From: an uncultured Spirochaetales bacterium
Lineage (GTDB): Bacteria > Myxococcota_A > UBA9160 > SMWR01
DNA: 64,000 bases
NCBI GenBank assembly: GCA_964494795.1
Contig: CAZBSV010000005.1
Coordinates: forward strand, 12,842 to 76,841
Reading direction: 5' to 3'
Shown: positions 1 to 64,000 of the stretch, in pieces
Numbering within the stretch: position 1 is the first letter of the stretch
Layout of the letters: each line of letters begins with the position of its first letter
Program-made: the position numbers and the translations under genes
The notes under the pieces: generated by a model
Databases searched by the model: none
What the model was told of the DNA's origin: nothing
Seen by the model: the letters and a program-made list of their open reading frames with translations, nothing else

Positions 1-1819
1 GTGCGGAAACGACCATCAGGTCTGCGAGTTCGTCGATGATCACGACGATGAAGGGGAGGCGTCGATACGCGACCTCTTGTCCGTCCTCCTCTTCGGGTTT
101 CGGCTTGAGTCGGTAGGTCTTGTTTCCTGCGGCGAGTTCCCGATCGACGCGTTCGTTGAACTGGGTGATGCTTCGCACCCCGAGCGCAGCCATCATCTGG
201 TAGCGTTCCTCCATCTTGCGAACGATGCCGCCGAGCGCAGCTGCAGCGCGCTTCGGATTCGTCACGACGTCCGCGATCAGATGCGGGATCCCGCCGTAGA
301 CGGATAGTTCCAACAGCTTCGGGTCGACTAGTAGAAGCCTGAGTTCGTCGGGTGTCGTGCGACATAGAAGAGAACACAAGAGTGAGTTGAGAAATACGCT
401 CTTGCCCGTTCCAGTGGATCCCGCGACGAGCAGGTGCGGCATCTTCGCGAGGTCCGCGTGGCTCGGATTGCCGAAGATGTCCTTGCCGAGCGCAATCGTG
501 AGCAGCGATTTCTCCGCTCGCAGCGAGTCGGACTCGAGAATATCTCGCAGATAGACGGTCTCGCGGTCGGGGTTCGCGACTTCGATTCCGACTACGGATT
601 TTCCCGGGAGAGGCGCGATGATCCGAACCGACAGCGCGCGAAGCGCCAGCGCGAGGTCGTCGGCGAGGGTCACGATGCGGTTGACCTTGACGCCCGACGC
701 GGGTTCGAACTCGTACATCGTGATCACGGGACCCGGATGCACGGTCACGCAGCGGCCGCCGATCCCGAAATCCTGGAGTTTCTTTTCGAGGATGCGCGAG
801 TTCATGATCAGGCTGTCGCGGTCGTACTTGTGCGAACCCTCGGGCGGGCGCTCGAAGACGCTGATGTCGGGCAGCTGATAGGGACCGCGGCGCTCCTCGC
901 CGAACGAGAACGTCTCCTGCACGCCTTCGCGGCGGGGGCGCTCGGCGATGTGGTCCACGATCGTCGGCCCCGCAGCGCCGCCGCGCTTGGGAGCGCGTGC
1001 GGCCTCAACCGAGCGCCCCGCGGCTGACGCATTGGAATCCGCAGTTTGCGCTATTGCACTCGCTGAATCGTCCGCCGCAGCGGCCCTGCGGCGCCGGGAT
1101 CGCCGCTCCCGCCAAACGCGAATGGACCGCGATCCACTCTCGAGCCCGCCGATCAATTCGGCTCCGCCGCGCCGCAAGCCTGCAAAACTGCTCATCAATG
1201 AATTGCCGAGTGCGAGAGCCGCGGAGCCGATCGCGGCGGCCGACCAGCCGAGCCCGATTCCGAGGCGGGCGAGCAGCGCACCCGCTGAGATTCCGGTGGC
1301 GCTCAGCACCCCGACCAGCCCGAGGACGGCGTTGCCGATCACCACACCCCAGGAGCCCACGAGCCAGATTTCGCGCTCGGCGAGAAAGGCTCCGACGGCG
1401 CCGCCCTCTTTGCCCGAGTAGACAAAGGGCGAGGCCTGCTGGACGATCGGCGCCAACGTCGAAATCGACAGCAGGAGCGCGACGCTCGCGAACCAGAAGC
1501 GCGACATCGGTCCAGGCAATCCCCGGCCGAGGATCAGTCGGGCTCCGATCGCGCCCGACGCGATCACCAGAACCGCGGACGCGTAGCCGAGTGTGCGGAA
1601 CAGAATTGCGGCCACCGCGGCCCCGATGACGCCCGCGCGGTTGGCGACCTCGACGCGCTCGAAGATCGGATCTGCTGGCGAGTACGTCGCGAGCGCGAGA
1701 AGCGCGAGCACCGACGCGCCGACCAGCGCGAATCCGACGCATTCCTCGGCGACTCGCCGTGAGATCGGCGAACCGGATCGGCTTGCGGACCGGCGCTTGC
1801 TGGCGGCAGTCCTAGCCAC
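1..1819 (-). CDS. ftsK: DNA translocase FtsK/SpoIIIE; the C-terminal part runs off the window start
   Basis: Absent from the ORF track because it is open at the edge. My minus-strand translation gives a GTG start at 1819 (MARTAASKRRSASRSGSPISRR). Several hydrophobic N-terminal helices follow. Then comes MPHLLVAGSTGTGKSVFLNSLL (Walker A) and FIVVIIDELADLMVV (Walker B). Confidence 0.85.
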   Translation of the reverse strand, partial: MARTAASKRRSASRSGSPISRRVAEECVGFALVGASVLALLALATYSPADPIFERVEVANRAGVIGAAVAAILFRTLGYASAVLVIASGAIGARLILGRGLPGPMSRFWFASVALLLSISTLAPIVQQASPFVYSGKEGGAVGAFLAEREIWLVGSWGVVIGNAVLGLVGVLSATGISAGALLARLGIGLGWSAAAIGSAALALGNSLMSSFAGLRRGGAELIGGLESGSRSIRVWRERRSRRRRAAAADDSASAIAQTADSNASAAGRSVEAARAPKRGGAAGPTIVDHIAERPRREGVQETFSFGEERRGPYQLPDISVFERPPEGSHKYDRDSLIMNSRILEKKLQDFGIGGRCVTVHPGPVITMYEFEPASGVKVNRIVTLADDLALALRALSVRIIAPLPGKSVVGIEVANPDRETVYLRDILESDSLRAEKSLLTIALGKDIFGNPSHADLAKMPHLLVAGSTGTGKSVFLNSLLCSLLCRTTPDELRLLLVDPKLLELSVYGGIPHLIADVVTNPKRAAAALGGIVRKMEERYQMMAALGVRSITQFNERVDRELAAGNKTYRLKPKPEEEDGQEVAYRRLPFIVVIIDELADLMVVSA

Positions 1820-2163
1820 ATCGAACCCGCTGTCGAGTCAGCCTCTCACCCCCTGGGAAGGCGTCGCTTCCAGGGTAGGCGGCGCCCGTCACCCGTTCAA
1901 GAACTCGGCAACAAAGAACTCGCCCGCGGGGCGGCCGGCTGAAGCGGCGCTGAAGGCGCTCCGCGCTGATTCGTGGGCATTCGCGAGTCGGTCCGCTGCT
2001 ACGCGATCGAGCACCGCTTGGCGAAGTCGATGAGACCGCGGGTTCACAGCGACACAGGTCGATCGACGACAATTCGCGATGCTTGAGGGATCGAACGGTT
2101 GACGTCTTGCTCCGTCGGCGGGATGATGGGTCGTCACCCTGCAAAACGACGGAGAAGACATTC

Positions 2164-2601
2164 ATGGCGAGCGTAAACAAAGTCATTCTGGTTGGAAATC
2201 TCGGGCGGGATCCGGAACTTCGATACATCCCGAGCGGTCAGGCCGTCGCGAACTTCACACTCGCGACCAACGAGCGCTGGCGCGACAAGGAAGGAAACAA
2301 TCAAGAGCGAACGGAGTGGCACCGCATCGTCGTGTGGGGAAAGAGTGCTGAAAACTGCGCCCAGTTTCTGCAGAAAGGACGCAGTGTGTACGTCGAGGGC
2401 AAGCTTCAGACCCAGGAGTGGGAAGACAAGGAAGGCATCAAGCGCAAGACCACCGAGGTCGTCGCGCAGACGGTGCAGTTCCTGGGCGGACGGGGCAGCG
2501 CTGAGACGAGCGGCGGATCTACCGGGGATTCCGGTTCGTCCGGCGGAGATTCCGGCCCCGGCGAAGCCTCGGGGCCGCCGCCGAGTGACGTCCCGTTCTA
2601 G
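2164..2601 (+). CDS. ssb: single-stranded DNA-binding protein
   Basis: ATG at 2164 lies inside track ORF 2083..2601. [21 protein letters not shown]...WHRIVVWGK is an OB-fold core. A Gly/Ser-rich tail ends in PPSDVPF. Confidence 0.93.
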
Positions 2602-3011
2602 ACCGAAGCGTCCGGTTCAGCTGCGCTCTTGGAGCGGAGCTTCTGGATGATTTCATTGATCTGTTCGCGGACGTCCGCGGCGAGATTCTCGAATTCGATT
2701 GCCATGCCGACGGCTCCATCGGGTCCGACCTGATCCACGCTGATCGAGCGCACCACATTGCCGACGACTTCGACCGGCCTTTCCGCGCCCGGCAGCTTGA
2801 ACTCGAGCTCGACGTTGGTTCCGACGGGTTGCGGCGCTTCGGTTTCGACGAAGATGCCACCATCATTGATGTTGCGCGCGAATTCGGAAAAGAACGAATC
2901 AACGGTCTGATAGTTGACGCGTACGACGAATTCTGCGCGCGGCGAGTTGCGCCGCTCGATCGCATCGATGAAGCGCGGAGACACGGCTGCTTGTAGCTGC
3001 GGTCTGGCCAT
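2598..3011 (-). CDS. PilZ domain protein (putative c-di-GMP binding)
   Basis: 137 aa. It has an RxxxR-type motif (RRNSPR) and [11 protein letters not shown], resembling the PilZ RxxxR / D-x-S-x-x-G motifs. Its stop shares the CTAG at 2598-2601 with the convergent ssb stop. Confidence 0.65.
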
Positions 3012-3134
3012 CGGCTTCGATCCCGGGGGCGCCTGGTTGCGGGCTCCACTTTGCGAAACCTCTCATCGGCCGATCCGGCCCGCCCCCTTAGCCCGTTCTC
3101 GGCTCGAAATCCGCCCTGATTGCCCAATTTCGGC

Positions 3135-3809
3135 TCAGAGTTCGCCCTGCTCGCGGAGGCTGCAGAAGCCCCGCTCGGCGACCACAATGTGATCCAGAAT
3201 GCGCACGCCGAGAATCTCCCCCGCGCTCGCGAGCCGTGCGGTGATCTCACGGTCTTCCGCGCTCGGTGTCGGATCGCCGCTCGGATGGTTGTGGACGAGC
3301 ACGAGCGCGGCGGCGGCGTCGCGCAAGGCGGGTCGAAATACTTCGCGCGGATGCACGAGGCTCGCCGTGAGGGTGCCCTGGGAGATCATCTCCGAGCGCA
3401 GCACGCGATGGCGGGCGTCGAGCAGAATCACGAGGAAATGCTCCTGGCGGGCGTCTCTCAGGCTCGGGTGGAAGTGGTGGTAGACGTCCGACGGGCTGCG
3501 AATCACGGCTCCCGCTTGAAGCCTCCGGCCCGCGAGTCGGCGCCCGACCTCGAGCGCGGCTCGCAGGCTCGCACTCTTGGCGGGTCCGATTCCGCGAATG
3601 CTGGCGAGTTCGCGGCCGCTCACCCGCGACAGCCCTTGGAGCCCTGCGTGGCGTTTGAGCAAATCCGTCGCCAGCGCCAAGGCGCTGCTGCCGCGACTGC
3701 CGGTGCGGAGCAAGAGGGCGATCAGCTCCGCGTCACTCAGAGCAGATGAGCCCAGCGCGTCGAGGCGTTCGCGGGGGCGGTCCGGAGGGTCCGATCGAGA
3801 GCCGCGCAT
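3135..3809 (-). CDS. radC: RadC-like JAB domain protein (UPF0758)
   Basis: 224 aa. It has an N-terminal helix-hairpin-helix region (IRGIGPAKSASL). The C-terminal JAMM motif is LVLVHNHPSGDPTPSAED. Confidence 0.9.
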   Translation of the reverse strand: MRGSRSDPPDRPRERLDALGSSALSDAELIALLLRTGSRGSSALALATDLLKRHAGLQGLSRVSGRELASIRGIGPAKSASLRAALEVGRRLAGRRLQAGAVIRSPSDVYHHFHPSLRDARQEHFLVILLDARHRVLRSEMISQGTLTASLVHPREVFRPALRDAAAALVLVHNHPSGDPTPSAEDREITARLASAGEILGVRILDHIVVAERGFCSLREQGEL

Positions 3810-3893
3810 TTTCGCTCCCGGGACCGGGGCGTGACGACTATAGCGCTCCGAAAGCGCCTCGGCGGCACGTCTTCGCGATCTGATTTCGAAGAG

Positions 3894-5138
3894 CTATGGG
3901 CCCGAGACCGAAGTTCGCGCGCTGCAGCGCCGCTCGAGATCTTCGGCGAAGTCGGAGATGCCGTCGAATTGCTCGCGCGACATCTCCGGCGCGATCACGC
4001 CTCGCAGTGTGTTACGTCGATCGCGGTCAGTCGGTTCGAGTTCGGCCACGAGTTCCCGCAGCAGGGAGAGATAGCCGACAGCTTCGGCTGATCGGGCGCT
4101 CGCGGCTGCGAGATCGATCGGTTTCGACGGGAGAAACTTCGTGGTGTCTGTTAGCTCGATGAGGCCATCGGGCGAGAGTTCTCCGAGACGCCGCAGTGCC
4201 GACTGCAAGTAGGGGGCGAGAAACGCCGCCGAAGGAGTGAGTGCCCTCGAGAGCGCTTCGGGGTCGAGCCGCGAGCGCATCGCGCGGTCGAACTCGAGCC
4301 CGCATCCGAAGACCTTCGAGCGCTGAATGCGGTCCAGCGCCTGTTGGCATCGGGCTAGCGCCGCTGCGTTTCCCTCTGCGGGAACGAGTTCGACACTCAA
4401 ATGATGCAGATCGCGAATTGCGTCGTAACCTTGTGTGGATCGAACGTCTAGCCCCTTTTCGGCGGAGGCGTCGAGCCGAGCCCACACGACGAGATCTTCC
4501 CCCAGCTGCTCGGCGCGCAGTGTTTCGATACCGGCACTCGAGACGCTCTGCATCGAATCGGAAGCGCGATCCGAAAGGCGGGTGCGCGACAATACGATCG
4601 AAAACCCGTCCGACATCTTTCGCAAGCGGAAGACCGTAGCCTCGGTCGTGAGAAAGCGAAGCGATTCGCGACCCGAGAGGCGTGTATGGGTGATGGCTTG
4701 TAGGCGATTTGGCAGCGGGGAAAGATCGATGGTCGCCTGCGTTTCGAGGGATCGGACCTCGACGCTGACTTCCTCGTGTAGGAAACCATCGAGCACGACG
4801 CGGATGGCGACCGAATCGCGCGAGCCGGCATCGATCCGCTTTGGGAGCAACAGCAGGACCGGTGATTCGGCGCGTTCGAAGCGGAGCTGGACGTTTTCTC
4901 TCAGATAGAACAGGTCGAGGCTCGCGCCCGACGGTTGGGTGTCGATTTCGAGCGTCCGCTCGTCGTACCAGTAGCCGGGCCCACCCCGGAACAATCCGGT
5001 GATCGGGGCGAAGAGTCTTCCGATCGTCCAGCCCGATCGCGTCGGGGGAATCAAGTCGACGGTCGCGCGCTCGGCCGCGATCGCGGGCAGCGCGATGAGC
5101 GCGATCGCCAGAAGTCCGATGGGTCGTGTCTTCGCCAT
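3894..5138 (-). CDS. hypothetical secreted protein
   Basis: 414 aa with a clear signal peptide (MAKTRPIGLLAIALIALPAIAAERA). No motif recognised. It lies directly downstream of the ECF sigma/anti-sigma pair. Confidence 0.55.
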   Translation of the reverse strand: MAKTRPIGLLAIALIALPAIAAERATVDLIPPTRSGWTIGRLFAPITGLFRGGPGYWYDERTLEIDTQPSGASLDLFYLRENVQLRFERAESPVLLLLPKRIDAGSRDSVAIRVVLDGFLHEEVSVEVRSLETQATIDLSPLPNRLQAITHTRLSGRESLRFLTTEATVFRLRKMSDGFSIVLSRTRLSDRASDSMQSVSSAGIETLRAEQLGEDLVVWARLDASAEKGLDVRSTQGYDAIRDLHHLSVELVPAEGNAAALARCQQALDRIQRSKVFGCGLEFDRAMRSRLDPEALSRALTPSAAFLAPYLQSALRRLGELSPDGLIELTDTTKFLPSKPIDLAAASARSAEAVGYLSLLRELVAELEPTDRDRRNTLRGVIAPEMSREQFDGISDFAEDLERRCSARTSVSGP

Positions 5139-5236
5139 GGTGTCGGGTTTGGCGGGGGCGTCAGCGTAGCCACCGGGAGATCCCGACGATAACCGATTGC
5201 ACCGTGTTACGTCGCTTCCGCGGATTCGGTGGTGGG

Positions 5237-6061
5237 TCAGTACGACGCGGGGACGACCCTCAGATTCGTCACGGGTATCGCAGGCATCGGATCGAACTCA
5301 GCCGCCAATGGGCCCGCCAGGGGATGGGCGGTGGCGCGGAGTTGACCGGCTACCGCCTGCGCGTCGCCGCGGCGACCCGCTCGAACCACGAGCGGCGCGA
5401 CCCTGGAGCGCCGCTCCATCTCGGCGATCTGGTCGAGCTGACGCAGAAAGCCTCCCGGATCGAGTTTGGCGCGGTCGAGCTGTTCGTCGAGATCCAGCTG
5501 CTGAGAATCGGGATCGACCCGACCGTAGAAGCCGACGACCATCTCTCGAGGATCCGGACGATAGAAGCGATTGGCGGCGGTTCTCTCGATTGCCGCGAGG
5601 CGCGGCTGGATCGCCCGGACGTTGGCAAGCGTCGGAGGTGAAGTCTCCCACATCTCGATCAATTTCGCGTCTACGACGCCTTGCGCGATCGGTGCGACCG
5701 CCACGACTTCAGGAGCGTGTACCCAGCTGGTCTCCACGCTCGTGAAGATCGCAAATCCCACGAATCCCGCCGCCATTGCAGCGGCCACGCGCGGGTCGAA
5801 CAAATGTCGCATGGCGGTCGAAATCCGCCGCGGCCGAAATTCTCCGCTTTCGATTCGCTGCATCACCTCGCGGCCCATCTCGCTCGGCGGCAGGCAAGGC
5901 GGGAACGATCGGAGCAGTGCAATCGTCGATCTCAGCTCGCTGAGTTCTCTCGCACAGCTCGGACAACGACCCAGGTGTTCATCGACCCGGGCACGAAACG
6001 ACAGATCCAGATCTCCTTCGAGATGATCGCCGAGGTGGGAGCGTATCCTCGTGCAATTCAC
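5237..6061 (-). CDS. anti-sigma factor, zf-HC2 type, single-pass membrane
   Basis: The N-terminus is C-x..H-x3-C-x2-C (MNCTRIRSHLGDHLEGDL...HLGRCPSCARE). There is a central TM segment (AAAMAAGFVGFAIF). It overlaps the upstream sigma gene by 4 nt. Confidence 0.7.
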   Translation of the reverse strand: MNCTRIRSHLGDHLEGDLDLSFRARVDEHLGRCPSCARELSELRSTIALLRSFPPCLPPSEMGREVMQRIESGEFRPRRISTAMRHLFDPRVAAAMAAGFVGFAIFTSVETSWVHAPEVVAVAPIAQGVVDAKLIEMWETSPPTLANVRAIQPRLAAIERTAANRFYRPDPREMVVGFYGRVDPDSQQLDLDEQLDRAKLDPGGFLRQLDQIAEMERRSRVAPLVVRAGRRGDAQAVAGQLRATAHPLAGPLAAEFDPMPAIPVTNLRVVPASY

Positions 6062-6783
6062 GTTCCTTCTCCTTTTTTACCAGTCGACACGAGTCCCTTC
6101 AGACGATCGCGAAGCGCGCTTCGCGCGCGATGGATTCGTGACTTGACGGTGCCTTCGGGAATCTCGAGCACGGCCGCAATTTCTCGGTACGAGAGTCCTT
6201 CGATGTCGTAGAGAACGGTTGCGGCTCTGAGGTCGGCGGGCAGTTGGAGCAACGCCTGCTGCACTTGTTTCTGCACCTGCACGCCGTAGGTGGCGGCCTC
6301 GGGGTCGCGGGGCGTCGACGGCAGATCGTCGCCCGCCGCGTTACGCGACTGAAGTCTGGCGATGCGGGCGTTCTTGCGTCCGAGCGTTCGGCGTCGATTG
6401 AGGGCCGCGTTGGCGGCCACGCGATAGACGAAGGTGGAAAAGCGCGCGTCGTGGCGGAAGCGGTGGCCGTGGCGGTAGAGGCTGATGAACGTCTCCTGCG
6501 CGACATCTTGCGCTTCTTCCCGACTGCCAAGCATCCGCATCAGGAGGCCGAAAACGCGCGATTCATGCCGCCGGATCAGGCTCTCGAACGCGCTCGTGTC
6601 ACCGGCCTTCCAGCGGCTGACCAGATCTCCGTCGGGGTCGACGTCGCGATAATCTCCGGTTTTCACCGAAGTCAGGGGTGTCGTCGCGTCGAGCGTTCCA
6701 CAGCCGGAAGCAGTCATCGCCTGGCTCTGACACCGGTCCGCCGGGTTTGGTTCTCGGGAACTCGCGTCATCTCCGCCCAACAC
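6058..6783 (-). CDS. ECF-type RNA polymerase sigma-70 family factor (start uncertain)
   Basis: Region 2 is AQDVAQETFISLYRH...FSTFVYRVAANAALN. The region 4 HTH is EGLSYREIAAVLEIPEGTVKSRIHRAR. Confidence 0.85.
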   Translation of the reverse strand: MLGGDDASSREPNPADRCQSQAMTASGCGTLDATTPLTSVKTGDYRDVDPDGDLVSRWKAGDTSAFESLIRRHESRVFGLLMRMLGSREEAQDVAQETFISLYRHGHRFRHDARFSTFVYRVAANAALNRRRTLGRKNARIARLQSRNAAGDDLPSTPRDPEAATYGVQVQKQVQQALLQLPADLRAATVLYDIEGLSYREIAAVLEIPEGTVKSRIHRARSALRDRLKGLVSTGKKGEGT

Positions 6784-6786
6784 CGG

Positions 6787-7308
6787 TCACCCCCCGGAGG
6801 GGTCCGAAGCTAGCGTCGATTTGCCCGGGCGCTCCCACGACCCGCTCTTGCCGCCGCTCTTGTGGACGAGCTCGATTCCACCGATCGAGATTGCGCGATC
6901 GATCGCCTTGCACATGTCGTAGATCGTGAGGCAGGCGGCGGAAACCGCCACGAGCGCCTCCATCTCGACCCCGGTTCGGGCGTGGGTTTCGACCCGAGCT
7001 TCGATTCGCACGCGTGATGCGTCGGGATCAGGTGTCAGCGCGATCTCGACGCCGTCGAGCGGAAGCGAGTGGCAGAGCGGAATCCACTCGTCGGTGCGCT
7101 TCGCGGCCTGGATTCCGGCCAATCGCGCGGTGTGGAGTACGTCGCCCTTGGCGATTCGGCCTTCTGCGATGCAGGCGAGGGTTTCCGCGGCCATTCGCAC
7201 TTCTCCACGCGCGATGCAGACGCGGTGCGTCACCGCCTTGTCCGCCACGCCGACCATCTGGGCGCGGCCGCTCGCGTCGACGTGTGAAAGTTTTCCCGCC
7301 ATTGGCAC
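6787..7308 (-). CDS. moaC: cyclic pyranopterin monophosphate synthase MoaC
   Basis: LSHVD..G.A.MV.V..K..T.R.A, then IPLCH, then [23 protein letters not shown]. The length (~170 aa) is typical. Confidence 0.9.
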
Positions 7309-7326
7309 CCCCCAGGTCCTCGAAAC

Positions 7327-8238
7327 CTAGCCGAGTTCGCGAATCCAGCCGGTGAGATCGTCGAGGACCTCGCGCCGCTCCGGCTCGTTGAAGATTTCGT
7401 GCCGCAACCCAGGATACGTGCGCAGCCGCCGCTGGGTCAGCTTGAGCTGCTCGAAGAAGCCGCGGCTTCCCTCCACGGGGCAGAGCCGGTCGTCTTCGCC
7501 GTGCAGCAGCAGCATCGGAACCCGCACCGCTGCCGCAGCGGCAACGGTTCGCTTCATCGCGGACAACATCTCCGCCGCGAGCGAGACCGCGATCCGCGTC
7601 TCTACGAGCGGGTCTTCGAGAAAGGCGCGGACCACCTGCGGGTCGCGCGAAAGGGTTTCCGGGTCGAGTCGGCTCGCGAACGACAGGCGGGGCGCGAGCC
7701 ACCTCAAGCCGCGGAGCATGCTCATGCGCGCGCGAGAGAGATCTGGGGGCGTGGCGAGCGCCGCACCCGAAGTCGCGACGCCAGCTACGTCCGGGTTTCG
7801 CTGGCTCGCATACGCGGCGACCAGCAACCCCCCCATGCTGTGACCGACGACAACGATCGGCAGCGGCGTTTGCTCGGCGCGCAGCGCCGAGACGAAGCCT
7901 TCGAGGTCGTCCAGCAGGTCGTCGAATCGGCGCACGTGACAGCGGACGCCGTGCGAGCGGCCGTGGCCTTGCTGATCGTAGGCGTGGACCGCGAAGCCCG
8001 AGTGAGCCAGATCCGTCGCGGTGCGTTCGTAGCGGCCGCTGTGTTCCCCGTAGCCGTGAACGAGAACGATGATTCGCTGCGGTGTCGGCGGTAGCCACGC
8101 GCGTCGAAACAACAGGTGTCCGGTCGCTCCCTGGATGTGCGATTCCGTGCGGCGGATCGCGGCGTGGATCGACTCGGGGGCGCGCTCGTGATCGCCGGCT
8201 AGGCGCTGGTCGCCGGATAGGCCCGTCGGGGGATTCAA
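7327..8238 (-). CDS. alpha/beta hydrolase, lysophospholipase / monoacylglycerol-lipase-like
   Basis: VLVHGYGEHSGRY, the nucleophile elbow GHSMGG, and a late LLLHGEDD...RHEIFNE. Confidence 0.8.
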   Translation of the reverse strand: MNPPTGLSGDQRLAGDHERAPESIHAAIRRTESHIQGATGHLLFRRAWLPPTPQRIIVLVHGYGEHSGRYERTATDLAHSGFAVHAYDQQGHGRSHGVRCHVRRFDDLLDDLEGFVSALRAEQTPLPIVVVGHSMGGLLVAAYASQRNPDVAGVATSGAALATPPDLSRARMSMLRGLRWLAPRLSFASRLDPETLSRDPQVVRAFLEDPLVETRIAVSLAAEMLSAMKRTVAAAAAVRVPMLLLHGEDDRLCPVEGSRGFFEQLKLTQRRLRTYPGLRHEIFNEPERREVLDDLTGWIRELG

Positions 8239-8777
8239 GACTCGGATGCGCCGCGAACCGCCGCGCGCGCTTTCTTGACGCGATCGAGATAGGCGACGCT
8301 GCGGATGTCGGATCCCCAGAAGTAGGCCGAGACGCCGTCTTCCTCACCGAGGCGGCGGATGTTGTCGGCGAGAATCCAGCAACCGGCCTCGATGTTCGTC
8401 TCGATCGCCGCGAGGCTCCCCGCGAGTTCGAGCGATTCGGCGACGTGCGGCATGACCTGCATCAGCCCGATCGCGCCGAGTCGGCTGCGAACCCAGGGCC
8501 GCGCGCCGCTCTCGACCCAGAGCACCTGCGTGACGAGAACGGGGTCGAGCTCGTATTTTTCGCTGTACCGGATCACCGCGGCCGCGATCCGCCGGATTTC
8601 GTTCGGCGACAACGCCGCATTCGCCTGATCGAGAAAGCGCATCAACTGGGTTTCGTCGAAGCGGGCCGGTTCGAGACTGGCCGCGACTTCCACGACCTCT
8701 ACCGGCTGCTCGGCGCGCGTACCCGACAGCATCAACGTGGCGATTGCGATCAACGCTACGACTCTGGTTCGACCCAT
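8235..8777 (-). CDS. lytic transglycosylase (SLT domain), secreted
   Basis: Internal ATG at 8777 of track ORF 8235..9206 gives a signal peptide (MGRTRVVALIAIATLMLSGTRA). The SLT core is VLWVESGARPW...SRLGAIGLMQVMP. The upstream 143 codons look like GC-shadow extension. Confidence 0.75.
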   Translation of the reverse strand: MGRTRVVALIAIATLMLSGTRAEQPVEVVEVAASLEPARFDETQLMRFLDQANAALSPNEIRRIAAAVIRYSEKYELDPVLVTQVLWVESGARPWVRSRLGAIGLMQVMPHVAESLELAGSLAAIETNIEAGCWILADNIRRLGEEDGVSAYFWGSDIRSVAYLDRVKKARAAVRGASES

Positions 8778-9234
8778 CTCATACCCCGCCTTTGGTCCGG
8801 TCTGTTGCGTTGGATTCGGGCTAAGTTTCTCGACGGCGTCTCCGGGCGCGCTGCGATTGGATCCGATCGATGGCTGGTCCCAAAGAAGTTGGCTTTGCGG
8901 CCACGCAAAGCCCCCGCGGGGGGTCGGGTGTGTTCGGTGGCTCCGATGCGGGCCGGAGCATAGGCAAGCCAACGCACTCCTTCCACGCACCCAGCCGGAT
9001 CGCCGCCTCCGGAGCGCCGGGGGCGCCTGGACCGGCGCGCCCACTGAATGACGCTGTCCCCAAAGCTTTCGTTGACCCAGGGTTTTTTGCGGTGATACCA
9101 TCCGTCGGCCTTGGACAGGGGCGGGGGTGGGCATAGGCGATCCTGGGTGCGCGCTCTTACGCGCTGGAGGTCGGTCAAATCGAATTGACCGCTCCACGCG
9201 GAGCATTGGCAGCTGCAGTGGTGTCTGGAGTTGA

Positions 9235-10755
9235 ATGAGTCCCCCGATTACGGTTCCCCAGCTTCTCGTTCAGCGTATTTCCGACGGCGATCGACCGGTC
9301 GACCGAATTCCGGCCCGCACGCTGCTCGAAGCCCTCGCGAAGATCTACGAGTTCGTGCTCGTTACCGATTCCAGCGGCCGCGTGCTCTGGAGAAGCAATG
9401 GGCTCGTCGGTCTTTTCGGGGGTGCGCAATTCCCGATCGGCTGTGAGGTCAAGACGCTTCTCCCGTTTCTTCCAGAATTTACCAGTCCCGAGCAGGCATT
9501 CGAATTGCGCTCCCGCTTGCGCCGGGACGGCTTCTTGAGCAATGCCGTCATCGGACTCAACGACGAGAACGGAGATTCGATCCGGATCGAGATCAACGTG
9601 GTTCCCGTGTCGGACCGACCCGACGAGCGGTCGTATTACGTCGTCATCGCGCGGCCGGTGGAATCCAAAAAACAGGCGACCGAACTCGCCGAGCAATCGA
9701 GGGGCGGAGCGCTGCAATCGATCCTCGATGACGCGCCGGACGCGTTGCTGGTCGTCGACGCACGAGGCTTCATCGTCTACGCGAATGCGGCGGTCGAGAG
9801 GCTGTTGGGCTACGGCAGCTGCAGCCTCGTCGATCGACCGGTCGCGGCGCTCTTGAACAATGCCGCGGATCTCGAGCGCCTGGCTTCCTCGATCGATGTG
9901 GAGCGCCATGTCGAACAATGGGAGCTGACGCTGACCCACAGCGACGGGCGCGAGGCGCGAATCGCCGCGTCCGCGCGGACGCGGCGTCTCGACGACGGAA
10001 CCTTCGACGGCACTGTGATCTGTTTGCGCGACGCCAGCGAGCGCCACCAGGCGATGAGCGAACTCGCCCGCAAGAATGCCGAGCTCGAGCATTGTGTCCA
10101 CGCACTCGCCCACGATCTGCGCTCTCCGCTGGTGGCGCTGCTGGGATTCTCGCGGTTGCTGCGACAGGATTACGGCACGCTGCTCGACGATACGGGCATC
10201 CACTTCGTCGATCGGATCGAGCAGGCGGGGCGCACGATGGAGGATCTGATCCACAACTTGTTGGAGCTGTCGCGGATCGGACAGCCGGGTGAACGGAAGG
10301 CGCTCGTCAACCCACTGTCCGTACTCGCCCAGCTGGGGGCAGAAATCAAACCGCGGCTCGATGCGGCGGGCATCGATCTCGAGCTTCCCCACGATCCGCC
10401 GCTCGTCTATTGCGATCGAACGCGTCTCTACCAGGTGTTCTCGAATCTGATCGGAAACGCGATCGACCACATGGGCGCCTGCGACCATCCGCGGATCGCG
10501 GTCTCGATCGTCGAGGAGGGAGACCTGACCCGCGTCTCCGTGAGCGACTCTGGACGCGGAATCGATTCCGAACACCACGAGCAGGTATTCGAGGTATTCC
10601 AGAGTCTCGGCCCGACGAGAGACGGGCGATCAGGCACGGGAATCGGACTCGCAATCGTCAAGAAGATCGCCGAAACGCACGGCGGTCGAGTCTGGCTCGA
10701 AAGCGGCAGCGGATGCGGCACGACCTTCCACGTTACGTTTCCGCGTCGCAGCTAG
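9235..10755 (+). CDS. PAS-domain sensor histidine kinase (cytoplasmic, no adjacent response regulator)
   Basis: Two PAS-like segments. The H-box is HALAHDLRSPL. The N, G1 and G2 boxes are NLIGNAIDH, DSGRGI and GTGIGLAIVKKIAETHGG. Confidence 0.85.
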   Translation: MSPPITVPQLLVQRISDGDRPVDRIPARTLLEALAKIYEFVLVTDSSGRVLWRSNGLVGLFGGAQFPIGCEVKTLLPFLPEFTSPEQAFELRSRLRRDGFLSNAVIGLNDENGDSIRIEINVVPVSDRPDERSYYVVIARPVESKKQATELAEQSRGGALQSILDDAPDALLVVDARGFIVYANAAVERLLGYGSCSLVDRPVAALLNNAADLERLASSIDVERHVEQWELTLTHSDGREARIAASARTRRLDDGTFDGTVICLRDASERHQAMSELARKNAELEHCVHALAHDLRSPLVALLGFSRLLRQDYGTLLDDTGIHFVDRIEQAGRTMEDLIHNLLELSRIGQPGERKALVNPLSVLAQLGAEIKPRLDAAGIDLELPHDPPLVYCDRTRLYQVFSNLIGNAIDHMGACDHPRIAVSIVEEGDLTRVSVSDSGRGIDSEHHEQVFEVFQSLGPTRDGRSGTGIGLAIVKKIAETHGGRVWLESGSGCGTTFHVTFPRRS

Positions 10756-10839
10756 CCCGGACAGTTCCGCTCTCGATTGAGATAGCCCCACTAGTCCGGA
10801 CAGTTTCGCTTTCGATTGAGACAGCTCCACTAGCCCGGG
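10752..10839. repeat. 39-bp tandem repeat, 2.25 copies
   Basis: CTAGCCCGGACAGTTCCGCTCTCGATTGAGATAGCCCCA / CTAGTCCGGACAGTTTCGCTTTCGATTGAGACAGCTCCA / CTAGCCCGGG. The kinase TAG stop (10753-10755) lies in the first unit. Confidence 0.9.
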
Positions 10840-10955
10840 CCCGCTTGGCGGGGTCGGTTTGGGAAGAAGCGTTGTCTTTTGCGTCGGGGGAACTGTCGGT
10901 CGGCAGCTGCGGCGGCTTGCTCGGGTTTGGGGCATTGCGTAGGCTGGGCCGTCCT

Positions 10956-11702
10956 ATGTATCCCGAACTCTTTACGATTTTTGGTTACACGATCAGCACG
11001 TTTGGGCTGATGCTCGCGATCGCATTCCTAGTCGGATCGTGGATCGCCGGCGTGCGCATGCAAGAGGAAGGCCTCGATCGCGAGCAGGCCAGCACGATCC
11101 TCATCTACGTCATCATCGGCGGGATTCTCGGCTCCAAGCTCTATTTTGCGGTCGATGTTTCGATTCGCGAGGGGCGGGCATTCTCGGAGTTGTTCTTCGC
11201 GCGAGACGGAATCACCTGGTACGGCGGATTGATTCTCGCGACGATCGTTGGCGCGGTTGGTTGCCGGATCCACAAGATTCCTGTGAAGATCTTTGCGGAC
11301 TGCGCCGCAGTGGCGGCGGCGATCGGGCAGGCGATCGGAAGGGTCGGCTGTTTTCTCGTGGGTGACGATTACGGTCGCGTCACTGACGTTGCGTGGGGAG
11401 TGCGATTTCCCGATGGTGCTCCACCCATCGACGTACCCGTTCACCCTACACAGCTCTACGAGGTCGCGTGGTTGCTGGTGGTGGCCACCGTTTTATGGCG
11501 GCGTCGAAAAGTGAGTCCGTTCTTGTTCGGTGAATACGTGGCCTTCAACGGTCTGGGTCGGATCGTCATCGAGAATTGGCGCGTAAACCCGACCGTCGCT
11601 TTGGGGATGACCGAGCCGCAGTGGATCGGGGTCGCGTTGATCGTGATCGGCGTCGGTGGATGGCTCTACTTCTCGACCCGTGCGCGCGCGGAAGCGGCTT
11701 GA
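10956..11702 (+). CDS. lgt: prolipoprotein diacylglyceryl transferase
   Basis: ATG at 10956 lies inside track ORF 10410..11702. The sequence is MYPELFTIFGYTISTFGLMLAIAF...GRVGCFLVGDDYG...HPTQLYE. It is polytopic. Confidence 0.9.
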   Translation: MYPELFTIFGYTISTFGLMLAIAFLVGSWIAGVRMQEEGLDREQASTILIYVIIGGILGSKLYFAVDVSIREGRAFSELFFARDGITWYGGLILATIVGAVGCRIHKIPVKIFADCAAVAAAIGQAIGRVGCFLVGDDYGRVTDVAWGVRFPDGAPPIDVPVHPTQLYEVAWLLVVATVLWRRRKVSPFLFGEYVAFNGLGRIVIENWRVNPTVALGMTEPQWIGVALIVIGVGGWLYFSTRARAEAA

Positions 11703-11704
11703 TC

Positions 11705-12682
11705 TCAACTCGCCGGATGAAGCTTTCCCAGGAGATTCGACGCCGATGCGAGAGTCTTGTCGCGTTCATCGCCTTCCACCAAGCGAGAAAGACTCGAAAC
11801 CGCGGAATGCGCCAGATCCCTGAGGGAGTCGTCGCCGGCGCTTCCCGAATCTGCCCACTCGTTCAAACCCACCAGGCTCTCCGGATAATTTCCTGCGAGA
11901 TACGCGGACATCCCGCGCGCGTAGGCGGACCAATGTGAGACCTGGCGTCGATCGCCACCATGCTCTAGGGCTATGGCGAGGGCGCGGTGCGCTGTCTCGT
12001 AATGGCCGCTCGCGAGATACGATTTCCCTGCGATCACATATCCCGCGGCCGCATCGCCATGAATGGACGCCAGCAAGGCTTCCAATCCCGGAGGGCCCAT
12101 CTTCTCGAGCGTCTCGCGTCTCTCGATCAGGAAGCGAGTGACGAAGCCCTCGGCGCCCTGCTCGGAAAGTAGGACCCGCAGCTGGTCCCAGGACTGCACC
12201 ATCAGGGACTGCGTTTCGGCGAATCCCTGTTTGAGACGGGCGGAGACCGCCGACAGAATCCGCTCGAATTCGTGAAACAATCCGTTCGCTTCCGCGCCCG
12301 CTTCGGCGCGCAGCGACCGCACCCGAGGGCCGTAGACCTCGCGCTGGTAGAAATCCTCGCGAAACTTCATCGCTTCGTGGAAGAGCGACCCGACCGCGAG
12401 GTCGAACAGCGCTTCGCGGGGTTTGGCGACTTGCGAAGCGCCGGGTTCCGGTCGAAACAGCGAGTGACACTTCTCTTTCAGGCGGAAGAGAACGCTGTAA
12501 TCGCTGTCTCCGACGAATTGCTGAAGATCCGAAAAGACGAGCTGGTCTCTTGCGTACTTCTCTGCGAGCTCGTCCAGCAGCTCGTAGGCGGTGAGAAACT
12601 CCCGCAGGATGTCGACCAAGCTGGCCGGGGCGCTCGCCATCCCCGGATTATACTCGTCGCGCCGCTTGGGGCCGCTCGCCAT
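11705..12682 (-). CDS. hypothetical protein with C-terminal TPR-like helices
   Basis: 325 aa with coding-like composition. No catalytic motif recognised. Confidence 0.5.
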   Translation of the reverse strand: MASGPKRRDEYNPGMASAPASLVDILREFLTAYELLDELAEKYARDQLVFSDLQQFVGDSDYSVLFRLKEKCHSLFRPEPGASQVAKPREALFDLAVGSLFHEAMKFREDFYQREVYGPRVRSLRAEAGAEANGLFHEFERILSAVSARLKQGFAETQSLMVQSWDQLRVLLSEQGAEGFVTRFLIERRETLEKMGPPGLEALLASIHGDAAAGYVIAGKSYLASGHYETAHRALAIALEHGGDRRQVSHWSAYARGMSAYLAGNYPESLVGLNEWADSGSAGDDSLRDLAHSAVSSLSRLVEGDERDKTLASASNLLGKLHPAS

Positions 12683-12885
12683 CGCATCGATCCCGCTCGG
12701 CCTCGCGCGAGCGATCGAATCGATCGCGGTCGATTCTGGCGACGGGGACCCCGGTTTGCCTATTTTCGGCGTCCGCGATCGGCTCGCCGCTGGCGCTTCG
12801 ATTCGCTCGTTTTCGTTTCGCTGTCTCGCTGCCTCGCCGTCTCATCGGATTGCTGGATCGCCGTCTTGCCAAATTGGAGGTTTGG

Positions 12886-14583
12886 ATGAGCCCCGTCGAA
12901 CGTGAGAGCATGCAGGTCGACGTCCTCTACGTCGGGGCGGGACCCGCTTCGCTGGCCTCGTCGCTGCATCTGATGAACCAGATCCAAGCGTTCAACGAGC
13001 GCGCCCAAGGCGAGCGAAGAGCGCCCATCGAGCCTCCCTCCGTGCTGGTTCTCGAGAAGGCTGCGGCGGTCGGCGATCACATGCTCTCGGGTGCCGTGAT
13101 GAATCCGCGCGGCATCCGCGAACTCGTGCCGGATTTCGCCGAGAAAGGCTTTCCGACGGAGTACGTCTGCGACTACGCGGGATTCTGGATCTTCCATCCG
13201 AAGGGGAAAGTCAGCGTTCCCGGACCGCTCGTTCCGCCAAATTTTCGCAAAAAGGGTTATCACGTCACCTCACTCAACAATGTCGCCAAATGGATGGCGG
13301 AGCGTTGCGAAGAAGCGGGTGTGGACATCTACCCCGGATTCGCCGCCGACCGAATTCTCAGCGAGGGAAATCGGGTGATCGGTGTTCGGATGGGCGACAT
13401 GGGTGTAGACAAGAATGGAAAACCCAAGAGCACGTTCCAACCGGGAATGGACATCCACGCCAAGGTCACGGTACTCGGCGAGGGTGTTCGAGGCTCTCTC
13501 TCGAAGCAGCTCATTTCAGATTTCGAACTCGCTGGCGCGAATCCGCAAACCTTCGAGGTGGGCATCAAGGAATTGTGGAGGATCGATCCGAAGAAACACC
13601 GGCCGGGCCGAGTCGTTCACGGACTCGGAATTCCGCAGATCTTCGACGGTTTTCACGGGATGTGGCTCTACGACATGAAGGACAACCTCGTGTCGTTCGG
13701 ATTCGTCACGCTGCTGGATTCGGAAGACCCGCACTGCGACCCTCATCTGGAAGCGCAGAAGTTCAAGACGACTCCGTACATGAAGTGGCTGCTCGACGGA
13801 GCGGAACTCGTGAAGTACGGCGCGAAGTGCATTCCAACCGGCGGCCTGCATTCGATGCCCAAGCTGTATGCGAATGGAGTGCTGCTGATCGGAGACACGG
13901 CCAGCTTCTGCAATGCCGAGAAACTCGCGGGAATCCACCTGGCCATCAAATCCGGAATGATGGCCGCGGACACGATCGTCGACGCGTTGGCGCGAAACGA
14001 TTTCTCGACCACGACGCTCGGTGGTTTTTCGGAGCGATACCGCTCGAGTTGGGCTTTCGACGAGCACTGGGCGTCCCGAAACTTTCACCAATCGACGGAG
14101 CGGGGCCTTCCGTTCTTCATGTTGAACGAACCCTTCCGCCAGCTGACAGGTGGGCGCGGCCTGATCGGCGAGATGAAGTCCAAGCCGGGCCATGCGCACA
14201 TGAAGCAGCTGTCCGAGCTTCCGAAATCCAAGCGGCAGCAAGAGTCGTTCGAATTCGACGGTGTGCTCACCTTCAGCAAGGAGCACCTCGTTCAGTTCAG
14301 CGGCACGCAGCACGAGGCCGATCAGCCATCGCATCTGGTGGTCGCAGACACCAATCTGTGCAGTACGACCTGCGCGGAGGAATTCGGCAACCCGTGCGAG
14401 AATTTCTGTCCTGCCGCCGTCTACGAGATGATTCCAGATCCCGATCGGCCCGGCGGAAAGAAGCTCTTCATCCACCACGAGAACTGCGTCCACTGCAAGA
14501 CCTGCGACATCGCCGACCCCTATCAGGTCATCACCTGGACTCCGCCCGAGGGCGGAGAGGGGCCGGATTATCAGCAGATGTAA
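12886..14583 (+). CDS. electron-transfer flavoprotein:ubiquinone oxidoreductase (ETF-QO)
   Basis: GGAGG at 12876-12880 precedes the ATG at 12886. FAD-binding motif VDVLYVGAGPASLA. The C-terminal 4Fe-4S ferredoxin-like part is FCPAAVYE...NCVHCKTCDI...ITWTPPEGGEGPDY. Confidence 0.9.
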   Translation: MSPVERESMQVDVLYVGAGPASLASSLHLMNQIQAFNERAQGERRAPIEPPSVLVLEKAAAVGDHMLSGAVMNPRGIRELVPDFAEKGFPTEYVCDYAGFWIFHPKGKVSVPGPLVPPNFRKKGYHVTSLNNVAKWMAERCEEAGVDIYPGFAADRILSEGNRVIGVRMGDMGVDKNGKPKSTFQPGMDIHAKVTVLGEGVRGSLSKQLISDFELAGANPQTFEVGIKELWRIDPKKHRPGRVVHGLGIPQIFDGFHGMWLYDMKDNLVSFGFVTLLDSEDPHCDPHLEAQKFKTTPYMKWLLDGAELVKYGAKCIPTGGLHSMPKLYANGVLLIGDTASFCNAEKLAGIHLAIKSGMMAADTIVDALARNDFSTTTLGGFSERYRSSWAFDEHWASRNFHQSTERGLPFFMLNEPFRQLTGGRGLIGEMKSKPGHAHMKQLSELPKSKRQQESFEFDGVLTFSKEHLVQFSGTQHEADQPSHLVVADTNLCSTTCAEEFGNPCENFCPAAVYEMIPDPDRPGGKKLFIHHENCVHCKTCDIADPYQVITWTPPEGGEGPDYQQM

Positions 14584-14648
14584 GGCGATTGGAACCCGGC
14601 ATTCGCGTCGCACGGGGGTCAAAAACGGACACAGCCGTGTTTCGAAAT

Positions 14649-15515
14649 TCAGCCTTGAATCGCGGCGAGGGCTTCCTGGAGGTGGCCCAGGATTTCCGGG
14701 GTGGCGGCGACGAGCAGGGCGCGGGCGGGGGTTCGGATTTCGGGCGGGAAGGGGGCGGATTCGCCCATCACGAATGCGCCGGCTTCGGCTGCGATCAGCG
14801 CGCCGATGCGGCCGCGGATGCTCACTCCTTCCGGGTTCTCGCCCGCGAAGCGAAGGCCCGCGCAGACGCCCGGAATCAGCGGAGCGACGGAGATCGCGCC
14901 GCCTGAAGCAGCAGCCACCTCGTATCCGCGATGCTGCAGCTTCTCGACTGCGGCGCGCGGGAGGTCGTGGGAAACGAGGACCCGGTTTCCGCTGGGTTCG
15001 CCGACCCTGACGCTTTCGATCGCGCCGGCCCGGTTGCGCGCTTGCGCGCCGCGGCCGCGTATCGCATCGAAACACAGCTGCTCGCGGGGTAGCGCGACGA
15101 GGCTCGCTTCGTAGCGACCCTCGATCGCTAGGCCGATCATCACCGCGTACGGGCCCGCGCCTTCGAGATAGAATCGCAGGGTGCCATCGATCGGATCGAT
15201 CACGACCAGTGCGTCGCTCGATTCCGAAAATCGCGCGACGGACGGAGTATCCTCTTCGGCTTCCAACTTCAGCTCCGGGAATTGCTCGAGCAGCGGAATC
15301 AGCAGCGCTTCCTGGGATGCGGTGTCGGCGATCGTGAGTGCGGCCTTCACGGCGGTTGCCTCACCGGCCTTGGGGCGATTGGCGACGCGCCCTTCGAGAG
15401 CGCGCGCGATCGATGCGGCCTGACGCAGCGCCGGAGCCAGTGTGCGTACGAAATCGCTCGTAAACGACGTATCCTGCATCTTCGTGTTGGGTAGCAGGTT
15501 TGTGAGCGTCGTCAC
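14649..15515 (-). CDS. inositol monophosphatase / CysQ-family phosphatase
   Basis: EAEEDT, VVIDPIDGT and a later WD-type region give the IMPase-fold metal-binding pattern. Confidence 0.7.
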   Translation of the reverse strand: MTTLTNLLPNTKMQDTSFTSDFVRTLAPALRQAASIARALEGRVANRPKAGEATAVKAALTIADTASQEALLIPLLEQFPELKLEAEEDTPSVARFSESSDALVVIDPIDGTLRFYLEGAGPYAVMIGLAIEGRYEASLVALPREQLCFDAIRGRGAQARNRAGAIESVRVGEPSGNRVLVSHDLPRAAVEKLQHRGYEVAAASGGAISVAPLIPGVCAGLRFAGENPEGVSIRGRIGALIAAEAGAFVMGESAPFPPEIRTPARALLVAATPEILGHLQEALAAIQG

Positions 15516-15594
15516 GGGATTTCACGTGTTGCTTCAGCGAAGTTTTGGATCGACCGATAATCGGGGGAAAAGAGCCCTAACAAGGAGCTTCGAT

Positions 15595-16029
15595 ATGACC
15601 CGGTTATCACGTTCGACACTCATTTCGATCTGCACGATAGCTGCCGCTTTGTTGCTGGTGGCATCTCCCTCCATCGCGGACTCGGTCGCAGCGATTCCCG
15701 ACTCGACCGACGAGCGCGCAGAGAGCTCGTTTTCGGATTTTGCGCGCTCGTGGATGGCCAAGATGGAAGAAAACGAGACCCAGAACCGCAAGAATTCTAC
15801 CGTCCAGCCCGGGCCGAGCCAGAACCTGATTACCTACCGTGGATTTGGCGAGGATTTCACGGTGGAACTGCGTCCGACGGGTCATCCTTCGGCGCCGTTC
15901 GTCGGGATTCTCCGCTACAACGAAGAGGTCTACAGCTGTGACGGGGCGGATGCCTCGCGCTGCTCGGTGGCTTCGTCGCTTCCGGTGACGGAAATCTTCC
16001 GCTATCAGGGCGGTCGCTGGATCTATTGA
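15595..16029 (+). CDS. hypothetical secreted protein
   Basis: AAGGAG at 15582-15587 precedes the ATG at 15595. The signal peptide is MTRLSRSTLISICTIAAALLLVASPSIADS. Confidence 0.5.
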   Translation: MTRLSRSTLISICTIAAALLLVASPSIADSVAAIPDSTDERAESSFSDFARSWMAKMEENETQNRKNSTVQPGPSQNLITYRGFGEDFTVELRPTGHPSAPFVGILRYNEEVYSCDGADASRCSVASSLPVTEIFRYQGGRWIY

Positions 16030-16045
16030 TTTCGCGCCGAAACCA

Positions 16046-16127
16046 GGAGCGCGGAGCGCACTCGGTCAATTGACCCAGGCGACTCCGCGCTCCCCGGCGT
16101 CTCTCACCCCCCCAAGTTCGAGACGCC
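16046..16127. terminator. two GC-rich hairpins between convergent genes
   Basis: GGAGCGCGGAG (16046-16056) pairs with CTCCGCGCTCC (16083-16093). GGCGTCTC (16096-16103) pairs with GAGACGCC (16120-16127). Confidence 0.45.
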
Positions 16128-16139
16128 GTTAACCCCCGA

Positions 16140-18911
16140 CTAACTACAACCGCTGGTTTCGCCGCAGTTGAAGCACTTGTAACAAGTGCCGCTGCGAATC
16201 ATGATGGCGCCGCAAGCGTGGCAGCTCGGAGCGTCGGCCTGATTGATGAATCCCTGAGCTCGGCTATGGGCTCGGTCGCCCGAGCCTCCGGCGACGGCGG
16301 ATCGGAGCGGCAGCGCGTCGATTCCACTGGCGCTGGCGCGTTCGGCCTGTTCTTCCTCGACTGGATCGCTCTGCAGGTAGCGGTTTCCGAGATAGCGGAA
16401 CACGTAGTCCATTACGGACTTTGCGATCGGGATCGACGGGTTGTTGGTAAAGCCCGCCGGCTCGAAGCGCGTATGGCTGAACTTGTCCACGAGAGCGCGC
16501 AGCGGCACGCCGTACTGTAGGGAGATCGACGTCATCGTCGCGATCGTGTCCATCAGACCCGACACCGTGCTGCCTTCCTTCGCCATTCGCAGGAAGATCT
16601 CGCCGGGCTGGCCGCTCTCGTAGAGACCGACGGTCAGATATCCCTCGTGCCCTGCGATCACGAATTTGTGCGTGACCGCGGTGCGTTCATCCTCGAGCTT
16701 CTTGCGAATCGGCCGCACCTCGGCGAGTCGCCGACCGCGGTCCTTGTCTTCGCCCGTGTTCAGCGGTTGGGTGCGTTTGCTTCCATCGCGGTAGATGGCG
16801 AGTGCCTTGAGGCCGAGTTCCCAACCCGCGATGTAGGCCTGCATGACGTCTTCGGCGCTGGCATCCGAGGGGAGGTTTACCGTCTTGCTGATGGCGCCCG
16901 AAAGGAAGGGTTGCACGGCGCTCATCATCCGGATGTGGCCCATCCAGGCGATGCTGCGCTTGCCATTCTGTGGCCGGAACGCGCAGTCGAAAACCGGTAG
17001 ATCGGACTCCTTGAGTCCCGGTGCTCCCTCGATCGTCTCTTGTTCGCTGATGTAGTCGGTAATTTCTTTGATCTCGGTTTCGTTGTAGCCGAGTTTATCG
17101 AGGGCTGCCGGTACGGTGTTGTTGACGATCTTGAGATAGCCACCGCCGACGAGCTTCTTGTATTTGACGAGCGCGATGTCCGGCTCGACGCCCGTCGTAT
17201 CGCAATCCATCATGAAGGCTATCGTGCCCGTCGGAGCGAGCACCGTTACCTGGGCGTTCTTGAATCCGAACTGCGCGCCCTTTTCGTACGCGATGCGCCA
17301 GCTCTCTCGAGCCGCGGCGAGCAGCGGCTCCGAGACGCCTTCACCCGTGATCGCGAGAGCTGCTTCCACGTGCATCTTGATCACTTCGAGGAAGGGCTTG
17401 CTGTTCATCCGGTAGCGCAGGAACGGCCCCATCGCTTCGGCGATGTCCGCGCTCGTGTGATAGGCCTCGCCACACATCAACGCGGTAAGCGTTGCGGAGA
17501 AGTTGCGCCCCGTGTCGCTGTCGTAGGGCAGCCCGCAGGTCATCAGGAGCGCACCGAGGTTCGCATAGCCGAGTCCCAGCGGCCGGAAGAGATGACTGTT
17601 GTGCGCGATCGCCGGCGTCGGGTAGTCGGCGTGATCGACCATGATCTCCTGGGCGAGAATCGTGAGTCTCACCGCGTGCCGGAAACCGGCGATATCGAAC
17701 TCGCCGGATTCGTCGAGGAACGTGAGCAGATTGAGGCTGGCGAGGTTGCAGGCCGTGTCGTCGAGAAACATGTACTCCGAGCATGGATTGCTGGAATTGA
17801 TTCGCCCCGAAGCCTTGACGGGGTTCCAGCGATTGATCGTCGTGTCGTACTGCATGCCAGGGTCGCCGCACTCGTGCGCGGACTCTGCCATTTGCTTCAA
17901 GAGATCGCGTGCCTTGAATTCGTCGATCACCTCGCCGCTGGTGACGCTGCGGGTCTCCCAGTCGCCGCCCGCCAGCGCGGAATGCATGAACGAATCGGTG
18001 ACGCGAACCGAGTGATTGGCGTTTTGATAGAAGACCGAGTCGTAGGCGCCGCCGGGAACGTTGAAGCCGCCGTCGTAGCCCGCATCGATGAGCGCGTGCG
18101 CCTTCTTTTCTTCATCGGACTTGCTCCGGATGAATTCCATGATGTCCGGATGGTCCGCGTTCAAGATCACCATCTTCGCGGCGCGACGGGTCTTGCCGCC
18201 GGACTTCACTACACCCGCGAAGGCGTCGAAGCCGCGCATGAACGAAACCGGACCGGATGCGGTCCCGCCACCCGCGAGCGTCTCTCGCGACGAGCGAATC
18301 TTCGAGAGATTCGAGCCCGTGCCGGATCCGCCCTTGAAGAGCATGGCTTCCGTCTTCGCGAGGTCCATGATCGATTCCATGGTGTCTTCGACGGAGTTGA
18401 TGAAACAAGCGCTGGCCTGCTGCGGGTTGTTCTTCACGCCCAAATTGAACCAAACGGGGCTGTTGAACGACATGCGCTGGGTGAGCAGGATGTGTTTGAG
18501 TTCGTCCGAAAAGGTCTGCGAATCTCCTTCGGTGCGGAAATAGCCCGAGGTGTCTCCCCATTCGCGAATTCGGCCGACCACGCGGTCGATCAGCTGCCGG
18601 ACGCTGTTTTCGCGCTCGGGGCTTCCGATGTGTCCGCGGAAGTACTTGGAGACGACGACGTTGGTGGCGAGCTGCGACCATTTCTTCGGGACTTCGACAT
18701 CCGTCTGCTCGAAGACGACCTCGCCATTCTCGTTGGCGATCTTCGCACTTCGGGTTTCCCACTCGTCGAAGTCGTAGGGGTTGTCACCGACGGACGTGAA
18801 ATGCCGAGAGACCTGCATACCGAGCGGTGCTCGGCTTGGTTTCTTCTGCTCGCCCACAGCGTGGAGTTGTTCCTTCTGCAGGGTGCCGTCCGTCGTCTCG
18901 CTACTTTTCAC
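16140..18911 (-). CDS. nrdJ: class II (adenosylcobalamin-dependent) ribonucleoside-diphosphate reductase
   Basis: 923 aa. Family landmarks are SSNPCSEYMFLDDTACNLASLNL, LGLGYANLGALLM and TGTIAFMMDCDTTGVEPD. There is a C-terminal Cys-rich zinc ribbon (CHACGA...CYKCFNCGETSGC). Confidence 0.92.
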   Translation of the reverse strand: MKSSETTDGTLQKEQLHAVGEQKKPSRAPLGMQVSRHFTSVGDNPYDFDEWETRSAKIANENGEVVFEQTDVEVPKKWSQLATNVVVSKYFRGHIGSPERENSVRQLIDRVVGRIREWGDTSGYFRTEGDSQTFSDELKHILLTQRMSFNSPVWFNLGVKNNPQQASACFINSVEDTMESIMDLAKTEAMLFKGGSGTGSNLSKIRSSRETLAGGGTASGPVSFMRGFDAFAGVVKSGGKTRRAAKMVILNADHPDIMEFIRSKSDEEKKAHALIDAGYDGGFNVPGGAYDSVFYQNANHSVRVTDSFMHSALAGGDWETRSVTSGEVIDEFKARDLLKQMAESAHECGDPGMQYDTTINRWNPVKASGRINSSNPCSEYMFLDDTACNLASLNLLTFLDESGEFDIAGFRHAVRLTILAQEIMVDHADYPTPAIAHNSHLFRPLGLGYANLGALLMTCGLPYDSDTGRNFSATLTALMCGEAYHTSADIAEAMGPFLRYRMNSKPFLEVIKMHVEAALAITGEGVSEPLLAAARESWRIAYEKGAQFGFKNAQVTVLAPTGTIAFMMDCDTTGVEPDIALVKYKKLVGGGYLKIVNNTVPAALDKLGYNETEIKEITDYISEQETIEGAPGLKESDLPVFDCAFRPQNGKRSIAWMGHIRMMSAVQPFLSGAISKTVNLPSDASAEDVMQAYIAGWELGLKALAIYRDGSKRTQPLNTGEDKDRGRRLAEVRPIRKKLEDERTAVTHKFVIAGHEGYLTVGLYESGQPGEIFLRMAKEGSTVSGLMDTIATMTSISLQYGVPLRALVDKFSHTRFEPAGFTNNPSIPIAKSVMDYVFRYLGNRYLQSDPVEEEQAERASASGIDALPLRSAVAGGSGDRAHSRAQGFINQADAPSCHACGAIMIRSGTCYKCFNCGETSGCS

Positions 18912-19519
18912 GCTCTCCCCTTGTGTCAGCGCGATGACCAGTCTACGCCGTGCGCCGAGATGTTTGCGCGGCGATCGACACGCCGCGCATTGGATTCATT
19001 CGCTTACTTCGGAGCGCCTGCCTCGCTCCACTCCACGACACGAGCACGACCGGCGATTCCGCGAGATACGGCTGACCGCGATATTGCCGGCCGCAATTGA
19101 ATGGTGGCTGGTTGGAGTGACGTGGTCGCAAGGTCCCCCGAGGCGGGCCAAGCTATCCCGGGGATGAGAGAGGCTCCGGAACCTCCAGAGCCCCCGGGTC
19201 GGATTCGGGTCCTCCATCCCTCCTCCAACTCGCTTCTCCTCGACGGCTGCCTGTAAATTGAAACCCCCCAGGCCATCGAGCAGACTGTCTCATCCCCGTC
19301 GGGCCTGTGTACTCCCAGCGCGCTGGAGCGTCAATAGAAATTCCACAAAATCTGGTGCTTATCTCCGCACTGACACACAACCCATTGAGCCTGAATGGTT
19401 TTTCATCCTTCGCAGCATGGCGGTGTCGGCCGGCCGCGCAGTACCTGCGCACACCAACGCCTCAAGTCCTTGAAATCATTGGTTTAACGCCCGATATAGG
19501 GCGCGGGTGCCGCGGCTTT
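18912..19519 (-). promoter_or_regulatory. 608-bp non-coding region upstream of nrdJ: AT-richer promoter-like patch plus long GC-rich leader
   Basis: No credible CDS. The locally AT-richer segment at 19325-19400 contains TTGACG-17nt-TACACA on the minus strand. About 400 nt of GC-rich sequence rich in self-complementary runs lies downstream of it. Confidence 0.3.
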
Positions 19520-20227
19520 TCAACGATCGCTTTCCGGAAGCCCCGTGAAGCGGATTCCGGTACCGCCGGCGACCCGGTAGCGGATGTTCAGGCCGATCAG
19601 CAGGGCCGTGATCGCCTCCGCGATCCGGGCGTTCGCGAGGGGGCCTCCATCGATCCCGCGCAGGCCGGGTACGAGTTCACACAGCGCCATGATCTGCCTT
19701 CGCGCGGGTTCTGGGCCGCAAACGACGACGTCGCAGTCGACGGGCCGTTCCAGCTCCCGGAGGCGCTCGGCGGCCACGTTTTGAAACGCCGAGACGGTTT
19801 GTACACCCTCCGGCAGCAGCGCGGCGACCATCTCCGCACACGAGCCCTGCCAGACTCCGAGCGTCTGGGTCGCCGGGCCTCCCGTCGCCGAGGCCAGCGG
19901 AACGCCCATCGACACCACGATCTGGCCCGCGACCAGCGCGCCGCGGATCGCCTTGACGCTGCTCGCGGTGTGTTCGAACGGAACGGAAAGGATGATTGCG
20001 CGCGCGCGGCGGCACGCCTGCTCGTTTTCGCAGCCCGAGACGTCAGCGCCCGGAACCGCCGCGCGGACGCGCTGTGCGGCCGCGTCGGCGCGTTCCGGGC
20101 TTCGAGAGCCGATCGCGACCGGTCGGCCTGCCTTCGCGAAACGCAATGCGAGCCCCAGCCCCTGTGCTCCGGTGCCGCCGAGAATCGCGATCGCGTCGTC
20201 GAAGTTCGGATCCGCCACGAGCCGCAA
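19520..20227 (-). CDS. NADPH-dependent F420 reductase-like oxidoreductase (NADP_oxidored_F420 fold)
   Basis: The N-terminal Rossmann motif is IAILGGTGAQGLGLALRFAKAGRPVAIGSRSPERA. Size (~235 aa) and layout match NpdG/FNO-type proteins as I remember them. Confidence 0.65.
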   Translation of the reverse strand: MRLVADPNFDDAIAILGGTGAQGLGLALRFAKAGRPVAIGSRSPERADAAAQRVRAAVPGADVSGCENEQACRRARAIILSVPFEHTASSVKAIRGALVAGQIVVSMGVPLASATGGPATQTLGVWQGSCAEMVAALLPEGVQTVSAFQNVAAERLRELERPVDCDVVVCGPEPARRQIMALCELVPGLRGIDGGPLANARIAEAITALLIGLNIRYRVAGGTGIRFTGLPESDR

Positions 20228-20295
20228 CGCTAGCCCGCGCGGATCCGCGTGTCTCGCTGAGCGGTCGGTGCGCGCGGAGCTAGAATTTGCGCGCC

Positions 20296-20607
20296 ATGGA
20301 TGACGCCCCTGCGACGACGCCGATCCGGATCGAACAAGCGGGCCCGAGCGAACTCGGGATCACCTGGTCCGACGGGCAGCAGAGTCGATACTCGGTGAGG
20401 CGGCTTCGGCTCGCGTGCGCGTGCGCTCACTGCGTCGACGAATGGTCCGGCGCGCCCCGCCTGGATGTCGAGTCCGTGCCCGAGGATGTCCACCCGCTGA
20501 AGATCCAAGGCGTCGGCCGCTACGCGATCCAGATCGATTGGAGCGACGGACATTCGACGGGGATCTATTCCTTCCGCCAGCTGCGCGCGCTCGACACGAG
20601 CGGCTGA
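20296..20607 (+). CDS. DUF971-family protein (gamma-butyrobetaine-hydroxylase-like N-terminal domain)
   Basis: LGITWSDGQQSRYSVRRLRLACACAHC...IDWSDGHSTGIYSF. Two repeated half-domains with a CxCxxC. Confidence 0.6.
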   Translation: MDDAPATTPIRIEQAGPSELGITWSDGQQSRYSVRRLRLACACAHCVDEWSGAPRLDVESVPEDVHPLKIQGVGRYAIQIDWSDGHSTGIYSFRQLRALDTSG

Positions 20608-20673
20608 GCGCCCCGCTTTCCGCTGCGCGGCCGCGGCGCTCGTCGCGCGCCGACGTGATATGCTCGGCCCCCC

Positions 20674-21498
20674 ATGCACGCGATCGATCTCGAAAAAGTG
20701 GCGGCTGCCGCGCAGGCCGCCGCCGATCTCGCGAGAGCAGAGACACTTCCGCGTTTCCGCAGCGTCGCGGTCGAGACGAAAAGCGACGGCACTCCCGTTA
20801 CCGAAGCCGATCGCGCCGCCGAGCGGGTGATCCGAAAACACCTCCAGCAGTGCTTTCCGGAGTTTTCGATCCTCGGAGAAGAATACGGCGCCGAGGGGAG
20901 AAGTGACGGCCCGGAGTGGATCATCGATCCCATCGACGGAACGCTCGGGTTCTCGCGCGGAATCCCGCTGTTCTCGACGCTGATCGCGCTTGCGATCGAC
21001 GGCGAACCCGTCATGGGGCTGATCGATCTGCCCGCCCTCGACGAGCGCTACGTCGGTTGGAAGGCAGGCGGCTGTCGTCGGAACGGCAAGCCGACGCGGG
21101 TGTCCAGCGAGACGGATCTGCAGCGCGCGATCATTTCGCACGGCGACCCCTTCTGTTTCGACGAACGCGGCGAGAGGCGAGCCTTCGAGCGGATGGCGCG
21201 CGAAATCCCGATCCTGCGCGGTTACACGGACGCGTTCGGCTACGCGCAGGTCCTCGGCGGCGGCGTCGGCGCCATGCTGGACATGGGCCTGCGCATCTGG
21301 GACGTCGCGCCCGTTCAGATCCTGGTACCCGAGGCGGGCGGCCGCTGCGTGACGCTGTCCGAGCGCGATGGAAAACTCGGACTCGTAGTCGGGAACCCAT
21401 CGCTCGTCGATCAGCTGATGGCCTATCTCTCCGATACCAGCGCGGAACGCGATAGTCTCCGATACCAGCGCGGAACGCGAGAGCCGCTGAGTACCTGA
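20674..21498 (+). CDS. inositol monophosphatase family (HisN/SuhB-like) phosphatase
   Basis: TEADRAAE, ILGEE, WIIDPIDGT and WDVAP motifs. Confidence 0.8.
   Translation: MHAIDLEKVAAAAQAAADLARAETLPRFRSVAVETKSDGTPVTEADRAAERVIRKHLQQCFPEFSILGEEYGAEGRSDGPEWIIDPIDGTLGFSRGIPLFSTLIALAIDGEPVMGLIDLPALDERYVGWKAGGCRRNGKPTRVSSETDLQRAIISHGDPFCFDERGERRAFERMAREIPILRGYTDAFGYAQVLGGGVGAMLDMGLRIWDVAPVQILVPEAGGRCVTLSERDGKLGLVVGNPSLVDQLMAYLSDTSAERDSLRYQRGTREPLST
21428..21483. repeat. 28-bp tandem duplication (27/28 identical) inside the last codons of the phosphatase gene
   Basis: TCTCCGATACCAGCGCGGAACGCGATAG / TCTCCGATACCAGCGCGGAACGCGAGAG. Confidence 0.95.
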
Positions 21499-21521
21499 AC
21501 TCCTAAACAGCTGCGCGGAAC

Positions 21522-21588
21522 GCTAGTGGGGGAAGCTTCGCTTCCCTTGCGGCGCACCTCGAACCCGTTCCGGGTTCGAGGTGCTAGC
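21522..21588. repeat. 67-bp double-hairpin palindromic element, copy 1 (inverted relative to copy 2 at 56646..56712)
   Basis: GCTAGTGGG-GGAAGCTTCGCTTCC-CTTGCGGCGC-ACCTCGAACCCGTTCCGGGTTCGAGGT-GCTAGC. It is the reverse complement of copy 2 with one mismatch. The terminal CTA supplies the TAG stop of the minus-strand gene 21584..22060. Confidence 0.95.
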
Positions 21589-22060
21589 GACCGGGCACCA
21601 CCATGAGCGTCGCCGTGCGGTGGGGCGGGTGTAGTTGGCATCCGATCGTGTAGATCGCCGCGTGCTCGAGGGCGGGAAGCTCGATCTTGGTTTCTTCGCC
21701 GGGATTCAGCACGGTTTCGATCGACAATCCCTTGATCGCAAAGCCGTGTGGTTGGTCGGTGGTGTTGAAGACCGAAAGCAATTGAGGCCTGCCCGCGGTG
21801 ACGACGATCGTCGACGGGATGAACACGTTCTTTCCGCCGACCAAGGCGCTGATCACCTGGACGCTGGCGACATCGCTGCTGTATCCGCGAGCATCGCCGG
21901 TCGCGTCGGCGCCGCGGTGAGCCGCGCATCCATTCGTGGTGGCGAGTAACAGGCCGGTGGTGGCGAGTAACAGGCCGGTGGCGGCGAGTCGCAGGCCGGT
22001 GGCGGCGAGTAGCAGGCCGATCGCGACGGCTCCGACTCGGACTGAAGATCGAACGCTCAT
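21584..22060 (-). CDS. cupredoxin-like (type-1 copper) lipoprotein/secreted protein
   Basis: Signal sequence followed by TTNGC (possible lipobox). Candidate Cu ligands are PHGF and GCQLHPPHRTATLM (a C..H..M pattern). Confidence 0.6.
   Translation of the reverse strand: MSVRSSVRVGAVAIGLLLAATGLRLAATGLLLATTGLLLATTNGCAAHRGADATGDARGYSSDVASVQVISALVGGKNVFIPSTIVVTAGRPQLLSVFNTTDQPHGFAIKGLSIETVLNPGEETKIELPALEHAAIYTIGCQLHPPHRTATLMVVPGR
21938..22021. repeat. 21-bp tandem repeat x4 inside the signal-peptide coding region
   Basis: GGTGGCGAGTAACAGGCCGGT x2, GGCGGCGAGTCGCAGGCCGGT, GGCGGCGAGTAGCAGGCCGAT. On the minus strand it is in frame and encodes LLLAATG/LRLAATG/LLLATTG/LLLATT. Confidence 0.9.
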
Positions 22061-22118
22061 GGCACCCCCGGGCGAAAATGCGCTTCGCTGACTGTGCGAT
22101 CACGCTATCCTAGGCGGC

Positions 22119-23801
22119 TTGCATTTTCCAGGACTCGCGAAAGGATCCTCGATGGCTGCCGAAGCGACTCTCTCCGACGCCCGATCGCTGCTCGACGCGG
22201 CAGAGAAACTTCTCGACCAGACCGTCGAGCGCGCGAGCGCGGTTACACAGGGCGGCGAGCGAATCGACGATCACCAGGTGCTGGCCGAACGCGTCGCATA
22301 CGCGGTGACAGAGGGGCGGGCCGCGCGCGCAGCGCTGGATTTTGCGGCAGCGCTTCGCGAGGAGGGAAGATCCTCCGCGATCCTCGAGACGACGTTCGCG
22401 GCCGCGGTGGCGCATCTCGTCGAAAGCCTGCGCGTTCGCCTCGCCCCCGCCGTCGACGATCTTGGAATCGGCGAGGAGGCGTTCGAGGTAGCGTTCCCCG
22501 CGGACGTCCGCGCGCTGCTGCGGCGCGTCGGACACGAGTCGGTGTTCAGAGCAATTGGTCGCCACGTCATCGACACGCGTGGGCGAAACGATGTTCCGCT
22601 CGACGAGATGTCAGAACAGGTCCGCGAATCGGTGCGCGAGTTCGCGGGTGCGGAGATCGCGCCGAAGGCCGAGCACATCCACCGCAGCGATGCTCTGGTT
22701 CCCGAGGAGTTCATCACCAAGATGAGCGAACTCGGTTATTTCGGGATGGGCATCCCCGAGCGTTACGGCGGCTCCGAGATGGGCAATCTTGCGATGATCC
22801 TCACGACGGAAGAGCTATCGAGGGTTTCGCTGGCCGGCGCGGGGTCGCTCATCACCCGACCCGAGATTCTCACCAAGGCGCTGCTCGGGGGCGGCACCGC
22901 AGCGCAGAAACAGCATTGGCTGCCGAGGATCGCGTCCGGCGAAATCATGGTCGCGATCGCCGTCACCGAACCGGATGTCGGCAGCGACGTCGCCGCCGTC
23001 AAGTGCAAGGCCGAGCCGCGCAGGCTCGAAGGCCGCGACCAATGGGTCATCAGCGGCCCGAAGTCGTGGTGCACGTTCGCAGGTCGGGCCGACGTGCTCG
23101 CATTGTTGGCGCGAACCGATCCGGATGTTTCGAAGGGTGCGCGCGGCCTTTCGCTGTTCATCGTCCCGAAAGACGCTTTCACGGGACACGAATTCGAAAT
23201 GACGCAGTCGGGTGGAGGTCGATTGGTCGGAAAGGCAGACGCCACGCCGGGCTATCGCGGGATGCATTCTTTCACGCTGAATTTCGACAACTATGCGGTG
23301 CCGTTGGATCATCTCGTCGGCGGTGACGCAAATCTCGGACGAGGCTTCTATCTCCAGATGGCGGGTTTTGCGGCGGGCCGGCTCCAAACCGGTGGCCGCG
23401 CCTGTGGACTCGCGCAGGGGGCGCTCGAAAAAACCGCCGAGTACGTGGTGGATCGAACTCAATTTGCCAAGCCGCTTTCGGAATTTCAACTCACCCAGTA
23501 CGCGCTGGGGCGGATGGCAGCTCGGCTGACCGGCGCCCGTGCGATCACCTACGCGGCTGCGATCGCGATGGACGAAGACGAGCGCGCAGCGTCTACACTC
23601 GCCGCGCAGGCGAAACTCCTCAGCTGCGACGTGGCGGTCGAACTCACCCAGCAGGGTCAGTTGCTGCACGGAGGATGGGGTTATGCGGAGGAGTATCCGA
23701 TCAGCCGCTACGTGGTCGACGCCCAGGTGCTACCGATCTTCGAAGGTGTCAAGCCGATCCTCGAGCTCAAGGTGATTGCGCGCAGCTTGCTCGCGGGGTG
23801 A
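22119..23801 (+). CDS. acyl-CoA dehydrogenase, long form (start uncertain)
   Basis: ACAD middle and C-terminal domains: AVTEPDVGSDVAAVKC, WCTFAG, and QLLHGGWGYAEEYPISRYVVDAQVLPIFEG. Confidence 0.85.
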   Translation: MHFPGLAKGSSMAAEATLSDARSLLDAAEKLLDQTVERASAVTQGGERIDDHQVLAERVAYAVTEGRAARAALDFAAALREEGRSSAILETTFAAAVAHLVESLRVRLAPAVDDLGIGEEAFEVAFPADVRALLRRVGHESVFRAIGRHVIDTRGRNDVPLDEMSEQVRESVREFAGAEIAPKAEHIHRSDALVPEEFITKMSELGYFGMGIPERYGGSEMGNLAMILTTEELSRVSLAGAGSLITRPEILTKALLGGGTAAQKQHWLPRIASGEIMVAIAVTEPDVGSDVAAVKCKAEPRRLEGRDQWVISGPKSWCTFAGRADVLALLARTDPDVSKGARGLSLFIVPKDAFTGHEFEMTQSGGGRLVGKADATPGYRGMHSFTLNFDNYAVPLDHLVGGDANLGRGFYLQMAGFAAGRLQTGGRACGLAQGALEKTAEYVVDRTQFAKPLSEFQLTQYALGRMAARLTGARAITYAAAIAMDEDERAASTLAAQAKLLSCDVAVELTQQGQLLHGGWGYAEEYPISRYVVDAQVLPIFEGVKPILELKVIARSLLAG

Positions 23802-23875
23802 TCGGGTTGCGCGCTCGCGGGTTGATCTCGCTGCGAGTTCGCGGGTTGAGCTGGCTGCGTGCTCGCGCGGCGGGG
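23780..23875. repeat. imperfect 24-bp tandem repeat x4
   Basis: GCGCAGCTTGCTCGCGGGGTGATC / GGGTTGCGCGCTCGCGGGTTGATC / TCGCTGCGAGTTCGCGGGTTGAGC / TGGCTGCGTGCTCGCGCGGCGGGG. Unit 1 contains the last codons and TGA stop of the ACAD gene. Confidence 0.7.
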
Positions 23876-23901
23876 TCTAGATCCGCCCCTGCGCGGCGCG
23901 A

Positions 23902-24213
23902 TCAGTCGGACGGTTCGTTCTTTTTGGCGCGCTTTTCCTTGATCGCGGACCAGGTGAAGTAGATCGCGGCGAGCGAGAAACCCGCGAGTCCGTATTGGTT
24001 GAACCGCGGGTAATTCCGATAGGCGTCGGAAGCGGTGACGATGTCCCAGCCGAACCAGACCGCAAAGGCCCAGAGCAGCACGGGAAGGAAAAATGGATTG
24101 TCGAACGGGGTGGGGGCGGGCGCGTCAGCGTCTTCTTCGTCGCGCTCGCTGTCGCGTTGATCCTGATCTTCGCTCATGGCGCCGAGAATAGCGCGGGCGG
24201 CCGCGCGAGCCAC
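23902..24213 (-). CDS. small two-TM membrane protein, hypothetical (start may be the ATG at 24178)
   Basis: Acidic N-terminus, then FFLPVLLWAFAVWFGW and GLAGFSLAAIYFTW helices, then a basic tail. Confidence 0.5.
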   Translation of the reverse strand: MARAAARAILGAMSEDQDQRDSERDEEDADAPAPTPFDNPFFLPVLLWAFAVWFGWDIVTASDAYRNYPRFNQYGLAGFSLAAIYFTWSAIKEKRAKKNEPSD

Positions 24214-24409
24214 GCAGATCGGACTTCGCGCGGCAGCGACACTTCAGGTTCCCGGCGGTGTCTGGCCCGAATAGAGCGCGCAACTCCGGTAGGCGTCGAG
24301 CAGGTCCTCCACGAAGACCTGACTGTCGAGACTGCGAGCACGATCGCGAAGCGGACGGATCGCGCGATGAAGTCCCGATCCAACTCGCCGTTGTTGTTCA
24401 TGTGCGCGT

Positions 24410-25723
24410 CTAGCCTTCCAGAAACGAGCGCAATACGTCGATCATCGGCTCGACGTCCGCCGTTCCGGCCATTTCGCGGCACGAGTGCATCGAGAGCATC
24501 GGGTTGCCGACGTCGACGGTGCGGATCCCGATCCGCGCGGCGGTAATCGGGCCAATCGTGGATCCACACGCGAGATCGCTGCGCGACACGAAGTGTTGGG
24601 GCTTGATTCCCAAACGATCACACAGCCCCGCAAACACGCCGGCCGTCTGCGCATCACTCGCATACGACTGATTGGCGTTGGTCTTGATCACGGGCCCACG
24701 GCCGATGACCGGGCGATGTTCGGGCTCGTGTCGATCCGGGTAGTTGGGGTGGATGGCGTGCGCCATGTCGGCGGAAATCAGCATGGAACGCGCCACTGCT
24801 CGTTCGAGGCCCTGCGGTTCGCCTCCCTTGAAGCCCGCGATCGTTCGCTCGAGGACTCCGGCGAGAAGTGGGCTCGCCGCTCCGCGGGCGCTTCGGCTTC
24901 CGACTTCTTCGTGATCGTAGAGCACCACGATGCGCGTGTGCCGCGGCAGCGGCTTCGATCCCGCACCGATCAGGGCGGTCAAGGCGGCATGACAGGAAGC
25001 CAGGTTGTCGAGCCGCGAGGCGTGGATGAATTCGCCGCGCGCGCCCGAGACCATCGAAGGTTGCACGTCGTAGGTCATCAAATCGAAGGCCAGCAGGTCT
25101 GCGGCCTCGACCTCGATCTGATGCTGTGCGCGGAGTTCCGAGGTGAGCAGGTCCCGCAGCGGGGGCGACTCCTCCAACCCGATGATCGGCGCCATGTGCT
25201 GCTGGGCGTTGAGCTTGAGCCCGTCGTTGGCCAGCTCGCGCTGCAGGTGGATCGCGAGATTGGGAATGCGGAGAATGGGCCGGCCGAAATCGATCAGGAG
25301 TGTGCGCGGCTCGGGTTCGCGTCGGAGCGTCACGCGCCCCGCGAGCGACAGATCCCGATCGAGCCAACTGTGGAGCAGCGCGCCGCCGTAGGGTTCGACG
25401 CCGAGTTGGCGATAGCCGTGGGCGTTGACGTCGGGGGTCGGCTTGACGCGCAGATTCGGCGAGTCCGTGTGAGCACCGACGATGCGGAAACCGCCCAGCG
25501 CGGGCGAGCTTTCACCGATCTCGAACGCGATTAGGCTGCCCTCGTGGCGAACCGCGTAGCGCCGATCGCCCGGCGAAAGTTCCCAGATTTCGTCTTCGCG
25601 GATCGCCGCGTAGCCGGCGCTTCTCAGGCGATTGACGCACTCCGCGACGGCGTGATAGGGAGTGGGTGCGCGATCGATGAAGGAAAGAAGGTCGACGACC
25701 GGGTCCGACATGGCGCCGAGCAT
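24410..25723 (-). CDS. apeB: M18 family aspartyl aminopeptidase
   Basis: PTPYHAV, RIVGAHTDSPNLRVKP, DHEEVGS and SADMAHAIHPNYP. Confidence 0.88.
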   Translation of the reverse strand: MLGAMSDPVVDLLSFIDRAPTPYHAVAECVNRLRSAGYAAIREDEIWELSPGDRRYAVRHEGSLIAFEIGESSPALGGFRIVGAHTDSPNLRVKPTPDVNAHGYRQLGVEPYGGALLHSWLDRDLSLAGRVTLRREPEPRTLLIDFGRPILRIPNLAIHLQRELANDGLKLNAQQHMAPIIGLEESPPLRDLLTSELRAQHQIEVEAADLLAFDLMTYDVQPSMVSGARGEFIHASRLDNLASCHAALTALIGAGSKPLPRHTRIVVLYDHEEVGSRSARGAASPLLAGVLERTIAGFKGGEPQGLERAVARSMLISADMAHAIHPNYPDRHEPEHRPVIGRGPVIKTNANQSYASDAQTAGVFAGLCDRLGIKPQHFVSRSDLACGSTIGPITAARIGIRTVDVGNPMLSMHSCREMAGTADVEPMIDVLRSFLEG

Positions 25724-25818
25724 AACACGCTACAGGGCGGCTCCCCCTGGGGGAGACGCTTCATTGGAGCGACGCAGCCGAATTCCGGACTCCATTTCGG
25801 CTTTTGCCTTGACAAGAA

Positions 25819-25833
25819 ATGACTTGAAGTCAT
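25819..25833. promoter_or_regulatory. perfect 15-bp palindrome ATGACTTGAAGTCAT next to a TTGACA hexamer; candidate operator
   Basis: TTGACA at 25809-25814. The palindrome (7-1-7) is at 25819-25833, in the divergent region between the aminopeptidase gene and the first gene of the FAS-like operon. Confidence 0.3.
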
Positions 25834-26008
25834 CCTTGGGCGAGCCCACGAGAGGACTACGACGCTGGTCCGGTCGCTCATACCAGGGATAGTGCTCTCT
25901 ACACAACCTAGATATTGGCCGCGACGAAACCCGGGAGCTTTTTCGTGAGGCGGCCCTGAGCGGGCGCCTTGTGTCTAATCAGCAACTGCGAGTCATGGCG
26001 GGGGGCGC

Positions 26009-26956
26009 ATGAATCAGGACTTCAACCGCGACCAATGGGCGATCGTGCTCGGAGGCTCGAGCGGTTTCGGGCTCGCGACTGCCCAGAAGCTCGCCGAGCA
26101 CGGCATGAGCCTGTGCGTCGTACATCGCGATCGGCGCGGCGCCATGTCGCGCATCGAGCCCGAATTCGAGAAGATTCGCGGCACGGGCGCGGCGCTGCTC
26201 AGCTTCAACACGGACGCGCTCGATCCCGCCAAACGCGACGAGATCCTGACGGAATTGAAGCGCGCGATGGGTACGGACGGCCGAGTGCGGGTTCTGCTTC
26301 ACTCGATCGCGTTCGGTAATCTCAAGCTGATCGCACCCGAGAAGCTGGCAGCTTCGACTACGGCGCGCGACCTCGCGGAACGGCTCGGAGTTGCGGAGGA
26401 AAGCCTGAAGGCAGCGGCGGACCAACTGTTCGAGGCGGGCGCCGACGGCCTCCACACGCTGGCCGCGCGACCGACCTATCCGGATCGCTCCTACATCGAC
26501 GACGAGGATCTCGGGCGAACGATCTACAGTATGGGAACGAGCCTGCTCGGGTGGTCCCAGGTCGTGCTGGAGCGCGGCCTGTTTGCGGATGACGCGCGCA
26601 TCTTCGGTCTCACCAGCGAGGGAAACGAAGTTGCCTGGAAGGGTTACGCGGCCGTGGCGGCCGCCAAGGTGGCGATGGAGTCGATCACGCGTTCGATGGC
26701 GGTGGAACTCGCTCCGTATGGAATCCGATCCAATGTGATTCAAGCCGGTGTGACCGATACTGCCGCGCTGCAGGCGATCCCCGGCAGCCTCCAGCTCAAG
26801 GCCCAGGCCCGCCAGCGCAATCCCTTCGGGCGCCTGACGACGCCCGCTGATGTTGCCAACGTGATTTATCTGCTGTCCACGCCAGAAGCGTCCTGGATCA
26901 ATGGCGAAGTGATTCGAGTGGACGGCGGCGAGCACATCTCGGGAGTGCTGAAGTGA
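26009..26956 (+). CDS. enoyl-ACP reductase-like SDR (FabI/FabL-type signatures)
   Basis: GGSSGFGLA nucleotide loop. HSIAFG replaces the classical NNAG. Y-x6-K (YAAVAAAK) replaces YxxxK. There appears to be an extra segment between them. Confidence 0.7.
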   Translation: MNQDFNRDQWAIVLGGSSGFGLATAQKLAEHGMSLCVVHRDRRGAMSRIEPEFEKIRGTGAALLSFNTDALDPAKRDEILTELKRAMGTDGRVRVLLHSIAFGNLKLIAPEKLAASTTARDLAERLGVAEESLKAAADQLFEAGADGLHTLAARPTYPDRSYIDDEDLGRTIYSMGTSLLGWSQVVLERGLFADDARIFGLTSEGNEVAWKGYAAVAAAKVAMESITRSMAVELAPYGIRSNVIQAGVTDTAALQAIPGSLQLKAQARQRNPFGRLTTPADVANVIYLLSTPEASWINGEVIRVDGGEHISGVLK

Positions 26957-27948
26957 CGGTCTATCTCCACAGCGTCGGGCATTTTCATCCCGAGAACGAG
27001 ATTTCGAATCAATTCCTCGAAGATCTCGACATCGGAACGAACGATCAGTGGATCATCGACCGCGTCGGCATCCGCTCACGGCGCACCGTGCTACCGCTCG
27101 ACTACATCCGCGAGACCCGGAATGCCGAACCGCGGGCCGCGATGGAAGCGGCTCTCTACAGCAACGCAGAGATCGGGAGACGGGCGGCAGAACTCGCGAT
27201 TGCGAGGGCTGGTATCGAGAAGAGCGACGTCGGCATGCTGATTGGCGGGACTTCGCTGATGGACACGACGTCACCCGCCGAGTCCTGCAACATCGCCCGC
27301 GCGCTGGAACTCGAAGTGCCCTCCTTCGACATCAATTCGGCCTGCACCAGCTTCTACGTGCAGCTCTATCTGCTTTCGAAGATGCAACCCGACCTGCTTC
27401 CCGACTACATCGTTCTCGTCGTTGCGGACTGCCTCACGAAGGCGGTCGACTATTCCGATCGCTCGGCCGCCGTGTTGTGGGGCGACGGTGCTGCTGCCGC
27501 CGTGGTTTCGACGAGGCATCCGGCGCGGGCTCGGATCGAGGGGAACACCATTGCGTCGAGCCCGGCGGGAAACGACAAGGTTGTCGTTCCGCGCCTCGGC
27601 TTCTTTCATCAGGAGGGGCGAACCGTCCAGACCTTCGGCATCAAGCGGATGACACGCCTGCTCAGCAGCTTGCGCGAGCAATTCGAGGAGCCCGACCGAA
27701 GATTCAACTTCGTCGGCCATCAGGCGAATCACCGCATGCTCGAGTCGGTCTGCAAGCACTGCGACATCCCCGCCGATCGCCACTTCAGCAATGTCGAATG
27801 GTTCGGGAATACCGCGAGCGCGAGTTCCGCGTCGGTCGTGTCGATGGAGTGGGAGAAGTGGCGCGACGGTGACGATGTGGCCGTCGTAGGCGTGGGCTCC
27901 GGTTTGACCTGGTCGAGCTACCTGATCCGATTCGGAGATCTTCTGTGA
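26953..27948 (+). CDS. 3-oxoacyl-ACP synthase III (FabH-like)
   Basis: GTG start overlaps the upstream stop (GTGA). Cys in INSACTSF, His in VGHQAN, Asn in FGNTASAS. Confidence 0.85.
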   Translation: MTVYLHSVGHFHPENEISNQFLEDLDIGTNDQWIIDRVGIRSRRTVLPLDYIRETRNAEPRAAMEAALYSNAEIGRRAAELAIARAGIEKSDVGMLIGGTSLMDTTSPAESCNIARALELEVPSFDINSACTSFYVQLYLLSKMQPDLLPDYIVLVVADCLTKAVDYSDRSAAVLWGDGAAAAVVSTRHPARARIEGNTIASSPAGNDKVVVPRLGFFHQEGRTVQTFGIKRMTRLLSSLREQFEEPDRRFNFVGHQANHRMLESVCKHCDIPADRHFSNVEWFGNTASASSASVVSMEWEKWRDGDDVAVVGVGSGLTWSSYLIRFGDLL

Positions 27949-28535
27949 CCTACGAGGAGTTCCGAGATCGCAAGAGTTTTTCGAAGCAAGAGATGCTCGC
28001 ATTCGCCCACGCAAATCTCTTCACTGACGCGCCTCCCGAGTTCAACGTACAACTTCCGGCACCGCCGATGTTGATGGTCGATCGGATTCTCGAAATCCGA
28101 AGCGACGGCCCCCGGGGCCGAATCGTCGCCGAGCGCGACGTGGCGATCGACGATTGGTTTTTCCAGTGTCATTTTCGCGGCGACCCCGTTCAGCCCGGCT
28201 GCCTCGGTGTCGACGGTGTCTGGCAACTGCTGGGATTCTTTTGCGCGTGGCGCGGCGGGCTTGGATCCGGCCGAGCACTGGGCTGCGGTGAGATCGAATT
28301 CTCGGGCCAGATCCGGCCGCACGACCGCTGCGTGCGCTACGAGATCGACGTTCGCCGTTTCACCAAGATTGCCCACGCCGGAGCCACACTGGTGATCGGT
28401 GATGCAACGCTGTTCGTCGACGACGAACCGATCTACGAGATCAAGCGAGCCAAGGTCGGCACCTTCCGAGACATCGCGTACTCCGATTATCCGATGGCCT
28501 CTGAGCGTTCTCGCGGCGGAAAGATGCAGCGATGA
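27945..28535 (+). CDS. fabA: 3-hydroxyacyl-ACP dehydratase / trans-2-decenoyl-ACP isomerase
   Basis: FFQCHFRGDPVQPGCLGVDGVWQLLGFF...GRALGCGEIEFSGQI closely parallels the E. coli FabA active-site region. Confidence 0.88.
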   Translation: MTYEEFRDRKSFSKQEMLAFAHANLFTDAPPEFNVQLPAPPMLMVDRILEIRSDGPRGRIVAERDVAIDDWFFQCHFRGDPVQPGCLGVDGVWQLLGFFCAWRGGLGSGRALGCGEIEFSGQIRPHDRCVRYEIDVRRFTKIAHAGATLVIGDATLFVDDEPIYEIKRAKVGTFRDIAYSDYPMASERSRGGKMQR

Positions 28536-28990
28536 GCGGAACTCGACTGACACCCAAGGAAGTCCTGGCGCTGATCCCGCAGCGGGAACCCTTTCGCTTC
28601 ATCGACGACATCCTCGAGCTCGACGATGATCACATCGTTGGCACCTATCGGTTTCGTCCCGATGCGGATTTCTATCGCGGTCACTTTCCCGGGAATCCGG
28701 TCACACCCGGAGTCATTCTGATCGAGTCGCTCGCACAGGTAGGCATCGTCGCGCTGGGCATCTATCTGCTCGCCCAGGAGAGTGAAGCCGATACCGCGAA
28801 GATGATGACCCTATTCACCGACACGAATGTCGAATTCGCCGGGATCGTGAACCCGGGCGACCGCGTGACCATCACCGCGGAGAAGGTGTTCTTTCGCCGG
28901 CGAAAATTGCGTTCGAGGGCCGAGATGAAGCTCGATGATGGAACGCTCGTTTGTTCGGGAACTGTTTCTGGAATGGGAATCTTCAAATGA
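28532..28990 (+). CDS. FabZ-like hotdog-fold 3-hydroxyacyl-ACP dehydratase
   Basis: IPQREPFRFIDDI...FYRGHFPGNPVTPGVILIESLAQ. Confidence 0.8.
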   Translation: MSGTRLTPKEVLALIPQREPFRFIDDILELDDDHIVGTYRFRPDADFYRGHFPGNPVTPGVILIESLAQVGIVALGIYLLAQESEADTAKMMTLFTDTNVEFAGIVNPGDRVTITAEKVFFRRRKLRSRAEMKLDDGTLVCSGTVSGMGIFK

Positions 28991-30264
28991 GTGCGCGGGT
29001 GGTGGTGACGGGGATCGGTGTGCTGGCACCGAATGGCAACAACGTCCGAGACTTCGAGCTCGCGCTCCGCAAGGGGCTCTCGGGTATTCGCGTTCAAGAG
29101 AAGATGGTCGAGAGCGGCTTCGGATCGCATGTCGCGGGTATTCCCGAGGGCATCGATGAACTCGCGGAGTCGTACTTTTCCGAGGATCTCCTGCTCGCGA
29201 TGAACTCTGGGCACCGATGCGCGGCGATTGCGGGAGTGGACGCCTGGACGGATGCCGGATTCGAGCGACCGGATTCCGCTGACGATCGCGTCGACTGGGA
29301 CACCGGAGCGGTGCTGGGCACTGGGATCGGCGGCATGGATACGATCGCCAATTCGGTCGTTCCGATGACGAACGCAAAGAACGTTCGTCGACTCGGAAGC
29401 GTCGCCGTCGAACAGGTGATGTCGAGCGGGGTCTCGGCGCGTCTATCTGGCATCCTTGCATTGGGCAATCAGGTCACCACGAATTCCAGCGCGTGCAGCA
29501 CCGGCAGTGAAGCGATCTCGATGGGCGTCGAACGGATCCGCCGCGGACTCGCCAAGCGGATGTTGTGCGGAGGCGCCGAGGGCGCGAGCCATTACACCTG
29601 GGCCGGCTTCGACGCGATGCGGGTGCTCTGCCGCCGTTTCAACGCTGCACCGGAGCGTGCATCGAGACCCATGAGCGCGACGGCGGCGGGCTTCGTCCCG
29701 AGCGCGGGCGCGGGCGTGCTCATGCTGGAGAGTCTCGAGAGTGCGCGGGAACGCGGAGCGCGAATCCTCGCCGAAGTGGCCGGCTCAGCGCTCAACTGCG
29801 GTGGCCACCGAGGAGGTGGCAGCATGACGGCGCCGAATCCCGACGGGGTGAGGCGCTGCATTCAGGCTGCACTCGCCGACGCGCGGGTTGCTCCCGAAGA
29901 AGTGGGCGCGATCAATGGGCATCTGACGGCGACGAGCGCGGACCCGAAGGAGGTTCATTCCTGGGCGGCCGCTCTCGGCTGCAGACCTGACGATCTGCCC
30001 CCGATCACATCGACCAAGTCGATGATTGGTCACGCCCTTGGCGCGGCTGGCGGAATCGAGGCGGTTGCTTGCGTGTTGATGCTCACTGGAGGATTCATAC
30101 ATCCTTCGATCAATTGCGAGGATGTGCACCCCGACATCGAGCCGTACGCGGCGTCGATTCCGCACACCGCCCTTCAGGCCCCGGACCTTCGAGTCGTGGT
30201 GAAGGCGGGTTTCGGTTTTGGGGATGTCAACGCATGTCTGGTGTTTCGAAAGTGGAACGAATAA
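28987..30264 (+). CDS. 3-oxoacyl-ACP synthase I/II (FabB/FabF type)
   Basis: ATG at 28987 (ATGA overlap) gives MSARVVVTGIGVLAPNG. Cys in SSACSTGSEAI, His in NGHLTATSA and KSMIGHALGAAG. Confidence 0.9.
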   Translation: MSARVVVTGIGVLAPNGNNVRDFELALRKGLSGIRVQEKMVESGFGSHVAGIPEGIDELAESYFSEDLLLAMNSGHRCAAIAGVDAWTDAGFERPDSADDRVDWDTGAVLGTGIGGMDTIANSVVPMTNAKNVRRLGSVAVEQVMSSGVSARLSGILALGNQVTTNSSACSTGSEAISMGVERIRRGLAKRMLCGGAEGASHYTWAGFDAMRVLCRRFNAAPERASRPMSATAAGFVPSAGAGVLMLESLESARERGARILAEVAGSALNCGGHRGGGSMTAPNPDGVRRCIQAALADARVAPEEVGAINGHLTATSADPKEVHSWAAALGCRPDDLPPITSTKSMIGHALGAAGGIEAVACVLMLTGGFIHPSINCEDVHPDIEPYAASIPHTALQAPDLRVVVKAGFGFGDVNACLVFRKWNE

Positions 30265-30359
30265 CTCCTCTCCGGGGTATCATGCTGTTCACCAGCTAGT
30301 TAGCCCGAGAGCATTCCGCGCCTGCGGGCGTTGCAAAGACACAAGAAAGGAGCCCTTCC

Positions 30360-30608
30360 GTGGATCAAACCGAGATCTTTGAGAAAGTCGTCAAGATTCT
30401 AACCCCCTATGTGAAGAACCAGGAGGCGCTCAAGGGCGTCTCGTTGAAGACCCATATCCTCGATGACCTGAAAGTGAACTCTGCCCGGCTGGTAGACGTC
30501 GTGCTCGAGTTCGAGGATGCGTTCGACATCGAGATCGATGACGACGACGTCGACAAGGTCGAGACCGTCGGAAATGCGGTCGAGTTGATCGAGGCGAAAA
30601 TCGGATAG
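30360..30608 (+). CDS. acyl carrier protein, atypical serine context
   Basis: AAGGAG at 30347-30352 precedes the GTG start. 82 aa and acidic. The phosphopantetheine site reads DLKVNSARLVD (NSA instead of DSL). Confidence 0.8.
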   Translation: MDQTEIFEKVVKILTPYVKNQEALKGVSLKTHILDDLKVNSARLVDVVLEFEDAFDIEIDDDDVDKVETVGNAVELIEAKIG

Positions 30609-31372
30609 TGGCGCTTCGGCCCATCGCCCCACTGTCGGCGGCTGTGCGCCGAAAGTTGGCGCTACAGCGCGAGATTTCGCGACTGCTGTCGCCCCTGACG
30701 ATTCCGCTGGTTGGGATCGCGCTGTGCGGTGTGCTGCGTTACCGCATCGAGAACCTCCGCGGCCTTCGACGCGAGTATCGCCGGATCTGCCTCGAGCGGG
30801 ACGGGCCGCTGATGATCTGCGCGAATCATCTCACGATGATCGACTCGCTCGTAATCGCGTGGGCGTTGGGATCTCCATGGTGGTATTTCCGACACTTCAG
30901 AACGCTGCCCTGGAACGTTCCGGAGCGGTCGATTTTTGCGGTGACGCGATTCGCGCGAATGGCGATCTACGCATTCAAGTGCGTTCCCGTGGAGCGCGGT
31001 GGCGATCGATCGGAAGTCACGCAAGTGCTGGCTCGCCTGGCGTATGCGGTCTCCAACTGCGAAGTGGCTCTGATCTTTCCCGAGGCGGGGCGGAGCCGAA
31101 CCGGACGTGTGGATCCGGATTTGGCGGCTTCGGGAGTCGGGCGGGTCTATCGAAGCGTTGCGGGTTGCAGGGTGCTCTGTGTGTATCTGAGAGGCGATCA
31201 CCAGGATGGTTATTCGGATCTGCCTGTGCGGGGCGAGCGTTTTCGCGGATCCGTTTCGGTCATCGAGCCCAAGACGAGCTGCCGAGGCCTCCGCGCTTCG
31301 CGGGACATTTCGCGGCAGATCGCGCAACGGCTCGCCGAGATGGAGCAGGAGTACGTTGATGCTCGGAAATGA
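30608..31372 (+). CDS. PlsC-family (lysophospholipid/glycerolipid) acyltransferase
   Basis: N-terminal TM. HX4D motif CANHLTMIDS. Motif III is IFPEAGRSRTG. Confidence 0.75.
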   Translation: MALRPIAPLSAAVRRKLALQREISRLLSPLTIPLVGIALCGVLRYRIENLRGLRREYRRICLERDGPLMICANHLTMIDSLVIAWALGSPWWYFRHFRTLPWNVPERSIFAVTRFARMAIYAFKCVPVERGGDRSEVTQVLARLAYAVSNCEVALIFPEAGRSRTGRVDPDLAASGVGRVYRSVAGCRVLCVYLRGDHQDGYSDLPVRGERFRGSVSVIEPKTSCRGLRASRDISRQIAQRLAEMEQEYVDARK

Positions 31373-31973
31373 CATCGTCGATCTCCGCGATCCTGAATCG
31401 TCGCTCGTGGCGTGCCACGCGCGTTTCGATCGGCGCGTGTTTTGCCCTGGGGAATTCGAAGCAATCTCGAGCGGCCACACGGACGTGCAGCGGCGCTGGA
31501 TCCTGTGGTCGGCAAAAGAGGCCGCCTTCAAGGCTGTGCGTCGGGAACACCCAGGGGCCGCGTTTTCTCCCGCGCGCTTCGTCGTCGATCTCGATCGCTC
31601 GCTCTGCGGATCGGTCCGATACGGAATTCACCGCTTGCCGGTGCGGATCCGGATCGACGGGGACTGCGTGCACGCGGTCGTGAGCGAAAATCAAGCTCAC
31701 ACCGGATTGTTTTGGGGCGCGCGTCGGCTGACGACGGCCGAACTTCGCGACTCGAGTCAAGCAGTTCGCCGGTTTGCGATCGCGTCGATTGCAGCCGAAC
31801 TGCGCCTTGCGATTTCGGATCTGCGGATCGAGAAGGCCCGCCGGATTCCCGAGTTGATCGTCTCCGGCGAGCGCGCACCCGTGGCGCTTTCGCTGTCACA
31901 CCATGGCTCGTACGCGGGTTTCGCGTGCCGCGATCCGCGCATCGACCAAGCCCGCCCGAGCGTTCTCCATTGA
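31359..31973 (+). CDS. 4'-phosphopantetheinyl transferase superfamily protein
   Basis: Internal ATG at 31359 gives MLGNDIVDL. WSAKEAAFKA motif. ~204 aa. Confidence 0.7.
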   Translation: MLGNDIVDLRDPESSLVACHARFDRRVFCPGEFEAISSGHTDVQRRWILWSAKEAAFKAVRREHPGAAFSPARFVVDLDRSLCGSVRYGIHRLPVRIRIDGDCVHAVVSENQAHTGLFWGARRLTTAELRDSSQAVRRFAIASIAAELRLAISDLRIEKARRIPELIVSGERAPVALSLSHHGSYAGFACRDPRIDQARPSVLH

Positions 31974-34900
31974 GTCTCGCTACCGCCATTCGCCGGCTCG
32001 CCATCCTCAATCGCGGGGAGGCGGCGATGCGCTGCATTCGCTCCGTCAAGGCGCTCAAGGCGCTCGAGGGTTCGGATCTCGAATCGATCGCGATCTACAC
32101 TGACGTCGATCGCGACGCGCCCTTCGTCCGCCACGCGGACCACGCCATTCGACTCGAGGCGCCCAACGGAGCGGTTGCCGCCTACCTCGACCACGATCGC
32201 TTGATCGATCTTCTCGTGCGCGCCGGTGCGGACGCCGTCTGGCCCGGCTGGGGGTTCGTCGCGGAAGACCCCATTTTCGTGGATCGAGTCAGCGCGCTGG
32301 GGATTCGATTCCTGGGGCCATCCGGGGATGTGATGCGCGCTCTCGGCGACAAGATCGACGCCAAGCGAATTGCCGAAGATGCGGGAATTCCGGTCGTGGC
32401 GTGGAGCGGTGGCGCTCTCGCAGACGAGAATGCCGCCGCGCGCTGCGCGGCGGAACTCGGCTACCCGGTGGCCGTCAAGGCCGCTGCGGGGGGTGGTGGT
32501 CGCGGTATCCGGATGGTGGAGTCGGAGTCCGAGCTCGCGGCCGCGTTCCGTTCGGCGGCCGCGGAGGCGAAGGCGGCTTTCGGCAGCGATCGCCTGTTCA
32601 TCGAACGCAAGCTTTCGCGCGGTCGGCACATCGAGGTCCAAATCGCCGCCGATGCGAAGGGTTCTGCAATGTCACTCGGATGTCGCGACTGTTCGGTGCA
32701 GCGTCGGCACCAGAAATTGATCGAGGAAGCTCCGCCTCCGAGACTCTCGCAGAAACTTCGCGATGAACTCGAGCAAGCCGCTGTTCGTCTGGTCGAATAC
32801 GTCGGGTACGTGGGCGTGGGAACCGTGGAATTCCTCGTCGTCGACCAGGCGTATTCGTTTCTCGAAGTGAATCCGCGTCTGCAGGTCGAGCATGGGATTA
32901 CCGAGGAGTTGACGGGAATCGATCTGGTGCAACTCCAGATTCGCATCGCGAGGGGAGAACCGCTGCCGGAGCTCCGAGATTCCGGAGGCTGGGTTGCGAT
33001 CGAAGCCCGCGTATGTGCAGAAGACCCCCAGGCGGACTTTCTTCCGACACCCGGCCGGATCGCGCTATTCGATCCCGCACTCGGGCTGCGACTGAGGGTC
33101 GACTCCGGAGTTTCCGCCGGATGCCGCGTGCCTGCGGAGTTCGATTCGCTGATCGCGAAGATCATCGCCACGGGTGAGACGCGTGAAGAGGCGCGCGCTC
33201 GACTCGTCTGTGCGCTCACGGATTTCGAGCTCGTGGTCGCGGGAGGGGCGAGCAACAAGGGTTATCTGATCGATATCCTCGAGACTCCTGAATACCGCAG
33301 GGGCGAGTTCGACACCCAGTGGTTGGATCGCACGCCCGAGCTTCGGTTGGGCTCCGACGCTCACGCCGTCGAGGCCCTGGTCGCCGCGTCAATCCTCGCC
33401 TACCAGCGCTCGCGCGACGCGGCGCGGCAGAAATTCTATGCGGACCCGGCGACGCTTTCGCCGACGTCGATCCCGCCTTCGACCGGCCAGCGGATCGATC
33501 TCACAGCCGGCGCGGAGAGTTACCGCCTCGAGGTTTTCGCGGTGGGCGCCTGGCGCTACCGGGTCCACCTCGACGGTCGCGTTGCCGTCGCGACGCTCAG
33601 CGATGAGCGCGAGAACTCCGCGATCCTCGAACTGGGCGGTCGAAACCTCCGCGTATTGCACGATGTGTCGGAGCGCGGCCTGCGGATCGAGATCGAGGCG
33701 CATCCCTACCGCTTCACGAGTGAACTCGCCGGCCAGGTTCGCTCGGGCACTCCCGCCGTCGTGATCGCTCTGCAGGTGGCGGTCGGAAACCCGGTGAAGG
33801 CGGGCCAATCTCTCGGCCTGCTCGAGGCGATGAAGAGCGAAATCGACTTCCGCGCTCCCATCAGTGGCGTCGTCAAAGAAATCTGTGTGCGAAGCGGGCA
33901 GCAGGTGAGCGCGGGAGAGCTGCTCTTGATCATCGAAGCCGAGACGCGTGAGGCATTCGAATCGCCGCTTCAAAAGCGTCTGATGCTGACACCCGAAGTG
34001 GATTCGCTGGATCTCTTCTTCTCCGACGAAGTTGGAGGTGAGATCGTCGTGCAGAATCTGAAAGTCGTCGAGCGAGCGGATGCGGCCGCTCGACGCGCTG
34101 CGATCGATGCTGCGCGAGGCGAGATTCGGCGCATCCTGATGGGTTATGACGTGAATCCCGCACGAGGCATGCGCCTCGTCGCGTTGCTCGAGTGCCCGCT
34201 ACCCGAGGGCCTCTCGGCTGGATTTTGCAGCGAGCTCGCCGAGATCCGTCACGAGTTGTCGATCTTCTCGGATGTCGAACAGCTCTTCGTGCGGGCTCCG
34301 CACGCGTCCGAGACCGGTGTGGTTGGCCCGTCGAATCACGCGCGCTTGCGGGCCTACATGCGAAGGATGGCTACCGAGGGTTCCGGGATGCCGGAAGCTT
34401 TCCTGGCGATCCTGCGTCGCGCGCTCGTCCACTATGGAATCAACGATCTCAAGGCTTGCGACAGTCTCGAGCGCGCAGTCCTGCGCATCGTGGCCAGCCA
34501 GTTGTCACCCGATCTGCGGCGGCGTCTCGTCTTGGAGATCCTGAAAAGAATTCACGCTCTCGCAGAATCAGGTGTTTCGCTCGGAGGCGACGAACGGCTC
34601 CGCGATTCCCTGTCTTGCATTTCGAGTCTGCGCGGTCTGGTGCCCGACGCGCTGGCCGATCGCGCGATCGAAGCCAGCTATACGATCTTCGAAGGTCCCG
34701 CCTTGGAGCGCCAAGCGGAGCAGACCACCCAGGAGGTGGAAAGCTGGCTCGCCGACGCCGAATTCGTGCCCAGCCAACCTCCCAGAGCGGTGTTGGTTCA
34801 TCTTGCCAACGCACCCCAGAACGTTTTTGATCGCGTCGGTCGTTGGCTGGCGGATTCGAATCCACTGCGCCGTTCGGTCGCCGTGGCGGCACATATCAGC

Positions 34901-37558
34901 CGTTTCTACGCGCCCAATAAACCTCCGACGCACACGACCACGGTCATCGGGTCGACCTACGTTGAACGGCTCCACCGGGAGGACGGTCGAACGCTGCTCG
35001 GGAGCGTTACCAAGCCCGACCAGATGCTCCAGACGCTCGAGCGGCTCGCCCAAGCATCGCGTGAATTCGGTTCCGAAAAGCGAATCGATGCGATCGAATT
35101 GCTGGTTCCCGTCGGAGATCGCCGAGATCTCGAAGGCCTGCGCGACGAGATCGCATCCGCGCTCTCCGAGCGCTTGCATGCTGACCGCCTCAGCCTGACT
35201 GCACTCGTCGAAAACGACCGACCCGAGCACTTCAGTTTCGTGCAGACCGCTCGAGGTTGGGAGGTGATGAAAGAACTTTACGGTCTGCATCCAGAGACAG
35301 CCGGGCGCGTCGATCTCCACCGACTGAGAGCATTCGACTGCGAGCGCTTGGATTCTCCAGACGACATCTATTGCTTCCACCTGCGGTCGCGAGAAATTTC
35401 CGGTGACGAGCGGATCTTCGTACTCGCCGACTTTCGAGGTCGCTCTCCCGAGCACGGCCACGAGGCTACGCTGCATCTCGCATCGTTCGAGCGCGTGTTC
35501 TTCGACGCCGCGCGTACGTTGCGAAGCCACCTCGGCTTGCGGGATCCGAGTCGAAGACTGCAGTGGAACCGCATCGCGGTCTTCACTTCGCCGGCGATCT
35601 TCCTCGACGACCAGGTTGCCGCGCGCTTCGCGCGGCGCCTGGCGCCCGCCACGCGACATCTCGGCCTCGAGAAGGTGATCGCGCGGCTGAACGTACTCGA
35701 TCGCGCTCACCCGGAGAAGCGCGCCAGGCCGTTCGAGGTCGTGATCGCCGACCCAACCGGGAGCAACATGGAGCTCTCGTGGCGCGAACCGCATCTGGAT
35801 CCCCTGGAGCCGGCCCGGGATTACGAGCGAAAGGTCGTCGAGGCGCGCCGCCGCCGGCTCGTCTATCCCTATGAGATCATCCGTCTGCTGACCGGCGGAT
35901 CGTCGAACAACGGCGTCGCGAACCCGGAAGCCGCACCGGACTTGCCGCCCGGAAAATTCGAGGAGTTCGACCTGGCGCGCGACGCAGCCGCACCGACGGC
36001 GGCAAGCGTCGCGGGTCGCCCCTACGGGATGAATGCGAGTTCCGTCGTCTTCGGCGTGATCGAGACGCCGACGGAAAAAGTCCCGGAAGGCATGAAGCGT
36101 GTACTCGTTCTGTCGGACCCGACGATTGGAATGGGCGCGTTGGCGGCGCCGGAGTGCGATCGGATCATCGCGGCAATCGACCTCGCGGAGAGCATGAAGC
36201 TTCCGCTCGAATGGTTGCCGGTGTCGAGCGGCGCGCGGATCGCGATGGACAGCGGCACGGAAAATCTCGACGCGACGGCGAGAGTGGTGAGGCGCATCAT
36301 CACTTTCACGCAGTCGGCGGGTGTCATCCACATCATCGTCCAGGGCGTCAACGTCGGTGCGCAGAGCTATTTCGACGCGTTGGCGACGATGCTCCAGCAC
36401 ACTCGCGGCGTGCTGATCATGACCGCGTCGGCTTCGATGCTGCTCACGGGTCGGGCCGCTCTCGAAGCGGCGGGTGCGGTGTCGGCCGAAGACGACACCG
36501 CGATCGGCGGCTTCGAGCGGATCATGGGACCCAATGGTGAGGCCCAGTTCTACGCGCGCAATCTCGTGGACGCCTACCGGATCCTCTACGACCACTACCG
36601 CTTCACGTTCGTTCCGCCCGGCGAGGGCGCGCCCCGGCTGTTTGCGACCAGCGACCCGGAGACGCGCACGATCACCGAGTATCCCTGCGAGCCGGAAGAG
36701 GGACACGACTTCCGCAAGCTCGGCGAGATCTTCGATCGGGATTCGAATCTCGACCGCAAGCGCCCGTTTTCGATGCGCGCGCTGATGGCCGGCGTGATCG
36801 ATCAAGACGGCGGCCAGCTGGAGCGCTGGCGCGCCTGGCAGGGCGCGGAGATGGCGATCATCTGGGATGCGCATCTCGGCGGCTTTCCGGTCAGTCTGAT
36901 CGGCATCGAAAGCCGCAGCCTGGCGCGGGAAGGCTACAGCCCGACCGACGGCCCATCCGTGTGGAGCGGCGGCACCCTGTTTCCGCTCTCGTCGAAGAAG
37001 CTCGCGCGCGCGCTCAACGCGGCGAGCGGGAATCGACCGGTGGTTCTGCTCGCCAATCTATCGGGATTCGACGGGTCGCCCGAGTCGATGCGGAAATTGC
37101 AGCTCGAGCACGGCGCAGAAATCGCCCGGGCCGTGGTCAATTTCGCAGGCGCGATCGTCTTCCTCGTGGTGTCGCGATACCACGGCGGCGCTTACGTGGT
37201 CTTCTCGGGCAGCTTGAACGAGGGCCTGCGCGCCGCTGCGCTCACGGGTTCTTTCGCGTCGGTGATCGGTGGAGCGCCGGCGGCTGCGGTCGTATTCACC
37301 CGAGAAGTGCGAGCGCGCGCGGCGAAAGATCCGCGGATCGCAAAACTCCGACGGGAAACCGGAGCGAGCGGCCGCGACCGACTCGAAATTGCCTGGAAGG
37401 AAGTCCTGCTCGAGAAACAGGCCGAACTGGCGTCCGAATTCGATTCGATCCACAGCGTGGAGCGAGCTCTCGAAGTCGGCTCTCTCGAAGCGATCGTCGA
37501 CCCCGAGAACATGCGCAGTTACCTGATCGGAGAACTTCGAAAAGCAGCGGCGCGATGA
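31970..37558 (+). CDS. single-chain multidomain acyl-CoA carboxylase (biotin carboxylase - BCCP - carboxyltransferase), LCC-like
   Basis: In-frame TTG at 31970 (TTGA overlap with the PPTase stop). The first 186 codons of the track ORF look non-coding or shadow. BC: ILNRGEAAMRCIRS, KAAAGGGGRGIRMV, EVNPRLQVEHGITE. BCCP: LGLLEAMKSEIDF. CT: LSDPTIGMGALAAPE, LLANLSGFDGSPESM, SRYHGGAYVVFS. Confidence 0.85.
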   Translation: MSLATAIRRLAILNRGEAAMRCIRSVKALKALEGSDLESIAIYTDVDRDAPFVRHADHAIRLEAPNGAVAAYLDHDRLIDLLVRAGADAVWPGWGFVAEDPIFVDRVSALGIRFLGPSGDVMRALGDKIDAKRIAEDAGIPVVAWSGGALADENAAARCAAELGYPVAVKAAAGGGGRGIRMVESESELAAAFRSAAAEAKAAFGSDRLFIERKLSRGRHIEVQIAADAKGSAMSLGCRDCSVQRRHQKLIEEAPPPRLSQKLRDELEQAAVRLVEYVGYVGVGTVEFLVVDQAYSFLEVNPRLQVEHGITEELTGIDLVQLQIRIARGEPLPELRDSGGWVAIEARVCAEDPQADFLPTPGRIALFDPALGLRLRVDSGVSAGCRVPAEFDSLIAKIIATGETREEARARLVCALTDFELVVAGGASNKGYLIDILETPEYRRGEFDTQWLDRTPELRLGSDAHAVEALVAASILAYQRSRDAARQKFYADPATLSPTSIPPSTGQRIDLTAGAESYRLEVFAVGAWRYRVHLDGRVAVATLSDERENSAILELGGRNLRVLHDVSERGLRIEIEAHPYRFTSELAGQVRSGTPAVVIALQVAVGNPVKAGQSLGLLEAMKSEIDFRAPISGVVKEICVRSGQQVSAGELLLIIEAETREAFESPLQKRLMLTPEVDSLDLFFSDEVGGEIVVQNLKVVERADAAARRAAIDAARGEIRRILMGYDVNPARGMRLVALLECPLPEGLSAGFCSELAEIRHELSIFSDVEQLFVRAPHASETGVVGPSNHARLRAYMRRMATEGSGMPEAFLAILRRALVHYGINDLKACDSLERAVLRIVASQLSPDLRRRLVLEILKRIHALAESGVSLGGDERLRDSLSCISSLRGLVPDALADRAIEASYTIFEGPALERQAEQTTQEVESWLADAEFVPSQPPRAVLVHLANAPQNVFDRVGRWLADSNPLRRSVAVAAHISRFYAPNKPPTHTTTVIGSTYVERLHREDGRTLLGSVTKPDQMLQTLERLAQASREFGSEKRIDAIELLVPVGDRRDLEGLRDEIASALSERLHADRLSLTALVENDRPEHFSFVQTARGWEVMKELYGLHPETAGRVDLHRLRAFDCERLDSPDDIYCFHLRSREISGDERIFVLADFRGRSPEHGHEATLHLASFERVFFDAARTLRSHLGLRDPSRRLQWNRIAVFTSPAIFLDDQVAARFARRLAPATRHLGLEKVIARLNVLDRAHPEKRARPFEVVIADPTGSNMELSWREPHLDPLEPARDYERKVVEARRRRLVYPYEIIRLLTGGSSNNGVANPEAAPDLPPGKFEEFDLARDAAAPTAASVAGRPYGMNASSVVFGVIETPTEKVPEGMKRVLVLSDPTIGMGALAAPECDRIIAAIDLAESMKLPLEWLPVSSGARIAMDSGTENLDATARVVRRIITFTQSAGVIHIIVQGVNVGAQSYFDALATMLQHTRGVLIMTASASMLLTGRAALEAAGAVSAEDDTAIGGFERIMGPNGEAQFYARNLVDAYRILYDHYRFTFVPPGEGAPRLFATSDPETRTITEYPCEPEEGHDFRKLGEIFDRDSNLDRKRPFSMRALMAGVIDQDGGQLERWRAWQGAEMAIIWDAHLGGFPVSLIGIESRSLAREGYSPTDGPSVWSGGTLFPLSSKKLARALNAASGNRPVVLLANLSGFDGSPESMRKLQLEHGAEIARAVVNFAGAIVFLVVSRYHGGAYVVFSGSLNEGLRAAALTGSFASVIGGAPAAAVVFTREVRARAAKDPRIAKLRRETGASGRDRLEIAWKEVLLEKQAELASEFDSIHSVERALEVGSLEAIVDPENMRSYLIGELRKAAAR

Positions 37559-38256
37559 ACACGAGAGAGATCATCAGCGACCCGCGAAGGCCGTCCAGCA
37601 GCGGGCGAGAGGAAAAGAAGGCCGAAGTACGCCGCCGGATCCTCGAGGCCGCAAAGGAGATCTTCTTTCGGGACGGATTCATGGGCGCGAACCTCGACGA
37701 GATCGCAGAACTCGCGGGTGTCGCCAAGGGGACGCTCTACCGCTACTTCGACAACAAGGCGCAGATCTACCTCGCGGTTCTCTCGCGCAAAGCCCAGAGA
37801 TTCGAGAAGAAACTGCACGCCGCGCTCGACCCGAAGGCCACGCCGGCCGAGGCACTCGTTCGAGTGAGTCGTTTCTACTTTCAGCATTACGTCGAAAATC
37901 CGGACTATTTCCAGATCTTCTGGGCGATCGAGAACCAGGCCGTGATCGGCGACCTGCCGCCCGAACTCGTGGAAGAGGTGGTCCGACTCTGGGAAGAGGG
38001 CCTCGGGCTGTTGGCCGGGATCGTCGAAAGGGGCATTGCCGAGGGTGTGTTCGCCCCGTGTGACGCGTGGGAGGTTGCGAGCATCCTTTGGACGCTCGCG
38101 AATGCGATCATTCGAACCGAGCGCTCCTCCGCGCATCGGAGCCTGCGACGCAGCGCTCTGGATACGTTCTTCGACGATGCGATCGCGCTGGTGCTACGCG
38201 GCCTCGCCACGCCCGCGACTTGCGAGTCGCAAATGACGAACGCCCCGCGGGTTTGA
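37555..38256 (+). CDS. TetR family transcriptional regulator
   Basis: ATG at 37555 (ATGA overlap). The HTH is ILEAAKEIFFRDGFMGANLDEIAELAGVAKGTLYRYF. Confidence 0.88.
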   Translation: MNTREIISDPRRPSSSGREEKKAEVRRRILEAAKEIFFRDGFMGANLDEIAELAGVAKGTLYRYFDNKAQIYLAVLSRKAQRFEKKLHAALDPKATPAEALVRVSRFYFQHYVENPDYFQIFWAIENQAVIGDLPPELVEEVVRLWEEGLGLLAGIVERGIAEGVFAPCDAWEVASILWTLANAIIRTERSSAHRSLRRSALDTFFDDAIALVLRGLATPATCESQMTNAPRV

Positions 38257-38304
38257 GCGCGGGGCGTTCGGTCGATCCGAGGAGTAGGAAATCAGAGCGT
38301 CGTA

Positions 38305-38922
38305 TCAGCGCTTCGGGCGCATCCTGCGCCCAACCCCATACAGGCCACCCAGTCCCATACCGAGCAGGGAAAGCGTACTCGGCTCGGGCACGACCGCGAA
38401 GGCGCTGTTGAACGTGGTCGTTGGGGTGATGACATTGTAGAAACCATCCAATATGTCGTCCGTAGGAGCGAAGTCGCCCGAGGTGATCTGAAAGGATCCC
38501 GCGGTCGCGGTGTCGAGATGGAACACGACGGTCCCCAGCAAATAGCTCTGTCCGGCCAACAGACCGTCCGGACCAGGCGGAGCAAACACCGTAGCGTTGA
38601 TGTTTCTGATTTGGGTTCCGGTATCCGTGGTAGCTCCGAGTCCGAGCGGCAGAGGGCCTCCCTGGAAGCTCTGGAAGCTGACGACCGAAAAATCCGCAAC
38701 CAGCGCCGTGTAGTCGATACTCATACCGCCGCCCGCCGAACCATTCGCACCTGCTGTGAGGATCACGTTCAGCGTGATGTTGCTCGACGCAAGGGCAATG
38801 CTCGTGGTGTTTGTTCCAGAGGCCGCCCAGATCAAATCGATCGTTGCGCTCGCACTGGCCGCGCCGGCGAAGCCCGCCAGTGCGATGAGTCCACCAGCCA
38901 TACCGACCAAGAATTTCCGCAT
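38305..38922 (-). CDS. PEP-CTERM sorting-domain protein 1
   Basis: ATG at 38922 preceded by GAGGAGA. The signal peptide ends AGAASASA. The C-terminus is VPEPSTLSLLGMGLGGLYGVGRRMRPKR (PEP motif, TM, basic tail). Confidence 0.85.
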   Translation of the reverse strand: MRKFLVGMAGGLIALAGFAGAASASATIDLIWAASGTNTTSIALASSNITLNVILTAGANGSAGGGMSIDYTALVADFSVVSFQSFQGGPLPLGLGATTDTGTQIRNINATVFAPPGPDGLLAGQSYLLGTVVFHLDTATAGSFQITSGDFAPTDDILDGFYNVITPTTTFNSAFAVVPEPSTLSLLGMGLGGLYGVGRRMRPKR

Positions 38923-38997
38923 CTTCCTATCTCCTCGTTCCTCGTGTTCCACGACGTAAATCGTGCAAAGTGTTTCGAACCACACAGCGGTCTTCGA

Positions 38998-39384
38998 CTA
39001 CGGGCAGGCAGTCGTGCCCGTTGTCGTACCCGACGGGCCGGGGACGACGCCAAAATTCAGCGCAAAAAACGCATACTGCGCGAAGCCCACGGTGCAACCC
39101 GGGATCGTACCGGTGTGACATTTTTCCTGGTCGTTGGTGCCGAAGGCGAGGGCAAACTGACCGAAGTCGCTGAATCCAGGAACGCCATTGTTGTCGTAAT
39201 CCGCGTCGCAGCGGTTTCCGCACAGATCTCCGTCCGTGTCGTCCTGGGCCGAATTCAAGGCTGTTCTACAGTTGTCCTGAAAATCGTAGAGACCATCGCC
39301 GTCAGTGTCGGTCGGGGGGCCAGCCAACGCGGGCGCCCCCCAGAACAACAAGACCAAAGTGCTTGCAAGTAGCATGCGTTTCAT
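38998..39384 (-). CDS. small secreted Cys-rich protein with TSP3-type Ca-binding repeat and dockerin-like segment, paralog 1
   Basis: 128 aa. MKRMLLASTLVLLFWGAPALA / GPPTDTDGDGLYDFQDNC...DDTDGDLCGNRCDADYDNNGVPGFSDFGQF...PGPSGTTTGTTACP. Confidence 0.7.
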   Translation of the reverse strand: MKRMLLASTLVLLFWGAPALAGPPTDTDGDGLYDFQDNCRTALNSAQDDTDGDLCGNRCDADYDNNGVPGFSDFGQFALAFGTNDQEKCHTGTIPGCTVGFAQYAFFALNFGVVPGPSGTTTGTTACP

Positions 39385-39707
39385 GGGGGGGCTCTCCTCT
39401 TTATTCACGCCTAAGTGCGCGGCGTGCCTCTCTTGTTCGGCCGTTCGCAGAAGAGCCTTTAGGCATAATGTCACCCCAATCACGGAAGCCGGCTGAAAGA
39501 CACGGACGAGCCGGGGCTGAAAGACGAGATCCAGCAAAGGCGAAGAATTACAGCCACGCCGTGACGCGATCTCCACGCGTCAGAAGCGCGTATGTCGAAG
39601 GAGAGCGGAAACGCGCGCGCGTTAGATCCGAGGTCAGGTCGGACGTCAGAGGTCAAAGGTCAGGTCAGAGAAGAGGGCGCCGTGGAACGGGGCAAGCAGT
39701 GTGGCGC

Positions 39708-39839
39708 GGGAGAATGGTGGGAGAAGAAGGGAGAATGGCGGGAGAAGAAGACGGGGGACGCATCGGAGTGGAGGCGTCGACGGGAGAGAAGAGGAGTTCA
39801 GCGAGACGCAACTTGAATGCAAGACGCAACTTGAATGCA
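39708..39839. repeat. two adjacent tandem duplications (21 bp x2 and 18 bp x2) in a purine-rich spacer
   Basis: GGGAGAATGGTGGGAGAAGAA / GGGAGAATGGCGGGAGAAGAA at 39708-39749. AGACGCAACTTGAATGCA x2 at 39804-39839. Confidence 0.9.
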
Positions 39840-39870
39840 AAACGCCCCGGGTCGAAACCCGGGGCGTTTT
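39839..39870 (-). terminator. rho-independent-type terminator (bidirectional hairpin)
   Basis: AAAACGCCCCGGG-TCGAAA-CCCGGGGCGTTTT is a 13-bp stem flanked by A and T runs. It lies 35 nt downstream of PEP-CTERM gene 2. Confidence 0.8.
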
Positions 39871-39904
39871 GATCTGGTCGAGCGCTACGCTAGGAAAACT
39901 TGAT

Positions 39905-40528
39905 CTAGCTCCTGCGGCTGCGCCCTGCGAGCGCGACGCCACCCAGTGCCATCACGAGCAGGGAGATGGCTCCCGGCTCCGGGGCATTGATCAGGCTGGC
40001 GCTGTTCAGCGTAAGCGTCGCGTTCGATATGGTATCGCCAGCGAAGTTCAGAATGCCGTCATTAGGCCCCATGACCGGCCGGAACGTAAACGTGCCGTTT
40101 CCGAGCGCGCTCTTTCGGAACGTGATCGTTCCGAGCTGGGCGGTTCCGCCCGCGCCTTGTATGCCGGTGCCGACACCTAGGAAGCAGACGCAGACCGCGT
40201 TGAGGCCCACAATCTGCGATCCCGAGTCGGTCGGCAGTCCGAGAGTCGACGGGAACACATTTGATGGAATGTTCGGTGTGTTCGCGAATGAGACGACCGC
40301 CACCTTGCTCAGTGCGTTGCTGTAGTCGACGCTCACAACGCCGCCCGACGAGCCGCCCGCGCCCGTGGTGAGCCTCACGTTCAGGACGATTGTGCCCGAC
40401 AGCGGGACGTCTTGAATCGTGTTAGTGCCGTTGGCCCAAAGAAGGTCGATCGTGGCGCTCGCACTGGCTGCACCGGCAAACCCCACCAGTGCAACCAAGC
40501 CCACTGCTGCTGTAAAGAATTTCCGCAT
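39905..40528 (-). CDS. PEP-CTERM sorting-domain protein 2
   Basis: MRKFFTAAVGLVALVGFAGAASASATIDLLWA shares the N-terminal ATIDL(I/L)WA with protein 1. The C-terminus is APEPGAISLLVMALGGVALAGRSRRS. Confidence 0.85.
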   Translation of the reverse strand: MRKFFTAAVGLVALVGFAGAASASATIDLLWANGTNTIQDVPLSGTIVLNVRLTTGAGGSSGGVVSVDYSNALSKVAVVSFANTPNIPSNVFPSTLGLPTDSGSQIVGLNAVCVCFLGVGTGIQGAGGTAQLGTITFRKSALGNGTFTFRPVMGPNDGILNFAGDTISNATLTLNSASLINAPEPGAISLLVMALGGVALAGRSRRS

Positions 40529-40610
40529 TGTCCTGTCTCCTCGATTAACTCAGAGTGTTCTGATCAAGATCAGAGTGGTTTGATTGCAATGTTTCCCGAA
40601 GCTCCTACGG

Positions 40611-41012
40611 CTACAACGGGCAAGCCACCGTTCCCGGTGTTGTTCCAGACGGACCGGGCGCCTTGAGGTAGAGCTGACCGAATCTGCCGAAGTCGGAAAC
40701 ATTAACCGTGCAGCCGGGAACGACGTGGCCGATGGCGATGCAAAAGCTCTCCGCGCCCGTTTTGCCGTACTTTTGGCCGAACAAACCGAAATCCGTAACG
40801 TTCGTGTTGCCTAGTTGGTTAAAATCGGCGTCGCAGACGTTTCCGCACTTATCCGAGTCGCTGTCATCCTGAGCCGGATTCTTCGCAATTTTGCAGTTGT
40901 CGGCTATATCTACGATCCCGTCGCTGTCCGTGTCGGGTCCGGCGGTGCCCGCGAATGCGGGGCTTCCCCACAGCATGAACGCGAACATCGCTGCCAATAT
41001 CGTCAATCTCAT
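40611..41012 (-). CDS. small secreted Cys-rich TSP3/dockerin-like protein, paralog 2
   Basis: 133 aa. MRLTILAAMFAFMLWGSPAFA / GTAGPDTDSDGIVDIADNC..DDSDSDKCGNVCDADFNQLGNTNVTDFGLFGQKYG...VNVSDFGRFGQLYL..PGPSGTTPGTVACPL. Confidence 0.7.
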   Translation of the reverse strand: MRLTILAAMFAFMLWGSPAFAGTAGPDTDSDGIVDIADNCKIAKNPAQDDSDSDKCGNVCDADFNQLGNTNVTDFGLFGQKYGKTGAESFCIAIGHVVPGCTVNVSDFGRFGQLYLKAPGPSGTTPGTVACPL

Positions 41013-41129
41013 TTTAAGCTCCTTGTCGATGGCGCTGACCAGTTTCAGTTCTCAATTCCCAGTTCTTCTGACTTTCGACCGATTGCATTTCGCCAGGGGA
41101 CATTAAGCCCGAATTCGCTCCAGGTTGTC

Positions 41130-41145
41130 CAGTCAAAAATGACTG
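41130..41145. promoter_or_regulatory. perfect 16-bp palindrome CAGTCAAAAATGACTG in the conserved leader; candidate operator
   Basis: 6-4-6 palindrome about 125 nt upstream of the start at 41012. An identical copy lies at 55604-55619. Confidence 0.35.
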
Positions 41146-41201
41146 TTTGCCCAAAGAATTTCGCGAGCCCGATCAACCGATCAATCCGCAGATAGAAGAC
41201 G

Positions 41202-41250
41202 CTCCCATTTCTCCCATTTACTCGCTTTCTCGCTTTCTCGCTTTCTCGCG
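41202..41250. repeat. microsatellite-like repeats (9 bp x2, 8 bp x3.5)
   Basis: CTCCCATTT x2, then CTCGCTTT x3 plus CTCGCG. They sit exactly where similarity between duplication copies A and B ends. Confidence 0.9.
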
Positions 41251-41407
41251 ATCTCTGGCAGGGCCAACCAGAATCCCCTGCGCGCATCGCACTTGGGCCC
41301 GATTATGTGCAAACGCGATGCCACTGGCCAACTGAAAGGTAAGTCATTGATCTTAAAGGAAGTTTTATATCTGGCGAAGGAGCCGGGTGTGAACGCGCGT
41401 TCCTGAA

Positions 41408-41427
41408 TAGGGAAAAGCTTTTCCCTA
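41408..41427 (-). terminator. perfect 20-bp palindromic hairpin just downstream of the exosortase stop
   Basis: TAGGGAAAAGCTTTTCCCTA lies 9 nt after the stop codon at 41436. Confidence 0.6.
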
Positions 41428-41435
41428 GGGCTGCG

Positions 41436-42995
41436 CTATACGCTCGGCGGGTAGCCGGTGAGGTCGATTTTGGGTCGGAACGAGCGGTAGAAATCGAGCA
41501 GCAGCGCCTCCGCGGCGGCTAGCCGCGAGGGGCTCGTCGCCCCCAAGGGCGTGCTGATTCGCACGGAAACGCCCTCTCGCGGCCGGCCCCAGGCGCTGTT
41601 GTCCAGCGCGAGCGCGTAGCGGAGGATTTCGTCCGCGAGGCCCCGGCTTCCCTGCGTCCAGTCGAGTGCCAGCTCTCGCCGATTCCCCGTCCCGAAGCGG
41701 ACCACGCTCAGCCGCGCCCGCGGGCCATCGAGCGGCAGCGCAACTTCGCGCAATTCATCCTCCCGCCACCAGCCGCTGCCGGGAAACGCGGTTTTGGGTG
41801 AAAGCGGACTCCCGTTGCGGGTTTCGAGATTGCCGACGCCGACGAACAGCCGCACCGACTCTCGGCCTCGCTTGTATTCGCGATCGACCCGCGCCCGGAA
41901 GCGCACGATTCCGAGATAGGCGAGATCCGTATTGAGCGCGGTGGACGTCCAGCCGTCCAATTCCTTGGGGATCTGGTTGTCCGGGAGGGGTAGCGACCCG
42001 CGCGCGGGTGCCTGCCAGCGCGGCAGCGTCTCGGAGAGGGTCACGAGCGCGCCCGCGATCAGCGCGCTGACGAGCAGCGGTCCGACGAGGCTGGTCTTCG
42101 CAGGTCGAGCGTCGCTCGACGCAGCGGCTCGCTTGGCGCGTGCGCGGCGGGGCAAGAATTTCTCCAGCACCCCGTCAATTCCATAGAGGATCAGCAGGCC
42201 GACGAGCAGCATCGCGATCCCCTGCATGGTGTGGATTTCGCCGATCTCCGAATGCGGGTTCAAGATCAGCGTGACGGCGCGAAGCCCGTTGACGCCGAAC
42301 GCGACCACGGGTGCCGCGACGAGTAGCAGCGCGGCGTGCAGTCCGCGGCGCCGAAACATGTCCAGCATCAGGAACGCGAGCATCGTGAGCGACTCGCAGG
42401 AGCGCAGGCCCGCGCAGGTTTCGATGATCGCGAAGTTCTGGTCCGGCTGGAGGATCTGGTCCCCGGTGACTGAAGTGGGAATCCCAAGCACGCGCAGCAC
42501 GAAACCCGTGTACTCGGCGGTCCAGATCTGCATCGCCCAGAGAACCTGATTGAGCAGCGCTGCGGGGATCCGCATCGCCAACACCAGAAACAACGTCGGC
42601 AGCGCGAGTATCCGGAGCGCTGGCGCGCCCCAGAGCAGTGCCCCGGTACCCATCAAGTGGAGCATCAGCGCGGGAACGAGCAGATCTTGCGCGCCGGTGT
42701 AGGTCGCCCAGGCGTAGATCGCGACGCAAGGCAGCAGCAGGCCGAGCGCGAGGCCGTATGCTGCGCGCCGCGGCAGCGCGAGCAGTCGATACCAGCGGCG
42801 GTAGACGAACCAGAGCGCGACAACGAGTGTCACGCCAGGGCCCGATGCGGTGCTGTGAAAAAACAGATTCTCCACTTCATGCTCGAGGTCGTAACTGCTC
42901 GTCGTGAAGAGGCCTTGGTAGGCGAGCGCGGATAGGATCAGCGCGAGCGCTGCGAGCGCGATGTAACGCCAATCGATGCTGCTGATGATGCTCAA
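41436..42995 (-). CDS. exosortase fused to a C-terminal EpsI-family domain
   Basis: TTG start. It is polytopic. The exosortase catalytic region is FAIIETCAGLRS, followed by NGLRAV and H-containing helices. After the last TM the periplasmic domain contains IPKELDGW...REYKRG...SPLSPKTAFPGSGWW, resembling EpsI. Confidence 0.85.
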   Translation of the reverse strand: MSIISSIDWRYIALAALALILSALAYQGLFTTSSYDLEHEVENLFFHSTASGPGVTLVVALWFVYRRWYRLLALPRRAAYGLALGLLLPCVAIYAWATYTGAQDLLVPALMLHLMGTGALLWGAPALRILALPTLFLVLAMRIPAALLNQVLWAMQIWTAEYTGFVLRVLGIPTSVTGDQILQPDQNFAIIETCAGLRSCESLTMLAFLMLDMFRRRGLHAALLLVAAPVVAFGVNGLRAVTLILNPHSEIGEIHTMQGIAMLLVGLLILYGIDGVLEKFLPRRARAKRAAASSDARPAKTSLVGPLLVSALIAGALVTLSETLPRWQAPARGSLPLPDNQIPKELDGWTSTALNTDLAYLGIVRFRARVDREYKRGRESVRLFVGVGNLETRNGSPLSPKTAFPGSGWWREDELREVALPLDGPRARLSVVRFGTGNRRELALDWTQGSRGLADEILRYALALDNSAWGRPREGVSVRISTPLGATSPSRLAAAEALLLDFYRSFRPKIDLTGYPPSV

Positions 42996-43091
42996 CGCAG
43001 CCTCCCGTTGCGGGCCGGATTTCCCGCCCTAGTCCATCGACCCGTAAGCGGCGATTCGTTACCGATGCGTGACGAAAGCGCGCGACGGACC

Positions 43092-43289
43092 CGGCGTGTT
43101 CGACGGGCCCGACCTGTTTGACAGGTGCGAGCTGTTTGACAGGCCCTAGCTGCTTGACAGGCGCGAGCTGCTTGACAGCCGCGAGCCGTTTGACAGCCGC
43201 GAGCCGTTTGACAGCCGCGAACCGTTTGACAGCCGCGAACCGTTTGACAGCCGCGAACCGTTTGACACCCGCGAGCCGTTTGACTGGAC
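43092..43289. repeat. 18-bp tandem repeat array, 11 copies, each carrying TTGACA
   Basis: The core unit CGAGCCGTTTGACAGCCG is perfect or near-perfect in the central copies and degenerate at both ends. It fills the gap between the lipoprotein gene stop (43297) and the exosortase start (42995). Confidence 0.95.
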
Positions 43290-43296
43290 ACCGCGA

Positions 43297-44166
43297 TCAA
43301 CGCTGCGGGGAGTCATGCGACCGCGAATCCGGCAGATCCTCGAAGCCGAAGAAGAGATCGTCATAGTAGACGTCCGCATGCAGCGCGGCCCCCTCGGGCT
43401 TGTCGTCCCAGCGGACCCCGAAGATCACCCCCAGCTTCTGGTACTTCTCCGGCAGAGTCCCCCAGAGCCGCTCGAAGTCGCTTTTCACCGGTAGATCGAA
43501 GTGCACCCAGGTTGCAAGTTCGGGTGGTCCATGGGCGATGATCGCCGTCTTGACGTTTCCCCCGTCATCGGGTTCTTCGGCGGGCCCCGCGAGCTGGTAG
43601 CGGACCTGTAGGTTGTTGAGTTCTGGGCTGATCTCCGTGTCAGCTGGATGATGCGACGCAACGATTTCGGGCGTGCGCGGGTCGCCGGCCGCGACGACGA
43701 TGATCTGTAGCTGGAGAATTCCCGATTCCGGGACATCCTCCCATCTCTCCACGCGATACCAGCCCGCAACCCTGTCGGGAAAGCGGGTTGGCGAGATTTC
43801 CTGGGGCGCGCTGACGAAGCGGACGGGGCGCTCTTGGTCTCCTGGCTGCCAGCTCGCGAGAAAGTAGGCGGAGCGATGGCCCGCGTGTACGGGCGCAGTC
43901 GCGAGTTCGAAATCGACCAACTTGCGGTCGCCGCCCTCTCCCCAGCCTTCCGTGTCCTCCTCGAAGCCCGGGTTTCGCAGTTGATTTCCGACGAGCAGAG
44001 GGGTTGGGGCCTGCCACTTCACATCGAGACGCTTCTGCACCGGAGGCGCTGCGTCGCCGCAGGACAGCACAGCGGCGGCGAGCATCAGCGCGACCGCGTG
44101 GCCGGCCCGCCTTGCTTGCGTTCGGTGCTCTACTTGCGTTCGTTGCTCTAGTATGGGCTTGGCCAT
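43297..44166 (-). CDS. hypothetical lipoprotein with CBM4/9-like sugar-binding signature
   Basis: Internal ATG at 44166. Lipobox LAAAVLSCGD. NPGFEEDTEGW is typical of the start of CBM_4_9-type beta-sandwiches. Confidence 0.55.
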   Translation of the reverse strand: MAKPILEQRTQVEHRTQARRAGHAVALMLAAAVLSCGDAAPPVQKRLDVKWQAPTPLLVGNQLRNPGFEEDTEGWGEGGDRKLVDFELATAPVHAGHRSAYFLASWQPGDQERPVRFVSAPQEISPTRFPDRVAGWYRVERWEDVPESGILQLQIIVVAAGDPRTPEIVASHHPADTEISPELNNLQVRYQLAGPAEEPDDGGNVKTAIIAHGPPELATWVHFDLPVKSDFERLWGTLPEKYQKLGVIFGVRWDDKPEGAALHADVYYDDLFFGFEDLPDSRSHDSPQR

Positions 44167-44299
44167 CGACGAGTTCGAGTATAGGGAGCACTGCGAGCCG
44201 TTTCGACCGATGTTGCGGCGTTCCAGCGCCGGTCGCGGAAACGCATCGCGCAGGGCGCGCCGCTTGCTTCGAACGCGATCCGATGCGCGAGGGGTTAGC

Positions 44300-44992
44300 G
44301 TGCCCATCTATCGTCTGACCGACGAGTTGATCTTTCCGCCAGCCGAACAGGCCGATTTCGGCGGACTGCTCGCGCTGGGTGGAGACCTCGAGCCGCGGCG
44401 CCTGCTGCTCGCTTACTCGCTGGGAATCTTCCCGTGGTACGAAGAAGGGCTCCCGATTCTCTGGCACAGCCCCGATCCGCGCATGGTGCTGCTTCCCTCG
44501 CGGCTGCGGGTTTCGCGCAGCCTTCGCAAGATCCTGCGCGATCCACCGTTCGAAATCCGACTCGACGGCGCGTTCGAGTCGGTGATTCGCGCGTGCGCGC
44601 GCATGCCGCGCGATGGGCAGCACGGGACCTGGATCACCGACGAAATGATCGATGCCTACACACGGCTCTTCGCGCTCGGCTACGCGCACTGCGCGGAGGC
44701 TTGGTCGGGTGACGAACTCGTCGGTGGACTCTACGGTGTGTCGCTAGGCGGTTGCTTTTTCGGCGAGTCGATGTTCGCGGCGCGCGCGAACGCGTCGAAA
44801 GCAGCGTTCGTGATGCTCGTCGAGCAGCTCGCGCGTTGGGGATTCGACCTGATCGACTGTCAGGTCCACACCGAGCACCTCGCGCGCTTTGGCGCGACAG
44901 CGTGGCCGCGCAGCCAGTTCTTGTCGGCTCTGAAGGCGTCACTCGGCCAGAAGACGCGCCGCGGTCACTGGCAGTTCGACGCTGAAAGCTGA
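44300..44992 (+). CDS. aat: leucyl/phenylalanyl-tRNA--protein transferase
   Basis: GTG at 44300 gives a ~230-aa protein. Motifs are LLLAYSLGIFPWY, WHSPDPRMVL and GGLYGVSLGGCFFGESMF. Confidence 0.85.
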   Translation: MPIYRLTDELIFPPAEQADFGGLLALGGDLEPRRLLLAYSLGIFPWYEEGLPILWHSPDPRMVLLPSRLRVSRSLRKILRDPPFEIRLDGAFESVIRACARMPRDGQHGTWITDEMIDAYTRLFALGYAHCAEAWSGDELVGGLYGVSLGGCFFGESMFAARANASKAAFVMLVEQLARWGFDLIDCQVHTEHLARFGATAWPRSQFLSALKASLGQKTRRGHWQFDAES

Positions 44993-45016
44993 GCGATTTG
45001 ACCGATTGCCGGGCGA

Positions 45017-46198
45017 TCAGCGGCCCAGCGGTTCGGGTCGAACCGTTGGCTGATCGAGTTCGGCGAGAATTCGCTGCCGATCCGCATCGAGCGCGGGTGC
45101 CGCTTGGCGTGTCGCCCGGTCCTCGTGCGCTGAGAACTTGATCGGATTGCCAGCCATCGTTAGCCTGCCGCCCGCGCCGTCGTCGACGGACAGCAGCATG
45201 TTTCGGGCCAGCAGCTGCGGATCCCGCATGACCTGGCCGATGTCATTGATGGGTCCACAGGGCAGCCCCGCGCTCTGAAGTGCTTCGAGCCAGGCGCTCG
45301 TCGTTCGCTTGGCGAGAGCCGCCTCGATCAGGCCTTTGAGGGCGTCCGCGTTCTGGTTCCGCTCGTCGTTGGTTCGAAAGCGCGCGTCGCGGGTCCATTC
45401 GGCTGCGCCGATCGTTTCGCATAGTTTCGCGAAGAGGTCGTCATTTCCGGCTGCGATTACAATGAAACCGTCTTGTGTCGAGAATGCATCGAAGGGCGCA
45501 ATCGACGGGTGGCGAGCGCCGATCGGTTTCGGAACCTCGCCCGTCACCGCGTAGCGCGCAATCGCATTCTCGAGAATGGCGACCTGGCAGTCGAGCAGGC
45601 TCACGTCGACGCGCTGCCCCGTTGTGCTGCGCTGGCGCTCGAGCAGGGCCGCCTGGATGCCGATCGCGGTGAACAGCCCCGCCGCGATGTCGCCGATCGA
45701 AGTTCCGACGCGGGTGGGTCGATCGCCCGCATGGCCGGTGACGCTCATGATTCCGCCCATCGCCTGCGCGATGACGTCGTAGGCGGGTCGCTGCGCGTAG
45801 GGGCCGCTCTGACCGAAGCCCGACGTGCTCGCGACGATCAGGCGCGGAAAGCGCGCGTGGAGTTCGTCCCAGCCGTATCCCAGACGCGCCATCGCGCCGG
45901 GGCGAAAATTCTCGACCAGCACGTCGGCTCGTGCGAGCAGCTTTTCGAACAGGGGCCGGTCTGCGGCGTGCTTGAGATCGAGCGCGATGCTCTGCTTGCC
46001 GCGATTGAGCGACATGAAATAGGCGGAGCGATCCCCGACGAAGGGTCCGATCTTTCTCGCGTCGTCTCCGCGGCCGGGCGCTTCGACTTTGATCACCCGC
46101 GCGCCAAGGTCCGCGAGCACCATCGTGCAATACGGGCCCGCGAGCACTCGAGTGAGATCGACGACGAGCAGGCCCGAGAGCGGTCCAGAGGCGGTCAA
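45017..46198 (-). CDS. family III CoA-transferase (CaiB/BaiF type)
   Basis: LSGLLVVDLTRVLAGPYCTMVLADLGARVIKVE...GDD. Confidence 0.85.
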   Translation of the reverse strand: MTASGPLSGLLVVDLTRVLAGPYCTMVLADLGARVIKVEAPGRGDDARKIGPFVGDRSAYFMSLNRGKQSIALDLKHAADRPLFEKLLARADVLVENFRPGAMARLGYGWDELHARFPRLIVASTSGFGQSGPYAQRPAYDVIAQAMGGIMSVTGHAGDRPTRVGTSIGDIAAGLFTAIGIQAALLERQRSTTGQRVDVSLLDCQVAILENAIARYAVTGEVPKPIGARHPSIAPFDAFSTQDGFIVIAAGNDDLFAKLCETIGAAEWTRDARFRTNDERNQNADALKGLIEAALAKRTTSAWLEALQSAGLPCGPINDIGQVMRDPQLLARNMLLSVDDGAGGRLTMAGNPIKFSAHEDRATRQAAPALDADRQRILAELDQPTVRPEPLGR

Positions 46199-46242
46199 GA
46201 GGCGGTCAAGAGACGGTCACGAGCTGCGGGATCGCCCGCCCG

Positions 46243-48036
46243 TCAGCTCTTGGCCGCTTCGAGCCGGTCTTGCATCGCGCGTAGCTCGTCGCGGAGCGGC
46301 TCGGGTAGATGAGTGCCGAACTGCGCGTAGTAGGCGTCTATCAACGGCAGCTCCGCGAGCCAGCCGTCGACATCCACCCGCAGCAGTTCCTTCACGTCGT
46401 CCCGCGAGATCTCGTCGAGGCCGCTCAGATCGAGCGCATCGTTCGCGGGAAGATTTCCGATCGGTGTCTCGATCGCCTTTGCGGTTCCCAGGCAGCGCTC
46501 GAAGATCCACTTGAGCACGCGGCCGTTCTCGCCGAAGCCCGGCCAGAGGAAGTCGCCCCCCGCGCTCTTACGGAACCAGTTGACGTAGTAGATCTTCGGG
46601 AGCTTCGCGCCGGCGCGGCGTCCGATCTTCAGCCAGTGCGCCCAATAGTCGGCCATGTTGTAGCCACAGAAGGGCAGCATCGCCATCGGATCCCGACGCA
46701 GCTCGCCAACCTTTCCCGCGGCCGCGGCGGTCTTTTCGCTGCTGATGATGGAGCCGAGAAAGGTGCCGTGCTGCCAGTCGCGCGCTTCGTTGACGAGCGG
46801 CACGACGGTCGCGCGGCGCCCGCCGAACAGGATCGCGCTGATCGGCACGCCCTTCGGATCTTCCCATTCCGGGGCGATCACGGGGCATTGGCTCGCGGGC
46901 GCGGTGAAGCGCGCATTCGCGTGTGCGGCCGGCCGGCCGCTCTTGGGCGTCCAGTCGTTGCCGTGCCAGTCCTTGAGCTTTGCGGGCGGCTCATCGGTCA
47001 TCTGCTCCCACCAGATGTCGCCGTCGGGAGTGAGCGCGCAGTTGGTGAAGAACGCGTTCCTGGTGATGCTCAGCATCGCGTTTGGGTTCGACTTCATGCT
47101 CGTGCCCGGCGCGACGCCGAAGAAACCCGCCTCGGGGTTGATGGCGTAGAGCCTCCCGTCGTCGCCGAATTTCATCCACGCGATGTCGTCGCCGATGGTC
47201 TCGACCTGCCAACCGTCGAGCGTCGGATTCATCATCGCGAGGTTGGTCTTGCCGCACGCGCTCGGGAACGCCGCGCACACGTAGCGGACCGCTGCTTCGG
47301 GTGAGGTGAGTTTGAGGATGAGCATGTGCTCGGCCATCCAGCCCTCGTCGCGCGCCATCGCCGAAGCGATGCGAAGCGCGAAGCACTTCTTGCCGAGAAG
47401 TGCGTTGCCGCCATAACCCGAGCCGTAGGACCAGATCTCGCGTGTCTCGGGAAAGTGCACGATGTATTTCTTTTCAGCGTTGCACGGCCAGGGCACGTCC
47501 TGTTCGCCGTCGCTGAGCGGTGCGCCGACCGAGTGGAGGCACGGCACGAACGCAGCGTTACCGAGCGTGTCGAGAACCCGCTTCCCGATGCGCGTCATCA
47601 CGCGCATGCTCGCCACCACGTAAGGGGAGTCCGTGATCTGAACGCCGATGTGCGCGATCGGAGAGCCGATCGGCCCCATGCTGAACGGGATCACGTACAG
47701 GGTGCGGCCCTGCATCGCGCCGTCGAACAGGCCCCGCAGCAGCGTCTTCATTTTGGCCGGGTCGCGCCAATTGTTGGTCGGGCCGGCGTCTTCCTCGCGC
47801 GCAGAGCAGATGTAGGTGCGGTCTTCGACCCGCGCGACGTCCGCGGGATCCGACCAGATCAGGTAGCTATTGGGTCGCTTGCTTTCGTTGAGCTTGCGGG
47901 CCGTTCCCGCGTCCAGCATCTGCTGGATCAATCGCCGGTTTTCGGCTTCGGAGCCGTCGCACCAGTGGACGTCGGTTGGTCGGCACAGGTCTTTGATTTC
48001 CTGAACCCATGCGTTCAGCTTCGCGTTCTCGCTCAT
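46243..48036 (-). CDS. pckG: phosphoenolpyruvate carboxykinase (GTP)
   Basis: 597 aa. [12 protein letters not shown] kinase-1a motif, [16 protein letters not shown], and YFVNW-type region (YYVNWFRK). Confidence 0.93.
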
Positions 48037-48169
48037 TCCAAGAAATCCTTGATTTTCTCGATTCTTGCGGCCTCGAATCAGCCGCGGGAAAGGCGAAAAG
48101 TCTAGCCCTTTCGCAGGTCCTCGCTGCTGATCCCAGCTGAAAATGTCGGCGCTCGCTCAGAAGGCGGGT

Positions 48170-48475
48170 TCAGAGATACGCAACAATCGCGCCAATCAGT
48201 CCTCCGAGCGTCAGCACCAGGTTCGCGAGCAGTGAGAATCCGAAGCCGAGGGCACGCTTCGGGGGATCGCGATAGTAGGCGCGGGCGAACAGCGCGCGAC
48301 CGAGGACGAAGACGAGCCCGAGGCCCGCGCCGATCGGCGCGCTCACGTAGTGGCCGAAGAGCAGCATCGCCGGAATGAAGACGATGAGCTGCTCGAGAGT
48401 GTTCTGCTGGGTGCGGAAGTAGCGCTCGAAGACCGGGATTCGCCGCCGCTCAGCGGCGCCGCGTAACCGGGCGGA
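48170..48475 (-). pseudogene. 5'-truncated MAPEG-family membrane protein remnant
   Basis: The ATG ORF 48170..48367 (65 aa) holds only the last two helices. The same frame upstream encodes the MAPEG loop motif (YFRTQQNTLEQLIVFIP). It hits an in-frame stop at 48476-48478 with no ATG/GTG/TTG in between, and it overlaps the tesB 3' end. Confidence 0.4.
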
Positions 48476-49343
48476 TCAGCCCTTCCTGGACGACCGAAAC
48501 CACCAGTCGGCCGTCGCGGCCGAATAGCCGCCCCGTGCTGAAACTCCGCGCGCCGCCCGCGCTCGGGCTCTGCTGATCGTAGAGCAGCCACTCGTCGGCG
48601 CGAAACTCCCGATGAAACCACATCGCGTGATCGAGGCTCGCAACCATGTGCGCGCCGTCCGACCACGAGATGCCGTGGGGCAGCGCGGCCGCTTCGAGCA
48701 GCGTCATGTCCGACGCAAACGCGACCACGCACTGGTGGAGCAGCGGGGAATCGGGCAGCTGTCCGTCCGCGCGCAGCCACACCTGCAACCGCGCCGGCAG
48801 CTTCGCGGGCGCGATCGGGTCGAAATGCGTGACGTGGCGGATGTCGATCGGGCGGTCCTTCGCGAGCCAGTGCTTGATCCGATCCGGCGAGCGGGCGGCG
48901 AGCTTCTCGACGAGTTCCGGTTGCGAGGCCAGCGGCTGCATGCGCTCGCGCCAGGTCGGCAGCGATTCAGGGTCGGGCACGTCGGGCATCTCGTCTTGAT
49001 GCTCGGGCCCGCGCTCCGCGCGCTGGAAAGAGGCTTCGAGGTGGAAGATCGCGCGGCCGTGCTGGATCGCGGTCACGCGCCGGGTCGTGAACGTCCGCCC
49101 ATCGCGCGTGCGGTCCACCTCGTAGAGGATCGGAATCGTCGAGTCGCCGGGCCTGAGGAAATACGCGTGAAAGGAGTGGGCGACGCCTTCTGCGACGCTG
49201 CGGCCCGCCGCGACGAGGGCCTGCGCGAGCACCTGGCCGCCGAAGACGCGCTGCCAGCCCTCCGTGCAGCGGCCGCGGAAGATGTTCACCTCGAGTTCCT
49301 CGAGGTCCAATAGCGCGATCAGGTTGTCGAGTGATTTTTGCAC
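48450..49343 (-). CDS. tesB: acyl-CoA thioesterase II
   Basis: GTG at 49343 gives VQKSLDNLIALLDLEELEVNIFRG...QVFGGQVLAQAL...HSFHAYFLRPGD...WFHREFRADEWLLY. It is colinear with E. coli TesB. Confidence 0.85.
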   Translation of the reverse strand: MQKSLDNLIALLDLEELEVNIFRGRCTEGWQRVFGGQVLAQALVAAGRSVAEGVAHSFHAYFLRPGDSTIPILYEVDRTRDGRTFTTRRVTAIQHGRAIFHLEASFQRAERGPEHQDEMPDVPDPESLPTWRERMQPLASQPELVEKLAARSPDRIKHWLAKDRPIDIRHVTHFDPIAPAKLPARLQVWLRADGQLPDSPLLHQCVVAFASDMTLLEAAALPHGISWSDGAHMVASLDHAMWFHREFRADEWLLYDQQSPSAGGARSFSTGRLFGRDGRLVVSVVQEGLIRPVTRRR

Positions 49344-49438
49344 GGCCGCCCGCAGTGGGTCGCGAAACGCGTAGCACGCGCGCTCCGGCGCAGCGAACGA
49401 CGCGCGGATACACTCCGCGCGAAGCCAGGAGGTGCAGC

Positions 49439-50035
49439 ATGTTCGGGACGTTCGCCGAAGACTTGAATGCGGTCGTCCGCAACGACCCCGCGGCGACCAG
49501 CCGGCTCGAGACGCTGCTCTGCCATCTGCCGCTCCACGCGATCTGGATCTACCGCGTCGCGCATTTCGCGCGCGAGCGCCTGCGGATCCCGATCCTGCCG
49601 CGGCTGTTGTCCGCACTCGCGTGCGTCTGGTCGGGAGTCGAGATCCACCCGGGCGCGCGCATCGGCCGGGCCTTCTTCATCGATCACGGGATGGGCGTGG
49701 TGATCGGCGAGACCGCGGAAATCGGCGACCGCTGCGTGATGTTTCACAACGTGACGCTCGGAGGAACCGGTAAGCACGGCGGCAAGCGACATCCGACGCT
49801 CGGCGACAACGTGCTGGTCGGAACCGGCGCCACGCTGCTCGGGCCGATCGAGGTCGGCTCGAATGCGAAGATCGGCGCGGGCTCCTTCGTTCGCATGCAC
49901 GATGTGCCGCCCGACAGCACCGCGGTCGGCACGCCCGCACGGCTGGTCAAGCGGGCCGGCGTGCGGGTCGACGAGGAACTGCCGCGCACGAAGCTATCGG
50001 AGCGCTCGATTCCGGTCGCGGAGCGAGCAGACTGA
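49439..50035 (+). CDS. cysE: serine O-acetyltransferase
   Basis: AGGAGG at 49427-49432 precedes the ATG at 49439. Hexapeptide-repeat core is GVEIHPGARIGRAFFIDHGMGVVIGETAEIGD...LGGTGK. Confidence 0.88.
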   Translation: MFGTFAEDLNAVVRNDPAATSRLETLLCHLPLHAIWIYRVAHFARERLRIPILPRLLSALACVWSGVEIHPGARIGRAFFIDHGMGVVIGETAEIGDRCVMFHNVTLGGTGKHGGKRHPTLGDNVLVGTGATLLGPIEVGSNAKIGAGSFVRMHDVPPDSTAVGTPARLVKRAGVRVDEELPRTKLSERSIPVAERAD

Positions 50036-50061
50036 CTGGCGGCTTCGCCGCCGCCGCCAAT

Positions 50062-50150
50062 CTTGCGCGCTACACGAATGGCTGAACGAGGGGCCTGCGC
50101 TTCGCGCGCTACACGGGCGGCTGAACGCGGAGCCTGCGCTTCGCGCGCGA
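50062..50150. repeat. 38/39-bp tandem repeat, about 2.3 copies
   Basis: CTTGCGCGCTACACGAATGGCTGAACGAGGGGCCTGCG / CTTCGCGCGCTACACGGGCGGCTGAACGCGGAGCCTGCG / CTTCGCGCGCGA. It contains the stop and last ~13 codons of the minus-strand gene 50109..50480. Confidence 0.9.
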
Positions 50151-50480
50151 GCGATCTTCTGGTTCGGGCCGCCAGCGGTAGCGCTCGAGTTCGATGCGAC
50201 CCGCGGCGTCGAACTCGACACCTTCGCGCTCGAGCCGTTGGCGTTGCAGCGAATCGTCGCCGGGGTCCGAGCGCGCGCTGATCTCGCCGCGCGCGTTGAC
50301 GACCCGATGCCACGGCACCGCGCGCTCGCTCGTGAGCGCGTGCAGCGCGTAACCGACCTGCCGCGCGTGGCCGCCGAGGCCTGCGAGTTCGGCGACCTGT
50401 CCGTAGCTGGCGACGCGCCCGTGCGGGATGCGGCGAACCACCGCGTAGATCCGATCGTAATTGCTCTCGCCCGACTCCAC
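50109..50480 (-). CDS. alkyltransferase-like (ATL) protein, MGMT DNA-binding domain without the acceptor cysteine
   Basis: IPHGRVASYGQVA...VPWHRVVNARGEIS. The PCHRV acceptor motif reads PWHRV. Confidence 0.8.
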   Translation of the reverse strand: MESGESNYDRIYAVVRRIPHGRVASYGQVAELAGLGGHARQVGYALHALTSERAVPWHRVVNARGEISARSDPGDDSLQRQRLEREGVEFDAAGRIELERYRWRPEPEDRSRAKRRLRVQPPV

Positions 50481-50565
50481 GGCGCGGATTGTGACCCAAC
50501 TCGATGCGCTCGAAAAGTCTGCGCGGCATCCGCTCCGCGCGCGTCGGCGCTACGCTGGGCGGGCC

Positions 50566-51222
50566 GTGAAGCGCGAAGAAAAAGCCCAGCGAATCCAACA
50601 GCAACTCGACGCCCTCTACCCCGAGCTCGTCGCGCCGCTGCGCCACGAAGATCCCTACACGCTGCTGATCGCGGTGCTGCTCTCCGCGCAGTGCACGGAT
50701 CTGCGCGTCAACCAGGTCACCCCCAAACTCTTCGCGCGCGCCTCGACGCCCGAACAGATGTGCAAGCTCTCGGTCGACGAGATCCGCGAGATCATCCGGC
50801 CCTGCGGGTTGTCGCCCTCCAAGGCGAAGGCGATCGCGGAACTCTCGCGGGTCCTCGTCGACAAGTACGACGGGCAGGTACCGAAGACTTTCGAAGAACT
50901 CGAAGCGCTGCGCGGCGTGGGCCACAAGACCGCGAGTGTGGTGGTCGTGCAAGCCTTCGGGATGCCCGCGTTTCCGGTCGACACCCACATCCACCGCCTC
51001 GCCGCGCGCTGGGGGCTCTCGTCCGGCAAGAACGTGGCGCAGACCGAGCGTGACTTGAAGCAGCTCTTCGCGCGCGAGACCTGGGGCCGCGTTCACCTGC
51101 AGATGATCTACTTCGGGCGCGAATACTGTCCAGCGCGCGCCCACGAGCTGGGCGCGTGTCCGATCTGTGCGTGGGCGGCCTCGAAGGCGCGCATCGCGAG
51201 CGAGCGCCGCGGCCGCGCCTAA
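50566..51222 (+). CDS. nth: endonuclease III (start uncertain; track ORF begins at 50461)
   Basis: LLIAVLLSAQCTDLRVN, the HhH-GPD motif LRGVGHKTASVV, VDTHIHR, and a C-terminal Cys cluster. Confidence 0.88.
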   Translation: MKREEKAQRIQQQLDALYPELVAPLRHEDPYTLLIAVLLSAQCTDLRVNQVTPKLFARASTPEQMCKLSVDEIREIIRPCGLSPSKAKAIAELSRVLVDKYDGQVPKTFEELEALRGVGHKTASVVVVQAFGMPAFPVDTHIHRLAARWGLSSGKNVAQTERDLKQLFARETWGRVHLQMIYFGREYCPARAHELGACPICAWAASKARIASERRGRA

Positions 51223-51291
51223 CGCTCGGCTCGCGCTTCGCACGGATCGGCGCCTGCTGCGCGCGGACCGCGCTGAGCGGCGCGTCGATGC

Positions 51292-53856
51292 TCAGGTTCC
51301 GATCCGGCGGATTCGCACGATCGGGTCCTCGGGATCGCGCTGCTGGGTGAGATCGATCGCGGCTTCGATCGCCCAGAAGTGGTCGCCCTGCGGATCGACG
51401 AGCACCTGAGAGACATTCCAGGTCCGGGGCCCGCTGGACGCAAGCCGCGTGCGTCGCGAATTGCGCGCGTCGGGCGTGAAGAGGATCTCCGCGTATTCGT
51501 CGAAGTAGGGCGCGAGAGCCCGCTCGAAGCGCAGCGCATCCCACGGATCGTCGGCGTCCTGATGGACGCACGCGGCCGCCGCTTCGAAGTCACCCACGGC
51601 GAGCGCGCGCACGAGCACGTGGAGTTCCGATCGCGCGCGTGCCGCGAGCAGCGCGGGATCCTTCGCGAGATCGAACTGTCGCGCCGCGGCCTCGGATCTC
51701 GCGAGCTTCGCGACGGGATCGCTGAGCGTCTCCCAGGCGTCGATCAGGCTCGAATCGACGCGCTGGATCATGCTGCGGAAGTACGCGATCGCGTCGTAGA
51801 CCGCATCGGTCTTCGCGTTCTCGGGGATCGTCTTCACGAGCGTGCCGAGCACCTGGTTGAGGTAGCGCAGCAGCAGCCCCTCGCTGCGCGCGATCGCGTA
51901 CTCGCGCGTGTAGTCGGCAAAGTCGCGCAGGCTCTCGAACATTTCGCGCGCGATCGACTTCAACCGGATGTTCTGCGTGCCAAACCAGGGATGCGTCTGG
52001 ACGAACAGGCGAAACGCCGCGTAAACGAAGTCGGCGTCGGGCTTGGGATGGCTGACGCGTTCGAGTTTCGCGATGCGCTGCTCGTAGGGAATGCGCTGCG
52101 CCTTGAGCGCCGCCATCAGCTCCGTCTTGTGCTTGCGGATCTGCGCGTAGAGGATTGCGCGGGGGTCTTCGAGGATGGACTCGACCAGGGTCAGGACTTC
52201 GAGCGCGTAGCTCGGCGAATGCGGGTCGAGCACCGCGACCGCGTCGACGAGAAATGGAGACAGCGTGTGGTGTAGAGAGAAGTCGAACTGGAGACCTTCC
52301 GCGACGCGAGCCTCCGGCCGACCGCTGGGGGTCTGGACGATCTCGATGATCTCCGCGCTCCGCAGCGATCGGAAGAGTTTCGCGGCCTCGCGCCGCAGCT
52401 TTGCCTTCGCGGCCGGCCGCTCGTGCGACCGATCGATCAGTTCGATCACGCCGCGGTATCCGCGATCGGCGGGCGGCATCGCGGCATCGCGCTGGAGCAC
52501 GCTCACGATCATTCCGTGATCGATCTGGAAGCGCGAGACCAGAGTTTCGGGAGACTGGTGGATCAGCCGCTGGAAGGTGTCGCGATTCCAGGGCACGAAG
52601 TTCTGGGAGGGCGGCTGCTTCTTCTTCGCGACTTTGCGCTTCTTGCCCCCTCCGCCCGCGCGCTCCGCGGCGCGTTTGTTCTCGATCGCGTACTCGGGTG
52701 CCTGACACACGACGCTGCCGCGCTCGTCGAAGCCCTTGCGCCCGGCGCGCCCGGCGATCTGCTTGAACTCGCGCGCGCTGAGGATCCCGATCTTCTCGCC
52801 GTCGAATTTGAACAGCTGCGAGAACAGCACGCTTCGGATCGGGATGTTCACGCCGACGCCGAGCGTGTCCGTGCCGCAGATTACCTTGAGCAGGCTCTTC
52901 TGGGCGAGCTGCTCGACGAGCAGCCGGTATTTCGGGAGCAGACCCGCGTGGTGCAGGCCGATGCCGTGGCGCAGGAAGCGCTTCATGTCCTTGCCGTACG
53001 GAGAATCGAACTTGAACTCCGCGAGCACGGAGTCGATCTGCTCGCGCTCGTCGCGCGTCGCGATGCGCGCGCTCGTCAGGCCCTGCGCCTGCTCGGCGCA
53101 CTGGCGCTGGGTGAAGTTCACGACGTAGATCGGCGCCTGTTCGCGCTCGAGCAGCGCTTCGATCGTCTCGGTCAGCGGCGTCTCGCGGTACTCGAAGTCG
53201 AGCGGAACCGGGCGCGCCTCGGAGTAGACGCAAGCGACCTCGCGCCCGCTCTGCGCGTGCAGCCGCTCTTCGATCGCCGCCGTGTTTCCGAGCGTCGCGG
53301 ACATCAACAAAAACGTGGTCTGCGGCAGCAGCAACAGCGGGATCTGCCAGGCGACGCCGCGCTCGCGGTCGCCGTAGTAGTGGAACTCGTCGAGCACCAC
53401 GTAGCGGATCGGCGCCTGCGCGGCCTCGCGCAGCGCCATGTTCGCGAGCACTTCGGTCGTGCAGCAGATCAGCGGCGCGGCGTGGTTGATGCTCGCGTCG
53501 CCGGTCAGCATGCCGACCCGCTCGGCGCCGAACAAGTCGCACAGCTCGAAGAACTTCTGGCTCGCGAGCGCCTTGATCGGGGCGGTGTAGAACGAGCGCT
53601 CGCCCTCGCACAGCGCCTTGAAGTGCAGCGCGAGCGCGACGAGCGATTTGCCGGAGCCGGTCGGCGTATTGAGCACGACGTGGCGCCCGGCCATGAGTTC
53701 GATGAAGGCCTCTTCCTGGTGGGGGTAGGGGTCGAAGCCCGCTTCCGCCAACCAATCGACGAAGCGGTCGAGAATCTCGCCGGTGTCTCGCGTACCGCCG
53801 CTCGGAACGCGATCGTAGAGCGGAGCCGGGGTCCTTTCGCGGGGTGCTTCGCTCAA
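51292..53856 (-). CDS. DEAD/DEAH-box superfamily 2 helicase with large C-terminal extension (DUF3516-like)
   Basis: In-frame TTG at 53856 (TTGA overlap with the upstream gene stop). Motifs are NTPTGSGKS, DEFH, SATL and QIAGRAGRKG. Track ORF codons upstream of 53856 overlap the GTPase gene and look spurious. Confidence 0.85.
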   Translation of the reverse strand: MSEAPRERTPAPLYDRVPSGGTRDTGEILDRFVDWLAEAGFDPYPHQEEAFIELMAGRHVVLNTPTGSGKSLVALALHFKALCEGERSFYTAPIKALASQKFFELCDLFGAERVGMLTGDASINHAAPLICCTTEVLANMALREAAQAPIRYVVLDEFHYYGDRERGVAWQIPLLLLPQTTFLLMSATLGNTAAIEERLHAQSGREVACVYSEARPVPLDFEYRETPLTETIEALLEREQAPIYVVNFTQRQCAEQAQGLTSARIATRDEREQIDSVLAEFKFDSPYGKDMKRFLRHGIGLHHAGLLPKYRLLVEQLAQKSLLKVICGTDTLGVGVNIPIRSVLFSQLFKFDGEKIGILSAREFKQIAGRAGRKGFDERGSVVCQAPEYAIENKRAAERAGGGGKKRKVAKKKQPPSQNFVPWNRDTFQRLIHQSPETLVSRFQIDHGMIVSVLQRDAAMPPADRGYRGVIELIDRSHERPAAKAKLRREAAKLFRSLRSAEIIEIVQTPSGRPEARVAEGLQFDFSLHHTLSPFLVDAVAVLDPHSPSYALEVLTLVESILEDPRAILYAQIRKHKTELMAALKAQRIPYEQRIAKLERVSHPKPDADFVYAAFRLFVQTHPWFGTQNIRLKSIAREMFESLRDFADYTREYAIARSEGLLLRYLNQVLGTLVKTIPENAKTDAVYDAIAYFRSMIQRVDSSLIDAWETLSDPVAKLARSEAAARQFDLAKDPALLAARARSELHVLVRALAVGDFEAAAACVHQDADDPWDALRFERALAPYFDEYAEILFTPDARNSRRTRLASSGPRTWNVSQVLVDPQGDHFWAIEAAIDLTQQRDPEDPIVRIRRIGT

Positions 53857-54755
53857 GCGTCGATCCGGCGGATCAGCACGATGCGTCCGAGCAGATCTGC
53901 GGGCGGTGAGAACTCGAGCTTCGACAACTCGATGCGCGGTCCGACGCCCTGCAGGATCCGCGGCCCTTCGGAGGTCAGCACGAAGCCCTTCGCGCGCAGC
54001 GGCGCGAGCGCGCGCACGCGCTCGAGCAAGTCTTTGGGCTCGACGGCATCGGCGACCAGCAATACCTCGGCCGCGAAACTCTCGTGCGGGTGGGGCGGCC
54101 TGCCGATCTGCGCGCTCCGGCGGCGTTTGCGCACGCCGTCTGGATCCGGCGGAAACAGCAGCGCGGGATCGACCCGTGCCTGAACCGCGCGAATCAGCGG
54201 CGCGTCGGGTTCGATCGCGCGCAGCGCAGCTTCGATTGCCGGCAGCGCCTGCGCGGCCACGAGGTCGAGCTTGTTGAGCAGCAGCAGATCCGCGGACGAC
54301 ACCTGCTGCGCGAAGGTTCCGTCCAGATCGCGCCCCTGTGCGACTTGTTCGGCGTTGACGACGACCACCGCGACGTCGCTCTCGATCCAGTCGGCGATCG
54401 GCTCGCGCCAGAGATTCAGCTGCACGTCGAACGGCAGCGCGACACCCGAAGTTTCGACGATCACGAGATCCGGATCCACGCGCTCGCGCAGCCGTTGCAG
54501 CGTTTCGACGAGGTCGTCCGAGAGTCGGCAACACACGCAGCCGCCCGACAACTCCACGTACGCATCGCCCGCGCGGTCGAGCAGCGCGCCGTCGATTCCG
54601 AGTTCGGCGAATTCGTTCGAGACGACGGCCGCGCGGCGGCCGTTGCGCTGCGCGTCCGCGAGCAGGCCACGCACGAGCGTGGTCTTGCCGGAACCGAGGA
54701 AGCCCGACACGACCAGCGCGGGCACGCTCCTTGTTTCGTTCACGCGCGCAAGCAT
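53853..54755 (-). CDS. CobW/COG0523-family G3E GTPase (putative metallochaperone)
   Basis: P-loop GFLGSGKTTL, metal motif GCVCC, and ETSG. Confidence 0.85.
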   Translation of the reverse strand: MLARVNETRSVPALVVSGFLGSGKTTLVRGLLADAQRNGRRAAVVSNEFAELGIDGALLDRAGDAYVELSGGCVCCRLSDDLVETLQRLRERVDPDLVIVETSGVALPFDVQLNLWREPIADWIESDVAVVVVNAEQVAQGRDLDGTFAQQVSSADLLLLNKLDLVAAQALPAIEAALRAIEPDAPLIRAVQARVDPALLFPPDPDGVRKRRRSAQIGRPPHPHESFAAEVLLVADAVEPKDLLERVRALAPLRAKGFVLTSEGPRILQGVGPRIELSKLEFSPPADLLGRIVLIRRIDA

Positions 54756-55059
54756 AGGGCGCGCTGGCGCGGACGCGTAGCCAAATCACCTCGCCGTCGA
54801 TCGGAATCGCTGTCTGCGCCGAGAAGCATCTCAAGCGGCTGAGGGATTTGCTCGATACAGGGCGCGGGTATCCGAGCGTCCGCGTCTCCACTCGAAGCAT
54901 GGCTGCTTTGGTTTGCTCGATGGGCTCGCGTTCAAGCGGTCGAAGAGCTGGCTCCCGCCGTGTTCACGCTGCTGCTGCCGCTGTTCTCGGGCGCTCGGAT
55001 CCCCGGACTTCCGCAAACACGCTGCGCGCTGCCACCACTACGTCCAGAAGCTCCTACGG

Positions 55060-55487
55060 CTACAACGGGCAAGCCACCAATCCCGGTGTCGTTCCGGATG
55101 GGCCGGGCTTCTTGAGGTAGCGCTGACCGAATCTGCCGAAGTCGCAAATATTGACCGTGCAGCCGGGAACGACGTGACCGATGCAGATGCAATATTTCTC
55201 ACAGTCCTCTTTGCCGAACACACCACAGTCCACTTTGCCGAACGCTTGGCCGAACAAACCGAAATCCTTAATGTTCGTTATGCCGTCTTGGTTGAAATCG
55301 GCGTCGCAGTAGTTTCCGCACAGATCCAAGTCGGTGTCATCCTGAGCCGCGCGTTCGGCGCAGTCCTGCAGTTGTCGGCTATATCTACGATCCCGTCGCT
55401 GTCCCACTCGGATCCGGCGGTGCCCGCGAATGCGGGGCTTCCCCACAGCGTAAGAGCGAACATCGCTGCCAATATCGTCAATCTCAT
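55060..55487 (-). pseudogene. small TSP3/dockerin-like protein, paralog 3, apparently frameshifted
   Basis: The N-terminal part (MRLTILAAMFALTLWGSPAFAGTAGSEWDSDGIVDIADNC) is in track ORF 55278..55496. The remainder (DDTDLDLCGNYCDADFNQDGITNIKDFG...PGPSGTTPGLVACPL) is in track ORF 55060..55446. Relative to paralog 2 there is a 2-nt excess: AACGCGCGGCT versus AATCCGGCT. Confidence 0.6.
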
Positions 55488-55603
55488 TTTAAGCACCTTG
55501 TCGATGGCGCTGACAAAATCCAGTTCTCAAGTCCCAGTTCTTCTAACCTCTACCGATTGCATTTCGCCAGAGGAGATTGAGCCCGAATTCGCCCCAGGTC
55601 GTC

Positions 55604-55619
55604 CAGTCAAAAATGACTG
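55604..55619. promoter_or_regulatory. second copy of the palindrome CAGTCAAAAATGACTG
   Basis: Identical 16-mer at the same relative position in the conserved leader. Confidence 0.35.
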
Positions 55620-55807
55620 TTTGCCCAGAGAATTTCTCGAGCCCGATCAACCGATCCATCCGCACGAAGGACGAGGGGATGAGGCGCGTAGAGTCAGCCC
55701 CTAGGAAACCCGAGAAGCGCATGGCACGGCCAGCCTGCCAGGTTGGCGCCGCGCCCGATCCATCGCGCGACGCTCTGATCCTGGCAGTGTACCACCGGGG
55801 CAGATCG

Positions 55808-55823
55808 AAATGGCTAGCCATTT
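55808..55823. promoter_or_regulatory. perfect 16-bp palindrome AAATGGCTAGCCATTT
   Basis: Lies in the 480-bp divergent region between the paralog-3 leader and the GST gene. Confidence 0.2.
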
Positions 55824-55966
55824 TGATCGCTACTTCTGGCGCGCGGGTCGCTGGAGCGCCGCGAAGGCTGGCGCGCGAGTCGCGGAAGCGCCGCGAAGCA
55901 GATCGCCGGCGTGAACGCGTCGGTTATCATGGGCTTTCTTGCGCCAGATGCCCGACGAGGAACTCC

Positions 55967-56650
55967 ATGATCGATCTCTACACCGCAGCGACGCCAAATG
56001 GCCACAAAGCGTCGTGTACGCTCGAGGAACTCGAGATCCCCTACGAGATCCACGCGGTCGACCTTTCCGCGCTCGAGCAGAAGAAGCCGGACTTCCTGCG
56101 GCTCAACCCCAACGGTCGGATCCCGGTGATCGTCGATCGCAGCGAAGGCGACCTGCCGGTCTTCGAGTCGGGCGCGATCATGCTCTACCTCGCCGAAAAG
56201 GCCGGGCGGCTGCTGCCCGCGGATCGGCGCGGCCGCGCGCGCGCAATCTCGTGGTTGATGTTCCAGATGGGCGGGATCGGTCCGATGATGGGACAGGCGA
56301 ACGTGTTCTTCCGCTATTTCCCCGAGAAGATCCAGCCCGCGATCGACCGCTACCAGAACGAATCGAGGCGGCTGTTCGAAGTGCTCGACGCGCAGCTCGC
56401 GCAGAGCGAGTGGCTCGCGGGCGAATATTCGATCGCGGACATCGCAAACTGGTGTTGGACGCGAACGCATCGCTGGTCGGGGGTGTCGGTGGACGGGCTC
56501 GAGAACTTGCAGCGCTGGATGGACGCGCTCAAGCAGCGGCCCGCGCTGAGACGCGGCGTCGAGGTTCCGGCTGCGCGCCCGAGCCTCATCGAAGACGAAG
56601 AGGCCAGCGAGAAGTTCGCCGAAAGGGCGCGCGCGATGTTGCAGCGCTAG
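55967..56650 (+). CDS. glutathione S-transferase (YfcG / Nu-class-like)
   Basis: ATG at 55967 gives [27 protein letters not shown]...[11 protein letters not shown]...[14 protein letters not shown]. Confidence 0.85.
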
Positions 56651-56712
56651 CACCTCGAACCCGGAACGGGTTCGAGGTGCGCCGCAAGGGAAGCGAAGCT
56701 TCCCCCGCTAGC
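56646..56712. repeat. 67-bp double-hairpin palindromic element, copy 2
   Basis: GCTAGC-ACCTCGAACCCGGAACGGGTTCGAGGT-GCGCCGCAAG-GGAAGCGAAGCTTCC-CCCGCTAGC. Its first GCTAG supplies the TAG stop of the GST gene. Confidence 0.95.
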
Positions 56713-56724
56713 GCGCGGCTCGGA

Positions 56725-57069
56725 TCAGAACAGCGAGTAGCGGTTGCACGCCCAGGCCGCCGCGATTGCCGCGAGCCAGGTCGCGCCGATCCAGCCGGAG
56801 AGGAGGCCCGGTCGGCGCTGTCTGCGCAGCTCGAAGCGCACGCAGCCGAAGCTCAGCGCGATCAAACCGAACAGCGCCATCTGCGCGCCGAGCCTGCGGT
56901 CGCGCAGCGCAAAGATCAGCATCGGAGCGCTGAACGCGACGACGTGCCCGACGATGACGAGCACGAGCGGCAGCAGCGACGAGTCGCGCAGCGCGGGCAG
57001 GATCCAGCGCTCGACCCAGAGTTCGCCGCGGGGTTCGCGCTCGCCGCCCGGTTCGCTGGAGCTCGGCAT
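56725..57069 (-). CDS. small membrane protein, hypothetical
   Basis: GGGAGGA precedes the ATG at 57069. 114 aa with three hydrophobic helices. The rest of track ORF 56725..58452 is shadow over gcvP. Confidence 0.5.
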   Translation of the reverse strand: MPSSSEPGGEREPRGELWVERWILPALRDSSLLPLVLVIVGHVVAFSAPMLIFALRDRRLGAQMALFGLIALSFGCVRFELRRQRRPGLLSGWIGATWLAAIAAAWACNRYSLF

Positions 57070-57119
57070 GCATCCTCCCTCGCGCGCGGGAGGATAACGG
57101 GCGTTGCGCGCTCCGCGCG

Positions 57120-60038
57120 TCAGTCGATCAGATCCGAAAGCGGCGGGCAGGTGCACATGAGGTGGCGATCGCCGTAGGCGTTGTCGATGCGCCCGACGGC
57201 GGGCCAGAATTTGTTCGCCCGCACCCAGCCGAGCGGATACGCGGCGCGCTCGCGCGAATAGGCGTGGTCCCAGGCGTCGGCCGAGACCGCGGCTGCGGTG
57301 TGGGGCGCGCCCTTCAACGGATTGTCGATGCGGTCGCAGCTGCCGTTTTCGATCCCCTCGATTTCGCGACGGATCTCGATCAGCGCGTCGCACAGGCGAT
57401 CGAGTTCGGCCTTCGATTCGCTCTCGGTCGGTTCGATCATCAGCGTGCCTGGCACCGGGAAGCTCATCGTCGGCGCGTGGAAGCCGAAGTCCATCAGCCG
57501 CTTGGCGATGTCTTCGACGCCGACTCCGGCCGAGGTTTCGAAATGCCGGCAGTCGATGATGAATTCGTGGGCGACCCGACCCGTCGCGCCCCGATAGAGC
57601 ACCTCGTAGTGGTCGGCGAGCCGCGCCGCCATGTAGTTGGCGTTGAGGATTGCGACCTGGGTGGCGCGCTTGAGGCCGGCCGCGCCCATCAATGCGATGT
57701 AGACCCAGCTGATTGGAAGGATGCTCGCGCTGCCGTACGGGGCTGCGGACACGGCGCCCTCGCCGTCGATCGGGTGGCCGGGCAGGTACGCGCGCAGGTG
57801 TTCGGCAGCCGCGATCGGGCCCATGCCGGGCCCGCCTCCGCCGTGCGGGATGCAGAAGGTCTTGTGGAGATTCATGTGGCAGACGTCTGCGCCGATTGCT
57901 GCCGGTGAGGTCAGGCCCAGCTGGGCGTTCAGGTTGGCGCCATCGAGGTAGACCTGGGCGCCGCGCTCGTGGATCCGTTGGCAGACTTCCTTCACGCGCG
58001 TTTCGAACACGCCGTGCGTCGAGGGATAGGTGAGCATCAATGCGCCGAGTTCGTCGCCGGCCTCGTCGACGCGAGCCTGCAGGTCGTCGAGGTCGACGTC
58101 GCCCTGCCGGTTGGTCTGCACCGCCACGCAGCGAAAACCCGCGATCACCGCGCTCGCGGCGTTGGTGCCGTGCGCGGACACCGGGATCAGGCAGACTTTC
58201 CGCTGCCGATCGCCGCGCGCGTCGTGATAGCGGCGGATCGCGAGCAGGCCCGCGTACTCGCCCTGGGAGCCCGCATTGGGTTGCAGCGACACGGCCGGCA
58301 GACCCGTGATCTGCGCGAGCCAGGTCGCGAGATCGCCGAGCATCGTCGCGTAGCCGCGCAGCTGGTCGGCGGGCGCGTAGGGGTGGATGCGGCTGAACTG
58401 CGGCCAGCTGACCGGCAGCATCTCGCTCGTGGCGTTGAGTTTCATCGTGCACGAGCCGAGCGGGATCATCGACGTGGTGAGCGAGAGGTCGCGCGCTTCG
58501 AGGCGGTGGATGTAGCGGAGCATCTCGTGCTCGGACCGGTAGCGGTGGAAGACGGGATGGCTGAGGAATTCGCTCGTGCGCGCAAGCTCGGCGGGAAGCG
58601 AGAGGTCCGCGTTTTCGACCAGCGCCGCGACGTCGACGCTCGGATCCGCTTGCGCGGAGAACGCCGCGATCAACTGTGCGACGTCGGATGGGGTCGAGGT
58701 CTCATCGAGCGATACGCCGAGACTTCCATCTTCGAACGCGCGCAGGTTGAAACCGCGCTCGAGCGCCGCGGCGATGACGGCGCGCGCTCCCTTTCCGTTG
58801 GGTGTCACGCGCAGCGTGTCGAAGTGGGGTGCATCGCCGAGCTTGCAGCCGACCGCGCGCAACCCGGCCGCCAACGCCGCGCTGAGCGCATGGATGCGCC
58901 GGGCGATCCGCCGCAATCCCTCGGGCCCGTGGTAGACGCAGTACATGCTCGCCATGATCGCGAGCAGCGCCTGCGCGGTGCAGATATTGCTCGTCGCCTT
59001 GTCGCGGCGAATGTGTTGTTCGCGCGTCTGGATCGCGAGCCGGTAGACGGGCTCGCCGTGCGCGTCCATCGACACGCCGACGATGCGGCCCGGAATCCGT
59101 CGCACGTTTGCCTGCGTGGTGGAGAGGAAGGCCGCGTGCGGCCCGCCGAAGCCCATCGGGACGCCCAGTCTTTGAGCGGAGCCGATCGCGATGTCCGCGC
59201 CGAATTCGCCGGGTGGCACCAGCAGGGTGAGGGCGAGCGGATCCGTTGCGACGACGACGCTCGCGCCCGCGGCGTGGGCGCGCTGCGCGAGCGCGCGATG
59301 ATCTTCGACGCGACCGTCGGTCGACGGGTATTGCAGCAGGATGCCGCAGAGATCCTGCGGCCCGAAGTCGATCGCGTCGATTGGCCCCACCTGGAGTTTG
59401 ATCCCGAGCGCGGCCGCGCGCGTCCTCAGTACGCCGAGCGTCTGCGGATGACAGTCCGCGGCGGCGAAAAAGCCGCGCCGCTGGCCTCGCGCGATCGACG
59501 CGCACATCCCGAGCGCCTCGGCGGCGGCCGTCGCCTCGTCGAGCAGCGACGCGTTCGCGAGCGGAAGACCCGTGAGGTCCGCGATCAGCGTCTGAAAGTT
59601 CAGCAGCGCTTCGAGTCGACCCTGCGAAATTTCGGCCTGGTACGGGGTGTACTGGGTGTACCAACCCGGATTCTCGAGGATGTTGCGCTGGATCACCGGC
59701 GGCACGATCACATCCGAATAACCCATTCCGATGCACGATCGGATTGCGCGGTTTTCGCATGCGATCTCGCGCAATCGTTCGAGCAATTCGAACTCGCCGG
59801 GCGGCGGGCCTTCGAGTCCGGCCAGCTTCAGTGGCTCGGCGAGTCGGATCGCGGCGGGCACGGTGTCGTCCGTGAGTTCGTCGAGGCTCGCGTAGCCGAG
59901 GCGTTGCAGCATCTCGCCGATCTCGGAATCGCTCGGGCCGATGTGGCGCCGCTCGAAGACGTCGCCGGGCGCGAGCAGCGACCGCGGAGATTCAGCCGGG
60001 AGAGATGTGCTGCGATCGGTGTTTCGTTCGTCGTTCAC
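57120..60038 (-). CDS. gcvP: glycine dehydrogenase (decarboxylating), single-chain P protein
   Basis: GTG at 60038. [30 protein letters not shown], and the PLP site [16 protein letters not shown]. Confidence 0.92.
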
Positions 60039-60053
60039 CAAGTCTTCCAGTTT

Positions 60054-60085
60054 GAAGCGGATCCAGCCTGAAGCGAATCCAGCCT
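60054..60085. repeat. 16-bp tandem duplication in the gcvP leader
   Basis: GAAGCGGATCCAGCCT / GAAGCGAATCCAGCCT. Confidence 0.9.
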
Positions 60086-60253
60086 GCGCCGAGCGCGTCC
60101 GATCGGATCTGCAAGGCGGCGGGTCGCTGGGAGCGGATGCCGGATGAGAGGAGCGCATTCTAGCGGCCACTTCGACGGGTCTCGAACGAAAACTTTCCCG
60201 CGGACCCGGTCGGCACTTTGGGCGCGCGGCGCAGATCGCGCTCGAGCGGTCGA

Positions 60254-60565
60254 TCAGCTCCGCGAGAGCCGCCGGAACACGTCCTCGGGCGAGCTGCCGA
60301 CCGCTTCAGCCTCGCTGTCCTCGAATCCCTTGACGGCCCGGGAGAGTTCCCGACACACGGCCTCCGGATTGTCGACGCCCCTCACCCGCAATTCGCGCGG
60401 CATCACCTGGTCGATCACCACGACCATCTGCTCGCGTGTGAGCTCGCGCGGCGTCAGGCCCGAAGATTTCAAGGCGAGCCGCAGCGTGCCGCGCGCCTCG
60501 AGATTCTCGAGTCCGCTGCGTAGCTGGAGCTCGGCGGCGACGAATTCAAAAAGAGTCTCGGACAA
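60254..60565 (-). CDS. hypothetical small protein (TTG start proposed)
   Basis: Only the last ~103 codons of track ORF 60254..60913 have protein-like composition ([33 protein letters not shown]...). No family recognised. Confidence 0.4.
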
Positions 60566-60859
60566 GCAGATTCCCCTCGCGCATATCTTCGGACGAGCGC
60601 CACGAGCACTCAATTGCATTTGTGTCGGACGCGCCTTCGCTGCTCGATTCGATGGGTCGCTCGGAGTTCGATCGCGACCTCGATCTAGCCGCCGGCCGCG
60701 CGTCTCGCGTTGCCGTGGCTTCGGATCATTCCGCGCAGGTTTGAACTCCGATCGCGCTCGCGCGAGCCCTCTGGCCCCGATCGGGGCTGCGCCGCTTCTC
60801 GGCTGGCTCGTCGCATCGCGCGCTGCGAGATGGTATGCATGCCGCAGCGCTGCGCCGCA

Positions 60860-60899
60860 GCTCGCTGGGGGTGGACATAGCTCGCTGGGGGTGGACATG
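60860..60899. repeat. 20-bp tandem duplication covering a translation-initiation region
   Basis: GCTCGCTGGGGGTGGACATA / GCTCGCTGGGGGTGGACATG. The second copy ends in the ATG of the SDR gene. The first copy has ATA. Confidence 0.95.
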
Positions 60900-61688
60900 A
60901 GAGTGCTGATCACCGGATGTTCGACGGGATTTGGCCGCGCGACCGCGATCGAGCTCGCGAGACGCGGTCACGAGGTGGTGGCGACCGCGCGCCGACCCGA
61001 AACCCTCGCGGGTGTCGATGTCGCCCAGACGCTCGCGCTCGACGTCGATTGCGACGAATCGGTGCGTGCGGCGGTCGCGCAGGCGGGCGCCGTCGATGCG
61101 CTGGTAAACAACGCAGGCTGGAGCACCCACGGGCCGATCGAGAAGGTTCCGCTCGCAGAAGTCCGCCGGATGTTCGAAACCAATTTCTTCGGCGCCGCGC
61201 GGATGATCCAAGCTCTCGCGCCGAAGATGCGCGCCCAGGGGGGCGGCGTGATCGTGAACGTGTCCTCGATGGCAGGGCGCGTCGCGGCGCCCCTGATGGG
61301 CTTCTACGCGGCCAGCAAGTTCGCCCTCGAGGGGTTGTCCGAAGCGCTGCACCTCGAGCTCGGACATTTCGGGATTCGCGTGGTCGTGATCGAGCCCGGT
61401 TTCGTGAAGTCGTCGTTTCGAGCCAACTCCACCCGATACGGCAGCGACGCGCCTCCCTACGACGAACTGCAGCGCGCGTGGGGCGGGTCGGATGAGGCGC
61501 TGATCGGCGGCGAGCGTCCCGGCCCCGAGATCGTCGGTGTCGCGATTGCCGACGCCGTCGAGGGCAAGCGGCAAGAGCTGCGCGTGCCGGTCGGCAAGGA
61601 CGCCGAACTCGTCCTCAAGGCGCGCGCCAGCATGGACGACGCGGCTTTCGAGCAGGCGATGCGGGGAATCCTGAAGCTTCAGTGGTAG
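60897..61688 (+). CDS. classical short-chain dehydrogenase/reductase
   Basis: MRVLITGCSTGFGRA, NNAG, and YAASKFALEG (YxxxK). Confidence 0.85.
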   Translation: MRVLITGCSTGFGRATAIELARRGHEVVATARRPETLAGVDVAQTLALDVDCDESVRAAVAQAGAVDALVNNAGWSTHGPIEKVPLAEVRRMFETNFFGAARMIQALAPKMRAQGGGVIVNVSSMAGRVAAPLMGFYAASKFALEGLSEALHLELGHFGIRVVVIEPGFVKSSFRANSTRYGSDAPPYDELQRAWGGSDEALIGGERPGPEIVGVAIADAVEGKRQELRVPVGKDAELVLKARASMDDAAFEQAMRGILKLQW

Positions 61689-61730
61689 CCCGCGCAGGGC
61701 CGGGGTCTAATGAGGGAGTCCGCCACTGGC

Positions 61731-61838
61731 GGGGGCCCAGTTGGCTGGGTCGCTCCGCATCGCAACGCGGTTGATTGCGCGCGAGGGGGGCCAGTTGGCC
61801 GGGTCGCTCCGCGTTGCAGGGCGGCTGAATGCGGGGGG
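61731..61838. repeat. imperfect 54-bp tandem duplication
   Basis: GGGGGCCCAGTTGGCTGGGTCGCTCCGCATCGCAACGCGG... / GGGGGGCCAGTTGGCCGGGTCGCTCCGCGTTGCAGGGCGG... Confidence 0.8.
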
Positions 61839-61930
61839 TGGGAGCAGTTGGGGCGGGGGGGAGAATTGAGTTCCAATTGGGGAGAGTGTCGGGTATCGTG
61901 TTGAATTGGCTACGTGTTTTGGAGATCCGG

Positions 61931-62503
61931 GTGCGGGTGGCCGGTTGCCTCGGGATTTTTGGGGCCGCGTTGTTGGCGGCGCTCTTGTTTGCCGCCGGAT
62001 TTGCGCGGGGCGACTCTCCGGTTCGCGATTCCAGGCGCGAGGTGACGCGCGACGCGTCGGGTCGGCCCACGGGTACGCGCTTGCTGCGAAGTTGGCGCGA
62101 GACCGTGAAGCTGGGCGGCCGCGACGAGCCGCGCAGCGTCGAGATCGTCTACGACTACGAGGCCGGCGTTGCGCGTCGGCGCATCTACGCGGTCGATGGT
62201 GCACTCATTGCCGATCAGCCGCTGGCCGACCAACCGCAGCCGTCTCCCGAAGAAATCGCCGACGCGGTTGCGGTGATCCGCGCGGATGCGGAACTCGGGA
62301 CGTTGGCGCGAAGGGTCAGCGCGAATTTCGACGGAGGCTTCGTGCTCCAGGAAGCCGCCGGCAAGGCTTGCGGGCCGGGCACTCGCTGTCTGCAGATCTT
62401 CATGCTGTCTGAATCGCGATTCGGTCTGCACCGGCGTTCGGCGGTCGACATACGCGGGGAACGCATCGCCCGCCGGAACTTCCACACGGCGGATGGCGAG
62501 TGA
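61931..62503 (+). CDS. secreted protein resembling copper amine oxidase N-terminal (N2/N3) domains (start uncertain)
   Basis: GTG at 61931 gives a signal-like MRVAGCLGIFGAALLAALLFAAGFA. QPSPEEIADAVAVIRAD resembles the P-L-s-x-E-E-I..A..i motif that opens the CAO N2 domain. Confidence 0.45.
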   Translation: MRVAGCLGIFGAALLAALLFAAGFARGDSPVRDSRREVTRDASGRPTGTRLLRSWRETVKLGGRDEPRSVEIVYDYEAGVARRRIYAVDGALIADQPLADQPQPSPEEIADAVAVIRADAELGTLARRVSANFDGGFVLQEAAGKACGPGTRCLQIFMLSESRFGLHRRSAVDIRGERIARRNFHTADGE

Positions 62504-62509
62504 TCTGAG

Positions 62510-64000
62510 ATGGCTGTCGTCCGCAGTTTCGCTCCGTTCGTCTTCGCCGTCGGCGTGCTTCTCTCGCCGATCGCCGCCAACGCTGGCCGTCCCAGTTGCA
62601 CGGGCGACGAGCACCTGCTCAGCTGGCCCAAAACCAATCCGCTCTGGGAGATGTGCTGGCTGCGTCCCGCGGAGAGCAGCGGTGGAAACGGCTCGGGACT
62701 CGAGCTGCGCGATGTTTATTTCCGCGGCCAACTCGTGCTCAAGCGCGCGCACGCGCCGATCCTGGCCGTCAAGTATCTGCCCGGCGGATGCGGCTGCTTC
62801 CGCGACTGGACCTTCGAAGAGGCGACCTTCATCGCCGACAACGAAATCTTTCCGGGCTACGCCGAGCCGAGATCGCCGCCGCTGACGGTCTGCGAAACCG
62901 GTGGCAGCGGAGGCGACGTCGGCAGCTTCCGAGGTGTCGCGGTCGAGAAGAAACCCAACGAGTTGATCCTGACCACACACATGCAGGCCGGCTGGTATCG
63001 CTACAAGATGACGTGGACGTTCCTTCCGAATGGAACGATCATTCCGTTCTTCGGTTACGCGTCCGTCCCCGCCTACTGCGTCACCTTGACCCATCATCAC
63101 CACAATTTCTGGCGTCTCGATTTCGACATCAACGGCGCGGATCACGACAATGTCGCCGAGACCAACGCGGGCGTGTCGCCGCTTGCAATACAGACCGAAA
63201 CCACGCGCAACTGGGTCGACGCGAACACCGCGTGGGAGATCCGCGACTCCAAAACGAAACTCGGCTACCGGCTGCTGCCGGGTGCGGGTGCGGAATCCGA
63301 AGATCTCGAAATGCCCGTCGACGAGTTTGCGGAAGCCGACGCGTGGATCCTCCACTACCAGCCGGGGAGTGAGGTCGAGGACCTGGACATCCCACCTGGA
63401 AACACGGAGTTCGCGTATTGCCGCAGCCGCATGGCCGCCTATGCGGACGGCGAGAGCGTCGAAGACACCGACGTGGTTTTCTGGTACCGCGCCGCCGCCA
63501 ATCACACGGGCGGAGAGATCGACCACTGCGAGCGCACCGGTCCGGTGATCGTGCCAATCGGGGACTGGGTGGATCCGGACTCGGACACGCTCGAAAACCC
63601 CGATGACAACTGCCCGTTCGAGCCGAATTCCGATCAACTCGACGCCGAAGGCGATGGAGTCGGGGACGCCTGCGACACTTGCCCGTCGACGCCGAACCCC
63701 GATCAGTTCGATCTCGATGGCGACGGACTCGGCGATCTCTGCGACGAAGATCGCGATGGCGACGGCGTGCTCGATGTTTCCGACAACTGCCCCGTCGACT
63801 CCAATCCCGACCAAGAGGACCTGGATTTCGACCTGCTCGGCGACGTTTGTGATTCGGATCGCGACGGAGACGGAACTCTCAACGCGGGCGACAACTGTCC
63901 GGATGCCTCCAATTCGAACCAGTCGGATTTCGATCTCGACGGGATCGGCGACGCCTGCGACCCGGACGACGACAACGACGGCCTGTTCGACAGCGTCGAA
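62510..64000 (+). CDS. copper-amine-oxidase-like catalytic domain fused to thrombospondin type-3 repeats; 3' end beyond the window
   Basis: Not in the track because it is open at the edge. My translation from the ATG at 62510 gives a signal peptide (MAVVRSFAPFVFAVGVLLSPIAANA). Then come QAGWYRYKMTWTFLPNGTI and LTHHHHNFWRLDFDING. From about 63560 there are at least five DxDxDGxGDxCD / DNCPxxxNxDQxD repeats. Confidence 0.7.
   Translation, partial: MAVVRSFAPFVFAVGVLLSPIAANAGRPSCTGDEHLLSWPKTNPLWEMCWLRPAESSGGNGSGLELRDVYFRGQLVLKRAHAPILAVKYLPGGCGCFRDWTFEEATFIADNEIFPGYAEPRSPPLTVCETGGSGGDVGSFRGVAVEKKPNELILTTHMQAGWYRYKMTWTFLPNGTIIPFFGYASVPAYCVTLTHHHHNFWRLDFDINGADHDNVAETNAGVSPLAIQTETTRNWVDANTAWEIRDSKTKLGYRLLPGAGAESEDLEMPVDEFAEADAWILHYQPGSEVEDLDIPPGNTEFAYCRSRMAAYADGESVEDTDVVFWYRAAANHTGGEIDHCERTGPVIVPIGDWVDPDSDTLENPDDNCPFEPNSDQLDAEGDGVGDACDTCPSTPNPDQFDLDGDGLGDLCDEDRDGDGVLDVSDNCPVDSNPDQEDLDFDLLGDVCDSDRDGDGTLNAGDNCPDASNSNQSDFDLDGIGDACDPDDDNDGLFDSVE

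Follow-up and report, generated by a model that had tools for sequence, protein, structure and literature searches.

The locus lies at positions 26009-38256 of a 64-kb stretch of DNA, hereafter the window, and consists of ten plus-strand genes that form one operon, with neighbouring genes overlapping or abutting at eight junctions (Table 1). The only intergenic gap, of 95 nt, is 5′ of the acyl carrier protein (ACP) gene, where a strong AAGGAG ribosome-binding site precedes a GTG start. Overlaps of this kind are consistent with translational coupling. The genes, junctions and gap of the original prediction each agreed with the DNA on re-reading, and its ten assignments were upheld by Pfam and NCBIfam searches, including those of a true FabA, of the SDR as an enoyl reductase and of a PlsC-type acyltransferase (AT).

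Table 1. Genes, junctions and upstream elements of the operon, in window coordinates
Feature	Position	Strand	Description	Basis
Promoter-like element	25809-25814	+	TTGACA	
Candidate TetR operator	25819-25833	+	perfect palindrome ATGACTTGAAGTCAT	
Enoyl-ACP reductase	26009..26956	+	FabL/FabI type, 315 aa, insertion of ~55-85 aa	Pfam adh_short_C2
Junction	26953-26956	+	GTGA	
KAS III (FabH-like)	26953..27948	+	331 aa	Pfam ACP_syn_III + ACP_syn_III_C
Junction	27945-27948	+	GTGA	
FabA 3-hydroxyacyl-ACP dehydratase/isomerase	27945..28535	+	196 aa	NF003509
Junction	28532-28535	+	ATGA	
FabZ-like dehydratase	28532..28990	+	152 aa	Pfam FabA domain
Junction	28987-28990	+	ATGA	
Elongating ketosynthase, KAS I/II	28987..30264	+	425 aa	Pfam ketoacyl-synt N and C domains
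Dedicated ACP	30360..30608	+	82 aa, LKVNSARL at attachment serine	Pfam PP-binding
Junction	30606-30610	+	TAGTG	
GPAT/PlsC-family acyltransferase	30608..31372	+	254 aa	Pfam Acyltransferase
Junction	31359-31372	+	14-nt ATG...TGA overlap	
AcpS-type phosphopantetheinyl transferase (PPTase)	31359..31973	+	204 aa, internal insertion	Pfam ACPS, residues 2-87
Junction	31970-31973	+	TTGA	
Eukaryote-type multidomain acetyl/acyl-CoA carboxylase (ACC)	31970..37558	+	1862 aa, BC-BT-BCCP-central-CT	Pfam domains
Junction	37555-37558	+	ATGA	
TetR-family regulator	37555..38256	+	233 aa	Pfam TetR_N + TetR_C

Most of the chain-building enzymes are divergent members of their families. KAS III, with visible Cys, His and Asn motifs, scores 156.8 bits in NCBIfam fabH (cut-off 292), and the FabZ-like protein, which has the HFPGNPVTPGV...E motif, scores 83.6 bits in TIGR01750 fabZ (cut-off 155). 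The elongating ketosynthase has a full Cys-His-His triad and reaches 288 bits for fabF (cut-off 494) and 259 bits for KAS I, also below cut-off; in a PDB search FabB and FabF chains came out about equal (193 to 178 bits). The reductase is under all NCBIfam cut-offs. Among solved structures, it is matched best by B. subtilis FabL (3OIC) and by T. thermophilus FabI (1ULU), and its YAAVAAAK aligns with YTTVGVSK of FabL as the Y-x6-K motif. These four enzymes are all far under the housekeeping equivalog cut-offs. FabA exceeds the cut-off of NF003509 (210.6 bits against 124) and stays under that of TIGR01749 (175 against 238). It shows 43% full-length identity to E. coli FabA and retains the CHF His and the GVD Asp, from which isomerase activity and an unsaturated product would be expected.

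The absence of FabD and FabG from the operon, which had been noted before, is borne out. No FabD homologue occurs in the whole 64-kb window, and the sole FabG-like match there is a generic SDR at ~60.9-61.7 kb, unlinked and 23 kb off. The term 'self-contained' was hence too strong: the operon does bring its own ACP, PPTase, ACC and acyltransferase, but FabD and FabG are needed from elsewhere.

As predicted, NSA stands in place of DSL at the attachment serine of the ACP, and this motif characterizes the family, with LKVNSARL in 65 of 73 ACPs and xVNSARL in 72. The ACP is also remote from housekeeping AcpP. It shows 34% identity with the E. coli protein and misses every NCBIfam ACP cut-off (TIGR00517, 44.1 bits against 70.45; best model, 55.9 against 66), so that neither the AcpP equivalog models nor the attachment motif places this ACP in a housekeeping synthase. 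The PPTase retains the motifs GNDIVD, KEAAFKA and LSLSHHG, is the fastest-evolving member of the set (31-46% identical to more distant relatives) and accompanies the ACP in 57 of the 73 loci with a KAS-ACP-AT core. Secondary carrier systems typically have a PPTase of their own.

These properties bear on the possibility that the operon is the primary (housekeeping) operon for fatty-acid and phospholipid synthesis, in which the giant enzyme would be the only ACC, the acyltransferase PlsC and the PPTase AcpS, as in streptococci and clostridia with their single fab-acc cluster. An ACP that has lost the near-universal DSL and fails all AcpP models argues against this, as do core enzymes that, except for FabA, are well under their equivalog cut-offs; moreover, if there were no other ACP, this one would need to supply the LPS and cofactor pathways as well. 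The surroundings of the operon point the other way. It is flanked by core chromosomal genes, its GC content is near that of its neighbourhood and synteny is stable inside the window's clade. We consider a primary role unlikely, and the carboxylase and the distribution of the cluster, described below, both have a bearing on it.

The domain order of the carboxylase and its colinearity with human ACC1 (family profile positions 139-987 against residues 183-1068) make it a eukaryote-type multidomain ACC. The best matches of its CT half are eukaryotic ACC CT chains, and its Pfam match to ACC_central is weak. The TTG start at 31970 is backed by seven close homologues of 1862 aa and by a biotin carboxylase domain that begins at residue 7; the NCBI call is 1843 aa. 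The giant carboxylase originally proposed is indeed present, but it is not exotic in itself, being a member of a large bacterial family with 610 clusters at E<=1e-30 and homologues labelled Myxococcota, Binatia, Holophaga and Ktedonobacteraceae. The family includes SACE_4237 of Saccharopolyspora erythraea, a multidomain, homodimeric and essential housekeeping ACC (PMC6491548), on the analogy of which the activity and a dimeric state of the present enzyme may be assumed. In architecture, both are single chains of ~1800-1900 aa that contain BC, BCCP, an ACC-central region and a eukaryote-related CT. SACE_4237 was described as actinobacterial, whereas the present subfamily is found in MAGs with labels such as Myxococcota and Binatia, where it is physically linked to the acyltransferase and a type II FAS. 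The housekeeping role of a characterized family member with the same architecture keeps the primary-synthase reading alive. So does the Holophaga homologue, which stands alone: the adjacent gene encodes a putative biotin synthase, and FAS genes are missing from its vicinity.

A profile search with the acyltransferase, covering 185,579 genomes with one per species, gave 466 matching stretches. The best 80 of these 466 loci were examined with 10-kb flanks; the acyltransferase, being the query, is present in all of them by construction. The loci carry the labels Myxococcota/"Deltaproteobacteria", Binatia, Gemmatimonadota and Acidobacteria. Conservation of gene order in relatives, proposed as a check in the original prediction, was strongly confirmed. 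The same order recurs in most of the best 80 loci, so the arrangement is not due to chance, and KAS, ACP and acyltransferase occur together in 73 of the 80. This is a real ten-gene operon, kept across hundreds of mostly uncultured bacterial species. Exact-protein look-ups matched only an 8.6-kb Logan contig, and literature searches found no published description of the cassette.

Around this core the content is modular. The enoyl reductase, FabA, FabG, FabD and TetR vary between loci: FabG is inside the cluster in 22 of 80 loci and FabD in 3, the reductase is missing in at least 7 loci with full upstream coverage, and FabA is missing in 7 otherwise full clusters. Such variable content implies that the missing steps must be supplied in trans, and the variable absence of FabD, FabG and the reductase is difficult to combine with a primary synthase. 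On the other hand, the fullest clusters, such as L078 (FabD, ER, KAS III, FabA, FabG, FabZ, KAS, ACP, AT, PPT, ACC), cover all steps from ACC to acyl transfer and would suffice as the only synthase of a cell. Short forms, KAS III-AT-ACC and AT-ACC, are also found and resemble housekeeping genes that are merely co-located, and no tailoring or export gene in the cluster hints at an unusual product.

The distribution of the cluster again disfavours a primary role. With 466 stretches among 185,579 species genomes the spread is patchy, and the cassette tree departs from a clean phylum pattern. In this rough tree, a clade labelled Gemmatimonadota and Acidobacteria is nested within the Myxococcota/Deltaproteobacteria diversity, which points to transfer of the cassette to lineages already equipped with a synthase. 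In Gemmatimonadota-labelled loci, the cluster ends at the PPTase and the downstream genes are mutually unrelated. Longest-ORF clustering of the flanks, polluted by antisense ORFs of this high-GC DNA, showed neighbours (a DinG-like helicase, a TPP enzyme and an aminotransferase) that were all lineage-specific, and no further conserved cluster genes. A tblastn search with E. coli AcpP, AccA and PlsX found none of them in the 80 loci or the window, which together cover a small fraction of the genomes.

The acyltransferase is predicted to have a GPAT/PlsC fold. Its AlphaFold model (pLDDT 80) gave human GPAT1 (8e4y), T. maritima PlsC (5kym) and squash GPAT (1k30) as top Foldseek matches. The motifs NHxxxxD (NHLTMID) and FPEGGRSR do not vary across the 19 sequences of the family alignment, and further GPAT/LPAAT motifs, including the glycerol-phosphate-binding arginines, are presumably present by our own reading of the protein. 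Its TIGR00530 score is 16 bits against a cut-off of 103, a family profile run against PDB sequences gave nothing meaningful, and PLSDB plasmids contained no match.

The position of this gene raises the question of whether its product might be a new, non-homologous replacement of FabD, that is, a malonyl-CoA:ACP transacylase, with ACP, AT, PPTase and ACC as a carrier-loading block and KAS III-AT-ACC as an initiation module. FabD is missing from 77 of the 80 clusters while the acyltransferase, guaranteed as the query, is always there; its gene abuts that of the ACP, with at most the PPTase gene between it and ACC; and KAS III-AT-ACC would comprise exactly the three initiation functions if AT were the malonyl transferase. 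However, the acyltransferase motifs I and III are invariant in the family alignment, the N-terminal helix has a hydrophobic second half, as expected of a membrane enzyme, and three clusters hold both FabD and AT. To our knowledge, thiol acceptors have no precedent in the PlsC-like acyltransferase family, and we judge this reading very improbable.

Control of the operon probably involves the TetR protein encoded by its last gene, whose best NCBIfam matches, FadR and FasR, are weak and all below cut-off. An operator-like element lies at 25809-25833, outside the 26009-38256 gene span. RTGAC-N5-GTCAY occurs at a single site in the 64 kb; one or more such sites also arose in 19 of 100 shuffles, so the palindrome match alone is weak. 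Across the nine TetR-bearing loci, however, TGAC-N5-GTCA, located ~140-210 nt 5′ of the first gene, is invariant, and 8 of 9 retain the -35-like TTGAC. TetR itself is confined to the window's clade, L014 and L061, and is present in 8 of the 80 loci (best 80 of 466). The palindrome, beside TTGACA, marks the probable TetR operator. A consensus promoter scan returned no sigma-70 site, Rfam had no match in the leader or the ACP gap, and terminator-like matches were fewer than shuffles would lead one to expect.

The reading that we prefer, with a probability of about 55%, is that of an accessory type II synthase that is orthogonal to the housekeeping one, borrows FabD and FabG, and delivers partly cis-unsaturated chains into glycerophospholipid. 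The original proposal of a specialized lipid in place of bulk synthesis likewise presupposes a canonical fab/acc set elsewhere in the genome. According to this model, the AcpS-type PPTase would activate the dedicated ACP, which, with its VNSARL site, is probably a poor substrate for housekeeping AcpS. The multidomain carboxylase would produce malonyl-CoA, and a FabD encoded elsewhere would load the malonyl group on the ACP. KAS III would initiate chains and KAS I/II would elongate them, with reduction of the keto group by a FabG encoded elsewhere. FabZ and FabA would carry out dehydration, and FabA may shunt part of the flux to cis-3 intermediates and hence to oxygen-independent unsaturated chains; the enoyl bond would be reduced by the FabL-type enzyme. 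The GPAT/PlsC-fold acyltransferase would pass the finished chain from the ACP to an ester on a glycerol-phosphate-type membrane lipid acceptor. TetR would sit on the TGAC-N5-GTCA palindrome overlapping the promoter, and its release may be caused by acyl-CoA or acyl-ACP.

The operon can be compared with several known systems. The type II FAS of E. coli with its FabA-FabB route uses the same families (KAS III, KAS I/II, FabA, FabZ, an SDR-type enoyl reductase, ACP and ACC), and the fabT cluster of Streptococcus pneumoniae is likewise a single fab-acc operon with a transcription factor. Relative to canonical type II FAS, the present ACP has VNSARL for DSL, the operon adds a PPTase and a PlsC-like acyltransferase, a single ACC of 1862 aa replaces AccABCD, and FabD and FabG are lacking in the window version. 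The FabA-FabB pair is usual in alpha- and gamma-proteobacteria, and the present lineages lie outside these groups. In the rhizobial AcpXL cluster (acpXL-fabZXL-fabF2XL-fabF1XL-adhA2XL-lpxXL), a second ACP, a dehydratase, ketosynthases, a reductase and an acyltransferase deliver to one lipid and lean on housekeeping FabD, FabG and FabI. That cluster uses an LpxL-family acyltransferase for lipid A and, unlike the present operon, is not known to include FabA, KAS III, a PPTase or an ACC. Myxobacterial Pfa-type PUFA synthases with an AGPAT domain combine FabA-like dehydratases, a dedicated PPTase and a 1-acylglycerol-3-phosphate acyltransferase and feed phospholipid, but they are type I megasynthases with tandem ACPs, whereas the present cluster encodes discrete type II proteins together with KAS III and a FabL-type reductase. 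Secondary lipid clusters are covered in PMC3098273.

The operon is most unlikely to be an aryl-polyene-like or type II polyketide-like cluster for a pigment or a specialized non-membrane lipid. With aryl-polyene clusters it shares a type II architecture, a PPTase, an ACP of its own, a pair of hot-dog dehydratases and an LPLAT-type acyltransferase, and the FabZ-like protein has weak precomputed ApeP-like and ApeI-like matches. However, an enoyl reductase is present here, FabA is a true FabA, and the single ketosynthase gene, encoding a full Cys-His-His triad, has no second ketosynthase or chain-length-factor partner. Moreover, an adenylating or ammonia-lyase enzyme for an aryl starter, a LolA-like/MMPL exporter, and glycosyltransferase, methyltransferase and thioesterase genes are all missing from the conserved neighbourhood. 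On gene content, we reject the aryl-polyene, PUFA-synthase and ole readings.

The cassette is compact, at ~12 kb, with its own regulator and its own malonyl-CoA supply, features that recommend it for lipid engineering and for expression in other hosts. Single-chain ACCs of the eukaryote type occur commonly outside Actinobacteria, and in this operon one is joined directly to a type II FAS. If the operon is the primary synthase, DSL would be missing from the AcpP of entire lineages, which would still be a useful correction. If it is an accessory synthase, it would represent a widespread case of two fatty-acid synthases separated by their carrier proteins in one bacterium, and would place FabA-type unsaturation well beyond the proteobacteria of the textbooks. 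More tentatively, at somewhat less than even odds, we propose a horizontally spread orthogonal line in which a eukaryote-type ACC, a private ACP and PPTase, a FabA-bearing type II FAS and a glycerolipid acyltransferase would provide uncultured bacteria of several phyla, from sediments and sponges, with an additional pool of oxygen-independent unsaturated membrane acyl chains under separate regulation. If true, the tie between a eukaryote-type ACC and lipid genes in Myxococcota-labelled genomes would also bear on the proposed myxobacterial origin of eukaryotic lipid pathways.

All ten forward-strand ORFs of the original prediction are present, and their eight close junctions read in the sequence as it described them: GTGA, GTGA, ATGA, ATGA, TAGTG, a 14-nt ATG...TGA overlap, TTGA and ATGA. 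The sole gap, which measures 95 nt and lies directly 5′ of the acyl carrier protein (ACP) gene as stated there, contains a strong AAGGAG ribosome-binding site. The window is chromosomal with high GC-content (~64%), and the operon sits between housekeeping genes: FtsK, class II ribonucleotide reductase, ETF-QO, acyl-CoA dehydrogenase and M18 aminopeptidase upstream, and PEP-CTERM proteins, exosortase, PEPCK and glycine dehydrogenase downstream. The PEP-CTERM/exosortase region directly downstream has a GC-content of 0.595–0.608, below that of its surroundings, and suggests that the producer is Gram-negative and sorts proteins by an exosortase system. The window also holds four fatty-acid degradation or acyl-CoA genes (Table), none of which is kept beside the operon beyond the closest clade in the loci compared. 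At the window end, a large protein shows an unusual pairing of domains and is probably secreted or surface-bound.

Table. Positions of the operon and of other features in the window
Feature	Position	Strand	Remarks
Ten-gene operon	26009-38256	+	
TTGACA	25809-25814		−35-like
Palindrome	25819-25833		putative operator
PEP-CTERM-tailed protein	38305-38985	-	
PEP-CTERM-tailed protein	39905-40528	-	
Exosortase (EpsH)-DUF3485 fusion	41436-42995	-	519 aa
Acyl-CoA dehydrogenase	22119-23801	+	N-terminal extension, ~160 aa
ETF-ubiquinone oxidoreductase	12850-14583	+	
Family III CoA-transferase	45017-46198	-	
Acyl-CoA thioesterase II	48450-49616	-	
Classical SDR	about 60900-61688	+	Pfam adh_short, 159 bits
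Large protein	62504-64000	+	thrombospondin type 3 repeats, weak copper amine oxidase-like domain; cut by window end
DEAD/DEAH helicase-DUF3516 fusion	51292-54900	-	1202 aa
ECF-type sigma factor	6058-6783	-	standard pair with the next
zf-HC2 anti-sigma factor	5237-6061	-	

Pfam and NCBIfam models bore out each predicted gene identity for the ten proteins. The first gene encodes an SDR whose best solved-structure relatives are Bacillus subtilis FabL and Thermus thermophilus FabI, and its YAAVAAAK aligns with YTTVGVSK of FabL, giving the Y-x6-K signature that marks enoyl reductases, whereas YxxxK marks ketoreductases; the operon enzyme also has an extra insertion. The only candidate ketoreductase within the window is the classical SDR 23 kb downstream of the operon, which nothing ties to the operon; the FabG-like ketoreductase that related clusters carry is 30% identical to it. 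FabA exceeds one NCBIfam FabA equivalog cut-off and shares 43% identity with Escherichia coli FabA, and the two proteins align at the catalytic His and Asp. The FabZ-like protein, KAS III and KAS I/II retain their catalytic residues and score far under the NCBIfam housekeeping equivalog cut-offs, and FabB and FabF structures match the KAS about equally. The ACP, with 34% identity to E. coli AcpP, falls under every NCBIfam ACP cut-off; its attachment serine lies in LKVNSARL, as the predicted NSA required, and xVNSARL recurs in 72 of 73 family ACPs. The PPTase (PPT) resembles AcpS: its motifs lie at either end, separated by an insertion. In the acyltransferase (AT), NHxxxxD and FPEGGRSR are both invariant in the family alignment, and its AlphaFold model (pLDDT 80) matches human GPAT1, Thermotoga maritima PlsC and squash GPAT. 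This gene content does not fit an aryl-polyene or polyketide cluster, a reading that we regard as highly improbable.

The N-terminal 655 residues of the multidomain carboxylase (ACC) resemble MCC/PCC alpha subunits in a BC-BT-BCCP arrangement, and the best matches of its C-terminal carboxyltransferase (CT) are eukaryotic ACC CT domains. The family profile (14 members) is colinear with human ACC1 through BCCP and into the central region. Saccharopolyspora erythraea has an essential multidomain ACC, SACE_4237, for which the same architecture has been described (PMC6491548). The family is large (610 clusters at E<=1e-30 in an exhaustive search), its named members include Holophaga and Ktedonobacteraceae, and eukaryotic-length proteins come further down the match list. 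One protein of 1995 aa (P0330), attributed to the green alga Mesostigma viride (EukProt), is nearer the window ACC than typical eukaryotic-length matches (43% versus 38–39% identity over matched stretches, central-CT region), and could be a true eukaryotic relative or bacterial contamination. On a 3.67-Mb contig of an uncultured Holophaga, a 1874-aa homologue (10001-15625 of locus L082) stands alone, with no acyltransferase or FAS genes adjoining it and a Radical_SAM+BATS gene, a putative biotin synthase, nearby (17310-18245); hence linkage of ACC to FAS genes is specific to the subfamily of the operon. The predicted TTG start of the operon ACC at 31970 is supported by the equal length (1862 aa) of seven close homologues and by a BC domain that begins at residue 7. 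The public NCBI annotation (P0121, 1843 aa), like the Logan gene call, places the start 57 nt downstream, at 32027; the resulting protein, 19 residues shorter, would lack the first part of the biotin carboxylase domain.

Upstream of the first gene by ~190 nt, TTGACA is followed by the perfect palindrome ATGACTTGAAGTCAT, the only such site within the window. This match is weak by itself, one or more sites having appeared in 19 of 100 shuffles, and the argument rests instead on conservation: an alignment of nine TetR-bearing loci shows no change in TGAC-N5-GTCA, and eight of the nine retain the −35-like TTGAC. The palindrome thus fits a putative TetR operator overlapping the promoter. The best family matches of the regulator are the fatty-acid regulators FadR and FasR, both sub-threshold.

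Acyltransferase homologues numbered 2217 at E<=1e-5 in a metagenomic protein collection, and the profile found 466 matching stretches in a collection with one genome per species, of which the best 80, all from MAGs, were compared as loci. Their labels are Myxococcota/"Deltaproteobacteria", Binatia, Gemmatimonadota, Acidobacteria/Thermoanaerobaculia and a few apparent mislabels; the closest MAGs (Myxococcales or Myxococcota labels) show 73–93% protein identity over the operon, which makes an uncultured representative of Myxococcota the probable source of the window. By tblastn, the predicted gene order, enoyl reductase-KAS III-FabA-FabZ-KAS-ACP-AT-PPT-ACC, is conserved in most of the 80 loci. 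KAS-ACP-AT stay together in 73 and ACC is adjacent in 55, while TetR occurs in eight. A FabG-like ketoreductase lies between FabA and FabZ in 22 loci, and FabD upstream of the reductase in three (L029, L057 and L078). The reductase is missing, with full upstream coverage, from at least seven, and FabA from seven otherwise full clusters, with FabG in its position in five. Short forms consist of KAS III-AT-ACC (5/80) or AT-ACC (2/80). The cluster is modular. Speculatively, the PlsC-like protein might replace FabD as malonyl loader, with ACP-AT-PPT-ACC as a loading block and KAS III-AT-ACC as an initiation module; its presence in every cluster would agree with this, although the acyltransferase was the search query and its presence was thus guaranteed. 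Against this idea, which is very unlikely, stand the GPAT/PlsC fold and catalytic motifs, an N-terminal helix that is hydrophobic in part, and the co-occurrence of FabD with the enzyme in three clusters. ACC is missing from every Gemmatimonadota- or Acidobacteria-labelled locus among the best 80, and these loci form one clade nested in Myxococcota/Deltaproteobacteria diversity in a rough neighbour-joining tree of KAS and AT, which suggests some inter-phylum transfer of the cassette.

Literature searches found no description of the cassette, and annotation pipelines give its genes generic names only. Each part comes from a known family and the overall logic has precedents, so the cassette is a variation on known logic. 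It could be a primary synthase: no further synthase would be needed beside the fullest variants, a proven housekeeping enzyme belongs to the ACC family, and the position of the window's cluster among core genes is stable. We hold this possible but doubtful, and favour, at a probability of roughly 0.55 judged from the window and locus flanks, a type II synthase that is accessory and orthogonal to the housekeeping one, because the ACP differs greatly from AcpP and usually comes with a fast-evolving PPTase of its own, the core enzymes diverge from housekeeping equivalogs, the distribution is patchy and in part horizontal, and the cluster can do without FabD, FabG and sometimes the reductase, which must therefore come from elsewhere in trans. 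The rhizobial AcpXL cluster and the AGPAT-bearing PUFA synthases of myxobacteria are analogues. In such an accessory synthase, the multidomain ACC would supply malonyl-CoA locally, KAS III, KAS, FabZ and FabA with the reductase would build the chain, FabA probably introducing cis double bonds without oxygen, and the PlsC-fold enzyme would place the product into glycerophospholipid.

Follow-up and report, generated by a model that had tools for sequence, protein, structure and literature searches.

The locus and its genes

The window analyzed here is a 64-kb stretch of DNA from an uncultured member of the Myxococcota. Within it lies an operon of lipid-synthesis genes that includes a single large carboxylase gene and a gene for a regulator, as follows:

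26009..26956, + strand: FabI/FabL-type enoyl-ACP reductase, first gene of the operon (315 aa, Yx6K; Pfam adh_short_C2)
26953..27948, + strand: FabH-like KAS III (331 aa, Cys-His-Asn triad intact; synteny in relatives)
27945..28535, + strand: FabA, 3-hydroxydecanoyl-ACP dehydratase/isomerase type (196 aa; NCBIfam NF003509)
28532..28990, + strand: FabZ-like/ApeI-like dehydratase (152 aa)
28987..30264, + strand: elongating ketoacyl-ACP synthase (KS), FabF/FabB-like (425 aa, Cys-His-His)
30360..30608, + strand: acyl carrier protein (ACP) (82 aa; ORF, NCBIfam)
30608..31372, + strand: PlsC-like acyltransferase (254 aa, HX4D motif; Pfam Acyltransferase)
31359..31973, + strand: phosphopantetheinyl transferase (PPTase) (204 aa from ATG 31359; Pfam ACPS)
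31970..37558, + strand: probable single-chain eukaryote-type acetyl-CoA carboxylase (ACC) gene (1862 aa plus stop, TTG start)
37555..38256, + strand: TetR-family regulator (233 aa; ATG start at 37555)

The enzymes of the cluster retain their catalytic motifs. The top NCBIfam match of the reductase, which is kept upstream of the ACC in relatives, is FabL, under the cutoff of that model. FabA scores 210.6 bits against NF003509 (cutoff 124) and has the His and Asp residues, and orthologues of the FabZ-like dehydratase give ApeI-like and ApeP-like Pfam matches. NCBIfam ACP models (acpP) match the ACP below their cutoffs, and its orthologues carry PP-binding matches. The best matches of the TetR protein, all sub-threshold, are the acyl-CoA-responsive regulators FadR and FasR. 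FabH and KS are decarboxylating condensing enzymes that use malonyl-ACP. FabD, the malonyl-CoA:ACP transacylase, is absent from the module, and a KR, present in some relatives, is absent from the copy in the window; consequently, the module is not fully self-sufficient.

The carboxylase gene

The ACC ORF runs uninterrupted from TTG 31970 to the TGA ending at 37558 within a stop-to-stop frame of 31412-37558, and it encodes 1862 aa with a calculated mass of 203 kDa. The TTG start is favored because many homologues are also 1862 aa long, and it fits the family consensus, in which the N-terminus lies about 6 residues ahead of the conserved 'IxRLAIVNRGEAA'. An identical database protein (P0001) begins instead at ATG 32027 and is thus 1843 aa, 19 residues shorter. 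This start is probably a mis-call, since both the first strand, which is conserved, and the NRGE motif would be lost. The PPTase stop (TGA 31971-31973) and the ACC start share 4 nt, as do the ACC stop (TGA 37556-37558) and the TetR start (ATG 37555); the PPTase orthologue at locus L001 (205 aa) likewise has a 4-nt overlap with its ACC. Thus, the preliminary description was right in reporting a real and intact chain of about 1860 aa with BC, BCCP, and CT functions, coupled by 4-nt overlaps to both neighbors, and all five of the motif strings that it quoted (KAAAGGGGRGIRMV, EVNPRLQVEHGITE, LEAMKSEIDF, LLANLSGFDGSPESM, and SRYHGGAYVVFS) are found in the translation.

Given its unusual length, the sole point in favor of such a view, the ORF might be thought to have been mis-assembled or frame-fused from ordinary subunit genes. 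However, the protein has over 100 independent full-length homologues, each 1840-1900 aa long, collinear with it, and aligned to 99-100% of the query. They come from assemblies in NCBI, ENA, JGI, and Logan, and 54 of them represent separate species-level genomes; consequently, the ORF is neither a chance reading frame nor a fusion created during assembly. In addition, the stretch between BCCP and CT is predicted to be a confidently folded domain. An artefact therefore has a negligible probability and is already effectively refuted.

Domain architecture

The order of domains in the ACC is BC, BT, BCCP, central domain (CD), and CT:

31970..33334, + strand: biotin carboxylase (BC) domain (residues 1-455; Pfam, PDB matches)
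33335..33724, + strand: BT (BC-CT interaction) domain (residues about 456-585; AlphaFold, Foldseek)
33725..33937, + strand: BCCP (biotinyl) domain (residues about 586-656; Pfam Biotin_lipoyl 590-655)
33938..36004, + strand: central domain (CD) (residues 657-1345; AlphaFold, Foldseek)
36005..37555, + strand: carboxyltransferase (CT) domain, N and C subdomains (residues 1346-1862; Pfam Carboxyl_trans 1374-1856)

Besides Biotin_lipoyl and Carboxyl_trans, Pfam reports the N-terminal, ATP-grasp, and C-terminal parts of BC (Biotin_carb_N 7-122, CPSase_L_D2 127-334, and Biotin_carb_C 345-453). The PDB matches of BC are MCC alpha and BC chains (E 7e-115 to 1e-96). Its glycine loop and ExNxRxQVEH motif are invariant in the family alignment, as are the BC catalytic residues and K622 in 41 relatives. 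The predicted biotinyl-lysine, K622 (33833-33835), lies within LEAMKSEIDF. M621, K622, and E624 are invariant, and position 623, Ser here, is Met in 35 of the 41 relatives. The AMKS context, which had been singled out as unusual, is indeed present and, in the 41-sequence alignment (AMKM 35, AMKT 3, AMKS or VMKS 3), is a minor lineage variant.

It was also proposed that long linkers separate the domains. Structure prediction and Foldseek comparison indicate instead that these regions are the folded BT domain and the CD. The BT model (pLDDT 85.8) has a long helix (8-36) followed by an eight-stranded barrel, and it matches the BT-BCCP region of MCC/PCC alpha subunits as well as yeast and human ACC (TMq 0.57-0.63 to the ACCs). 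The CD model (residues 657-1345; pLDDT 83.4, pTM 0.81) has a folded part of about 630 residues (about 678-1308) and then a low-confidence linker of ~37 residues; its predicted layout is a helical N-terminal part, a helical linker, and two alpha/beta subdomains. All 31 PDB matches of the CD at E<=1e-3 are ACC central domains from yeast, human, or C. thermophilum (best E 5.7e-20, about 700 aligned columns), and the first other match appears only at E 3e-3. Sequence identity to the eukaryotic CDs is 13-17%, and Pfam ACC_central gives a weak match (E 2.7e-4, 19.8 bits vs a cutoff of 23.2); the predicted fold shows the CD to be homologous to the eukaryotic ACC central domain.

The claim of a eukaryote-style double CT, with N and C subdomains, is borne out. 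The 16 best PDB matches of the CT are eukaryotic ACC CTs (E 7e-17 to 1e-11), with bacterial beta subunits ranking behind, at a similarity to the solved eukaryotic CTs that is low (62 bits). Three CT motifs (SSGARIAMDSG, ANLSGFDGSPESM, and SRYHGGAYVVFS) show conservation in the 54 bacterial homologues compared, and SSGARI in the N subdomain resembles the eukaryotic NSGARI. The residue after GGAY is Val, which by motif alignment would occupy the selectivity position of ScPccB D422 and AcCCB I420. Asp at D422 restricts PccB to propionyl-CoA; the window CT has Val instead, a hint as to its substrate that agrees with use of acetyl-CoA.

Conservation of the module

The order FabI/L, FabH, FabA, FabZ-like, KS, ACP, PlsC-like, PPTase, ACC is conserved, and it recurs beside ACC homologues of 57-61% identity with differing flanks. 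In a crude NJ tree, 16 of the 19 clade-A loci have the module. When the PlsC-like acyltransferase was used as bait in a reciprocal test of linkage in metagenome loci, the ACC was found directly downstream in 34 of the 35 loci with enough downstream DNA, and the KS was upstream in all 37. Thus, the ACC is co-inherited near-obligately with the genes of a type II fatty-acid synthase. The downstream TetR gene is kept only in close relatives (L005, L069, L077, L079, L087, and L135). Actinobacterial proteins of the same type (Nonomuraea L039 and Mycobacterium sp. L060; about 40% identity) fall on the other main branch of the crude tree. More distant CD-bearing ACCs (Acidobacteriota, Actinomycetota, Woeseiaceae, and KSB1) have a PfaA-like KS-AT-ACP-KR-DH megasynthase immediately upstream.

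Comparison with known carboxylases

The closest characterized enzyme type, compared by published description, is represented by SACE_4237, a homodimeric multidomain acyl-CoA carboxylase of eukaryotic type from Saccharopolyspora erythraea. It has a mass of about 200 kDa and contains a central region; it accepts acetyl- and propionyl-CoA, with similar Km values, but not palmitoyl-CoA, and it is essential and provides malonyl-CoA for primary fatty-acid synthesis (Livieri 2019, PMC6491548). Both are single ~200 kDa chains with BC, BCCP, central region, and CT end to end and a CT of the eukaryotic group, and the window ACC is presumed likewise to supply malonyl-CoA for fatty-acid synthesis. The window gene, however, comes from an uncultured myxococcote and forms part of a type II FAS operon. 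With the eukaryotic ACCs (yeast Acc1, human ACC1/2, C. thermophilum), the protein shares the domain order, the BT and CD folds, and a CT closest to theirs among solved structures. It differs in being shorter (1862 aa vs PDB chains of 2211-2407 residues), in its compact CT (517 aa vs constructs of 737-805 residues), and in its BC, which scores 388-357 bits against bacterial MCC-alpha/BC chains vs 307 against yeast ACC; phospho-regulatory loops and filament formation are not in evidence. The multi-subunit ACCs (AccA/AccB/AccC/AccD; actinobacterial alpha/beta/epsilon) have the same chemistry and BC/BCCP/CT catalytic motifs, but the window protein fuses all functions in one chain and has a BT domain and a CD in addition. 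In Koribacter versatilis, the type R 'secondary lipid' cluster likewise combines an ACC gene and a PPTase with a pfaA homologue (Shulse & Allen 2011, PMC3098273). There the partner is a type I megasynthase, whereas the window clade has separate type II enzymes together with a PlsC-like acyltransferase.

Function of the carboxylase

In the preliminary description, the protein was placed with the LCC type, and a long-chain carboxyacyl-CoA was suggested as a possible partner for the FabH-like enzyme; on this reading, a 2-carboxyacyl-CoA would enter a head-to-head condensation. LCC, roughly 120 kDa in size, is also a single-chain bacterial biotin-dependent acyl-CoA carboxylase, and the window gene does lie next to a KAS III-like gene. 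However, LCC is a homohexamer whose domains follow another order and include no central domain (Livieri 2019, PMC6491548; Hunkeler 2016, PMC4833862). The window protein, with its ~630-residue CD, its 203 kDa, BC first, and CT last, conflicts with this architecture, and LCC identity was rejected. Furthermore, the CT of LCC, which prefers long chains, belongs to a different CT group from the eukaryotic-ACC type seen here, and the 46 PDB chains that the CT matches, with a limit as loose as E<=10, include none named LCC. A long-chain product is likewise unsupported, given the CT type and the lack of palmitoyl-CoA activity in SACE_4237, and the KAS III gives 188 bits to FabH against 30 bits to DarB/StlD, with its triad kept. 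This reading is thus very improbable.

The lipid-operon setting noted earlier, with PPTase and TetR flanks, stands, and a link to that pathway is probable. Taken together, the results suggest that the protein is probably a homomeric eukaryote-type acetyl-CoA carboxylase (BC, BT, BCCP, CD, CT) whose supply of malonyl-CoA is co-expressed with the synthase of the operon. An enzyme acting mainly on propionyl- or butyryl-CoA, giving methylmalonyl- or ethylmalonyl-type extenders for a branched lipid, would agree with the propionyl-CoA Km of SACE_4237 and with the promiscuity of AcCCB-type enzymes that have a hydrophobic side chain at D422/I420. It is nevertheless unlikely: eukaryote-type CTs are acetyl-CoA enzymes, and the FabH, FabF, FabA, and FabZ-type partners show no handling of methyl branches. 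A more serious competitor, still clearly the less favored, is that the gene encodes the general, possibly the only, acetyl-CoA carboxylase of the cell and that its neighbors are the main fatty-acid synthase rather than a specialized pathway. SACE_4237 has such an essential role, there is no second BC or CT paralogue within the 64-kb window, and the ACC is kept without the module at L009 (in the helicase-KR and M24 flanks of L001), L015, and L017; consequently, its role may exceed serving the operon. Against this, the module has its own divergent ACP, PPTase, and PlsC-like acyltransferase, and it lacks FabD and often FabG, as is usual for accessory lipid pathways that draw on a housekeeping FAS. 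In addition, 64 kb is only part of a genome, and further ACC genes may lie elsewhere.

The most likely role of the ACC is thus to supply malonyl-CoA to the fatty-acid-synthesis genes with which it travels. In the proposed mechanism, drawn by analogy with yeast ACC and SACE_4237, the protein would act as a dimer. [quoted passage not shown] The gene is translationally coupled to those for FabI/L, FabH, FabA, FabZ-like, KS, ACP, PlsC-like, and PPTase, so that malonyl-CoA production is co-expressed with a self-contained synthase. This synthase probably assembles a (mono)unsaturated acyl chain, carried by the ACP of the module, and then esterifies it into a glycerolipid, and in the window lineage the FadR/FasR-like TetR protein probably closes an acyl-CoA-sensing feedback loop.

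The lipid operon and the start of the carboxylase gene

The single-chain carboxylase gene of the window (ACC) is one of ten tightly packed plus-strand genes, which are separated by short gaps or overlap.

Genes of the lipid operon in the window
26009-26956, +, FabI/L-type enoyl reductase with a Yx6K motif
26953-27948, +, FabH-like KAS III with a Cys-His-Asn triad
27945-28535, +, FabA, above the NCBIfam equivalog cutoff
28532-28990, +, FabZ-like/ApeI-like dehydratase
28987-30264, +, FabF/B-like KS with Cys-His-His
30360-30608, +, ACP
30608-31372, +, PlsC-like acyltransferase with an HX4D motif
31359-31973, +, PPTase
31970-37558, +, ACC
37555-38256, +, TetR

The 4-nt overlaps on either side of ACC that had been described earlier are confirmed: TTGA is shared with the stop of the PPTase gene, and ATGA with the start of the TetR gene. 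The best-supported reading is that ACC is co-transcribed and translationally coupled with a malonyl-consuming type II synthase set. A scan of positions 25400-38800 was uninformative: nothing resembling a promoter was found, and terminator-like sites were fewer than in shuffled sequences. The TetR gene accompanies ACC in its closest relatives only, and because matches of the TetR protein to FadR/FasR-like models fall under the cutoff, its role in the operon is conjecture. About 2 kb upstream of the operon lies an acyl-CoA dehydrogenase gene (22119-23801, +; at most 560 aa, N-terminal boundary uncertain), and an M18 aminopeptidase gene in the opposite orientation (24410-25723) stands between the two. 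Downstream of the lipid operon, genes for a PEP-CTERM protein and an exosortase EpsH/EpsI are present both in the window (38305-42995, -) and at L004 (19587-22656), the locus of a 63%-identical relative; both loci also carry an M18 aminopeptidase gene and a family III CoA-transferase gene nearby.

ACC occupies a single uninterrupted frame closed by TGA 37556-37558. In a mechanical ORF list, the upstream limit of this frame is GTG 31412, with the extra stretch overlying the PPTase gene in another frame. Comparison with homologues supports a start at TTG 31970, giving 1862 residues and a calculated mass of 203 kDa; lengths of 1860-1870 residues are seen in dozens of homologues, and in the family consensus the start lies about 6 residues ahead of the conserved IxRLAIVNRGEAA. 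The identical protein in the public database (P0001) is called from ATG 32027 at 1843 aa, and this call is missing the conserved N-terminal IRRLAILNRGEAA (window 31970-32029). It is regarded as a probable start-codon mis-call, since a start at ATG 32027 would delete a conserved first strand; the Shine-Dalgarno-like GGGGAGG just 5' of that ATG simply represents R-G-E codons.

Domain architecture

Unlike AccABCD, the enzyme is an all-in-one chain, encoded by one ORF that is collinear in more than 100 homologues. A multi-subunit arrangement, in which the biotin carboxylase (BC), the biotinyl domain (BCCP), and two carboxyltransferase (CT) halves would reside on separate polypeptides, is thus ruled out. 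All five peptide strings quoted in the preliminary description are found in the translation, and its assignment of BC, BCCP, and CT domains to a single chain holds up in a domain HMM check, in which Pfam matches to biotin carboxylase, Biotin_lipoyl, and Carboxyl_trans were obtained.

Pfam matches in ACC (residues numbered from TTG 31970)
7-122, Biotin_carb_N
127-334, ATP-grasp domain
345-453, Biotin_carb_C
590-655, Biotin_lipoyl
836-981, ACC_central, weak (19.8 bits, under the 23.2 cutoff)
1374-1856, Carboxyl_trans

Although ACC_central falls below its gathering score here, precomputed Pfam matches to it are listed for many homologues. NCBIfam has no model above its cutoff for the whole protein and gives BC-level matches only.

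The stretches between these domains had been taken for long linker regions. When residues 456-656 and 657-1345 were modelled by AlphaFold from a 41-sequence family alignment, both folded confidently, ruling out disordered spacers. In residues 456-656 (pLDDT 85.8), a long helix leads into an eight-stranded barrel, after which comes the BCCP sandwich; helix plus barrel make up the BC-CT interaction (BT) domain known from PCC and human ACC (PMC4833862). Foldseek pairs this segment with the BT-BCCP parts of MCC, of PCC, and of the yeast and human ACCs, and it superposes best on the ACCs (TMq 0.57-0.63). [quoted passage not shown] In a Foldseek search of the PDB, all 31 matches with E<=1e-3 are CD-containing yeast, human, or Chaetomium ACC structures, aligned over about 700 columns with a lowest E of 5.7e-20; the next match is noise (E 3e-3). 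From the Pfam positions and the folds of both inter-domain stretches, the order of domains is BC, BT, BCCP, CD, CT.

Catalytic residues and the biotin site

In the family alignment, the BC glycine loop GGGGRG is unchanged in 41 relatives, as are K170, H220, K249, E287, E299, N301, R303, Q305, V306, E307, and R347, which we take to be the counterparts of E. coli BC K159, H209, K238, E276, E288, N290, R292, Q294, V295, E296, and R338. The biotin motif LEAMKSEIDF, of the (A/V)MK(M) kind, contains K622 (33833-33835); M621, K622, and E624 are invariant in the same 41. The residue after the biotinyl-lysine is Met in 35 of 41 and Thr in 3, and Ser occurs only in ACC and two close relatives; consequently, AMKS is a small lineage variant. 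As a functional peculiarity it was rejected as a family trait (3/41 relatives, consensus AMKM). The CT motifs SSGARIAMDSG, ANLSGFDGSPESM, and SRYHGGAYVVFS are kept across 54 bacterial homologues from several phyla.

Type of carboxylase

[quoted passage not shown] According to two papers that describe it, LCC lacks a CD, is hexameric, and has another domain order and a CT of another group, group III of Livieri et al. (Livieri et al. 2019, PMC6491548; Hunkeler et al. 2016, PMC4833862). Set against that account, ACC is different, being a 203-kDa chain with a CD of about 630 residues, BC at the N-terminus, and CT at the C-terminus. The LCC assignment, which would have been the rarer one, fails because the architectural features tested contradict LCC as described. 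In addition, a search of the PDB with the CT returned 46 matches at E<=10, which are eukaryotic ACC CTs and the beta subunits of PCC, ACC, GCC, and MCC, and none is a chain named LCC (the stored name of the LCC entry may differ). A long-chain substrate for ACC, the functional corollary of the LCC reading, finds no support.

Instead, the best-supported conclusion is that ACC is a eukaryote-type acetyl-CoA carboxylase. Both the CD-CT part and CT alone have eukaryotic ACC CTs as their top PDB matches (C. thermophilum, yeast, and human; E 7e-17 to 1e-11). Among solved structures, the best 16 sequence matches to CT are of this kind, with low scores of about 62 bits, and bacterial PCC, ACC, and GCC beta subunits rank after them; the CT may belong to the eukaryotic ACC group (group V of Livieri et al.). 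For the BC part, bacterial BC and MCC-alpha chains give higher scores (388-357 bits) than yeast ACC does (307 bits). A special closeness of the Myxococcota clade to eukaryotes is not supported: against eukaryotic ACC structures the CD-CT part scores 62 bits, and proteins from Nonomuraea and from an acidobacterium score 71.5 and 85.5 bits, respectively.

The closest known type is SACE_4237 of Saccharopolyspora erythraea, whose chain of about 200 kDa is homologous to eukaryotic ACC from end to end, central region included (Livieri et al. 2019, PMC6491548). Its activity requires the homodimer, about 400 kDa in size; acetyl- and propionyl-CoA are carboxylated and palmitoyl-CoA is not. The enzyme is essential, and its malonyl-CoA goes to fatty-acid synthesis (PMC6491548).

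The CT offers a further hint about substrate. Selectivity is biased by the residue after the GGAY oxyanion motif, D422 in Streptomyces PccB and I420 in AcCCB; Asp limits the enzyme to propionyl-CoA, and Ile permits acetyl-CoA (PMC7835884). By inferred motif alignment, ACC has Val at this position (HGGAYV), which is invariant across the bacterial family and would fit an enzyme that accepts acetyl-CoA. Thus, given the type of CT, this Val, and partners that use malonyl-ACP, ACC would be expected to convert acetyl-CoA to malonyl-CoA.

Family and distribution

When residues 470-1862 served as query in a word-indexed search, 498 matches were obtained. The best 120 of these are mostly full-length (1840-1900 aa, 56-86% identity), and those with a name belong to MAGs of Myxococcota, Myxococcales, Deltaproteobacteria, or Proteobacteria. 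The CD by itself was searched exhaustively with HMMER among 1.84 billion cluster representatives (clustering at 50% identity), of which 812 match at E<=1e-3 and 136 at E<=1e-30; the longest of the best 150 is no more than 1905 aa. Species-representative genomes contain at least 63 CD-ACC loci. Among the loci listed are Myxococcota-type MAGs (CD identity 39-55%), Binatia, many Acidobacteriota, Woeseiaceae, KSB1, Vicinamibacterales, and Thermoanaerobaculia, together with the Actinomycetota Nonomuraea monospora, Mycobacterium spp., Ilumatobacter, and Dermatophilaceae. In one Polyangiaceae MAG (L059), a separate 769-aa Carboxyl_trans protein (5141-7450) is encoded directly upstream of a shorter CD-bearing homologue of 1704 aa (7955-13069).

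A crude neighbor-joining tree of 54 full-length proteins, midpoint-rooted and drawn without support values, splits in two. Clade A, which holds ACC, is Myxococcota-type and at least 55% identical to it; clade B is about 40% identical. Four clade-A proteins, 57-61% identical to ACC, come from MAGs titled "uncultured Spirochaetales/Spirochaetaceae bacterium" (L008, L009, L014, and L029), three of which have the full set of upstream genes; GC3 at L009 is about 0.85. These labels look doubtful, or the gene set has moved between phyla.

Linkage of ACC to lipid synthases

The gene order of the window is repeated beside homologues of only 57-61% identity, in unrelated flanks. By tblastn, the module, i.e., the lipid genes upstream of ACC, stands directly upstream in 16 of the 19 clade-A tree loci. 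Its composition varies (window 26009-31973; L001:5911-6642; L002:6418-7146), in that some copies have an extra KR gene and others are missing FabA or the PPTase. In L002 and L003, FabA and the FabZ-like gene are separated by a FabG-like KR gene; in L001 such a KR gene stands in place of FabA, and the window copy has none; the PPTase gene is missing from L002-L004 and L008. FabD was found in no module copy among those inspected.

In a reciprocal test, the PlsC-like protein was used as bait against metagenome contigs, and the best 80 of 338 relatives were kept. Within these 80, an ACC BC domain lies no more than 2.5 kb downstream in 34 of the 35 loci having at least 1.5 kb of downstream DNA, and KS is present in all 37 with at least 1.8 kb of upstream DNA. 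Thus, the module is almost never found without ACC. The sole exception of the 35 is a 3065-bp metagenome contig (L111), in which the PlsC-like and PPTase genes are followed by about 1.6 kb without an ACC BC domain. The converse linkage is not strict. L009 and L001 have the same flanks, namely a helicase (RNase_T + Helicase_C_2), a KR-type SDR, and an M24 peptidase, and ACC is present in both; the ~6-kb FabI-to-PPTase module between SDR and ACC is absent in L009 (L009:3244-14157 versus L001:130-16449). The FAS module is cleanly present at one locus and absent from the other, a polymorphism in which ACC is kept. In L015 and L017, ACC lies in unrelated surroundings.

In most clade-B loci, the neighbor is an ORF on the same strand, at least 2,590 aa long, that stops just before the ACC start. 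Such ORFs, at roughly positions 1-7900 of each locus, were seen in L022, L024-L026, L028, L030, L032, L034, L035, L039, L042, L044, L048, L050, L052, L055, L058, L060, and L066, from Acidobacteriota, Actinomycetota, Woeseiaceae, KSB1, and one Polyangiaceae. In the three whose domains were checked, KS, AT, ACP(s), KR, and PKS-type DH follow one another in PfaA-like order. This arrangement matches the "Type R" pfaA-ACC-PPTase cluster of Koribacter versatilis, in which an "ACC complex" gene lies between pfaA and the PPTase gene (Shulse & Allen 2011, PMC3098273).

Role and significance

ACC may be dedicated to the module or may also be the general ACC of the cell, and the observations point both ways. 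An accessory pathway is suggested by a module that brings an ACP, a PPTase, and an acyltransferase of its own but lacks FabD. The 64-kb window holds no further BC or CT paralogue. ACC outlives the module in a few genomes, and by analogy, the essentiality of SACE_4237 suggests that this type of enzyme may have a broader role. Because the malonyl-CoA pool is diffusible, a "dedicated" supply can mean a co-regulated one at most.

A more far-reaching reading, which we consider improbable, is that the CD-bearing ACC arose in bacteria as a malonyl-CoA supplier within self-contained lipid-synthase modules and that eukaryotic ACC descends from it. In this scenario, the partners of the enzyme in co-evolution would have been a type II set in Myxococcota and, in Acidobacteriota and Actinomycetota, PfaA-like type I megasynthases; the Myxococcota module would make a distinct membrane lipid. 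If true, the CD would be ancient and would have originated in bacteria, not in eukaryotes.

In 2016, the CD of ACC was described as a feature of eukaryotes only, and the first bacterial enzyme with a CD was reported in 2019, from one actinomycete. Since this kind of enzyme has been known from that time, its architecture is no longer surprising to the specialist. In the literature searched, we found no description of a Myxococcota multidomain ACC, of how abundant CD-bearing ACC is in Myxococcota, or of the way it is almost obligatorily built into a type II FAS/PlsC module. For the parallel association with PfaA-like synthases in other phyla, a passing mention from 2011 is the one description found.

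For structural studies and engineering, these enzymes offer compact ~200-kDa bacterial forms of an important target of drugs and herbicides; they also provide a one-gene source of malonyl-CoA for metabolic engineering and extra lineages to include in any account of the origin of eukaryotic ACC. The gain is more modest at the level of the window, where the enzyme is now correctly classified and its start codon corrected, than at the level of the family, where the CD-bearing architecture proves common in uncultured Myxococcota and is found also in Acidobacteriota, Binatia, Actinomycetota, and other phyla; most of the related loci examined show ACC in physical linkage with lipid synthases.

Follow-up and report, generated by a model that had tools for sequence, protein, structure and literature searches.

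Environmental bacteria encode many PEP-CTERM proteins; to our knowledge these contain almost no recognisable domains and have no known molecular role, and we likewise know of no exosortase whose reaction and acceptor have been defined. Operons in the PEP-CTERM system described by Haft et al. (2006, PMC1569441) mostly consist of a single gene. The locus presented here is similar to that system in its PEP-CTERM proteins, in an adjoining exosortase-EpsI gene and in a sigma-54 -24/-12 motif placed within a long upstream intergenic region. However, the promoter-like motif here lies ahead of a gene for a small dockerin-like protein, with the PEP-CTERM gene in second position; the exosortase falls outside the named Xrt subtypes, and the small protein carries no PEP-CTERM signal.

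The other point of comparison is the pairing of cohesins with dockerins. In dockerins generally, residues -1 to -3 ahead of the first Ca loop are clasped to the C-terminal residues, an intramolecular contact on which both stability and the binding of cohesin depend (Slutzki et al. 2013, PMC3821032); the word 'disulfide' occurs 0 times in that paper. A related proposal is the 'Planctosome' of freshwater Planctomycetes, a cohesin/dockerin complex hypothesised outside cellulosomes that also involves TSP3 repeats (PMC6461901). Like the system described here, it is an in silico cohesin-dockerin proposal outside cellulose degradation in a diderm, with TSP3 repeats in the same proteins. Unlike it, the Planctosome relies on cohesin and dockerin domains that Pfam recognises, is anchored through LTD and carries peptidases as cargo, and lacks PEP-CTERM, exosortase and the Cys-Pro terminal clasp that we propose. 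Our literature search returned no paper combining PEP-CTERM with cohesin or with cohesin/dockerin, or exosortase with thrombospondin.

Analysis of the window, a stretch of 64,000 nucleotides, suggests that uncultured marine Myxococcota have a docking system in the style of cellulosomes, formed by small modules and their cohesin-shaped PEP-CTERM neighbours (Table 1).

Table 1. Features of the locus, in window coordinates, with the basis for each assignment where one applies.
Feature	Position	Strand	Description and basis
Paralog A	38998-39384	minus	128 aa ORF; C-terminus PGPSGTTTGTTACP; opens the second gene pair
Paralog B	40611-41012	minus	133 aa ORF; C-terminus PGPSGTTPGTVACPL; opens the predicted sigma-54 transcription unit
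Paralog C	55060-55496	minus	Frameshifted copy of B; ORFs 55278-55496 and 55060-55446
Signal peptide of B	40950-41012	minus	Predicted Sec-type, MRLTILAAMFAFMLWGSPAFA/G; consensus LLWGxPAFAG conserved
TSP3 repeat of B	40827-40940	minus	aa 25-62, DTDSDGIVDIADNC...NPAQDDSDSDKCGNVCDA; contains C40, C56, C60
Dockerin-like loop-helix pair of B	40659-40826	minus	aa 63-118; AF2, Foldseek, profile matches
Tail of B	40614-40658	minus	PGPSGTTPGTVACPL; proposed disulfide clasp of C131 to C56 (or C60); conservation, Cys parity
Cohesin-like PEP-CTERM protein A	38305-38922	minus	205 aa; partner of paralog A; Pfam, partner-family HMM
Cohesin-like PEP-CTERM protein B	39905-40528	minus	207 aa; partner of paralog B; Pfam, AF2, Foldseek
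Exosortase (EpsH) fused to EpsI domain	41436-42995	minus	519 aa; PF09721 5.4e-31, PF11984 8.8e-20
Sigma-54 promoter-like motif	41308-41323	minus	TGGCATCGCGTTTGCA, -24 GG / -12 GC; upstream of paralog B
5' leader of B	41013-41297	minus	About 250-285 nt, sigma-54 promoter to start codon; aligned across 8 loci
Palindrome in leader	41130-41145	minus	CAGTCAAAAATGACTG; palindrome statistics
Terminator-like hairpin	39838-39868	minus	GCCCCGGG-TTTCGA-CCCGGGGC then TTTT; sequence and pattern scan

The initial annotation had described three paralogous small proteins, one of them damaged, which share a signal peptide ending before a Gly. All of their ORFs were confirmed on the minus strand, and the signal peptide recurs as a conserved consensus throughout the family, with cleavage after A-F-A in paralog B predicted by eye. 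Paralog A has the same architecture as B. A homolog search recovered 80 homologous protein clusters; the small secreted proteins are thus a true family, which no Pfam or NCBIfam model spans; a protein identical to paralog B (P0001) is present in NCBI and Logan. Family alignment and Cys counts refer below to 79 homologs, and a wider set comprises 133 non-redundant modules. An exhaustive whole-protein search of representatives gave 12,725 matches, mostly giant multi-TSP3 proteins; only the small number of whole-module matches among them proved informative. Paralogs C and B share 89% DNA identity. The reading frame of C is broken by an indel of +2 nt that follows the DNC codons, and C also carries a 24-nt in-frame insertion; it retains about 180 nt of the leader of B and has neither a sigma-54 promoter nor a cohesin-like partner. 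The interval 38998-41012 of the initial annotation also contains the cohesin-like PEP-CTERM gene at 39905-40528.

The small proteins are best explained as free-standing versions of a C-terminal module, predicted to bind calcium, in which one TSP3 repeat leads straight into a dockerin-like pair of loop-helix units. With the TSP3 repeats (PF02412) of COMP, thrombospondins and bacterial proteins they have in common the motif DxDxDGxxDxxDNC...NPxQxDxDxD...CDxD with its two canonical Cys, and D29, D31, D38, N39, C40, N45, D50, D52, D54, G57, C60 and D61 (B numbering) are invariant. PF02412 matched 77 of the 79 family members (best E=8.3e-10); relative to its gathering cut-off of 25 bits, paralog A scored above at 28 bits and paralog B slightly below at 22.2 bits. 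In searches with the family profile, E-values for COMP and thrombospondin ranged from 1e-37 to 1e-18, with COMP itself at E=1.4e-37. Compared with the usual TSP3 arrangement, the small proteins carry just about one and a half repeats, and an extra, family-specific Cys (C56) occupies the position where DGxGDxCD normally has a Gly or an aromatic residue. MtsC and MtsD of M. xanthus and OmpA-like proteins are also bacterial TSP3 carriers and resemble the small proteins in the repeat; the likeness to MtsC is limited to this region because the NCBIfam model (NF047638) matched with 42 bits against a cut-off of 350, over aa 25-79 only.

The dockerin/EF-hand likeness predicted for the rest of the module is marginal but consistent. 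Loop 1 of paralog B (D63-x-N/D-x-x-G68-x-V-x-x-x-D74, then FGxF) fits the dockerin positions D1, D/N3, S/D5, G6, V8 and D12, and loop 2 (HxEPI...VxxxD107 FGxF) is degenerate, with only the position-12 Asp (D107) retained in the subfamily; D63, G68, D74 and D107 are conserved in at least 90% of the 79 aligned homologs. Both loops are canonical in relatives from the ALOHA lineage, for example DHDGNGTIDSTD. The AF2 model of the small protein, with a mean pLDDT of only 66, contains two helices (H51-60 and H84-93, mature numbering) and a tail of low confidence (pLDDT 48-59). All 15 of the 15 Foldseek matches to this model were dockerins or thrombospondin/COMP, and the best was dockerin 2y3n_B (prob 1.00, TM 0.72 on target, E=0.012, for a query model of moderate confidence). 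The same dockerin led the profile search at positions 61-115 (E=0.024), followed by 2vn6_B and 2vn5_B and then by EF-hand proteins. Pfam Dockerin_1 (PF00404) matched six of the 79 family members (best E=1.6e-5), and the small proteins of the window gave no match to it at E<=1. The initial annotation had named both a TSP3 calcium-binding repeat and loops resembling dockerins or EF-hands: the former is borne out by PF02412, and the latter finds support at a marginal level in the profile, Dockerin_1 and Foldseek matches. Like dockerins, the module is placed C-terminally on diverse cargo proteins, and it is predicted to contain a tandem of loop-helix units of the F-hand type, spaced by about 33 residues; it differs in the TSP3 repeat fused seamlessly to its N-terminal side and in the many copies that stand alone without cargo.

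The PEP-CTERM neighbours of paralogs A and B scored 23.6 and 22.7 bits, respectively, with the Pfam PEP-CTERM model (PF07589, TIGR02595; cut-off 20.7 bits), and both combine a PEP motif with a transmembrane helix and an Arg cluster next to an exosortase gene. Partner A matched the partner-family HMM at E=1.4e-86. The AF2 model of partner B (pLDDT 92.1) has the beta-sandwich (jelly-roll) fold of cohesins: its top 25 Foldseek matches in the PDB were all cohesins (prob 1.00, E down to 4.6e-7, TM up to 0.74 on target), and pilin, AgI/II and CLIPPER domains ranked beneath them. Membership of the cohesin family at the sequence level was rejected, as Pfam Cohesin (PF00963) matched none of the 85 partner-family members even at E<=10, the partner-family profile found no cohesin among PDB sequences, and hhalign against the verified CipA cohesin 1aoh_A gave a probability of 0.07%. 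The partner is thus termed cohesin-like on the basis of its predicted fold. This fold matches cohesins, which are known from cellulosomal scaffoldins and also in non-cellulosomal form, for example from A. fulgidus (2xdh) and C. perfringens (2ozn/2vo8), and, as with anchoring scaffoldins, the partner is predicted to be attached to the cell and is encoded beside a dockerin-like protein. Unlike cohesins, the partners have no detectable sequence likeness to the family and consist of a single domain each, and the predicted anchoring is through PEP-CTERM and exosortase in a diderm rather than through SLH domains or sortase.

Gene linkage extends well beyond the window. The order exosortase, small gene, partner gene was found in 11 loci, including L003 and L042, which are 36-43% identical, with different flanks at L003; six further loci contain pairs of small and partner genes with the exosortase not in view. 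Within genomes, the identities of the two small genes and of the two partner genes track each other. The small gene and its partner are tightly paired 1:1, a relationship that persists to 36-43% identity and across different flanks. Partnerless arrays of small genes also exist (L001; paralog C). The exosortase of the window scored best with XrtD in NCBIfam (108.9 bits against a cut-off of 400) and remained under the cut-off for every named Xrt subtype.

At least ten natural fusions were found in which the module takes the place of the PEP-CTERM anchor on a cohesin-like domain (P0282, P0307, P0308, P0321, P0327, P0329, P0331, P0332, L016 and L020), one of them (P0282) present on 4 contigs. Their junctions lie at or just after PEP remnants (LVNVSEP-DFDGDG, VVDLEPTPVP-DFDGDG), and their domains follow one another in the opposite order to the genes, which excludes read-through. 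The module is also located C-terminally on FGE-sulfatase-like, PKD+GSDH, PD40/DPPIV and FG-GAP proteins. The fusions and cargo architectures follow dockerin logic; in contrast to cellulosomes, no carbohydrate-active cargo was found among the cargoes examined.

The module ends in a tail with the family consensus GPSGTTxGTxACP, in which C131 is invariant among the 79 aligned homologs and G120, P121, S122, G123, G127, T128 and P132 are conserved at 90% or more, so that the tail greatly exceeds what chance would give. A strictly C-terminal tail matching no named sorting signal had been proposed by the initial annotation, and both points hold in the close family, where the terminal position is strictly kept: the stop falls at most six residues past the Cys in 131 of the 133 non-redundant modules (C-P-stop in 103), and 58 of the 79 homologs end exactly in CP. 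The small proteins finish in ACP(L) and have neither an Arg cluster nor a hydrophobic helix, the models of Pfam and NCBIfam detected no PEP-CTERM signal in them, and they gave no matches to the named signals PEP-CTERM, VPDSG-CTERM and MYXO-CTERM. Identity with MYXO-CTERM/MtsC proteins (NF047638) was rejected, no transmembrane segment following the Cys and the match being confined to the TSP3 repeat. Lipoproteins were likewise discarded, the signal peptide ending in P-A-F-A/G with no lipobox and no Cys near the cleavage site, as were RiPP or bacteriocin precursors, given the Sec signal peptides, the folded Ca-binding domains predicted and the lack of adjoining maturation enzymes.

Exactly four Cys are conserved among the 79 members (C40, C56, C60 and C131), and 20 members contain these four alone. 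The Cys total is even in 67 of the 79; some of the 12 members with odd totals are fragments or possibly have a Cys in the signal peptide. The three members that lack C56, with Tyr at its position (P0073, P0074 and P0078), have each gained a second tail Cys 5-6 residues upstream. More generally, 131 of 132 modules with a C56-type Cys contain exactly one tail Cys, and modules without it have none, two, or one together with an odd mid-domain Cys count. Relative to D63, C60 lies at -3 and C56 at -7. As in dockerins, C-terminal residues of the proposed module would touch residues just ahead of the first Ca loop; the difference from dockerins is that the clasp would be a disulfide. C56 is the likeliest partner of C131, with C60 as the alternative. 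Conserved Cys are absent from the cohesin-like partner, and partner A contains no Cys whatsoever, which makes an intermolecular disulfide between the small protein and its partner unlikely.

We infer a disulfide, Ca2+ binding, a cohesin-dockerin-type interaction and a cellular location that would fit together as follows. The module would be exported via Sec and then oxidised in the periplasm, where the bond from C131 to C56 (or C60) would tie the C-terminus to the N-terminal side of the dockerin. Known dockerins, and the face with which they bind cohesin, owe stability to an N-to-C intramolecular clasp, of which this bond would be a covalent form. The module could then dock in a Ca2+-dependent manner on the cohesin-shaped PEP-CTERM protein encoded directly downstream, which the adjoining exosortase would process and anchor. 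On enzymes and repeat proteins, the module would recruit such cargo to the anchored cohesin-like proteins, and the fusions of cohesin-like domain and module could lengthen or cross-link the assembly.

The terminal Cys had initially been read as a mark of processing, lipidation or thioester-type attachment and not of a structural disulfide. The covariation of the tail Cys with C56, as between disulfide partners, and the mostly even Cys totals (67/79) speak against that interpretation, and the conserved penultimate position is not necessarily a sorting or attachment signal. A recognition signal at the C-terminus, whose Cys would be processed, lipidated or linked covalently (as thioester or thioether) to another molecule or to the cell envelope, would be consistent with the extreme conservation of a tail that is nearly always terminal (131/133; 103 C-P-stop), with conservation extending past the Cys (G120 P121 S122 G123 T T x G127 T128 x A C P) and with the position of the genes in an exosortase locus; the lack of matches to known signals leaves a new one compatible with the databases. 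However, the tail lacks the transmembrane helix and basic cluster that mark PEP-CTERM, MYXO-CTERM, LPXTG and GlyGly-CTERM signals, and no conserved candidate modifying enzyme lies beside the stand-alone arrays (L001). Related lineages replace GTTxGT with LRADRDxx, KKANRVVPF or just GLA, and distant relatives show what the initial annotation had itself named as evidence against its reading, a motif that is exceeded or truncated: P0094 and P0144 have internal tail copies (...PGPSGLACADASGATAPCYIQYGSGDTDGD...) that continue into another module, and P0125 and P0135 end in PGPSGLIQ and PGPSGLIP, both without Cys. We therefore consider such a signal improbable, and the tail is most likely the end of the module, with its terminal Cys in an ordinary intramolecular disulfide. 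The strong conservation of GTTxGT exceeds what a disulfide alone explains, and the C-terminus may have a secondary role.

For the relationship between the small protein and its partner, we regard cohesin-dockerin-type docking as an evenly balanced proposition, and the combination of a disulfide-closed domain end with such docking as slightly on the probable side. The top 25 structural matches of the partner comprised cohesins and no other sandwiches, the other member of the pair is independently dockerin-like, the fusions and cargo architectures obey dockerin logic, and the 1:1 pairing is tight. These observations argue against the small proteins being TSP3-type calcium-binding matrix or envelope proteins that are co-regulated with PEP-CTERM proteins without binding them specifically, the neighbour being a generic beta-sandwich and the adjacency reflecting a shared regulon and a shared biofilm or EPS function. 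We judge this alternative unlikely, although the cohesin assignment is without sequence support, beta jelly-roll sandwiches recur in unrelated families (the pilin, AgI/II and CLIPPER matches beneath the cohesins), bacteria carry TSP3 repeats in OmpA-like proteins and in proteins of cell cohesion, MtsC and MtsD among them, and partnerless arrays exist. A more radical possibility, which we find very doubtful, is that the small proteins are exosortase acceptors: the cohesin-like protein would be cut at PEP and ligated to the mature N-terminal Gly, yielding post-translationally the cohesin-TSP3-dockerin chains that the natural fusions encode directly. The conserved order of exosortase, small gene and PEP-CTERM gene with 1:1 pairing, a conserved mature N-terminus (A-F-A/G, by eye) only 2-6 residues ahead of the TSP3 repeat, and at least ten fusions that match the expected product exactly in topology, with junctions at PEP remnants or immediately behind them, would all be consistent with it. 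Yet this case is entirely circumstantial: domain swapping at the linker accounts for the fusions just as well, cleavage of the signal peptide was placed by eye only, we know of no system in which the exosortase reaction and its acceptor are established, and ligation cannot apply to the module on large cargo proteins or in partnerless arrays. If true, the chains could polymerise head-to-tail via cohesin-dockerin contacts, and the acceptor of an exosortase would at last be identified.

Under the docking model that we favour, one PEP-CTERM family would be a cohesin-shaped anchor whose ligands are TSP3-dockerin modules held closed by a disulfide at their C-terminal end. Confirmation would extend cohesin-dockerin assembly, with cargo that is non-cellulolytic, to the exosortase-anchored surfaces of uncultured marine Myxococcota, which are diderm, and the dockerin 'clasp' would gain a covalent variant. 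Protein display could also make use of a small binding pair that is locked by a disulfide and switchable by Ca2+.

The sequence upstream of paralog B suggests that a sigma-54 promoter drives the small gene and then the partner gene, with a terminator after them. In all fetched DNA (1.44 Mb, both strands) the strict sigma-54 motif occurs 11 times, and nine of these occurrences lie at the same position upstream of the first small gene. A common sigma-54 regulon including the fusion, cargo, second-pair and stand-alone genes was rejected, the motif being absent upstream of 26 of 26 such genes. The leader, which is conserved between loci, gave no Rfam match as a known RNA, and RNAalifold indicated a possible long-range helix with weak covariation (term only -0.54). 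The terminator-like hairpin lies directly after the stop codon of the cohesin-like gene B and would close the first two-gene unit.

We rate the locus as a putative pairing, in uncultured Myxococcota ('Deltaproteobacteria') MAGs, of a probably disulfide-clasped dockerin-like module, fused to a thrombospondin type 3 (TSP3) repeat, with exosortase-anchored, cohesin-shaped PEP-CTERM proteins; it clearly merits attention, since it suggests for one PEP-CTERM family a function that can be tested. The three small-protein genes lie on the minus strand, at the positions given by the initial annotation. Paralogs A and B are intact, and DNA alignment of paralog C with B (89% identity) revealed a +2-nt indel directly after the DNC codons, where the frame is lost, and a 24-nt in-frame insertion; this frameshift could reflect a true pseudogene or an assembly error. 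The sole feature recognised by Pfam in A and B was the TSP3 repeat near the N-terminus that had already been noted from the sequence (28 bits in A; 22.2 bits in B, below the cut-off of 25), and NCBIfam gave only a sub-threshold MtsC match confined to the repeat. No curated family of either database covered the C-terminal two thirds. A search of 5.8 billion proteins returned 80 homologous clusters (E down to 1e-39), nearly all of 125-180 aa and every one unnamed.

Coordinates of the cassette, its leaders and neighbouring features in the window and in related genome loci (L0xx)
Feature	Locus	Position	Strand	Remarks
Giant carboxylase ORF and TetR-family regulator, first range	Window	31412-37558	plus	Giant ORF called at 1862 aa in L002 and L004
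Giant carboxylase ORF and TetR-family regulator, second range	Window	36961-38256	plus	
Partner A	Window	38305-38922	minus	~205 aa; PEP-CTERM 23.6 bits (cut-off 20.7)
Paralog A	Window	38998-39384	minus	128 aa
Partner B	Window	39905-40528	minus	~205 aa; PEP-CTERM 22.7 bits (cut-off 20.7)
Paralog B	Window	40611-41012	minus	133 aa
Leader	Window	41013-41435	minus	Conserved as DNA
Palindrome, upstream of B	Window	41130-41145		
Octamer insertion	Window	41190-41240	minus	
Sigma-54 motif	Window	41308-41323		
Exosortase fused to EpsI	Window	41436-42995	minus	Upstream of the cluster
336-aa ORF	Window	43297-44307	minus	
Paralog C	Window	55060-55496	minus	Broken copy of B
Paralog C with leader remnant	Window	55060-55930	minus	
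YfcG/YghU-like oxidoreductase	Window	55577-56650	plus	
Palindrome, upstream of C	Window	55604-55619		
Large TSP3 ORF	Window	62504-64000	plus	Runs off the window end
Equivalent leader	L002	1951-2312		
Equivalent leader	L004	7598-8000		
Gene at position of 336-aa ORF	L004	4883-5878		
Gene at position of 336-aa ORF	L005	1823-2809		
Equivalent leader	L007	573-956		
Equivalent leader	L008	5437-5867		
Equivalent leader	L011	3652-4048		
Equivalent leader	L023	8797-9179		
Palindrome	L023	9047-9062		

Two loop-helix units follow the TSP3 repeat. Loop 1, with the consensus D63-Y-D-Q-S-G68-x-V-G-x-x-D74 and then FGxF, matches EF-hand/dockerin positions 1, 3, 5, 6, 8 and 12; loop 2 retains the position-12 Asp (D107) as its sole remnant in the window's subfamily and is canonical in relatives of the ALOHA lineage (e.g., DHDGNGTIDSTD). 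The AlphaFold2 (AF2) model of the small protein (pLDDT 66) places two helices where expected, and all 15 of its Foldseek matches in the PDB were dockerins or TSP/COMP domains, led by the type II dockerin 2y3n_B (prob 1.00, TM 0.72 on target, E=0.012). Over profile positions 61-115, the family sequence profile independently matched 2y3n_B (E=0.024), followed by two further dockerins and then EF-hand proteins, and Pfam Dockerin_1 was reached by 6 of 79 members. These results agree, marginally but consistently, with the dockerin/EF-hand likeness proposed initially, and we therefore call the module dockerin-like, the window proteins not being filed under PF00404.

Conservation was read from alignments of 42 and 79 sequences. 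In both, no variation is seen at the Asp and Asn residues of the TSP3 repeat or at C40, G57, C60, D61 and C131, and conservation reaches 90% or more at C56, D63, G68, D74 and D107 and at tail residues G120, P121, S122, G123, G127, T128 and P132. The sequence ...CP forms the exact end of 58 of the 79 members, the others carrying 1-4 residues more. Among 133 non-redundant modules from proteins and genome loci, the stop falls within six residues of the Cys in 131 and one residue after it in 103. The annotation was therefore accurate in reporting that the very end of the protein carries a conserved Cys as its penultimate residue, a feature far beyond chance. An exhaustive search of representatives mostly returned giant multi-TSP3 proteins, in addition to whole-module matches ending large proteins. 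Proteins P0094 and P0144 carry tandem modules whose internal copies read ...PGPSGLACADASGATAPCYIQYGSGDTDGD... and run on into a further TSP3 repeat. No Cys is present at the ends of P0125 (PGPSGLIQ) and P0135 (PGPSGLIP), and P0104 ends in PGPSGYGCGVPAGSAPCN. The internal copies and Cys-less ends imply that a widespread TSP3-plus-dockerin-like module has PGPSG as its conserved end, rather than as a signal standing by itself, and that the extension TTxGTxACP is specific to the window's subfamily. The annotation had named homologs lacking the terminal motif, or extending past it, as evidence against its reading; such proteins occur among distant relatives (P0094, P0144, P0125, P0135) and not in the close family, where the terminal position is strictly held. 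In a related Myxococcota lineage the mid-tail is swapped (PGPSLRADRDxxACP, PGPSKKANRVVPFCP, PGPSGLACP), and the C56-type Cys and final Cys-Pro are retained despite this swap. In the ~1,600-aa tandem proteins P0094, P0144 and P0104, each module closes with PGPSG(L) and then a C-x8-12-C loop; modules with a PGPSG end therefore seem to be distributed more widely than the ACP-ended subfamily, and no curated model seems to cover them. The window also contains a large ORF for a further TSP3-bearing secreted protein of this genome. It has at least three TSP3 repeats (96 bits), ahead of which lies a region weakly resembling copper amine oxidase (E=6e-8), and its C-terminus falls beyond the window.

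The cysteines themselves point to an ordinary intramolecular disulfide as the most likely role of the terminal residue. Exactly four Cys are conserved among the 79 members; 20 members contain no others, and the total is even in 67. Exactly one tail Cys is present in 131 of the 132 modules bearing a C56-type Cys (156 modules examined). Modules without a C56-type Cys have two tail Cys (C-x8-12-C loops), none, or one together with an odd number of mid-domain Cys. In P0327, an apparent exception, the Cys is simply displaced by one position (DADCYGN). In three members (P0073, P0074 and P0078) C56 is replaced by Tyr, and each has a second tail Cys 5-6 residues upstream (GGCPGNPGCP, GGCPGNPACP and LGCAGTAGCN, respectively), a compensatory pattern. 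The canonical TSP3 pair consists of C40 and C60; C56 occupies the Gly/aromatic position of the canonical motif DGxGDxCD and is therefore family-specific, like C131. The probable pairs are thus C40-C60 and C56-C131, with C40-C56 and C60-C131 as the alternative; the tail is of low confidence in the AF2 model. An intermolecular bond to the partner is unlikely because the partner has no conserved Cys, partner A having none at all.

By analogy with dockerins, the simplest reading of the tail would be a covalent clasp. Dockerins are generally clasped intramolecularly between C-terminal residues and positions -1 to -3, counted back from the first Ca loop, through variable chemistry (aromatic-proline stacking or salt bridges), and disruption of the clasp reduces both stability and cohesin binding; a disulfide form is not mentioned (Slutzki et al., PMC3821032). 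In our family, counting back from D63, C60 takes position -3 and C56 position -7; the C-terminal counterpart is the penultimate Cys. Such a clasp would also account for the lack of sequence beyond the tail, as the structural element with which a C-terminal module is completed.

Each intact small gene is immediately followed downstream by a gene for a PEP-CTERM partner. The AF2 model of this partner (85-sequence alignment, pLDDT 92) is an 11-strand beta-sandwich with a C-terminal helix, and its top 25 Foldseek matches in the PDB were all cohesins (E 4.6e-7 to 1.7e-5, prob 1.00; TM up to 0.74 on target), including a non-cellulosomal cohesin of A. fulgidus. This predicted likeness is without sequence-level support: Pfam Cohesin matched none of 85 family members at E<=10, the partner-family profile matched no PDB cohesin sequence, and hhalign against a verified CipA cohesin gave a probability of 0.07%. 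The exosortase-EpsI fusion falls below every named Xrt subtype cut-off (best XrtD, 108.9 bits vs 400; XrtW, 96 vs 425); it may belong to an Xrt type not described so far, one that serves the cohesin-like PEP-CTERM family specifically. HMMs from the small and partner alignments, run on every compared locus, recovered the order exosortase, small gene, partner gene in 11 loci, often followed by a second small-partner pair. The distant loci L003 and L042 share this order, L003 at 43% identity and with different flanks (S8 peptidase, YfhO, TPR); six more loci contain small-partner pairs with the exosortase out of view. Within genomes, identity between the two small genes co-varies with that between the two partner genes (small/partner 45/43, 53/38, 64/48, 77/53, 77/63 and 77/64%), and position-specific orthologs are visible; the pairs therefore evolve as units. 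Partnerless small genes also exist, namely four intact tandem copies in L001 and paralog C, in both cases adjoining a GST gene; in the window this gene encodes a YfcG/YghU-like, GSH-dependent disulfide-bond oxidoreductase and is divergent from paralog C. Paralog C retains ~180 nt of the B leader, from which the sigma-54 promoter is gone.

The cohesin-like domain and the whole TSP3-dockerin-ACP module are fused in at least eight protein clusters (P0282, P0307, P0308, P0321, P0327, P0329, P0331 and P0332) and two loci (L016 and L020), with P0282 found on four contigs. In these fusions the PEP-CTERM anchor gives way to the module at or just past remnants of the PEP motif: partners read ...FNSAF-LINV-PEPG..., and fusions ...FNSAF-LVNVSEP-DFDGDG or ...VVDLEPTPVP-DFDGDG. 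Their domain order is opposite to the gene order, which rules out a read-through artefact. The module is also C-terminal in larger secreted proteins (240-1009 aa) with N-terminal domains including FGE-sulfatase-like, PKD+GSDH, PD40/DPPIV and FG-GAP, the same layout as dockerins, which are likewise deployed at cargo ends. The cohesin-like domain is itself modular (P0312, P0299, P0319, P0267, P0297, P0314 and P0320, homologs of the partner family; P0324; P0334): besides PEP-CTERM and the TSP3-dockerin module, it occurs with an alternative C-terminal domain of ~110 aa (...IEINALRGGSPTV...TKTCK), another unrelated extension, or a Cys-rich PT-linked segment ahead of PEP-CTERM.

The analysis established the family, how its motifs are conserved and its cysteines covary, the folds that models predict, the linkage of the genes, the fusions and the make-up of the cargo proteins. 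Beyond this, we infer a mechanism in which the small protein would be exported by Sec, oxidised in DsbA fashion to form C40-C60 and C56-C131, and loaded with Ca2+ at its TSP3 and F-hand sites. The exosortase would process the cohesin-like PEP-CTERM protein, onto which the clasped module would then dock; module-bearing cargo would be recruited to the same protein and fusions would extend the chain, with stand-alone, cargo-less modules as candidate caps, competitors or cross-linkers. The main conservative rival, that the small proteins act as Ca-binding matrix components without specificity and that the partner has its cohesin shape by coincidence, seems unlikely. The initial annotation had instead read the terminal Cys as a new C-terminal attachment signal rather than a disulfide; tail conservation does exceed what a disulfide needs, but the covarying cysteines, their even totals and a tail without any signal-like features disfavour this, and we regard it as improbable. 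In the boldest reading, the exosortase would cleave the cohesin-like protein at PEP and ligate it to the small protein at the N-terminal Gly of the latter, giving a product with the topology of the natural fusions; we hold this to be very improbable. Cohesin and dockerin modules are already known outside cellulosomes. A 'planctosome' with TSP3 repeats has been hypothesised (PMC6461901), and our literature search found no paper joining PEP-CTERM with cohesin, PEP-CTERM with cohesin and dockerin, or PEP-CTERM with exosortase and thrombospondin.

Other genes surround the cassette. The 336-aa ORF directly upstream of the exosortase has a lipobox-like VLSCGD near its N-terminus and no Pfam or NCBIfam match; similar-sized genes, also without a Pfam match, occupy this position in L004 and L005, and its product may be part of the system. 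A giant ORF fusing biotin carboxylase, biotin-lipoyl and carboxyltransferase domains has a TetR-family regulator beside it, and both flank the cassette not only in the window but also in L002, L004 and L005.

The leader that separates the exosortase from the first small gene shows conservation as DNA among MAGs with a protein identity of only ~50-60%, and contains TGGCAY-N5-TTGCA, a sigma-54 -24/-12 motif. This motif occupied the leader position in nine of ten loci, with a near-match in L003, and its strict form occurred just 11 times in the 1.44 Mb of compared DNA (both strands); second pairs, fusions, cargo genes and stand-alone arrays had no such motif upstream. A strong hairpin and T-run follow the first cohesin-like gene. 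Sigma-54 motifs were reported upstream of mostly single-gene PEP-CTERM operons by Haft et al. (PMC1569441), whereas here the small gene comes first in a two-gene unit. The leader, which had no Rfam match, may be a new cis-regulatory element: it includes a GGAAAAGCTTTTCC palindrome past the exosortase stop and a conserved 5' UTR of ~250 nt, and RNAalifold suggested, with weak covariation, a long-range helix of GTTGGCCCTGCCAG with CTGGTCAGCGCCA beside the Shine-Dalgarno. The paralog B leader has an insertion of tandem GCGAGAAA octamers (GCGAGAAAGCGAGAAAGCGAGAAAGCGAG) and then a duplicated GGGAGAAATGGGAG, specific to the window and missing from orthologous leaders. Some 120 nt before the start codons of B and C there is a perfect palindrome, CAGTCA-N4-TGACTG (two matches in the window vs 0.08 expected by chance), which recurs at the equivalent place in L023 and may act as an operator or small hairpin.
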